The position numbers were made by a program, and so were the translations under genes. A stretch of DNA of 15,337 nt from IMG/VR virus record IMGVR_UViG_2534681673_000006, positions 1 through 15,337 of that record; one strand, given 5' to 3'. Within the stretch, counting starts at the first letter, position 1. Every line of letters starts with the position of its first letter. Positions 1 to 15,337 of the stretch are shown piece after piece. This DNA comes from a virus. Taxonomy: Duplodnaviria > Heunggongvirae > Uroviricota > Caudoviricetes. The notes below the pieces were generated by a model. The model searched no databases, was not told where the DNA came from, and was given only the letters and a program-made list of their open reading frames with translations.

Positions 1-165
1 ATGGCAAAGCCGATCATCACGCTCAATGGCCTAAAAATCGTCATTATGTTGGGAATGCTGGTCATTATTCTCTGCGGTATCCGTTTTGCCGCCGAGATCA
101 TCGTGCCGTTTATTCTCGCATTATTTATTGCTGTTATATATAACTTATCCCGCATAGTGCATTGA
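1..165 (+). pseudogene. tqsA: 5' fragment of tqsA/ydgG-like (AI-2 exporter family) inner-membrane protein gene, interrupted after ~codon 46
   Basis: Translation [46 protein letters not shown] matches, from memory, the TqsA/YdgG N-terminus; then diverges into YNLSRIVH plus stop at 163-165. Identity is recalled, not searched. Confidence 0.4.
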
Positions 166-620
166 TTTAATTAAGCAATTTTCACTGAGAAAGTGCCAAA
201 ATTCGCAAAATGACTACACCAGTGACTACACCGTTCGGTGCACTGTATGAAACAACGTGGAACAAATAGGCACAAGAAATATAAAGGCGGGTAATTTTAA
301 GGAGGCGTTGCTGTCGATATGGGGATCCCCATAACGGGGCTACCGGATTTTTTTTCCGGTTAACCTTTAATCAGCCAGGTGGGTTTTACATACCCTTGAT
401 CACCGTAATGATGATCCAGATGTGCACCTTTTCCACCAATGGAGGAAAAGCTCCAACCGTAACGATGATCGCTATGGTTGCCTCGATGGTCTGCGTGGTC
501 ATTATGACCATTCAGCCAGTGACCTTAATCAGAATTTTTCGCTAAAAAATGACGTTGGCCACGTCATCCGGAAAGCACAAAATCACGTCGATTTTTAATG
601 AACGGTTAAACCGTCTTTTT

Positions 621-655
621 GTCACGGTGTGTCACTGGTTGTCACTCTCCGTCAC
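621..655. repeat. Four GTCAC pentamers at exact 10-bp spacing (starts 621, 631, 641, 651); candidate phased protein-binding array
   Basis: Read directly: gtcacggtgt gtcactggtt gtcactctcc gtcacgattg. Preceded by near-palindrome aacggttaaaccgt (601-614). Confidence 0.5.
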
Positions 656-683
656 GATTGAGGTGGTGCTCATTCTGCCCGAC

Positions 684-915
684 CGCGCATTTTTGCGCTA
701 TCGGGAATATAAAACAGTTACCGCGCCGACTTCCTCAAATTGAGGTTTCCGAAAATATCAACTAGTTAACGATAAACTGGCGAGTAATTAAACTACGAAA
801 ATTTCGTAGTTTGTGAATATATTCCGGCCTGCTGGTTAACAGTCCTCAGATGTGAGGGATGTAGCCAGCGCAATTTTGCGTTATCGGGAATATCAAACAG
901 TTACCGCCGTCAGCT
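684..915. repeat. Two ~40-bp direct repeats (about 686-725 and 869-908, ~37/40 identical), each with a small hairpin; GTTACCGCCGT recurs at 952-962
   Basis: gcgcatttttgcgctatcgggaatataaaacagttaccgc versus gcgcaattttgcgttatcgggaatatcaaacagttaccgc. Non-coding region downstream of the packaging operon. Confidence 0.5.
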
Positions 916-952
916 ACCCAGCTCAGAATTGAGCCGCCTTTTAATCAACAAG

Positions 953-1234
953 TTACCGCCGTAACCGCTCCGGCTTCTTCCAGTGATACGTGATTTTCTC
1001 CTTCTCCCGATACAGTTCAACGCGGCGATTGTAGGCCAGCATTTCCAGAACGCGGATCCGTATGTCGCGCATATCCGCATCATTAAGCTGGATACCATCA
1101 CGGCGCATCACCTCAGCAACAACACGCGCATAATTTTCGGCTGTCACGCTGTCCGGCTGCGTGGTCTGTTCGTCAGCCTGCTGGCTGATTCCAGAGACGC
1201 GGCGGATTAATCGCAGTATTTCGGCTTCTGTCAT
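953..1234 (-). CDS. Hypothetical protein, 93 aa, immediately downstream of TerL
   Basis: ATG at 1234 preceded by GAGG-type SD 8 nt upstream; 13 nt after the terL stop. No recognisable domain. Confidence 0.5.
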   Translation of the reverse strand: MTEAEILRLIRRVSGISQQADEQTTQPDSVTAENYARVVAEVMRRDGIQLNDADMRDIRIRVLEMLAYNRRVELYREKEKITYHWKKPERLRR

Positions 1235-1247
1235 GCTGCTGACCTCA

Positions 1248-2909
1248 TTACACCCCGCTAAATTCTTCCAGTTTCTGGCGGTGGCTGTCGCTTATATCAA
1301 AAGCAAAATCCTCATGCTCTGCCTGGAATGTACCAAACGCCATCAGCGCCGCCACGCTCGGGTCTATCTTGTTCGGTGATTTTTTCTTGTTCGGCTTGAT
1401 ATTGGCGTTCGCGTCACTCTGCATCACGACGTTACTCATCGACCAGGACAACACCGGATCGCCACGATGCACAATCACCCTGCGGTTAACAAAAACTTCG
1501 AACGATTTCGCCGCCGGACTGAATCTGAGGTAGGTTTGCGGGAACGGCTCCACCTCAAAACCAGCCCCCTGTAATTGCGTCCTGAGATGCGTGGCGTTCC
1601 ACGTATCAAAGCCCACCAGCCTGATATTAAATTTCTCCGCATCCTGCATGATGTCATCTCTGATCCGGTCGTAATCAATGCAGTCACCTGGCGTTGTGCG
1701 TATCCAGCCCGCTTTAGCCCACTGGCGATAGACAGCGCGGTTTTTATTGGCGGGGTTCTGTAGCTGGAACTCCGGCAGATAATGACGGGAAACCAGCATG
1801 ATATTTTTACCGACCGGAAAGGCATAGCACACGCTGGAAATATCGCTGGTTGATGATAAGTCCAGCCCCGCGTAACACTCCTGCCCGTGTAAATCTTCCT
1901 CCGTGAACGTTCCGGCACACTCAGCCCATGCGCCGTTACCCATCCACGGGGTAGCCCCCTGGCACCAGATATTAAATCGCTTTGTCATCATCTCCACCCA
2001 TTGCGACGGAATACCCCGCGCTTTCTGGATGGTTGAGGCCAGTTTTTCACGATCCACGGAAACATCGATGTTAGGGTTAGCCTTTATCCACATCGCCGGA
2101 TCATCAACCTCGTTTTCGTCGTCCAGTTCGTAAATCAGTACAAAAATTGAATCGTTGACCTCTTCGCCGTCCAGGATCTGGCAGCAATAATCATAGTGCT
2201 GCTTACAGGCTGAAACGACGTTACTGCCCGATGTGGTAATGGCAAATAACAGCCCTTCGGGACGTGCGCCCATCCCCAGCTCAAGCGCGGAATAAACGCC
2301 GTTATCGGGGTGTAGGTGGTATTCGTCCACGATGGAAAGGCTGGGGTTTGTTCCCTCGATGGTTGCCGCTTTTGCTGCCAGCGGCTTTAACAGGCTGTTG
2401 CTTTTCGGGTGCATCACCTTGTGGGCCTGAATATTCACCCGCCTGCGTAACGGTCGGGATAAAAGGCACATCTGACGCGCATCATCAAAAACGATCCGCG
2501 CCTGGTCACGGCTCACCGCTGCGGTGTAAATATCCTGCTGCCCGTTCTCCATAATCAGAAACCAGTTAGCCAGAATCGCGGCGGTCGTGGATTTCGCATT
2601 TTTGCGCGGCACTTCGATAAAGGCGCTCGTGTATTTGCGCCGTCCGGTGGCCTTAACCTTAAAGCCGAGGATGCACGCAAAGGCGAACTGCTGCCACGGC
2701 TCCAGCTCAATGGGTCTGCCACGCATCGGCCCTTTTACGTGCGGGCACACCCTGGAAAAGGCAATAAACCGCTCCACAACCTCACGATCGAACGTGTAAA
2801 GGGGGCTTTCAAGGTCCGAAAAGTACCGTTTAACGGCCTGTTTCAGCCGTTTACAGGCCGGAATTTTGCCCGTTTTTACGTCTTCTGCGTACTTATTCCA
2901 GGCGGTCAA
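1248..2909 (-). CDS. Terminase large subunit (Terminase_1 / HK97-like TerL)
   Basis: 553-aa ORF with N-terminal ATPase region (EVPRKNAKS Walker A-like, IVDEYH) and C-terminal nuclease region typical of TerL. Apparent TTG start at 2909 with AGGA SD; overlaps terS end by 17 nt. Confidence 0.85.
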   Translation of the reverse strand: MTAWNKYAEDVKTGKIPACKRLKQAVKRYFSDLESPLYTFDREVVERFIAFSRVCPHVKGPMRGRPIELEPWQQFAFACILGFKVKATGRRKYTSAFIEVPRKNAKSTTAAILANWFLIMENGQQDIYTAAVSRDQARIVFDDARQMCLLSRPLRRRVNIQAHKVMHPKSNSLLKPLAAKAATIEGTNPSLSIVDEYHLHPDNGVYSALELGMGARPEGLLFAITTSGSNVVSACKQHYDYCCQILDGEEVNDSIFVLIYELDDENEVDDPAMWIKANPNIDVSVDREKLASTIQKARGIPSQWVEMMTKRFNIWCQGATPWMGNGAWAECAGTFTEEDLHGQECYAGLDLSSTSDISSVCYAFPVGKNIMLVSRHYLPEFQLQNPANKNRAVYRQWAKAGWIRTTPGDCIDYDRIRDDIMQDAEKFNIRLVGFDTWNATHLRTQLQGAGFEVEPFPQTYLRFSPAAKSFEVFVNRRVIVHRGDPVLSWSMSNVVMQSDANANIKPNKKKSPNKIDPSVAALMAFGTFQAEHEDFAFDISDSHRQKLEEFSGV

Positions 2910-3249
2910 GCTCGTCCTCTTCTTCTGTTTCCGGTGGATTTTTACGGCGGCTTATCGGGTCAAAACCGAGCAAGGAGGCCATTTTTATCATCACTCTTTC
3001 AGCGTCGGATTTTGCGCTTAATGCGGGGTTTCTGCTCTCGCCGCCCTGACTGTTAACAATGCTGAACCCGCGCGCCGCAAGGTCTGCAACGGCTTTCCGG
3101 TAAATGGAGTAGTTGACACAATACAGTTCCAGATTGCTCCAGTCGGCGGGGGTCAGGTCTCCCCGTTCCGCAAGCTGCCGCGATTTTTCCCGCCACTGCT
3201 TCACGGCGATATCATCCAGGTAGGCGGGGGCTTTCGGTGGTCTTGCCAT
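2893..3249 (-). CDS. Terminase small subunit, P27 family
   Basis: 118 aa; conserved P27-family TerS pattern (KQWREK...LELYCVNYSIYRKA...NPALSA...LGFDPISRRK) with acidic C-terminus. Sits directly upstream of terL. Confidence 0.75.
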   Translation of the reverse strand: MARPPKAPAYLDDIAVKQWREKSRQLAERGDLTPADWSNLELYCVNYSIYRKAVADLAARGFSIVNSQGGESRNPALSAKSDAERVMIKMASLLGFDPISRRKNPPETEEEDELDRLE

Positions 3250-3538
3250 GCTTATTTTTTCGCCAGATTATTTTTCAAAAAATTCCCGTGCATAAAAATT
3301 TGAGGAGGCGTTCGGTGCCCGGCGGGGTCGGGTTGGTCCTGAAAACGCCCCCCACCCCGTCATACAGCCTCATCAGCGATTGCGGAAACATTCCATAACC
3401 TCGCGGTCACGGTCGGTTAATCGCTTCGCTGTGATGCGTTCTGCGCGTCCTGACGCTTTATCTTTATGCCCTGTTTCCTGTGTCTTCCATGCGTCACGCT
3501 GCCTTATAAGTCCACGGATAAGGCGGTTTTGCTCCCGC
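3250..3538. other. HNH-terS intergenic region; candidate cos site (G-rich quasi-palindrome about 3317-3359)
   Basis: 289-bp non-coding gap at the position where HK97-like cos phages carry cos, between HNH and TerS. Contains gcccggcggggtcgggttgg ... cgccccccaccccg. Positional inference only. Confidence 0.3.
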
Positions 3539-3979
3539 TCATTCATCAGCGTCATACATCCAGTTATTGCGGTTAGCGGCCCGTTCTTCCTCTTCACGAA
3601 ATCCACCTGCGGCACGCTTGCTTTTTGTTGCCGGATCAAGCCATTTCGTTTTCTGGTTATGACACGCCTGGCACAATGGTTGATGGTTCCATTCGGGCCA
3701 GAAGAGAACATCATCACCGCCATTAATCGGGATAATGTGATCCACCACCACGGCGGGCGTATATATCCCCTTCTCAAGGCATCGCACGCATAACGGGTTT
3801 TTACTCAGATACATGGCGCGGTATTTGTCCCACTGTCTGGAATATCCACGCGCGCGGCGGTGTCCTCGTCTGGCATCCTCTGCACGCCATGCCGCCCGCC
3901 TGTGCTCCTCACACTTGCCGGATTTAACGCGCCTGTTACAGCCTGGTTCTGTGCATCGTCTTAATGGTTGCCACGGCAT
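3539..3979 (-). CDS. HNH endonuclease (phage packaging-associated)
   Basis: 146 aa; Cys-rich N-terminus (CTEPGCNRRV...CEEH) and HNH core VVDHIIPINGGDDVLFWPEWNHQPLCQACHNQKT. Adjacent to terS as in HK97-type cos systems. Confidence 0.8.
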   Translation of the reverse strand: MPWQPLRRCTEPGCNRRVKSGKCEEHRRAAWRAEDARRGHRRARGYSRQWDKYRAMYLSKNPLCVRCLEKGIYTPAVVVDHIIPINGGDDVLFWPEWNHQPLCQACHNQKTKWLDPATKSKRAAGGFREEEERAANRNNWMYDADE

Positions 3980-4275
3980 CAGTACACCCCCACATCACGG
4001 TAAGCCGTCCAGAGTGCGCCTATCGTCATGGGTACGCGTGTTTTTGCGTTATCCGCGACAATCTGGCGATTTTCATACAGGTGAGCGATAAACATCATGC
4101 AGCCAATCTTTATGGCTGGCGTGAACTCCAGCCCGTCATCAAAGCGCCTGCCTATGTGTATCTGGCACGCCTCAAGCGATGCGGCAATGTATCCGCTGAT
4201 TAACTGGTCTTCATCGTCGCCATCGATGCGGCAATGGAGTTTCACTTCTTCCAGGGTGATAAGTTCTTCTGTCAT
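3979..4275 (-). CDS. Head-tail connector protein (gp6-like)
   Basis: 98 aa; N-terminus ITLEEVKLHCRIDGDDEDQLISGYIAASLEA is the gp6-like connector signature. Stop overlaps the HNH start (TGATG). Confidence 0.7.
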   Translation of the reverse strand: MTEELITLEEVKLHCRIDGDDEDQLISGYIAASLEACQIHIGRRFDDGLEFTPAIKIGCMMFIAHLYENRQIVADNAKTRVPMTIGALWTAYRDVGVY

Positions 4276-4610
4276 TTTTCCGCGCCCTCACGACAAAGAA
4301 TTTCAAGGCGTGTCCTGGCGGCATCCGGCAGCGGCTGCCCGATGATATTCAGTACACGCCCCGCCAGCGGCCCCGTACTGACCTTTATCCGACTGGTGGC
4401 GTTGATGTCCTTCCGGTACCGTATCCAGATCCTTACGGTACCAATCGCCAGCTCTGCGCCCGATGAAATGGCCTCCTTGCTGCTGATCATGTTCACGCTT
4501 GCCCAGAGTGTGTGACCGTCCTCCCACGTTTCGAGTATTTCGCCCGTCATGGCTCTGGTCTGTTTCAGGGTCTGAATCGTTATCCTGTCACGCAGTCGCC
4601 CTATGTTCAT
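4272..4610 (-). CDS. Head closure / head-tail adaptor protein (SPP1 gp16 / HK97 gp9-like)
   Basis: Start taken at ATG 4610 (MNIGRLRDRITIQ...), which overlaps the portal stop as ATGA. Size and IRYRKDI motif fit head-tail joining proteins. The ORF track's longer start at 4652 lies inside portal. Confidence 0.65.
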   Translation of the reverse strand: MNIGRLRDRITIQTLKQTRAMTGEILETWEDGHTLWASVNMISSKEAISSGAELAIGTVRIWIRYRKDINATSRIKVSTGPLAGRVLNIIGQPLPDAARTRLEILCREGAEK

Positions 4611-5818
4611 TCCGGTTTTTCTCCCTCGCTGATTTTTACTTCCTGTTTCCATGCCTGGCTGAACTCATCACCACCATCACGCGGTGACAGTCCTTCACGT
4701 TCGCGGGCTTCGTTCGGACACATAACGCCGGATTTGATGCCGCGCTCATAGGTGGCAAAGCGTTCGCCAGGTGTGGCCCGTAACAGGTCCGCGCTGTCAA
4801 ACTCCACCTGATACCGGATACCAGGTACAGGCGAGGCCACCAGCAGGGCGTTTTTTATCTGCTGCTCAAAGTTCGCCAGCCACGGGCGCATCGTCATGGT
4901 GAGAAATGCGCGGCTTGCCTCGCTGAAATTGCTGTAGGTGCTGTTGCTGTATTCCTGCAAAAAAATCGGCGAGACGTTGAACATTCGGGCGATGTCTTCA
5001 ATGGTGAAGCGACGGGAGGCCAGCCATTCAGCATCCTGATTACTCATGCCCAGCTGCTGATAGCTCATACCCCCTTCAAGGATGGGCGTTTTTCCGGCGT
5101 TTCTGGCCCCTTTGTAGCGTTCCAGTGCGGCTAATGCCTGTTTGCCCTTCACGCCGTCCAGCCATTCGCCTGACGTGATAACCCCTGCCGCCATCATGCC
5201 ATCACGCATCACGCTCGCGCCGTGGCGTTGTTGGGCCAGCCCAAGCCCCAGCGATTCGCGGCAGATGGTTACAGGTGAGCGCCCCATAAAGCCGTCATCC
5301 GTGGAGTAACGAAGGTGAAGTACTTCCCACGGTAAATAGTTGCGGGTGTTTCCGGTGTAGGCGTCAGTGATGCAGTAGCGCCAGTTGTGTTCGCCTGTCT
5401 GCTCCACGTTCACCGACTGCGGCGGGTAAGGATGTAAAGCCGCCGGAAAACCATCACGCCCCCACTGAATCACCGCATAAGCATTACCGTTTAACAGGCA
5501 GTGGCGGATCATCATTCGCTTAAACTGGTAGGGGGTTTGCCATGCGTTCGGGCGCTCGTTGAGGATGTGATCGACCGGATGAGAATCAAGCCACTCGCGG
5601 GCCTCCTTCCCCTTCTCATTGCGTACCAGGTACAGGTAACACGGCATGGTAGCCACCGCCTCAGAGATGACCGTGACGGCGTTCATGACGGCGGGCAGTG
5701 ATTCCGCTGTCCCCGATGATACGTACTCACCCGCCCCCGTGTTCGATGTGCCAGCCAGCGCCATAAATTCATCAAGCGTCATGCTGCGCTGCTCTTTTTT
5801 TCTTCTGAAAGGCCACAT
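4607..5818 (-). CDS. Portal protein, HK97 family
   Basis: 403 aa; LLNGNAYAVIQW, LHLRYSTDDGFMGRSP, GKTPILEGGMSYQQLGMSNQDAEWLASRRFTIEDIARMFNVSP match the HK97 portal family pattern. Strong GGGGGTG SD. Confidence 0.85.
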   Translation of the reverse strand: MWPFRRKKEQRSMTLDEFMALAGTSNTGAGEYVSSGTAESLPAVMNAVTVISEAVATMPCYLYLVRNEKGKEAREWLDSHPVDHILNERPNAWQTPYQFKRMMIRHCLLNGNAYAVIQWGRDGFPAALHPYPPQSVNVEQTGEHNWRYCITDAYTGNTRNYLPWEVLHLRYSTDDGFMGRSPVTICRESLGLGLAQQRHGASVMRDGMMAAGVITSGEWLDGVKGKQALAALERYKGARNAGKTPILEGGMSYQQLGMSNQDAEWLASRRFTIEDIARMFNVSPIFLQEYSNSTYSNFSEASRAFLTMTMRPWLANFEQQIKNALLVASPVPGIRYQVEFDSADLLRATPGERFATYERGIKSGVMCPNEAREREGLSPRDGGDEFSQAWKQEVKISEGEKPE

Positions 5819-5819
5819 A

Positions 5820-6392
5820 TCACACCCCCGCTAAATCCACCCACCAGCGGCGATTATCCGCACGCGGCATTTTTTCGGGGTGCTGCTCATACAGGGAACG
5901 GCGGGCCAGCTCCACGCCGGAATCAGGGTAAGCCGGAACGGATGTAACGGTAATTTCGTACAGTTCCGCCACCAGCACGGTGCGCACGCATGGATCTGTT
6001 GTGGTATCCCATACATCCTTACGGGAACGAAAGCCAAAGCTCATGCCGGATATATCACCACGTTTAACCAGTTCGATAACGTCGCGCCCTGTGCTGGTAT
6101 CCGGTGGGGTCAGTTCAAAGCGTAACCCTGTTTCGTCCTCTTCCAGTTTCAGCGTGCCGGAACGGGTACGCCCCAGTAACATGCTGTGGTCATGCTCATA
6201 CAGGCCGCGAACGTCATTACCCGCTGCAAGCCATTCAGTAAACGCTCCCCGCTGGAATTTTTCGTAAAACTCACCCCATAACAGTTCTGAAAGCTTATCC
6301 CAGCGAACAACGTAGCCCGTCAGCGTACCGGCTCCGCTGGTGGTGATTTCCGATGACCGGATTTCCATACTCTTCATAATTTTTTCACCCAT
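5820..6392 (-). CDS. Prohead protease, HK97 family (peptidase S78/U35)
   Basis: 190 aa; LTGYVVRWDK...GAFTEWL...LYEHDHSMLLGRT...ISGMSFGF...TSVPAYPDSG fits the HK97 prohead protease pattern. Start ambiguous: ATG 6392 or ATG 6377 (the latter has a GGGTG SD). Confidence 0.8.
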   Translation of the reverse strand: MGEKIMKSMEIRSSEITTSGAGTLTGYVVRWDKLSELLWGEFYEKFQRGAFTEWLAAGNDVRGLYEHDHSMLLGRTRSGTLKLEEDETGLRFELTPPDTSTGRDVIELVKRGDISGMSFGFRSRKDVWDTTTDPCVRTVLVAELYEITVTSVPAYPDSGVELARRSLYEQHPEKMPRADNRRWWVDLAGV

Positions 6393-6402
6393 AAAACACT
6401 AA

Positions 6403-6420
6403 AGGGGCTTTTAAGCCCCT
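6403..6420 (-). promoter_or_regulatory. Hairpin between capsid and protease genes; candidate partial terminator or mRNA stabiliser
   Basis: aggggctt/aagcccct inverted repeat in the 39-bp capsid-protease gap, followed on the minus strand by uaguguuuu. Read from sequence. Confidence 0.35.
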
Positions 6421-6431
6421 TCTGTATGCTG

Positions 6432-7589
6432 TTAATCGTCGTCCTGTGGCAGTTCCAGAATCTTGATCGCGTTCGAATCCACCACGCCACCGCCTAAATA
6501 TTTCTGCGTGAAAATTTTGATGAAACCCGGCTCTGTGAGGTTGTCCGGTCTGGTGCGAACACCTGTTTCGTGATCAACAATGTAGTAACCGCGTTTGAAG
6601 TCACCCAGGGCAATAACGTTATCAGGCATAAACTCCAGATATTCGACCGGAAGGCCCAGCAACGTATCAGGATCACCCGCCTGTAAACGGTCGCGCCAGA
6701 TGTAATCACCGTTCGCGTTCTTCACCTTCTGAAGTTTTGCCGCCGTCGTGGAGTTAACCACCCAGACCGCGTTTTTGCGGTATTTTTTACGTAATGCAAA
6801 TTTCAGGTCGATCAGCGGGTCCGCAGATGTCCACGCCAGAGATTCGGAAGGTTTAATTACCTGCAACGTACCAAAATCACGCTCTTTGTCGTTCTTCTCT
6901 GCACGGGGTACGGATAAAAAACCTTTTGCTTTTTTGTCACCGTCGCCCACAACCAGATCGCTTTCTTCGGTTTCCGTGAAGGTGTCGCCAATCTCACCCG
7001 TCAGCCATGAAAGGATGTCCACATCGGAAAAATCCACGATTTCCTGTGTGGTGCGCGGGTACGCATAGACCGGATACAGCTTAATGCTCACCTCGTTAAT
7101 CTGCGGGGTGCTGGTCTGTTCGCGTGTCTTACCCTCTTCACCGTGGTTAACGGTCGCACCGCCAGCGGAAACAAGCTGCTTAAACTCGTTGCTGCTGATT
7201 TTCTTCACGGTACAGATGCGGCGCATGGTGGACTCATCCGCCAGCATTCGCATGATTTCGGTGTTCAGCTCGGGGATAACGGTATAACCACCATCAGCGG
7301 GAACGCCTGTACTTAATGCGCGGGTTTCACCCGTCAGAATGTAGTTTCGTAGTTCTGCGGGGTCAGTGGTCTGACTGCTTTTACCTGGCTTGCTGCGCTC
7401 TTCGTCTGCAATGGCTTCAAGGCGGGAAATGTCTTTATCGAGGGATTCAGCTTTAGCGCGTAATTCGTCAAATTTTGCGCCCTCAGCATCGTTAAGACTG
7501 CGGTTTTCTTTTTCCGCGTTCTCCAGCATGTCACGCATCTGATTTTTAATGGCGGTTTTCTGCTGGCGTAATTCGATTATTCTCTGCAT
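6432..7589 (-). CDS. Major capsid protein, HK97 fold, with N-terminal coiled-coil delta (scaffold) domain
   Basis: Start taken at ATG 7589 (MQRIIELRQQKTAIKNQMRDMLENAEK...), a typical delta-domain N-terminus, then a ~280-aa HK97-like body. The ORF track's GTG at 7637 would run the frame through a terminator hairpin. Confidence 0.8.
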   Translation of the reverse strand: MQRIIELRQQKTAIKNQMRDMLENAEKENRSLNDAEGAKFDELRAKAESLDKDISRLEAIADEERSKPGKSSQTTDPAELRNYILTGETRALSTGVPADGGYTVIPELNTEIMRMLADESTMRRICTVKKISSNEFKQLVSAGGATVNHGEEGKTREQTSTPQINEVSIKLYPVYAYPRTTQEIVDFSDVDILSWLTGEIGDTFTETEESDLVVGDGDKKAKGFLSVPRAEKNDKERDFGTLQVIKPSESLAWTSADPLIDLKFALRKKYRKNAVWVVNSTTAAKLQKVKNANGDYIWRDRLQAGDPDTLLGLPVEYLEFMPDNVIALGDFKRGYYIVDHETGVRTRPDNLTEPGFIKIFTQKYLGGGVVDSNAIKILELPQDDD

Positions 7590-7626
7590 AAAAAAAGTCC
7601 TGGGGTTAAGTAAGGAACTCCAGGAC
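7590..7626 (-). terminator. Strong rho-independent terminator whose U-tract abuts the capsid ATG
   Basis: Minus-strand RNA: GUCCUGGAGUUCC-loop-CCCCAGGAC (11-bp stem, one G.U) followed by UUUUUUU then AUG. No SD between hairpin and start. Confidence 0.6.
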
Positions 7627-7679
7627 GCGGCAAACACTCAACCGTTTTTCATAAGGAAATCAGCAATCGCACCGATCGT

Positions 7680-7727
7680 TTTCCCGCCTGGTAATGAATA
7701 TTGGCGGGCACATTAACAGGCGGGAAA
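7680..7727. promoter_or_regulatory. Perfect 11-bp inverted repeat tttcccgcctg (26-nt spacer) caggcgggaaa upstream of the head operon
   Basis: Read from sequence at 7680-7690 and 7717-7727. Lies between the two minus-strand terminators. Confidence 0.45.
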
Positions 7728-7802
7728 GTGGCCCCAGCGTCCTGGCACCACGGGCGAGAATAATCATGATTCAGTTCGGGTAAAATATGCCGATCCGCTC
7801 AG

Positions 7803-7830
7803 TGAACAACGTGGAACAACCACGAACAAA
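7803..7830. promoter_or_regulatory. Three 10-bp phased repeats (minus strand TTGTTCGTGG TTGTTCCACG TTGTTCAC); candidate late promoter / activator site
   Basis: Plus strand gtgaacaacgtggaacaaccacgaacaaa. The 15-mer aacaacgtggaacaa (7805-7819) is identical to 251-265. A weak sigma70-like TTGTTC-16-TATTTT follows on the minus strand. Confidence 0.4.
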
Positions 7831-7837
7831 TAATTTA

Positions 7838-7870
7838 CAAAAAATAACAAAAAGCCGGATTGCTCCGGCT
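7838..7870 (-). terminator. Rho-independent terminator ending the early (replication) operon
   Basis: Hairpin agccgga-ttgc-tccggct at 7853-7870, 5 nt after the stop of the last early gene, followed on the minus strand by UUUUGUUAUUUUUU. Confidence 0.6.
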
Positions 7871-7875
7871 GTTGA

Positions 7876-8148
7876 TTAGCTGTCTGTGTAATTACGCCAT
7901 ATTTCATCGCTTACACCATCCATACCCATTTCAGCATAAGTGCGATCGACTGCCTTTCTCAGGTCTCCGAAGTTATCCGGCGGCTCCGGTGGCCTCTGTG
8001 CCTTCCTGGAACATTCCAGCCGTCGCATCGTAACCTGATGCCGTTCCTTGTCTGTCTCCACCAGTTGCATGACTTCACCCCATCGCGCCGCCGCCCTCCG
8101 GTAAAAGCCTTTTGCCTCGAGTTCCTCCGCTATGCGGTCATGTGCCAT
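7876..8148 (-). CDS. Small regulator-like protein, 90 aa, possibly PerC-family (tentative)
   Basis: Start at ATG 8148 with GAGGGGG SD, 10 nt after the SSB stop. IAEELEAKGFYRRAAARWGEVM resembles, from memory, PerC-type small activators. Last gene before the head-operon control region. Confidence 0.45.
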   Translation of the reverse strand: MAHDRIAEELEAKGFYRRAAARWGEVMQLVETDKERHQVTMRRLECSRKAQRPPEPPDNFGDLRKAVDRTYAEMGMDGVSDEIWRNYTDS

Positions 8149-8158
8149 CGTCACCCCC

Positions 8159-8569
8159 TCAGAACGGAATATCATCACCGTAAGGGTCATCGCCTCCCGC
8201 TGGTGGCTGATTACCCTGTGTGCCTGTGGCTTTGCGTCTGTTCCCGCCAGGACGTGCCGCGCGGGCACTGATTACGCTGTCCGCAATAACCTGATACCCC
8301 TGCCGTGTTTCCCCGTTCTGTCCGGTCCACTGGCTTACCTGCATCGTGCCGGATACGCTGGCAACATCGCCTTTTTGATGTTTAGCCAGGAAATCGGCCT
8401 GTTTGCCAAATGCGATAACCGATAACCATAACGTCGCCTGTCCGTCATGTGCCTGGCTGCATGGCAACGATACCGCCATACGCGCCAGAGTCATCGGTGT
8501 GCCCTTGCTGCTCTGTTTTACCAGCGGGTCGTCCACCAGCCGCCCGTAAGCTGCAATTTGTGCTGTCAT
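8159..8569 (-). CDS. ssb: Single-stranded DNA-binding protein
   Basis: 136 aa; N-terminal OB-fold pattern (IAAYGRLVDDP...WLSVIAFGKQADFLAKHQKGD...VSQWTGQNGETRQGYQVIADSV), Gly/Pro-rich linker and the canonical acidic tail DDIPF. GAGGTGG SD. Confidence 0.85.
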   Translation of the reverse strand: MTAQIAAYGRLVDDPLVKQSSKGTPMTLARMAVSLPCSQAHDGQATLWLSVIAFGKQADFLAKHQKGDVASVSGTMQVSQWTGQNGETRQGYQVIADSVISARAARPGGNRRKATGTQGNQPPAGGDDPYGDDIPF

Positions 8570-8578
8570 ATTGCCACC

Positions 8579-8884
8579 TCAGTGAAGCGATCCGGCGTTG
8601 TTCTTTTTCATCTCTTCCATCATTTTTTCAGTGAGCATTACGCACTGAAAACCCATGCTTTTGATGTCTACGGGTTTCATGCCTTTGTCTGTGGATATCA
8701 CAGGCAGAATATCCTGATACACATCGCGGTCAGGGTAACTAAGCACACAAAGCGCCCATGATGCCACGGGTGAGGATCCTTCGTCTGTTTCAACCCACCA
8801 GCCTGGTGTAGCTGCGCTTATTTGCAGAATCGTGATCCGTCCGTTGTGCTTGTAAAATTTTTCACCAAATTTTGGTTCGCTCAT
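8579..8884 (-). CDS. Hypothetical protein, 101 aa
   Basis: ATGA overlap with the upstream gene and strong GGAGAGGTGG SD. No recognisable domain. Confidence 0.55.
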   Translation of the reverse strand: MSEPKFGEKFYKHNGRITILQISAATPGWWVETDEGSSPVASWALCVLSYPDRDVYQDILPVISTDKGMKPVDIKSMGFQCVMLTEKMMEEMKKNNAGSLH

Positions 8885-9132
8885 GATTCCACCTCTCCGG
8901 TTTTAACGTTGATTGTTGTTACCTGTTCCGCTTCGGCAATCTCCCGTTCTGTCAGCGTGGCAAAGTTTGCCGCCGCTGTGGTCATGAATGCGCTTATCAG
9001 TTCGGGATGCTCCTTCGCGTATCCTTCCCCCGCGTGGCGGTCTATCGTTCTGATTGCCACCTTTAAAGCGTGCTCTGTCATGTCTAACGCTTTATATTTT
9101 GGCTGTGTTCTGTCTCTGCGTTTTTGTGTCAT
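8881..9132 (-). CDS. Hypothetical protein, ~83 aa (start uncertain)
   Basis: Start taken at ATG 9132 (GGGGAG just upstream) because the longer ORF to 9327 would run through the iteron array. ATGA-coupled to the downstream gene. Confidence 0.4.
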   Translation of the reverse strand: MTQKRRDRTQPKYKALDMTEHALKVAIRTIDRHAGEGYAKEHPELISAFMTTAAANFATLTEREIAEAEQVTTINVKTGEVES

Positions 9133-9145
9133 CTCCCCACCTATA

Positions 9146-9335
9146 CCCACTTTTACCCCCCACTTTTCACAATTCCCCATCTCGTTAAAGGCGTGGGATT
9201 TGTAATTTTTATCATGCTGTTTCATAAGGATTTTTTTGCTCCCCACTTTTTGGGATGTATACAGGTCAAAAAGTGGGGGATTGTGTTTAAATTTTGTTAA
9301 ATTCCCCATACCCACCACTTTTGCCACCCACTTTT
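9146..9335. repeat. Iteron array (CCCACTTTT, at least 6 copies, both orientations); candidate replication origin
   Basis: Copies at 9146, 9159, 9242, 9269 (inverted), 9314 and 9327, including a perfect IR ccccacttttt-17 nt-aaaaagtgggg. AT-rich spacers. Directly downstream of the replication ATPase stop (9335). Confidence 0.55.
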
Positions 9336-10318
9336 TACAGTGGCCCTACATCATCGCCGTCAACATAGATAACGCCGTCTTTTTCCAGCTTGCCCAGCCA
9401 GCGCCGGAAGTGCTTTATTTCGTACCCCAGTTTTTTCATGTCATCACGTAACAGCGGGATCGTGCACTTGTCGCCGTTCTGTGTGCGTGAACGGATACAC
9501 CCCCATAGCGCGGTATGGTTTTCCGTCTTGTTGCCTGCCTCTTCGATGCGCTCCAGTTCAACGGGAGGGCGCGGCTTATCCACCACCACCAGCGACGAGA
9601 TTAACTCCCCGTCAGCGTCGGTAAAAAGCTCCACCACCCGCAAATCATAGGCAGCCTCTTTGAGTTCCTCCGCGTCCTTCATTTTGGTGCATGAGATAAC
9701 CAGCGCTTCGCTTCCTGCGTCCTCCCTGCGTATCCGGTATTCAGCATCCAGCGAAGCACGAAATGCACTGGAACCGCGCGCGCCTTTCGTCTCATCCTTG
9801 CCGGAATGGTGAACCACCAGCACCGTGGCCCCTGTGCGTCGTTTCAGTTCGTCACAACCACGGATAAACGCCCCCATATCACGGGAATCATTTTCATCAT
9901 TCCCACCAAAGCAACGCGCCAGCGTATCCAGAATAATCATGCGTACAGGTTTACCCGTTTCCCGCTCCACCTGACGGGCAGCGATAACCATTTCATCAAC
10001 ATCAAGCGGGGCAGCCGGAAAGATGGGGCGGTTTACCAGATACAGATTTTTCACCTGCTCATCGTGCACAACCTCCCAGGCTTTTACACGACGCGGAACA
10101 CCTATACCGCCTTCACCAACCACATAGAGAACCGCACCATGTGCAACCCTGCGGCCTCCCCACTGGCGACCAGTGGCAACATGGCACGCCCACGATCCGG
10201 CAAGGAATGATTTATAGGACCCGCTAGCCCCGTATATGCTGCATAGCGATACCGCCGGAATAATCCCCTTAACCACGTAATCCAGTTGCGTGTCATATCC
10301 GGTAGATCCAACGCTCAT
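9335..10318 (-). CDS. Replication ATPase, AAA_25 / RepA-like (RecA-fold helicase or loader) with C-terminal winged-helix-like domain
   Basis: 327 aa; Walker A GASGSYKS, Walker B MIILDT, VVHHSGKDETKGARGSSAF motif typical of AAA_25 proteins. ATGA overlap with upstream gene. Confidence 0.75.
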   Translation of the reverse strand: MSVGSTGYDTQLDYVVKGIIPAVSLCSIYGASGSYKSFLAGSWACHVATGRQWGGRRVAHGAVLYVVGEGGIGVPRRVKAWEVVHDEQVKNLYLVNRPIFPAAPLDVDEMVIAARQVERETGKPVRMIILDTLARCFGGNDENDSRDMGAFIRGCDELKRRTGATVLVVHHSGKDETKGARGSSAFRASLDAEYRIRREDAGSEALVISCTKMKDAEELKEAAYDLRVVELFTDADGELISSLVVVDKPRPPVELERIEEAGNKTENHTALWGCIRSRTQNGDKCTIPLLRDDMKKLGYEIKHFRRWLGKLEKDGVIYVDGDDVGPL

Positions 10319-10734
10319 CGGTAGCGTGGTTTTTCGCTGGTGGTTTTTTCTTCCGCCGGCTCTTTCCCGCGCACCCGTTCCAGGTATTCGCGCCAGTTCT
10401 CCCGCATATGGCTGTGCATCCCTTCGGGGTAATAATTCGCATCAGTTACACCCGCCGCCGCCAGCTTGTGCGCAATGGCATTAATATTTGATGGCCTGAT
10501 GTGGCCTGCCTTGTACAGCCGGACACAATAGCGCCCCTCGTCGATGATTCTCAGGTCTGCCAGTTCATCCAGTTGATCATCAGCCAGCACAACGGGAGGC
10601 ACATTATCGCCAGCCAGTCGCCCGTCCTGTTCCTGCCACTGTTTCGCATGTGCCCAGGCATCACTACCCGCAAAAATAATGACTTCGGTCATCTTGTCGT
10701 AAGGCTGTTTTTTTAAGTTCGGTGCGCTTTTCAT
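10315..10734 (-). CDS. Hypothetical protein, 139 aa, translationally coupled to the replication ATPase
   Basis: ATGA overlaps at both ends. No recognisable domain; position suggests a replication accessory role. Confidence 0.5.
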   Translation of the reverse strand: MKSAPNLKKQPYDKMTEVIIFAGSDAWAHAKQWQEQDGRLAGDNVPPVVLADDQLDELADLRIIDEGRYCVRLYKAGHIRPSNINAIAHKLAAAGVTDANYYPEGMHSHMRENWREYLERVRGKEPAEEKTTSEKPRYR

Positions 10735-11030
10735 TTCTTGCCCCTGAATCCGTTAATCATGGTTTTCAGCTTCTGGATGTTTGCCCGTGCCCTGGCGTTG
10801 CTGGTGGGCACGTTATGCGGCGCGGTCTGTACCAGAGAAAAATCACGCCGGAACTGATAAACAGGCATCACGCAATCATATTCGTAACCTTCACGGCGGT
10901 AAGTTACGCACCGTCCCGCCACGCCCTTAATCATTACCGTGCCGCCGTACTGGTCGCGGTAAATATCACCGCGCGTAAATTTAGGGTGAGTGTTGCCACT
11001 GGCAGTTAAGCCAGAATATTTAAGTTTCAT
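10731..11030 (-). CDS. Hypothetical protein, 99 aa
   Basis: GGAGA SD 9 nt upstream of ATG 11030; ATGA-coupled downstream. No recognisable domain. Confidence 0.5.
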   Translation of the reverse strand: MKLKYSGLTASGNTHPKFTRGDIYRDQYGGTVMIKGVAGRCVTYRREGYEYDCVMPVYQFRRDFSLVQTAPHNVPTSNARARANIQKLKTMINGFRGKK

Positions 11031-11035
11031 TATTT

Positions 11036-11269
11036 TTATTCTCCGGTGTGCTGTTCGCTATATCTGTCGTGCAATGTCTCTATTTCTTGTAGTTCCATTA
11101 TTACAGGCTCAAGAAGCGTTATTAATGCCGTGACAATTCTTGATTTTTGTTTGTCGCGTTCATTGTCGCCAAGTGTTTCAAGCCATATGCGCAATATTTC
11201 CAGCATGTTTTCACTGTGAGAAAGTGCAAGAAATACGCGTTCTGTTGTTTCGTGGTAAATATCACGCAT
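11036..11269 (-). CDS. Hypothetical protein, 77 aa
   Basis: GAGGA SD; start overlaps the upstream stop by 8 nt. No recognisable domain. Confidence 0.5.
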   Translation of the reverse strand: MRDIYHETTERVFLALSHSENMLEILRIWLETLGDNERDKQKSRIVTALITLLEPVIMELQEIETLHDRYSEQHTGE

Positions 11270-11495
11270 GGCTTACATCCTCAGGAAATTTTCTTCTGTA
11301 ACGCGCCTCTGCCACATATTCCGCATAATCGGCGGCGATATTCAGTACATCAAGCCCCGTTGATTTATATTCTCTCGTGGAAAGTAAGAAAAAAGCCGCT
11401 CTAATAAGTTCTGGCATTGACGAAAGCGCATCAGCCGCATCATCAGGAACGCCGGAAAATTCTTGTTTCAGGGAATTAAAACGATCATCACGCAT
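11262..11495 (-). CDS. Hypothetical protein, ~77 aa
   Basis: Start taken at ATG 11495 (GGGGGG SD), overlapping the upstream stop by 8 nt. No recognisable domain. Confidence 0.45.
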   Translation of the reverse strand: MRDDRFNSLKQEFSGVPDDAADALSSMPELIRAAFFLLSTREYKSTGLDVLNIAADYAEYVAEARYRRKFPEDVSHA

Positions 11496-11928
11496 AACCC
11501 CCCCCATTTTCACAATCAGCAACAAGAATATTTTTAGCGTCATTCAGCGACCGCGTTGCGGTGTATCGGATACATTCCAGGGCGAATAGTGTGTATTCTT
11601 CCCTTTCTTCCTTTTGTGCAAGCTCTGCTGTGCATTCAATATCAATAAGCGCGTGCATCAGCGTAGTGAGTGCGGCGGCGGCTGCGTCCGGTGTGGTTTT
11701 ATTGCACATGTACCCCTCCGCATTTTTTTCGTTAGAAATAAGCGTTCTTCTTTCCTGTTCATCGATCAGGAATACGCAGACCTCACCGCTAAGGCGTTTA
11801 AGTAAGCCGATGATTGCCCCTGATTCGCTGTCGGTCATCATGCCTGGGTAATCCTCTGCCAGTGCGCAAATAACTTCGATTTGGTGGGCGCGTTCTGCTG
11901 CCTGTTGTAGTGTGATTTCCTGGCTCAT
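11488..11928 (-). CDS. Hypothetical protein, 146 aa
   Basis: GGGGGT SD; ATGA overlap with upstream gene. No recognisable domain. Confidence 0.5.
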   Translation of the reverse strand: MSQEITLQQAAERAHQIEVICALAEDYPGMMTDSESGAIIGLLKRLSGEVCVFLIDEQERRTLISNEKNAEGYMCNKTTPDAAAAALTTLMHALIDIECTAELAQKEEREEYTLFALECIRYTATRSLNDAKNILVADCENGGGYA

Positions 11929-12125
11929 AAGCCTACCCCCTGACGAATACGGGCGGCGAATACCATCACGCAGCCAGCCGGGGATTGCTGGCGTGCGTTC
12001 TGTTCGCTAGTGGCCTCGATGGTAATCACGCGCGGTTGTGCCGTGCTCAGGGCGATAAAACGCCAGGTGAATTTATTCAGGTTGTGCAAGTCCCGCCCTT
12101 GCGGGTGTGTGGTATGATTTCTCAT
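11925..12125 (-). CDS. Small protein, 66 aa, first gene of the leftward early operon; possibly Icd-like (tentative)
   Basis: Start at ATG 12125 with GAGGT SD. HPQGR and FAAR motifs resemble, from memory, P4-type Icd-like proteins. Downstream of the divergent operator region. Confidence 0.4.
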   Translation of the reverse strand: MRNHTTHPQGRDLHNLNKFTWRFIALSTAQPRVITIEATSEQNARQQSPAGCVMVFAARIRQGVGL

Positions 12126-12152
12126 AGCTACCTCGATACTGTTGCTATCGTT

Positions 12153-12197
12153 GGTGGTTAGACGCCCTGCATGTGTTGCGAGCACTGCGGGGCGTTG
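12153..12197. repeat. Conserved ~45-bp stem-loop element, copy A; copy B at 12943-12992
   Basis: ggttagacgccc(t/c)g(c/t)atgtgtt...cactgcggggcgttg; about 85% identical. Both copies can form a 10-bp stem with one mismatch; loops differ. Confidence 0.5.
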
Positions 12198-12223
12198 CTT
12201 AATTTGAGTGACAAAACTCAAAC

Positions 12224-12279
12224 TGTGCGCACAGATTAAAATCATATGTGCGCACAGATTAAAATCATATGTGCGCACA
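12224..12279. promoter_or_regulatory. Operator array: three copies of perfect palindrome TGTGCGCACA in 23-bp tandem repeats, in the divergent promoter region
   Basis: Palindromes at 12224-12233, 12247-12256, 12270-12279; repeat unit tgtgcgcacagattaaaatcata. A partial half-site tgtgcgcc sits at 12317-12324 near a candidate TTAACA-17-TATTGT promoter for the RHH gene. Confidence 0.55.
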
Positions 12280-12353
12280 TGTCAATACTTAACATCTCAT
12301 TTTTTTTGCTGTATTGTGTGCGCCCATAAAGTCCATTTAAGTGAGGTGCATCA

Positions 12354-12551
12354 ATGTCTAGCGGTAACACAAACAACAAATCAGCAAAGAAAAATATTCG
12401 ATTCCCACATGAGCTTATAGATGGGATTGATGCCAGCGTTGAACAAGAAAAATTAACTAATCCTAGTGCTAATTTTTCCGCATGGGTCTTAGATGCCTGT
12501 GGACGCAAATTAAAATATGAACAGCGCCGGAAGGCCAAAGAATCAGAATAA
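12354..12551 (+). CDS. Ribbon-helix-helix (CopG/Arc-like) DNA-binding protein, cassette 1
   Basis: 65 aa; GAGGTG SD 5 nt upstream. KNIRFPHELIDGIDASVEQEK...SANFSAWVLDACGRKL fits an RHH strand-helix-helix. Paralogous to the 13113-13292 protein. Confidence 0.65.
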   Translation: MSSGNTNNKSAKKNIRFPHELIDGIDASVEQEKLTNPSANFSAWVLDACGRKLKYEQRRKAKESE

Positions 12552-12600
12552 TCACTATCAGCGCCGTGGTGTGAGGTACTACGGCGCATTGCTTTACAGG
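12527..12600 (+). repeat. ~74-bp near-identical junction element (second copy 13268-13341) spanning the RHH gene 3' end and a hairpin
   Basis: aaggccaaagaatcagaataat(c/t)actatcagcgccgtgg(t/c)gtgaggtactacggcgcattgctttacagg. Stem gcgccgtgg/ctacggcgc with a GAGG-containing loop. Confidence 0.55.
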
Positions 12601-12608
12601 GCAGTAAC

Positions 12609-12836
12609 ATGACCAACAACACACTATCACCAATACAAGACACGCAAACGCAAGATGATGAAATCATCCGGCAAAGGCAGTCAGAAGCCTGCGCCAGACT
12701 TGAGGAAGAACTAACCAGAACAAAAATACCACCACCAGCGCCGCGCTTAGTTCCACCAGAAAAATTTGCCCTTGAAGATTTTGTCGATAAATACCCACGG
12801 CGGCTTAAATCCGGCAAAAACCGACCGCCAGGATGA
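12609..12836 (+). CDS. Small partner protein, cassette 1, 75 aa, unknown function
   Basis: Starts MTN; C-terminal motif FALEDFVDKYPRR is shared with the cassette-2 partner (FVLDEFLKKYSR). Proline-rich middle. No known domain. Confidence 0.5.
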   Translation: MTNNTLSPIQDTQTQDDEIIRQRQSEACARLEEELTRTKIPPPAPRLVPPEKFALEDFVDKYPRRLKSGKNRPPG

Positions 12837-12999
12837 GTGCACAAAACCGAACTATGAAACGGATTATTCCGTTTCCGGGGCGTTTGTGTGTGTATAAAGA
12901 GTAAGCTATGCTCTTTTATAGCCATAATCGTTACCTCAATTAATGGTTTGGTTAGACGCCCCGTATGTGTTCCCATCACTGCGGGGCGTTGTTGTTTTG

Positions 13000-13092
13000 G
13001 GTGTATTTCACCTTTATTTTTAAATCTACATTCAGGTGAAATACACCGCAAGACTTTTTTTATCTTTTTTTTTGCGTATACTGAAATACACC
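13000..13092. promoter_or_regulatory. Operator/promoter of cassette 2: perfect 13-bp inverted repeat ggtgtatttcacc / ggtgaaatacacc plus a third half-site overlapping a TATACT -10
   Basis: Arms at 13000-13012 and 13035-13047 (22-bp spacer); tgaaatacacc at 13082-13092 directly after TATACT (13077-13082). AGGAG SD follows. Confidence 0.55.
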
Positions 13093-13112
13093 GATTATCA
13101 GGAGAACCAGAA

Positions 13113-13292
13113 ATGGCAACAGGTGCAAAGAACGCAAAATCACAAATGACAACGGTCAGAATCCCGCATGAGGTAATGACCGATATTGAGCAACTTAAAG
13201 AACCTGGCGAAAGTACCGCCGGATTTCTAGTTACGGCAGCAAAAGGCGAGATCAAACGCCGCCAGCGCCGCAAGGCCAAAGAATCAGAATAA
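13113..13292 (+). CDS. Ribbon-helix-helix DNA-binding protein, cassette 2
   Basis: 59 aa from ATG 13113 (AGGAG SD). TTVRIPHEVMTDIEQLK...TAGFLVTAAKGEIKRRQ is paralogous to cassette 1 with divergent DNA. Shared C-terminus RRKAKESE. Confidence 0.65.
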   Translation: MATGAKNAKSQMTTVRIPHEVMTDIEQLKEPGESTAGFLVTAAKGEIKRRQRRKAKESE

Positions 13293-13349
13293 TTACTATC
13301 AGCGCCGTGGCGTGAGGTACTACGGCGCATTGCTTTACAGGTACACACA

Positions 13350-13553
13350 ATGACCAATAAAGAATCAACCAATACACCATCGCAAAAAACGAACAGAGAG
13401 CACGAAAATATGGCGCTCGAGCATGAATCAGAAAGATTCGCTCCATGCGCTTTTGTCCTTGATGAGTTTCTAAAAAAATATTCACGTTCTGAACGGATGA
13501 AAATGGCAGCACAATACGGCCCCAACAAGCAAGGTAATTGCCCACCAGCCTGA
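13350..13553 (+). CDS. Small partner protein, cassette 2, 67 aa, unknown function
   Basis: Starts MTN; same position relative to the junction hairpin as the 12609 gene; shares the F.L(E/D)(D/E)F..KY.R motif. Confidence 0.5.
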   Translation: MTNKESTNTPSQKTNREHENMALEHESERFAPCAFVLDEFLKKYSRSERMKMAAQYGPNKQGNCPPA

Positions 13554-13621
13554 TCACGGTTATCATGTTCGGGCTTATGATTGTTGACACATACGGCGCA
13601 GCGGGTTAATTGTTCAGAAAG

Positions 13622-13649
13622 GCGGTTCCATATCGGGACCGCTTTTTTT
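13622..13649 (+). terminator. Rho-independent terminator of the plus-strand RHH operon
   Basis: Stem gcggttcc/gggaccgc (8 bp, one G.U), loop atatc, followed by TTTTTTT. Confidence 0.6.
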
Positions 13650-13765
13650 ATGCCTGAAAATACCCTATAGCATGGCTTTTCAGATTCACCAGGGCGAACG
13701 AATCCCCGCCCCTGTACGGGCGTATATTTCATCATGGTTATACCTCAGTATTATGGCGTTTATTC

Positions 13766-13789
13766 CCGATACCGAGATCCCGGTATCGG
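13766..13789. promoter_or_regulatory. Perfect 9-bp inverted repeat ccgataccg-agatcc-cggtatcgg downstream of alpA
   Basis: Read from sequence. No U-tract on either strand, so more likely a protein site or an mRNA 3' stabiliser than a terminator. Confidence 0.35.
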
Positions 13790-13829
13790 TCAATAATGGA
13801 TTGGTGGTGGCTGTGTGCCGCCAGTCTTT

Positions 13830-14018
13830 TTAGTGAACTGCCTTGCAGCTATCCTTCCAGGCCAAAACCTCAGATAAAGACCAGCCAACAGAACGCCCGC
13901 CAAGTTTACGACGTGATGGGAATTGTCCGGCCTTTTCCAGGCGGTAGCGGCATGAGCGGCTAAGGCCTGTTAGCTTTTCGCATTCTTTTTCACGTATAAA
14001 CCGATCAGTGCTTAACAC
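13830..14018 (-). CDS. alpA: AlpA-family transcriptional regulator / excisionase-like HTH protein
   Basis: 62 aa; RFIREKECEKLTGLSRSCRYRLEKAGQFPSRRKLGGRSVGWSLSEVLAWK matches the AlpA/Xis-type HTH pattern. Apparent GTG start with GGGGG SD. Adjacent to integrase. Confidence 0.75.
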   Translation of the reverse strand: MLSTDRFIREKECEKLTGLSRSCRYRLEKAGQFPSRRKLGGRSVGWSLSEVLAWKDSCKAVH

Positions 14019-14179
14019 TATTGCCCCCTTTCGTTTCTTAAAGAGTTATTTCGTGTTCTATTGCGTTGGGATGTGTCTGATTGTGTCAGGATGATTCAGA
14101 GTTGGCAAATGTTGGTGTCGCATGGTTTACAGAAAGAGGAATAATCAGGATAAAATCATTTAAATTCATGTTAATACAA

Positions 14180-14209
14180 AGGCATAAAATCTTGTTTTAT
14201 GCCTTTTTT
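14180..14209. terminator. Rho-independent terminator between int and alpA, possibly bidirectional
   Basis: Stem ggcataaaa/ttttatgcc (9 bp perfect), loop tcttg. TTTTTT follows on the plus strand; the interrupted run UUUGUAUU follows on the minus strand. Confidence 0.55.
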
Positions 14210-14308
14210 CGCACGCTTTAACGCGTAATTCACTAATGTATAAAAAACCAGCTGAGCATTAAAAATCAGTAACTTACAAATCTGTATTCTTTTTGGCCTC
14301 TTGTTCGT

Positions 14309-14375
14309 GATTGTGTCACGTTGTTGCACATTGTTTCACGTTGTATCTGTGCACTTATCCAGTATGCGCATACTG
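14309..14375. promoter_or_regulatory. Four 10-bp phased repeats (consensus nnCACGTTGT) followed by perfect 16-bp palindrome CAGTATGCGCATACTG
   Basis: tcgtgattgt gtcacgttgt tgcacattgt ttcacgttgt at 14309-14352; palindrome at 14360-14375. The 10-mer gattgtgtca recurs at 14079-14088 in the alpA promoter-proximal region. Confidence 0.5.
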
Positions 14376-14392
14376 AAAAAACACGAAAAAAA

Positions 14393-15337
14393 TTATTTTA
14401 TTCTGGTTACTGGTAGCGTGGTTACGTTTTCATGTGTTCCCGCCAGTATCTCCAACCGCTCCACCCACATATCAAGCGCATTGCGTTTCGCATCAATATA
14501 GCGGGAATGGTTGTACACGCGTTGCATTCCTGGCATCTGGTGGCCTGTAAGCTGCTCCACGACGTGAGGATCAACGCCTAAATCGTTCAGCATGGTTGTA
14601 AAGGTGCGCCGGATGTCATGCAATGACCATTGAGGGTGTTTTAGCCTCCTGTGCGCTAATCTGCCGTACTGCGATACGCTAGCCTCCTGTTTCACTTCCC
14701 CCAGTAATAAGCCCGTGTGCCTGTTCTGGTCCACCAGCCGCGTGACGAACGGCAGGATCGCTTCCGGTATGGGCCGGAATATTGCAACCTTCGTTTTGCT
14801 GTGCTCCTTCGGAACGGTCCATAGCATTTCGGTAAAATCCCACTCGCTGATCTCCGATAACCTCAGTTCTACCGTCCTGGCTCCGAAGACAATCAGGAGG
14901 CGGATTAACGCGACGTAGTAAGGAGAAAATATTTTTTTATCCAGCGCCTGCAATAACTCGCCCAGTTCTTTGGTGCTTAAGACACGTTCGCTTATATCCG
15001 GTTTTTTCCCAACGTCCGCCACGTTCAGATCATCGAGAACGTTGCTGATTGCAAAGCGCCGCCTCCGGCAGAACTTAAGCGCCTGCTTGCATGTCTGTAG
15101 CACGAATCCGGCAGTAACAGGTGTTCGCTTTGCCACCTGGTCAAAACAGGCCAGCCAGTGCCGTAGCTCGCATTTATCCAGCGGCATAGCGCCAATGTAC
15201 TGTATTACGTGATTATTAAGTCGCCTTTTCAGGGCGATATAATCCACGCGGTTTTCCTTTACGTACGACTCAAGCCAGTAGGTGAGCGCATCGCCAACCG
15301 TTACCGGCTTTAACGCTTCCTGTACGGCGTAATTCAT
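14393..15337 (-). CDS. int: Tyrosine site-specific integrase (phage integrase family)
   Basis: 314 aa; core-binding-like N-terminus and catalytic C-terminus with R...HDIRRTF...GHQMPGMQRVYNHSRY (R-H-R-Y signature). ATG sits at the last three bases of the window, so any N-terminal extension cannot be assessed. Confidence 0.85.
   Translation of the reverse strand: MNYAVQEALKPVTVGDALTYWLESYVKENRVDYIALKRRLNNHVIQYIGAMPLDKCELRHWLACFDQVAKRTPVTAGFVLQTCKQALKFCRRRRFAISNVLDDLNVADVGKKPDISERVLSTKELGELLQALDKKIFSPYYVALIRLLIVFGARTVELRLSEISEWDFTEMLWTVPKEHSKTKVAIFRPIPEAILPFVTRLVDQNRHTGLLLGEVKQEASVSQYGRLAHRRLKHPQWSLHDIRRTFTTMLNDLGVDPHVVEQLTGHQMPGMQRVYNHSRYIDAKRNALDMWVERLEILAGTHENVTTLPVTRIK

Follow-up and report, generated by a model that had tools for sequence, protein, structure and literature searches.

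What reads the three copies of a short GTG...CAC repeat that stand ahead of a small regulator gene in this element, and what would be controlled from them? Judged by its genes alone, the window (the whole stretch of DNA that was analysed, 15,337 nt) is a capsid-forming PICI-type (cf-PICI) satellite, carrying int, alpA and replication genes together with terminase, HNH, portal, protease and capsid genes, and without tail genes. Pfam matches on the minus strand comprised TerL, TerS, HNH, portal, prohead protease, major capsid, SSB, an AAA_25 replication protein and DUF4222, and a tyrosine integrase gene extends past the right end of the window. A near-identical annotated element of E. coli STEC1587 (L001) is inserted in tqsA and is also without tail genes. 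The interval between the Icd-like gene and alpA holds two cassettes on the opposite strand, each ordered as hairpin, repeats, -10, small regulator gene, terminator-like hairpin and second small gene, and the repeats of cassette 2 occupy a 93-bp back-to-back promoter region (Table 1).

Table 1. Positions of the features discussed, in window coordinates unless a relative is named.
Feature	Position	Strand	Remarks
Icd-like gene	11925-12125	-	NCBIfam
Cassette-1 operator set	12224-12326		TGTGCGCACA three times at 23-bp spacing, and TGTGCGCCCA abutting the -10 TATTGT
Stop-free frame, 497 codons	12242-13735	-	Antisense through both cassettes, downstream of alpA, towards the Icd-like gene
Long frame in relatives	L123 9767-11053; L095 2817-4046 (-)		
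Cassette-1 regulator, YlcI/YnfO RHH, 65 aa	12354-12551	+	Recognition strand A-K-K-N-I-R
Conserved RNA hairpin	12955-12990	+	Just upstream of the operators; cassette-1 copy at 12161-12196
O3, distal candidate site, GGTGTATTTCACC	13000-13012		About +4 to +16 of the putative P_L; conservation 0.97
Putative P_L -10, TAGATT	13023-13028	-	Leading TA invariant
O2, middle candidate site, GGTGAAATACACC	13035-13047		P_L spacer and -35 edge; conservation 0.90
Putative P_L -35, TTGCGG	13046-13051	-	TTGACG or TTGAAG in relatives
P_R -10, TATACT	13077-13082	+	Conservation 0.98; without a good -35
O1, proximal candidate site, ACTGAAATACACC	13080-13092		11/13 match; over the P_R -10 and expected start; conservation 0.95
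Shine-Dalgarno of cassette-2 regulator, AGGAG	13100-13104	+	
Cassette-2 regulator, YlcI/YnfO-family ribbon-helix-helix (RHH), 59 aa	13113-13292	+	Recognition strand Q11-M-T-T-V-R16
Terminator-like hairpin between RHH gene and g2b	13302-13328	+	Cassette-1 copy at 12561-12587
g2b, small gene, 67 aa	13350-13553	+	Distant paralogue of g2a (12609-12836); missing in some relatives
AlpA gene	13830-14018	-	Pfam

The preliminary description of this DNA was right that the two distal sites form a perfect 13-bp inverted repeat around a 22-bp spacer, O2 being the exact reverse complement of O3; read at greater length, the arms are of 14 nt (13000-13013 and 13034-13047), 100% complementary and 20 nt apart. 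A third copy was also found where it had been placed, at the TATACT -10, overlapping the last base(s) of that hexamer 31 nt before the ATG at 13113; it had been called a half-site and is instead a full pseudo-palindromic site, and TGAAATACACCG at 13082-13093 repeats the 12 nt of 13037-13048 perfectly and in direct orientation. When up to two mismatches are allowed, the 15.3-kb window contains three copies of the 13-mer, each of them inside the 93 bp (shuffle mean, 0.36), at site-to-site spacings of 35 and 45 bp. Since each 13-mer is its own dyad (GGTG-N5-CACC), and since the two distal copies are direct and not inverted repeats in several other alleles, the arrangement was read as three complete sites and not as a large palindrome with a half-site. 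As read from the letters, the operator unit is a single 11–13 bp pseudo-palindromic candidate site, repeated three times, and the perfect 13–14 bp inverted repeat found here is an extreme form, peculiar to its lineage. When 40 distinct upstream regions from the QMTT class, to which the cassette-2 protein belongs, are compared, conservation is 0.90–0.97 in the sites and 0.98 in the -10, against 0.53–0.62 in the spacers. The class spans more than 10 genera (Escherichia, Yersinia, Pectobacterium, Kosakonia, Hafnia, Raoultella, Xenorhabdus and others), in which the pairing of QMTTVRIPH with GTGTATTTCAC is maintained while the spacers drift.

The inverted repeat also folds well as RNA, with a 14-bp stem in a single-sequence prediction, -50.1 kcal/mol for the 121-nt region (z = -7.5), and a terminator-like call at 12999-13013, the rival reading being a terminator or attenuator hairpin in place of protein-binding DNA. 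Among 25 distinct sequences, however, no pair showed a compensatory change; a T-to-G substitution in O3 stood uncompensated in nine sequences, the outer two pairs were unpaired in most, the direct-repeat distal copies of several alleles cannot pair, and the third copy lies over a -10. The hairpin reading of the repeat was discarded on the missing compensation despite the strong fold, and what probability it retains is very small. The conserved hairpin that directly precedes the operators shows covariation in 12 of its 14 pairs, and G.U pairs number 46 on the plus strand versus 4 on the minus; the covariation and the G.U bias together mark that hairpin as a plus-strand RNA element. A -10-like hexamer precedes it by 42–45 nt in 78 of 98 sequences. 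There may be a cis-antisense RNA of some 80 nt that covers the icd ribosome-binding site, although the hexamer also encodes conserved Icd residues. Rfam C4/CI and isrK RNAs gave no match at E up to 1 over the whole window.

The cassette-2 regulator gene, which starts 20 nt downstream of the repeats, encodes a member of the YlcI/YnfO family (NCBIfam NF041551, cut-off 30), scoring 62.1 bits, with 59.0 bits for the cassette-1 protein. In Pfam, only the cassette-1 protein passes DUF3950 (PF13132; 28.3 against a gathering threshold of 25), the cassette-2 protein having no match to it and nothing else credible. An AlphaFold (AF2) monomer model built with 32 homologues (pLDDT 87.7) is extended over residues 11-18, followed by helices at 19-28 and 35-58, and this predicted arrangement of an N-terminal strand and two helices is structurally similar to solved RHH domains. 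Sequence comparison with the PDB gave no relative of the family, and no solved RHH is detectably similar in sequence. Purifying selection acts on the gene (pN/pS 0.13, 35 distinct sequences), and the protein ends in a long basic tail, RRQRRKAKESE. The family has few members (116 representative clusters out of 1.84 billion), and no publication on YlcI/YnfO, or on an RHH regulator in PICIs, turned up in a literature search. In E. coli K-12, YlcI and YnfO sit in lambdoid prophages, in another context, so that family membership alone does not imply a replication repressor.

A comparison of operators across related elements, as the preliminary description had proposed, was carried out on 120 related loci (40 from species genomes and 80 from IMG/VR) plus the window, together containing 122 homologous genes. 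Classes were defined by the five residues that follow a conserved N-x-K-S and precede an Arg, one further residue and, usually, P-H, the length of this segment being fixed and the Arg invariant in the alignments examined. This gave 19 recognition-strand classes, each with its own repeated GTG-N5-7-CAC motif in the same three places and with the overlap of -10 and proximal site present in every class. The promoter-proximal site differs from the distal sites of its own class by a mean of 1.0 mismatch and from those of other classes by 3.25, and the motif centre co-varies with the predicted DNA-reading strand (permutation over 14 classes, p = 1e-5). QMTTV-R goes with GTGTATTTCAC, GTGAAATACAC or cTGA(A/C)ATACAC, KKLEA-R with GTGTCAGCCAC, QALKA-R with GTGTGGCCCAC, QQLNA-R with GTG(C/A)ATCGCAC, QS(V/I)T(A/V)-R with GTGTAAGACAC, QT(L/V)AA-R with GTGTTGAACAC, the AKKNI-R of cassette 1 with TGTGCGCACA, and an xxKxI-R-F subgroup with GTG-N6-CAC motifs. 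Classes that differ solely at residue 11, 13 or 15 have their operator in common (QSVTA/QSITV, QTLAA/QTVAA, KKLEA/RKLEA and QMTTV/QMTTI), whereas those that differ at 12 or 14 do not. In an RHH strand, core-facing and DNA-facing side chains alternate; we infer that residues 11, 13 and 15 of the YlcI/YnfO strand face the core, and 12 and 14 the DNA. Database proteins display 67 distinct recognition strands, with residues 12 and 14 in 31 combinations. With cognate sites over its own promoter that co-vary with it, the regulator has the sequence hallmarks of an autoregulated repressor acting on its operator.

Binding of the repeats by some factor other than the adjacent RHH protein (AlpA, a helper-phage protein, or a replication initiator using them as iterons) was considered, since the tandem 23-bp repeats of cassette 1 are iteron-like and AlpA is the known activator of these islands. 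The motif, however, tracks the RHH recognition strand, with alpA, int and the replication genes reassorting independently of it, and each motif is restricted to its own cassette, which makes another binder a very improbable choice. Searches of a phage collection at the DNA and protein levels returned no match to operator or regulator, and thus gave no evidence for the same operator or regulator in helper phages.

The reading that we favour, with a probability of roughly two in three, is that the three repeats are the predicted operator sites of the cassette-2 YlcI/YnfO RHH protein, that the protein shuts off itself and the early/replication operon, and that its alleles fall into allele-specific groups. 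The (G)GTG...CAC(C) flanks, which are family-wide, would probably be read by invariant residues such as Arg16 and the conserved N-terminal arm, and the 5-bp centre probably by residues 12 and 14 of the strand (Met and Thr here), which vary and face outward. The position of O1 over the -10 and start of the regulator's own promoter implies negative autoregulation. By way of O2, in the P_L spacer and -35, and O3, just past the P_L start, the regulator would also repress a leftward early promoter, so keeping both the satellite's early/replication operon and itself off. The preliminary description had placed the third copy over the -10 of the RHH gene, which holds, and had looked no further than that gene, whereas the predicted target is a pair of divergent promoters.

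For the putative leftward promoter, about 75 of 91 distinct upstream regions, across all classes, have their best sigma70 match on the minus strand at one and the same position; in nearly every class its -35 hexamer begins at -62 relative to the RHH ATG, and a TAnnnT follows after 17–18 nt. In the window, P_L reads TTGCGG-17-TAGATT, which matches the consensus only moderately, and a T-rich tract at 13054-13073 lies upstream of the P_R -10 (on the minus strand, an A-rich tract upstream of the P_L -35). A generic promoter scan of the window listed neither P_R nor P_L, and both are for this reason given as inferred. The order Icd(-), sites, RHH(+), alpA(-), int(-) was found in 76–87 of 118 loci, and in single-cassette relatives P_L points at the Icd-like gene and the replication genes.

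These observations bear on a more modest account, by which the sites are real RHH operators and the module is an accessory, autoregulated operon of RHH gene and g2 gene, O2 and O3 adding cooperativity to autorepression, P_L being unused, and the whole having no role in replication or immunity. That the g2 genes are variable or absent, that family members occur in other prophage contexts, that the P_L of cassette 2 faces no intact gene in the window, the Icd-like gene included, and that the scan left P_L unlisted would all suit it. It does not account for a TTGACG-like -35 and a TAnnnT -10 that are fixed in position in all allele classes despite the swapping of the sequence between them, for the invariant slot between alpA and the Icd-like/replication operon, which is shared by EcCICFT073, or for the presence of a non-homologous RHH in the same slot and geometry in two relatives (L042 and L095). 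We therefore consider an accessory operon unlikely, and retain the repression of both promoters as the preferred reading.

The order of an RHH gene followed by a small gene, with sites over the promoter, is also that of a toxin-antitoxin pair, in which the RHH protein would be the autoregulating antitoxin and g2b the toxin. Neither g2a nor g2b, however, matches a toxin, defence or functional family in Pfam, NCBIfam, PHROGs or PADLOC; g2 is absent from some loci (L096) and combines freely with different RHH alleles, the two genes are set apart by a terminator-like hairpin, and the g2 proteins look largely disordered from sequence. A conserved toxin gene coupled to the antitoxin gene, as in type II systems, was not found, and a toxin-antitoxin function is quite improbable.

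The two cassettes do have different operators, as originally claimed: the 13-mer is confined to cassette 2, and TGTGCGCACA occurs in the window solely at 12224, 12247 and 12270 and, with one mismatch, at 12317, all in cassette 1. The cassettes resemble each other in just two parts, the upstream hairpin (about 80%) and a block of 80 nt (97%; 12522-12600 and 13263-13341) made up of the last regulator codons and the terminator-like hairpin, the remainder being near random, and the operator and the N-terminal 45 codons are exchanged between cassettes as one unit. From position 12522 rightwards the window is matched by the closest E. coli genomes, which diverge exactly from that position leftwards, their own cassette 1 being of the KKLEA class with GGTGTCAGCCAC. 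The 80-nt block thus coincides with the breakpoint between the window and these relatives and is present in most related loci, so it is likely a recombination anchor as well as an attenuator. Among 5,426 complete genomes, the cassette-2 allele was found in 80, the cassette-1 allele in 69, and the combination of the window in none. The matched protein/operator pairs in 19 classes, their own-class mismatches and the mosaic cassettes bear out the suggestion of diversification made in the preliminary description. Since operator centre and reading residues change together, each allele would form its own specificity group, of an immunity type. In complete E. coli genomes each allele is present at most once per genome, where chance would give fewer than one double, and same-genome pairs among the fetched loci are mixed.

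Tandem cassettes are rare (5 of the elements read). An HMM scan found two family members in the window, L001 and L043, and in L042 and L095 an unrelated small RHH-like regulator that ends in RGIEPKG (L042 2167-2439, L095 3685-3864) fills one of the two slots and has its own GTG...CAC-type repeats (AGGTGGTCACCT and AGGTGACCACTT in L042) within the same flanks; in L042 the conserved flanking block follows it. The two tandem modules of the window would have arisen by recombination at the conserved flanking blocks. Cassette 2 would have lost its own Icd-like gene, so its P_L would read antisense through cassette 1 towards icd. The Shine-Dalgarno and ATG of a leftward gene are kept in cassette 2 (gaggtaacgattATG, 12923-12937 on the minus strand, ATG at 12925-12923), the gene behind this ATG having been replaced by the cassette-1 tail, and this start shares its frame with the long minus-strand ORF. 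In cassette 1, a 23-bp unit, TGTGCGCACAGATTAAAATCATA, spans 12224-12279 as two full copies and the 10-bp core of a third. Among the 69 E. coli genomes listed for the cassette-1 allele, the match is 23 bp shorter in several, from which operator copy number differs between strains.

Both cassettes lie antisense within a long stop-free minus-strand frame, which begins 95 nt past alpA with its own GAGGT Shine-Dalgarno. Of 43 distinct regions between alpA and icd, 18 are free of stops in the frame of Icd and 8 have a single one, where the other two frames have 2–49. Shuffles that preserved the plus-strand proteins gave P <= 0.005 for the open frame in each of 15 loci, and the frame remains open where a cassette has been replaced by an unrelated one. 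The long ORF of EcCICFT073 has 428 codons; its beginning is a weak Bro-N/Ant-like remnant and its end is the Icd-like protein. The frame was also considered as the true gene, with the RHH gene as a false call; this was rejected, given the pN/pS of 0.13, the curated family and the confident fold of the RHH protein. The pN/pS of the minus frame, 0.21, is uninformative, as a low value is expected from the shared wobble positions. From the resemblance to eta/kil of P4, translation of the frame may protect read-through driven from alpA; helper-activated alpA transcription, protected in this way, would cross the cassette to icd and the replication genes.

Several further repeats were seen around alpA. 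Direct repeats of the TGATTGTGTCA(G/C)G type lie upstream of alpA and near the int end (window 14071-14098 and 14301-14340), and may be binding sites for AlpA or a helper factor. A palindrome, CCGATACCGAGA/TCCCGGTATCGG, is located at 13766-13789, between the alpA stop and the long-ORF start, and a perfect 12-bp hairpin, AAAGGCATAAAA/TTTTATGCCTTT, lies between int and alpA, inside 14161-14242 (minus strand). That last interval gave the sole Rfam match, to the Brucella sRNA BSnc120, which at 27 bits against a gathering score of 114 was dismissed as chance.

Gram-negative PICIs have no known repressor, and the sole switch demonstrated for them is helper-activated AlpA, not repressor loss (PMC6092414). 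The model island EcCICFT073 runs from int through alpA, an opposite-strand small gene and a YlcI/YnfO gene to the Icd-like gene and on to primase. Its YlcI/YnfO gene (C_RS30120; L123, NC_004431.1 1380242-1381052) is of the QALKA class, with two copies of GGTGTGGCCCAC and one of cTGTCCCCCACC at the -10, and a literature search found no paper on the protein. A conserved candidate regulator with defined sites in the island control region is thus present both in EcCICFT073 and in cf-PICIs, which makes the repressor question directly testable. A broader proposal, which is speculative and which we hold only tentatively, is that the YlcI/YnfO RHH protein is the missing master repressor, or immunity determinant, of Gram-negative PICIs and cf-PICIs, EcCICFT073 included; that it is encoded antisense within an Eta-like, stop-free leader ORF between alpA and icd/replication; that it is overridden by helper-induced, AlpA-driven transcription with coupled translation; that diversification of residues 12 and 14 and of the operator centre has produced heteroimmunity groups; and that two-cassette elements are dual-specificity recombinants. 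Immunity of this kind, if real, would help to explain how several related satellites coexist in one genome. The matched alleles (at least 19 classes, and 31 residue-12/14 combinations) also offer a ready series from which to derive an RHH recognition code and orthogonal repressor parts. An RHH operator is as such ordinary; what is noteworthy is its place in a PICI control region, its presence in a model island, and the antisense Eta-like frame around it.

Like the RHH repressors P22 Arc/Mnt, pSM19035 omega, CopG and AmrZ, the cassette-2 protein is associated with several short sites that overlap a promoter, and the heptads of omega function in direct or inverted orientation. It differs from all of these in its 11–13 bp GTG-N5-CAC dyad, its basic C-terminal tail and the lack of detectable sequence similarity, and its binding is predicted. 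The position between an alpA/vis homologue and the replication genes is that of the P4 immunity region (vis, eta/kil, CI RNA, P_LE/P_LL) and of P1 immI (c4, icd, ant), which also resemble the present locus in having an internal promoter, putative here, inside a long ORF. In P4, kil lies within eta; translation of eta is coupled to that of vis (the alpA homologue) and prevents termination (PMC10111431). The Icd-like gene, nested in frame at the end of the long post-alpA ORF, resembles kil within eta. Unlike in P4 and P1, RNA immunity through a C4/CI or isrK RNA was not detected here, and the candidate immunity factor is an opposite-strand protein with DNA operators, not an RNA acting on the transcript. 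With Stl/Rpr of Gram-positive PICIs (SaPIs) the locus shares a divergent regulator beside a replication module and many allelic forms, and the cassette-2 regulator would be their functional counterpart (PMC6092414), although its fold and size are unrelated and the demonstrated induction of Gram-negative PICIs is by helper-activated AlpA, not by an anti-repressor. The tripartite operator of lambda differs in its regulator, which is helix-turn-helix and not RHH, in its spacings (35 and 45 bp here), and in positive autoregulation and a second regulator such as Cro, of which no sign was seen here. It is similar in that two back-to-back promoters, one of them the regulator's own, share three sites, and the exchange of mosaic modules flanked by conserved DNA is likewise that of heteroimmune lambdoid immunity regions.

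Follow-up and report, generated by a model that had tools for sequence, protein, structure and literature searches.

A conserved terminator-type hairpin and phased repeat arrays in the int-alpA region of a capsid-forming PICI

The region between int and alpA of the E. coli phage-satellite island studied here contains a perfect, conserved hairpin, which we regard with modest confidence as a bidirectional Rho-independent terminator that insulates alpA within the int-alpA control region. Its main job would probably be to end int transcripts and to shield alpA, and antisense transcription would be stopped as well. The anatomy, the conservation, the strand-specific substitutions, the spacing and the distribution of the repeats are seen directly in the sequences; from these we infer actual termination, the promoter used and the protein that binds the repeats in this region. 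As a terminator the hairpin is unremarkable, and more interest attaches to the repeat arrays that recur elsewhere in the island.

The island and the variants compared

The window, i.e. the whole stretch of 15,337 nucleotides analysed, is a capsid-forming PICI (cf-PICI) of the EcCIEDL933 family inserted in tqsA; the family is described in 10.1101/2022.09.08.507074. The island is about 15 kb in size and carries int, alpA, a replication module and capsid, protease, portal, HNH and terminase genes, without tail or lysis genes, and the split tqsA fragments on both sides of it mark a specific chromosomal site. All island genes lie on the minus strand of the window. The int gene, whose complete form measures 1230 nt in loci identical or nearly identical to this one, runs past the end of the window and stops with TAA at 14393-14395, and the Shine-Dalgarno sequence of alpA, GGGGG, is located at 14024-14028. 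The window combines a tqsA-specific integrase allele with a distinct intergenic allele (class A). The coordinates of the features are collected in Table 1.

The module was found in 878 of 5426 complete E. coli genomes (about 16%). For comparison we used 58 distinct variants obtained from 79 loci of E. coli and Shigella genomes and IMG/VR contigs; as these variants are fairly closely related (about 70-100% identity), their conservation and rigid spacing may partly reflect common descent. The Sp7 copy of O157 Sakai, which was taken to be of the EcCIEDL933 island type, aligns across the whole intergenic region with about 79% identity. A scan of genome contigs with AlpA gave three loci, of which the two non-enteric ones were left out. 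No DNA similar to the window was found in the phage collection, and looking up the Sakai locus tags in the literature yielded no useful transcript map.

Table 1 Features of the window, with positions, strand and basis of assignment
Feature	Position	Strand	Basis or remark
int, 3' two-thirds, P4-type tyrosine integrase	14393-15337	-	Pfam Phage_integrase, E 1.3e-16
alpA, 62 aa, GTG start	13830-14018	-	Pfam Phage_AlpA (PF05930), E 5e-18
Hairpin: arms 14178-14189 and 14195-14206, loop 14190-14194, T6 14204-14209 (plus strand)	14178-14209		Folding, variants
P1, candidate alpA promoter: -35 TTGCCA (14108-14103), 17-bp spacer, TG-extended -10 CACAAT (14085-14080)	14080-14108	-	Motif, conservation
P2, candidate promoter TTAACA-16-TATCCT, -35 abutting the hairpin	14147-14174	-	Motif, score at chance level
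Invariant block TTTACAGAA (TTCTGTAAA on the minus strand)	14126-14134		Unchanged in 58/58 variants
Nearly invariant A-tract block TGTATAAAAAACCAG	14237-14251		Alignments; promoter-like matches weak on either strand
Candidate IHF site AATCAGTAACTTA (consensus WATCARNNNNTTR)	14264-14276	+	Consensus match
Int-proximal array, five 10-bp units CAGATACAAC GTGAAACAAT GTGCAACAAC GTGACACAAT CACGAACAAG	14300-14349	-	Repeat search
16-bp palindrome CAGTATGCGCATACTG, just 3' of int	14360-14375		Inverted-repeat search
AlpA-proximal array, units CTGACACAAT CAGACACATC CCAACGCAAT AGAACACGAA	14050-14089	-	Direct repeats, alignment
Capsid-operon upstream array AGTGAACAAC GTGGAACAAC CACGAACAAA	7801-7830	+	Opposite orientation to the int-alpA arrays
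Left att arm: GACTACACC twice (212-220, 224-232), then AACAA repeat array (247-276)	212-276	+	Repeat search

Anatomy of the hairpin

The hairpin lies between int (stop 14393) and alpA (start 14018), about 185 nt past the int stop codon. Its two arms, AAAGGCATAAAA and TTTTATGCCTTT, are 100% complementary and form a perfect 12-bp stem, with only three G-C pairs, around a 5-nt loop. The folding energy was -15.7 kcal/mol (z -4.6) on the plus strand and -14.8 kcal/mol (z -4.0) on the minus strand, and none of 200 shuffled sequences folded as well. On the plus strand the stem runs into T6, and on the minus strand it is followed by TTTGTATT (14180 down to 14173), in which 6 of 8 residues are U and the U-tract is interrupted. 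Our custom terminator finder detected the hairpin on both strands; the built-in terminator scan missed it, presumably by extending the stem into the T-run. The element has the features of an intrinsic terminator, namely a stable stem-loop, a U-rich tract 3' of the stem, and a stem maintained among variants by compensatory and wobble changes around a variable loop.

An earlier note on this DNA, made from the sequence of the window, had placed a terminator with a 9-bp stem at 14180-14209, between an int-proximal repeat array and alpA. The results showed that a terminator-type hairpin does separate the two and that the nine pairs correspond to the GGCATAAAA core, taken together with the T-run; the full stem has 12 bp and spans 14178-14206. 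The phased repeats and the 16-bp palindrome that the note had described are also present, and the order of the elements is as it had given. The palindrome CAGTATGCGCATACTG was considered as a second terminator and rejected, as it has no U-run on either strand and its fold z values were -0.2 and -2.0; it is confined to variant classes A-C, its place being taken in classes D and E by extra repeat units.

Variation of the hairpin and the strand on which it acts

Stem pairs of the variants were counted in explicit register in Python, because MAFFT misregisters the 5' arm between the classes with 5-nt and 6-nt loops. Throughout the 58 variants the arms were conserved and the loop varied (CAAGA, CAATA, CGAGA, ACAGAA, GTAAAA). 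One A-U pair has been replaced by G-C via a G.U intermediate, which is a compensatory change. The abundant alleles ATGAAA, ATGGAA and GGCG give G.U pairs in the minus-strand RNA and A.C mismatches in the plus-strand RNA, i.e. the commonest alleles are fully paired only in the minus-strand RNA. Wobble pairs were biased toward the minus strand by 15 to 8 when counted by cell, but as independent events they were only about 7 versus 4, which is not significant. The minus-strand hairpin was more stable than the plus-strand one in 18 of the 24 hairpin variants.

The plus-strand T-run was unchanged in all 58 variants, and the minus-strand tail UUUGUAUU (6 of 8) was found in 36 of them and was weaker or absent in classes D and E; in class E the minus-strand U-tract is lost (UACUGCAU) and the plus-strand version is the better terminator. 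In distant PICIs with other int and alpA alleles, sense-strand hairpins were observed upstream of alpA at three loci, L086, L087 and L088, the one of L086 having an energy of -14.3 kcal/mol and being followed by UUUU and then directly by the alpA AUG. The custom finder detected no antisense-strand terminator hairpin upstream of alpA in these distant PICIs.

The earlier note had supposed, from the clean U-tract on the plus strand, that the hairpin may mainly stop rightward transcription into int. The U-tract is as clean as it had stated; the pairing of the common alleles, the stability of the minus-strand form and the sense-only hairpins of the distant PICIs speak against the "mainly", and so does our failure to find a convincing plus-strand promoter feeding the hairpin. 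The stricter form of this idea, which we consider unlikely, is that the hairpin works only on the plus strand, where it would end a short rightward RNA or serve as a backstop to antisense read-through coming from ynfO-like genes of the plus strand, the minus-strand pairing being incidental. Such an RNA would come from the alpA promoter region, e.g. from TTTACA-17-GATAAA, and would end at T6 after about 50 nt; the invariant block at 14126-14134, which lies at about -55 to -63 of P1, could be the -35 element of this weak promoter. The idea draws on the plus-strand U-tract, clean and invariant in variants whose minus-strand tail degenerates (classes D and E), and on TTTACAGAA and the downstream ATAAAA, which are invariant or conserved and otherwise unexplained. 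A regulatory RNA would moreover fill a gap, since Gram-negative PICIs have no known repressor (PMC6092414). On the other hand, the commonest alleles carry 1-2 A.C mismatches in the plus-strand stem, with energies of -8 to -9.3 kcal/mol, and the candidate promoter has no -7 T and scores 3.9 at the 17-bp spacer, or else needs a 19-bp spacer. For the ynfO-like unit there is already a strong terminator at about 13621-13649, along with a second hairpin at 13798-13827, Rfam at gathering thresholds gave no match within the window and hence no known RNA, and the distant PICIs are without antisense terminators at this place.

The same variants bear on whether the A/T-rich inverted repeat acts as DNA, being a protein-binding palindrome, an UP-like or bending element for P2, or curved DNA of an AlpA/IHF complex. 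In favour of such a role, the hairpin occupies about -39 to -67 relative to candidate P2, the region is rich in A-tracts, and the distances from the hairpin to its flanking elements are fixed at 57-58 and 80-81 bp. Nevertheless, we consider it very improbable: the common alleles are imperfect DNA palindromes that are still paired as RNA through G.U, which argues for function at the RNA level, as does the compensatory pair; the loop, which would be the centre of the palindrome, is free to vary in sequence and length; and a stem-loop with a T-run behind it is what classically marks a terminator.

Promoter-like sites and the possibility of attenuation

The earlier note had also pointed out a minus-strand sigma70-like site, TTGCCA-17-CACAAT, between the terminator and alpA. 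This site, P1, with TG at -15/-14, is indeed there and its pattern TTGCCA-N17-(C/A)ACAAT is present in 58 of 58 variants, even across a 10-bp indel; six apparent misses in the pattern count were regex matches to a TTGCCA that lies farther upstream, within int. The match as such is no better than chance: P1 reaches a PWM score of 10.7, the median maximum in shuffled sequences being 10.3, and three sites of the motif type were found where 4.5 were expected. PWM promoter scoring on both strands of the 58 variants gave no candidate above the maxima of shuffled sequences, and promoters were thus assigned on conservation only. P2 is kept as TTAACA-16-TATYCT in 36 of the 58 variants; classes D and E have a weaker form of it or none. 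The -10 element of P1 and the leader are overlapped by the alpA-proximal array, which is a repressor-like position and at odds with simple activation.

If the hairpin were a regulated attenuator, alpA transcripts from upstream would be stopped at it until a factor of the helper phage or of the island permits read-through. The upstream source would be Pint or a weak promoter within the conserved block, TTTAAT-17-TACAyT, with a start near 14228, and the arrangement would mirror that of the capsid leader. It agrees with this that the sole promoter-like site found at one alignment column in 58 of 58 variants is the upstream one (minimum 4.4, median 7.7), that the capsid-leader hairpin and its U7 end directly at the ATG, so that those transcripts must read through, that the L086 hairpin and UUUU immediately precede the alpA ATG, and that alpA is induced by the helper phage through some factor (PMC6092414). 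We nonetheless hold attenuation to be quite improbable. With the conserved promoter-like site P1 on the alpA side of the hairpin, alpA can do without read-through; the upstream promoter scores well below the chance maxima; no nut- or qut-like element was noticed by eye; divergent cf-PICIs are without a capsid-leader terminator; and the 62-aa winged-helix AlpA of PICIs shows no similarity to the Q-like P. aeruginosa AlpA antiterminator (PMC9371919).

A terminator that would keep alpA separate from int

The preferred reading, a bidirectional terminator, compares well with bidirectional Rho-independent insulators: a perfect A/U-flanked stem-loop, bordered by an A-run at one end and by a T-run at the opposite end, can form on both strands, and it lies downstream of int and upstream of the separately regulated alpA. 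It differs from insulator terminators in that int and alpA have the same direction, so that the reverse side is without an obvious transcript to stop, and in its A/U-rich stem with three G-C pairs and its interrupted forward U-tract. On the minus strand, int transcripts would end at the hairpin about 185 nt after the int stop codon, and therefore int read-through could not express alpA; on the plus strand, the invariant T6 would stop antisense transcription before int. Transcription of alpA would then start past the hairpin, at a weak promoter of its own that depends on an activator and is most likely TTGCCA-17-CACAAT.

What is known of related islands gives this separation its meaning. In EcCICFT073, PalpA is activated by AlpA and Pint is not, and alpA is induced by the helper phage (PMC6092414). 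For PICMI satellites, expression of alpA alone was shown to trigger excision, and the authors inferred that int is constitutive (PMC10803314). Transcription of int is reported to be AlpA-independent or constitutive in related islands. The alpA gene encodes the activator and excision factor, and once it is expressed the island is committed to excise and replicate. Since there is no known repressor and the cycle is triggered by alpA expression, how alpA is silenced beside an expressed int is a real question, and a conserved terminator between the two genes would be the simplest answer to how alpA stays off.

The window resembles the int-alpA module of EcCICFT073 and EcCIEDL933 in gene order and family; autoactivation and helper induction are known for that module, and the int and alpA genes of EcCIEDL933 are described as identical to those of EcCICFT073 (PMC6092414, 10.1101/2022.09.08.507074). 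It differs by its tqsA-specific integrase allele and its class A intergenic allele. The passages searched in these two reports gave no mapped promoter, terminator or binding site for the int-alpA module of these islands.

A 27-aa minus-strand ORF beginning at an invariant ATGAATT (14168) was judged not to be coding because it is broken after two codons in classes D and E. A mini-hairpin in the minimum-energy fold, CUCUUU/AAAGGG, that would sequester the Shine-Dalgarno sequence was likewise rejected, the leader being no stabler than shuffled sequences (z -0.4 and 0.0).

AlpA is predicted to be an excisionase-fold protein

The alpA product matches PHROG 2790, "excisionase and transcriptional regulator". 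Its AF2 model has a pLDDT of 87, and the best match in the PDB is the GIsul2 excisionase 8c3t (TM 0.79-0.86), the structural matches also including RdfS and TorI. According to the model, AlpA is a small winged-helix protein with an excisionase fold.

P2 Cox, 186 Apl and P4 Vis are recombination directionality factors with a double function, their phased direct repeats being bound both at attP and at promoters. AlpA and its surroundings resemble these systems and that of RdfS: a small protein predicted to have an excisionase fold is encoded near int, 10-bp phased repeats are found in the att arms, the same repeats occur at the putative promoters of genes that AlpA reportedly controls, and a candidate IHF site adjoins an array. 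The likeness of the RdfS filament and of GIsul2 Xis to PICI AlpA is based on structural matches. The differences are that arrays occur on both att arms and that one array, placed 3' of int, is some 220 bp away from the promoter on its upstream side.

With the processive antitermination by P. aeruginosa AlpA and phage Q (PMC7969949, PMC9371919), on the contrary, the system shares a name and a superficial layout of binding element, terminator and gene. P. aeruginosa AlpA folds into eight helices in the manner of Q21 and uses a binding element placed between -35 and -10 (PMC9371919, PMC7969949), whereas PICI AlpA has 62 aa and a predicted excisionase fold and the best conserved promoter is downstream of the hairpin. 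A PDB sequence search with PICI AlpA at E values up to 1 listed no P. aeruginosa AlpA chain; from this search and the excisionase-fold model we rejected homology between PICI AlpA and the P. aeruginosa AlpA antiterminator. Of the marks of Q-like antitermination, no Q-like fold was found, the int-proximal array lies outside any recognisable promoter, and the spacer of the sole promoter-like site conserved upstream is free of repeat units.

Repeat arrays of the island

The repeat has the consensus GTGaAACAAy in 10-bp units, and arrays of it are island-specific and confined to the int-alpA region, both att arms and the region upstream of the capsid operon. The pattern TTGT-N6-TTGT-N6-TTGT gave seven matches at four loci of the window against 0.14 expected. 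The right att arm, between the int start and the tqsA junction, was analysed in the locus L002 (18080-18207), where arrays lie at 18121-18148 and 18181-18207. The int-proximal array has five or six units, its variants differing by exactly 10 bp (U36, D/E types), and the length of the alpA-proximal array likewise changes in 10-bp steps. The two int-alpA arrays are 220-224 bp apart, i.e. about 21 helical turns; this spacing is rigid, and a lone 11-bp insertion preserves the helical phase. The candidate IHF site sits between the int-proximal array and the hairpin; 57 of 58 variants keep its consensus in place and vary freely at the NNNN positions, and the window holds five matches to the consensus against 1.1 expected.

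Since GACTACACC repeats are restricted to the att arms and the AACAA arrays are distributed more widely, the simplest assignment is that the arm domain of the integrase binds GACTACACC and AlpA binds the AACAA arrays; we infer, from this distribution and the predicted fold, that these arrays are AlpA binding sites. AlpA, bound to them head to tail, would mediate the published positive autoregulation; the arrays in both att arms would serve excision, and that before the capsid operon would serve late gene control. Our literature search found no published description of AACAA array sites for PICIs.

Tandem phased arm-type sites are typical of the attP arms of lambda-type phages, an example being lambda P'1-3. 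It is conceivable, if doubtful, that the AACAA arrays are arm-type sites of the integrase, and that the missing repressor is the integrase itself, made constitutively and covering the -10 element and leader of alpA. Their tandem phasing resembles the lambda-type sites, they occur in both att arms, and the alpA-proximal array occupies the repressor-like position noted above. However, the doubled, att-arm-restricted GACTACACC is the more natural arm-type site, an array before the capsid operon suits a regulator better than a recombinase, and it is for AlpA that regulation of PalpA and of island genes has been shown (PMC6092414).

Taking the arrays as AlpA sites again, one could speculate further, with little confidence, that the int-alpA spacer is a phase-locked AlpA/IHF switch in which one repeat code couples excision, alpA autoregulation and expression of the capsid operon, the hairpin being the gate of the off state. 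The two arrays, 21 helical turns apart, would be bent together by IHF, and the off state would be set by the hairpin blocking int read-through. In the strongest form of this idea, both the hairpin and the terminator at the capsid ATG would be conditional and would be overridden after helper induction. The arrays, the candidate IHF site and the putative TTGCCA-17-ACAAT promoter are concrete, testable sites that would together define an AlpA regulon linking excision to late genes.

The earlier note had seen in the int-alpA region a loose parallel to the control region of the head operon. The parallel is real for the repeats: the repeat unit is identical, and TTGTTCGTGGTTGTTCCACGTTGTTC on the minus strand (7829-7804) is almost the same as TTGTTCGTGATTGTGTCACGTTGTTG on the plus strand (14301-14326). 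Otherwise the parallel is loose, as the arrays have opposite orientations relative to the downstream gene, and the head terminator abuts the capsid ATG, leaving no room for a promoter, whereas here about 70 bp and a conserved promoter-like site separate the hairpin from the alpA-proximal array. The capsid-operon array is conserved in divergent cf-PICIs despite their otherwise different leader.

Genomic context of the int-alpA spacer

The window is a segment of the E. coli chromosome that begins in a 5' fragment of tqsA and ends within an integrase gene. In near-identical loci, tqsA carries the insertion of an island of about 15 kb, in which every gene lies on the minus strand in the order int, alpA, small genes, RepA-type helicase, SSB, PerC-like gene, major capsid, protease, portal, connectors, HNH and terminase. 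A capsid-forming PICI of the EcCIEDL933 type has the same gene content (10.1101/2022.09.08.507074). The int-alpA spacer was found, at 70-100% identity, in 878 of 5426 complete E. coli genomes. When window positions 13700-14500 were compared with strain 2014C-4135, the int-alpA segment was 100% identical and stood on a PICI backbone with different replication and packaging genes, which indicates that the int-alpA control module has been exchanged as a unit between satellites. Judged from these comparisons, the spacer travels as a module. The features analyzed are summarized in the table.

Table. Features of the int-alpA spacer and of the related repeat arrays (window coordinates unless stated)
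Feature	Position or distance	Strand	Remark
int-alpA spacer	374 bp, int stop codon 14393-14395 to alpA GTG start 14018-14016	minus	minus-strand genes
Hairpin	arms 14178-14189 and 14195-14206	both	5-nt loop; only three G-C pairs
P1, TTGCCA-17-CACAAT	14108..14080	minus	promoter-like match, extended -10 TG
Second candidate promoter, TTAACA-16-TATCCT	14174..14147	minus	adjoins hairpin; decays in classes D and E
IHF consensus	14264-14276		consensus match
int-proximal array	14300-14349		five 10-bp units
alpA-proximal array	14050-14089		overlaps -10 of P1 and leader
Capsid-operon array	7801-7830		just upstream of capsid operon
Left att arm array	247-276		phased triples of GTGaAACAAy
Right att arm arrays	18121-18148 and 18181-18207 of L002, a near-identical locus		between int start and tqsA junction
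Last int-array unit to IHF site	36-38 bp
IHF site to invariant TGTATAAAAAACCAG block	22-23 bp
Invariant TGTATAAAAAACCAG block to hairpin	57-58 bp
Hairpin to TTTGCCA	80-81 bp
TTTGCCA to first promoter-proximal unit	25 bp

A conserved hairpin between int and alpA

All the elements listed in the earlier note, namely the hairpin, a 16-bp palindrome (14360-14375), the phased int-proximal repeats and TTGCCA-17-CACAAT, are present. The terminator, described there with a 9-bp stem, is in fact larger and has 12 perfect pairs. Its energies are -15.7 and -14.8 kcal/mol on the plus and minus strands (z -4.6 and -4.0), far stabler than shuffled sequences on both. The GC core is followed by T6 on the plus strand and by UUUGUAUU on the minus strand.

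To follow its conservation, spacers were collected from E. coli and Shigella genomes and 68 IMG/VR contigs, giving 58 distinct sequences from 79 loci, which fall into allele classes A to E (the window belongs to class A). The hairpin is real and conserved: it was found in all 58, with conserved arms and a loop variable in sequence and length. An A-U pair of the window allele is replaced by G-C in the most divergent class, and a G.U intermediate was also seen. Since imperfect DNA palindromes stay paired at the RNA level and the loop is free to vary, an RNA hairpin is favoured over a protein-binding palindrome.

The plus-strand U-tract pointed out earlier was confirmed, the T-run being invariant across the variants. 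The suggestion that the hairpin may mainly stop rightward transcription is not supported by the substitutions, which are strand-asymmetric. The abundant alleles (5' arm ATGAAA, ATGGAA or GGCG in the alpA orientation) form G.U pairs in minus-strand RNA and A.C mismatches in plus-strand RNA; this bias amounts to 15 versus 8 cells, or about 7 versus 4 as independent events, which is suggestive and unproven. The minus-strand hairpin is the stabler in 18 of the 24 hairpin variants. Against this stand the invariant plus-strand T-run and the minus-strand tail, which is weaker in class D variants (UUUGCAUC) and which class E has lost (UACUGCAU). Three more distant PICIs (alpA about 69% identical, other integrases) have hairpins with U-rich tails upstream of alpA on the sense strand and none on the antisense strand. 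In one of these, L086 (gene order int, DUF6387 gene, alpA), a hairpin of -14.3 kcal/mol at 2436-2472 is followed by UUUU immediately before the alpA AUG, an arrangement resembling the capsid leader of the window.

The hairpin is most likely an ordinary bidirectional intrinsic terminator, and in our reading selection acts, in most alleles, on termination in the int-to-alpA direction. Its chief task is probably insulation: transcripts from int would stop at the hairpin, and alpA would thereby be shielded.

Candidate promoters and possible antitermination

As no promoter candidate outscores shuffled sequence, conservation was the sole guide. TTGCCA-N17-(C/A)ACAAT is kept in every spacer variant; in O157-type alleles, where 10 bp are deleted, the following repeat unit supplies AACAAT in place of CACAAT at an unchanged 17-bp spacing. 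P1 is taken as the most likely candidate for the alpA promoter. A weak promoter-like TTTAAT-17-TACAyT upstream of the hairpin occurs in all variants with a low score. The invariant TTTACAGAA (14126-14134) is a possible plus-strand -35 of TTTACA-17-GATAAA, which could yield an RNA of about 50 nt ending at T6; however, its -10 lacks the final T. The plus-strand ynfO-like genes to the left of alpA have their own terminator at about 13621-13649, and a convincing source of rightward transcripts toward the hairpin was not found in the window.

The interval from the ynfO-like genes to alpA holds two terminator-like hairpins on the plus strand, this one and another at about 13798-13827, the latter at the alpA stop codon; with terminators on both sides, alpA looks monocistronic. 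A perfect 9-bp inverted repeat, CCGATACCG-N6-CGGTATCGG (13766-13789), lies between alpA and the start of the next minus-strand ORF; neither strand has a U-run after it, so it may be an operator. An invariant minus-strand block, ACTCTTTAAGAAA (14034-14046), stands just 5' of the alpA Shine-Dalgarno sequence, and pairing is possible between its CUCUUU and AAAGGG in the SD region; the alpA leader as a whole is no stabler than shuffles.

The shared name suggests a comparison with the AlpA antiterminator of P. aeruginosa, which has an eight-helix Q21-like fold and a binding element between -35 and -10 (PMC7969949, PMC9371919). The PICI AlpA, in contrast, has 62 aa and an excisionase fold, and no similarity between the two was detected; membership of the P. 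aeruginosa system is therefore rejected. The terminator could be conditional on some other factor, but nothing here requires such a model.

One repeat unit in several regions of the island

The repeat unit is 10 bp, with the one-strand consensus GTGaAACAAy. Phased triples gave 7 matches against 0.14 expected. They are confined to the island, where they make up the int-proximal, alpA-proximal, capsid-operon and left att arm arrays of the table; the right att arm (L002) has the same arrays, and none was found in 23 kb of flanking chromosome. Unit number differs among variants by whole 10-bp steps. A separate repeat, GACTACACC x2, is restricted to the two att arms. In the simplest assignment, GACTACACC would be the arm-type site of the integrase and the AACAA arrays would bind AlpA, the island's only excisionase-like protein; alternatively, the arrays may be bound by the integrase arm domain. 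AlpA belongs to Pfam PF05930 and the PHROG 'excisionase and transcriptional regulator', and the structure best matched by its AF2 model (pLDDT 87) is 8c3t, the GIsul2 excisionase, followed by the excisionases RdfS and TorI and by winged helices of the MerR type. AlpA switches on its own promoter and island genes, excision and replication depend on it, and helper phage induces it (PMC6092414; PMC11773190); in PICMI satellites it acts as an excision factor (PMC10803314). These published genetics fit AlpA binding.

The IHF consensus survives in 57 of the 58 variants with free variation at its four N positions, as would be expected of a used site. Despite 20-30% sequence divergence the spacings are almost fixed, so that 220-224 bp, or about 21.0 helical turns, separate the int-proximal and alpA-proximal arrays; an insertion occurs in one variant only, and its 11 bp preserve the helical phase. 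This suggests one nucleoprotein unit enclosing the terminator, although shared ancestry could give the same picture.

The parallel drawn earlier with the head operon stands in part. The capsid and int-alpA arrays are nearly identical in sequence, and both regions have a terminator-type hairpin. The orientation of the array relative to the downstream gene, however, is opposite, and the leader and the terminator position differ. Upstream of the capsid array is the PerC-gene terminator (7870-7853), and downstream of it a structured leader of about 200 nt (7590-7800; z -4.1 versus shuffles), whose terminator hairpin (7626-7597) and U7 end directly at the capsid ATG (7589-7587). There is therefore no room for a promoter between them, and capsid transcripts must pass a terminator-like structure. 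The divergent cf-PICIs L084 and L085 lack this terminator and retain the array. The hairpin as such is of modest interest; what merits experimental follow-up is a single repeat code recurring in the control region of alpA, in each att arm and at the capsid operon, along with the conserved IHF site and fixed helical phasing.

Other features of the island

Both island ends carry, in the same orientation, GACTACACC x2 and then a phased AACAA array (window 131-276; L002 18054-18240), and the att core, approximately TGCTGTTAT, lies within tqsA. In an island beside roxA (IAI39), the int-side arm is almost identical and the core different; closely related integrases thus use two chromosomal sites. 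A second phased repeat family, GTCAC x4 at 10-11 bp spacing (TTGTCACGGTGTGTCACTGGTTGTCACTCTCCGTCAC), occurs at 616-660 within the long left end of the island, which is non-coding. Copies of a direct repeat, about 37 bp in length (TTTTGCG(C/T)TATCGGGAATAT(A/C)AAACAGTTACCGC), lie at about 690-727 and 873-909, with a third, partial copy at 943-968; IHF-consensus matches fall between the first two copies (756-768), in the second (891-903) and in the partial one (943-955). This region could be a packaging (cos-type) or origin-like site. A 497-aa minus-strand ORF (12242-13735) without Pfam or PHROG match is antisense to tandemly duplicated small plus-strand genes with PHROG matches (12888-13553; YlcI/YnfO-like and a 67-aa protein). 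In related islands, public annotation places genes now on one strand and now on the other; a 247-aa 'hypothetical protein' in O55:H7 and Sakai is one case.

Follow-up and report, generated by a model that had tools for sequence, protein, structure and literature searches.

Background

Why do short repeats with an exact 10-bp period recur at widely separated places in one small satellite, and which protein reads them? The window considered here, a 15,337-nucleotide stretch of viral DNA (IMG/VR record IMGVR_UViG_2534681673_000006, positions 1 to 15,337), raises this question. Its initial annotation had listed four phased arrays of one motif family and had ascribed them to a single AlpA/Vis-type protein acting at att and at promoters. 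Here we report arrays of a TTGT-type unit in the attL arm, around alpA and ahead of the capsid operon, and we propose, at a probability of roughly 0.6, that they are binding arrays for AlpA, which would serve both as the excision directionality factor and as a regulator of alpA and the capsid operon. Array position, phasing, significance, conservation and covariation, as well as the family membership of AlpA, were computed in this study; that AlpA is needed for PICI excision and activates PalpA is taken from the literature. That AlpA occupies the arrays, and which way each regulatory effect runs, are what we infer.

Recombination directionality factors (RDFs) bind cooperatively and head-to-tail on direct repeats spaced by one helix turn and bend the DNA, and for Apl, Cox and Vis the sites of action include promoters as well as att (PMC7498355). 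The AlpA of PICIs switches on its own promoter, PalpA, and its expression triggers excision and replication (PMC6092414); excision of EcCIMP1 requires AlpA (PMC11773190), and induction and transfer of EcCIEDL933 need alpA (10.1101/2022.09.08.507074). In PICMIs, AlpA, which resembles TorI and Xis, is sufficient for excision and leaves transcription unchanged (PMC10803314), and in EcCICFT073 the activity of Pint is not changed by AlpA (PMC6092414). The open-access text of the PICI and cf-PICI papers reports no AlpA binding or operator sites; the Shewanella CP4So paper has H-NS as its subject, not AlpA sites. A map of predicted AlpA operators in this satellite family, with AlpA arrays separated from integrase doublets, appears to be new; the cf-PICI element and the array logic of a dual-function RDF are of kinds already known.

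The element and its relatives

Judged by gene content and order, the window element is an EcCIEDL933-like capsid-forming PICI (cf-PICI), a phage satellite in E. coli tqsA. Positions 1-144 are the 5' end of tqsA and are followed by an island of 15.5 kb, every long gene of which lies on the minus strand. The element, about 15 kb with its own att site, carries int, alpA, a replication gene and genes for capsid, protease, portal, connectors, HNH, TerS and TerL; tail and lysis genes are absent. The tyrosine integrase gene (14393-15337, minus strand), which is cut by the end of the window, encodes a P4-type arm-binding N-domain; the full protein has 409 aa in L001 and L002, two complete relatives whose int-alpA region is 99-100% identical to that of the window. 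alpA (13830-14018, minus strand) encodes a 62-aa RDF-family winged-helix protein, the proposed binder of the arrays. Small plus-strand YnfO-like genes lie between alpA and the early operon, which has the order icd-like, DUF4222, RepA-type helicase, SSB and PerC and is followed by a terminator. The packaging operon is ordered HK97-type capsid, protease, portal, head completion, connector, HNH, TerS and TerL. These assignments come from the window's own annotation and the RefSeq annotation of near-identical elements. A 497-aa ORF at 12242-13735, a candidate primase gene, proved spurious; relatives annotate small plus-strand YnfO-like genes there.

The same order is found in EcCIEDL933, the cf-PICI prototype: int, alpA, icd-like, DUF4222, repA, ssb, perC and capsid, and onward through protease, portal, connectors, HNH, terS and terL. 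EcCIEDL933 lies between phoQ and roxA, whereas the window copy is in tqsA and differs in the type of its integrase N-domain and of its arm doublet. An O157:H7 copy (L003), also situated between phoQ and roxA, is about 95% identical over most of the window. A related int-alpA module occurs in about 1000 of 5426 complete genomes, and a query with AlpA found 3 loci in species-representative genomes. In L001 (8716-20100) the int-alpA-att module, again 99-100% identical, is carried on a smaller island whose replicon (primase) and whose capsid and decoration module both differ; compared with the window, it shows modular exchange at the boundaries proximal to alpA and to attL.

An internal duplication of about 740-790 bp (12522-12619 / 13263-13360, and also 12155-12197 / 12949-12991) gave two copies of the plus-strand YnfO-like/hypothetical gene pair between alpA and the early operon. 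The last gene of that operon (7876-8268) encodes a PerC-family activator (Pch-like; PF06069, E=7e-44), a possible link of the satellite to LEE virulence regulation. An Rfam scan of the whole window gave 0 matches.

Phased TTGT arrays

Three arrays consist of 3-5 direct head-to-tail units in exact 10-bp phase. Array A (14301-14350, plus strand) has five units of the TTGTnnCACG type (TTGTTCGTGA TTGTGTCACG TTGTTGCACA TTGTTTCACG TTGTATCTGT), array B (7800-7840, minus strand) has four (TTGTAAATTAT TTGTTCGTGG TTGTTCCACG TTGTTCACTG), and array C (246-275, minus strand), in the attL arm, has three (TTGTGCCTAT TTGTTCCACG TTGTTTCATA). The initial annotation had counted four copies at 14309-14352 and three at 7803-7830; both arrays are present, with a fifth and a fourth unit respectively, and the exact phasing held wherever it had been reported. 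The 15-mer that it described as common to 249-268 and 7805-7819 is likewise there: arrays B and C share AACAACGTGGAACAA, at 251 and 7805. A weaker array, E (14048-14090, plus strand), comprises ATGTGTCTGA TTGTGTCAGG and two degenerate units and lies over the putative -10/start region of alpA.

Comparison of motif counts with a shuffled control, which had been suggested along with the original claim, excludes chance: the strict pattern TTGT-N6-TTGT-N6-TTGT occurs 5 times in the window against a mean of 0.004 in 1000 dinucleotide shuffles, none of which reached 5. When one mismatch is allowed, there are 7 matches against 0.10 expected. The strict triple has no match in the 26.3-kb chromosomal flank of L001, and in L001, L007, L009 and L010 all strict matches fall within the island. 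An exact scan of IMG/VR with the 15-mer returned mostly chance matches; the exceptions were contigs with two matches about 7.4-7.6 kb apart, which is the spacing of arrays C and B.

A 10-bp weight matrix was trained on att-arm units only (array C and the two attR arrays of L002) and used to scan the window for three phased units, with 300 sequences as the null. Array A scored 33.7 (14311-14340), array B 26.7 (7800-7829) and array E 21.0 (14071-14100), against a null with a mean of 11.6, a 99th percentile of 19.2 and a maximum of 21.0, which array E equals. The att-trained matrix recovers A, B and E alone in 15 kb, upstream of alpA and of the capsid operon. Arrays A, B and C, together with E, form one motif family.

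The fourth locus of the original claim is of another kind. Array F (617-655, plus strand) has GTCAC in four copies with a 10-bp period, at 621, 631, 641 and 651, just as had been noted for 621-655, and phased runs of three and of four GTCAC occurred in 0 of 1000 dinucleotide shuffles. Its matrix score of 9.5 is below the null mean of 11.6, so that three of the loci (A at 33.7, B at 26.7, and C as part of the training set) make up a single family, from which the fourth stands apart as a repeat of its own. The weight matrix rules it out as a member of the TTGT family, and the proposal that it is an AlpA-family site fails with this difference in motif and with its tie to another module. In the window and in L003 (2983-3023) array F lies a few bases beyond the stop codon of the conserved last gene (93 aa, phrog_1561), and an unrelated satellite at yejO (L018, 3512-3560) has a five-unit GTCAC array downstream of the phrog_1561 stop. 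It is absent from L010, and its region has no similarity to phage cos regions in the phage collection. Its core, GTCACT, resembles lambda-type integrase arm sites.

The att arms

The att core overlap, TGCTGTTAT (129-137, 9 bp), lies in tqsA at the left junction, as defined against the attR junction of L001. Further in, at 210-232 (plus strand), there is a tandem 12-bp doublet, (A)TGACTACACC AGTGACTACACC, made of two copies of GTGACTACACC and reading GGTGTAGTCACT GGTGTAGTCAC on the int strand; we predict that these are integrase arm-type sites. Array C stands 13 bp from the doublet, within the att arm and beside the integrase sites. A second copy of the GTGACTACACC doublet is present in the attR arm of L001 and L002, and each att arm can be described as a 10-bp array, a 13-bp spacer and a tandem 12-bp doublet, both composites having the same orientation. 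The attR arrays, D1 and D2, are situated between the start codon of int and the attR core, just past the end of the window, and are present in attR of L001, L002 and nine other relatives. D1 has the units TTGTTCCAGC TTGTTTCACG TTGTAGCCCT TTGTGCAACG; D2 is a weaker set nearer the core, over a promoter-like site for int.

This arrangement has a counterpart in P4, which like the window element is a satellite with a P4-type integrase and 12-bp arm doublets flanking the core. The P4 record (NC_001609) annotates a 12-bp "attP arm sequence repeat" as tandem doublets that flank the core on either side and are directly oriented, one of them 16 bp from the int start, and the window doublets have the same layout. 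Directly upstream of its int-proximal doublet P4 has a period-10 run (TTCCG, GTCCG, ATCCG) comparable to the arrays described here. The two differ in motif, nTCCG in P4 as against TTGTTyCACG in the window, and in distribution: the window has arrays on both arms and before the capsid operon, whereas P4 has no capsid operon. P4 Vis (ORF88) is an excisionase and a regulator of the late promoter PLL. By analogy, we infer that the P4 Vis sites and the window arrays may be equivalent.

The alpA control region

Array A lies in the spacer that separates the int stop codon from alpA, at 283-332 bp before the start codon of the latter, and is kept as 5-6 units in the diverged relatives L003, L008 and L011-L014 though single bases differ. 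In array E, a GACACAATCnGACACA block is conserved in relatives with type-a AlpA (defined below). The consensus scan gave a putative alpA promoter at 14080-14108 (minus strand; TTGCCA, 17-nt spacer, TG-CACAAT) whose two hexamers are conserved in the type-a relatives; no other promoter-like site for alpA is conserved. Arrays A and E flank this promoter together with a conserved hairpin. The hairpin (14179-14209), GC-poor with flanking A/T runs, lies between array A and the promoter and is conserved in relatives; read from the sequence, it is terminator-like on the plus strand, and on the minus strand it is a possible int terminator, although the terminator scan of the window did not include it among its calls.

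Array A is about 200 bp upstream of the putative alpA -35, with the hairpin intervening. Arrays A and E stand in inverted orientation to alpA; B and D point toward their genes. The overlap of array E with the putative alpA -10 would predict repression, against the published positive autoregulation; with one array so placed, the sign of alpA regulation cannot be read from sequence.

The initial annotation had also drawn attention to a 16-bp palindrome beside array A. It is indeed perfect (CAGTATGCGCATACTG, 14360-14375) and adjoins the array. As an operator, it was dropped: it is specific to the sublineage of the window, L012, L013 and L014 and is replaced by array-like sequence in L003, L008 and L011. 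The palindrome is probably incidental.

The early (icd-repA) promoter has no TTGT array and has palindromic operators instead. A perfect 23-bp tandem repeat (2.4 copies) at 12224-12300, in the YnfO-like/icd-like divergent region, contains TGTGCGCACA palindromes, three in all, that cover a consensus TTGACA -35 and the sequence immediately after it. This segment looks like a repressor-controlled early promoter that does without AlpA-type arrays, and the early operon appears, from its promoter sequence, to be controlled differently from the operons that have them.

Array B and the capsid operon

Array B is found directly after the perC terminator, an intrinsic terminator at 7853-7870 (minus strand) that ends the early (icd...repA...ssb-perC) operon. 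It lies 211-251 bp upstream of the capsid ATG and reads toward the capsid operon. When the capsid-upstream spacers of the window and L010 are compared, array B is the best-conserved block, with TTTTGTAAATTATTTGTTCGTG identical and the flanks diverged. By eye, the last unit of the array could serve as a weak -35 (TTGTTC, 16 nt, TATTTT); the promoter scan did not call TTGTTC/TATTTT at array B. By location alone, the occurrence of the same motif at the promoter regions of alpA and the capsid operon is that of a dual-function RDF.

The leader between array B and the capsid start contains a 17-bp inverted repeat (7680-7727; 94% complementary, 14-nt loop) that is conserved in L003 and partly in L010.

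Covariation of arrays and doublets with their candidate proteins

In 11 related islands we compared the 12-bp doublets and the 10-bp units with two protein segments: the N-terminal stretch of Int that varies among these relatives, and the helix-turn-helix segment of AlpA, assumed to hold the recognition helix. The window, L002 and L014 combine a type I Int segment (SVKYLTSGK) and the GTGACTACACC doublet with type-a AlpA (RSCRYR) and a mixed TTGTTyCACG unit. The same AlpA type and mixed unit are found in L003, L008 and L011-L013 together with a type II Int segment (SVRHSTSGL) and the doublet TTAACTACACC; the AlpA helix is RSCRYR in L003, L008, L011 and L013 and RTCRYR in L012. In L009, L015 and L016, a type II Int segment (SVRHST(S/N)GL) with TTAACTACACC / TTGACTACACC is accompanied by type-b AlpA (RTTRYE) and the unit TTGTTCG; in L009 all eight listed units contain GTTCG, five of them as exact TTGTTCG. 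L010 has a type III Int segment (EIKHSKGGK), the doublet CTGACCACAC, type-c AlpA (RTTRYE) and the unit TTGTTCG.

The doublet tracks the Int N-domain type and the 10-bp unit appears to track the AlpA type, and the two groupings are discordant: type II Int is paired with a type-a array in L003 and with a type-b array in L009. Recognition of the doublets by integrase and of the arrays by AlpA would lead one to expect such discordance. These comparisons cover few independent lineages (one clade each for types a and b, and a single element for type c), and the covariation is not strict, as TTGTTCG units occur in type-a arrays too; L012, with nearly type-a AlpA, has an extra TTGTTCG x3 array before an accessory gene. 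When L009 (type b) and L010 (type c) were scanned whole, both had arrays at both att arms and upstream of alpA, and L010, a cf-PICI, also had one upstream of the capsid operon.

Which protein reads the arrays

The element encodes a small winged-helix protein of an RDF family, AlpA (PF05930, E=5e-18; phrog_2790, "excisionase and transcriptional regulator"; AlpA-family match to PDB 8c3t), which is 47% identical to P4 Vis. The earlier proposal of one AlpA/Vis-type protein at att and at promoters is partly supported and is the best supported of the readings compared. The same motif is found at attL, in the int-alpA spacer, over the putative alpA promoter, in the conserved block upstream of the capsid operon and in attR of relatives; it appears to vary with the AlpA type and not with the Int N-domain or the replication module; and the proposal is consistent with the likeness to Vis and with the published roles of AlpA in excision and at PalpA. 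Where it extended to the GTCAC array and the palindrome, it is not borne out.

Other RDFs offer both likenesses and differences. 186 Apl and P2 Cox use, at promoters as well as at att, 5-7 direct repeats that are spaced 10-11 bp apart, much like the window arrays (PMC7498355); they are of another protein lineage and repress lytic and lysogenic promoters, whereas AlpA is reported as an activator. TorI of KplE1 (CPS-53), a small Xis-like winged-helix RDF used with IntS, binds GTTCG-type sites 2 nt apart beside the PintS -35, with five sites that include a block of three 2 nt apart, and PintS is repressed by both TorI and IntS (PMC2951348). The TorI core, GTTCG/GTCCG, resembles the TTGTTCG units of the window family; TorI sites are described on attL only, and TorI has no known role at structural-gene promoters. 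In P4, Pint is repressed by Vis and by Int (PMC7286903). Against the AlpA reading, arrays on both att arms are unusual for RDFs.

It is unlikely, though the alternative deserves weight, that a protein other than AlpA binds the arrays, be it the RDF or regulator of a helper phage (at A and E), another conserved island protein or a host factor. Some 150 bp ahead of vis, P4 has three direct repeats of 10 bp (CTTTAAGTGG), which we take to be Cox boxes, and P2 Cox reportedly uses 10-bp boxes in front of vis to activate P4. The island encodes several small conserved proteins that carry no functional assignment, published work names no helper signal for alpA induction (PMC6092414, PMC11773190), and cross-talk between PICI and helper excisionases has been reported (PMC11773190). 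Yet the motif sits in both att arms by the integrase sites, where the island's own RDF is expected; it changes, in the islands compared, with the AlpA helix-turn-helix segment; and AlpA alone suffices for excision in related systems (PMC6092414, PMC10803314). By analogy with P4, a helper Xis/AlpA-like factor might bind A and E and start alpA transcription, with AlpA then taking over those sites, a scheme to which we would give long odds; if true, the long-sought induction signal of Gram-negative PICIs and cf-PICIs would be identified. It is very unlikely that the 10-bp arrays are arm-type sites for the N-terminal domain of Int. They do lie in both att arms, and the lambda arm sites P'1-P'3 are contiguous with roughly 10-bp spacing, but a separate 12-bp doublet holds the position of the P4 arm repeat and co-varies with the Int N-domain, which the arrays do not, and arrays also occur at alpA (14048-14350) and at the capsid operon (7800-7840), far from att. 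Arm sites of the P4 family should be confined to the att arms and vary with the Int N-domain; the doublets behave in this way and the arrays do not, and the arm-site reading of the arrays was rejected in favour of the doublets.

Two further explanations have scarcely any probability in our estimate. If the arrays were iterons of a replication origin, they should be tied to, and co-vary with, a replication initiator gene. They resemble the type I iterons of P4 (TGTTCACC) superficially, in that the unit TTGTTCACTG contains TGTTCAC, and P4 has two iteron clusters lying apart, ori and crr, both of which its alpha protein requires. L001, a primase-type replicon, and L002, a RepA-helicase replicon, nevertheless have identical arrays A, C and D, and arrays that stay unchanged with another replication module are not origin iterons. 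In primase-type relatives true TGTTCACC iterons lie just downstream of the primase gene, apart from the arrays, and the window has its own repeats downstream of repA (9151-9336); the iteron reading was rejected on the independence of the arrays from replicon type and on the presence of TGTTCACC iterons elsewhere. Nor do we give more credence to the arrays being simple sequence or remnants without function. That each array is small would fit, but not the shuffle statistics, the retention of architecture while bases diverge, or the recurrence of arrays at equivalent loci in the other AlpA types examined.

A proposed model for AlpA at the arrays

If AlpA is the occupant, its monomers would line up head-to-tail on the arrays, one per helical turn, as short filaments that bend the DNA. 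At C, D1 and D2 it would help integrase to build the excisive complex, and it would probably also affect the int promoter, which overlaps D2. On array B it would sit at the upstream edge of the capsid-operon promoter, and on arrays A and E it would flank the alpA promoter. One switch could in this way couple excision, alpA autoregulation and the expression of capsid and packaging genes.

AlpA has been called the master regulator of Gram-negative PICIs, and the map predicted here places its sites at the att arms, the alpA region and the capsid-operon promoter, alongside the integrase doublets. If confirmed, this map would explain how a 62-aa protein couples excision to the production of satellite capsids, would make AlpA regulons predictable in hundreds of E. 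coli islands, and would provide defined DNA targets for asking how helper phages trigger induction.

Replication region and other repeats

Downstream of the RepA helicase gene, the segment 9134-9336 has three copies of TTTTGCnCCCCACTTTTT spaced 83-85 bp and an inverted repeat at 9241-9278, and is by its sequence a likely replication origin. In relatives of the primase type, the TGTTCACC iterons are at 11301-11332 and 11444-11459 in L010 and at 11645-11660 and 11774-11789 in L009, where they form direct and inverted pairs directly after the primase gene, as in P4 crr/ori.

In the RepA helicase region itself (9335-10734) the protein is split between two ORFs, of 139 aa and 327 aa, that overlap. 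L002 has one RepA of 470 aa, with which the C-terminal part shares 97% identity; the first 120 residues, in another frame, are only 44% identical to the L002 protein, and their DNA resembles the N-terminus of the L001 primase. On this evidence the split is either a frameshift or a mosaic junction.

Near the 3' end of the last gene there is a 40-nt direct repeat, 93% identical and spaced 183 bp (685-724 and 868-907), with a partial match (start GCGCAATTTTGCGCT and an end in ...GTTACCGCCGTAA) in the stretch of L003 that was read.
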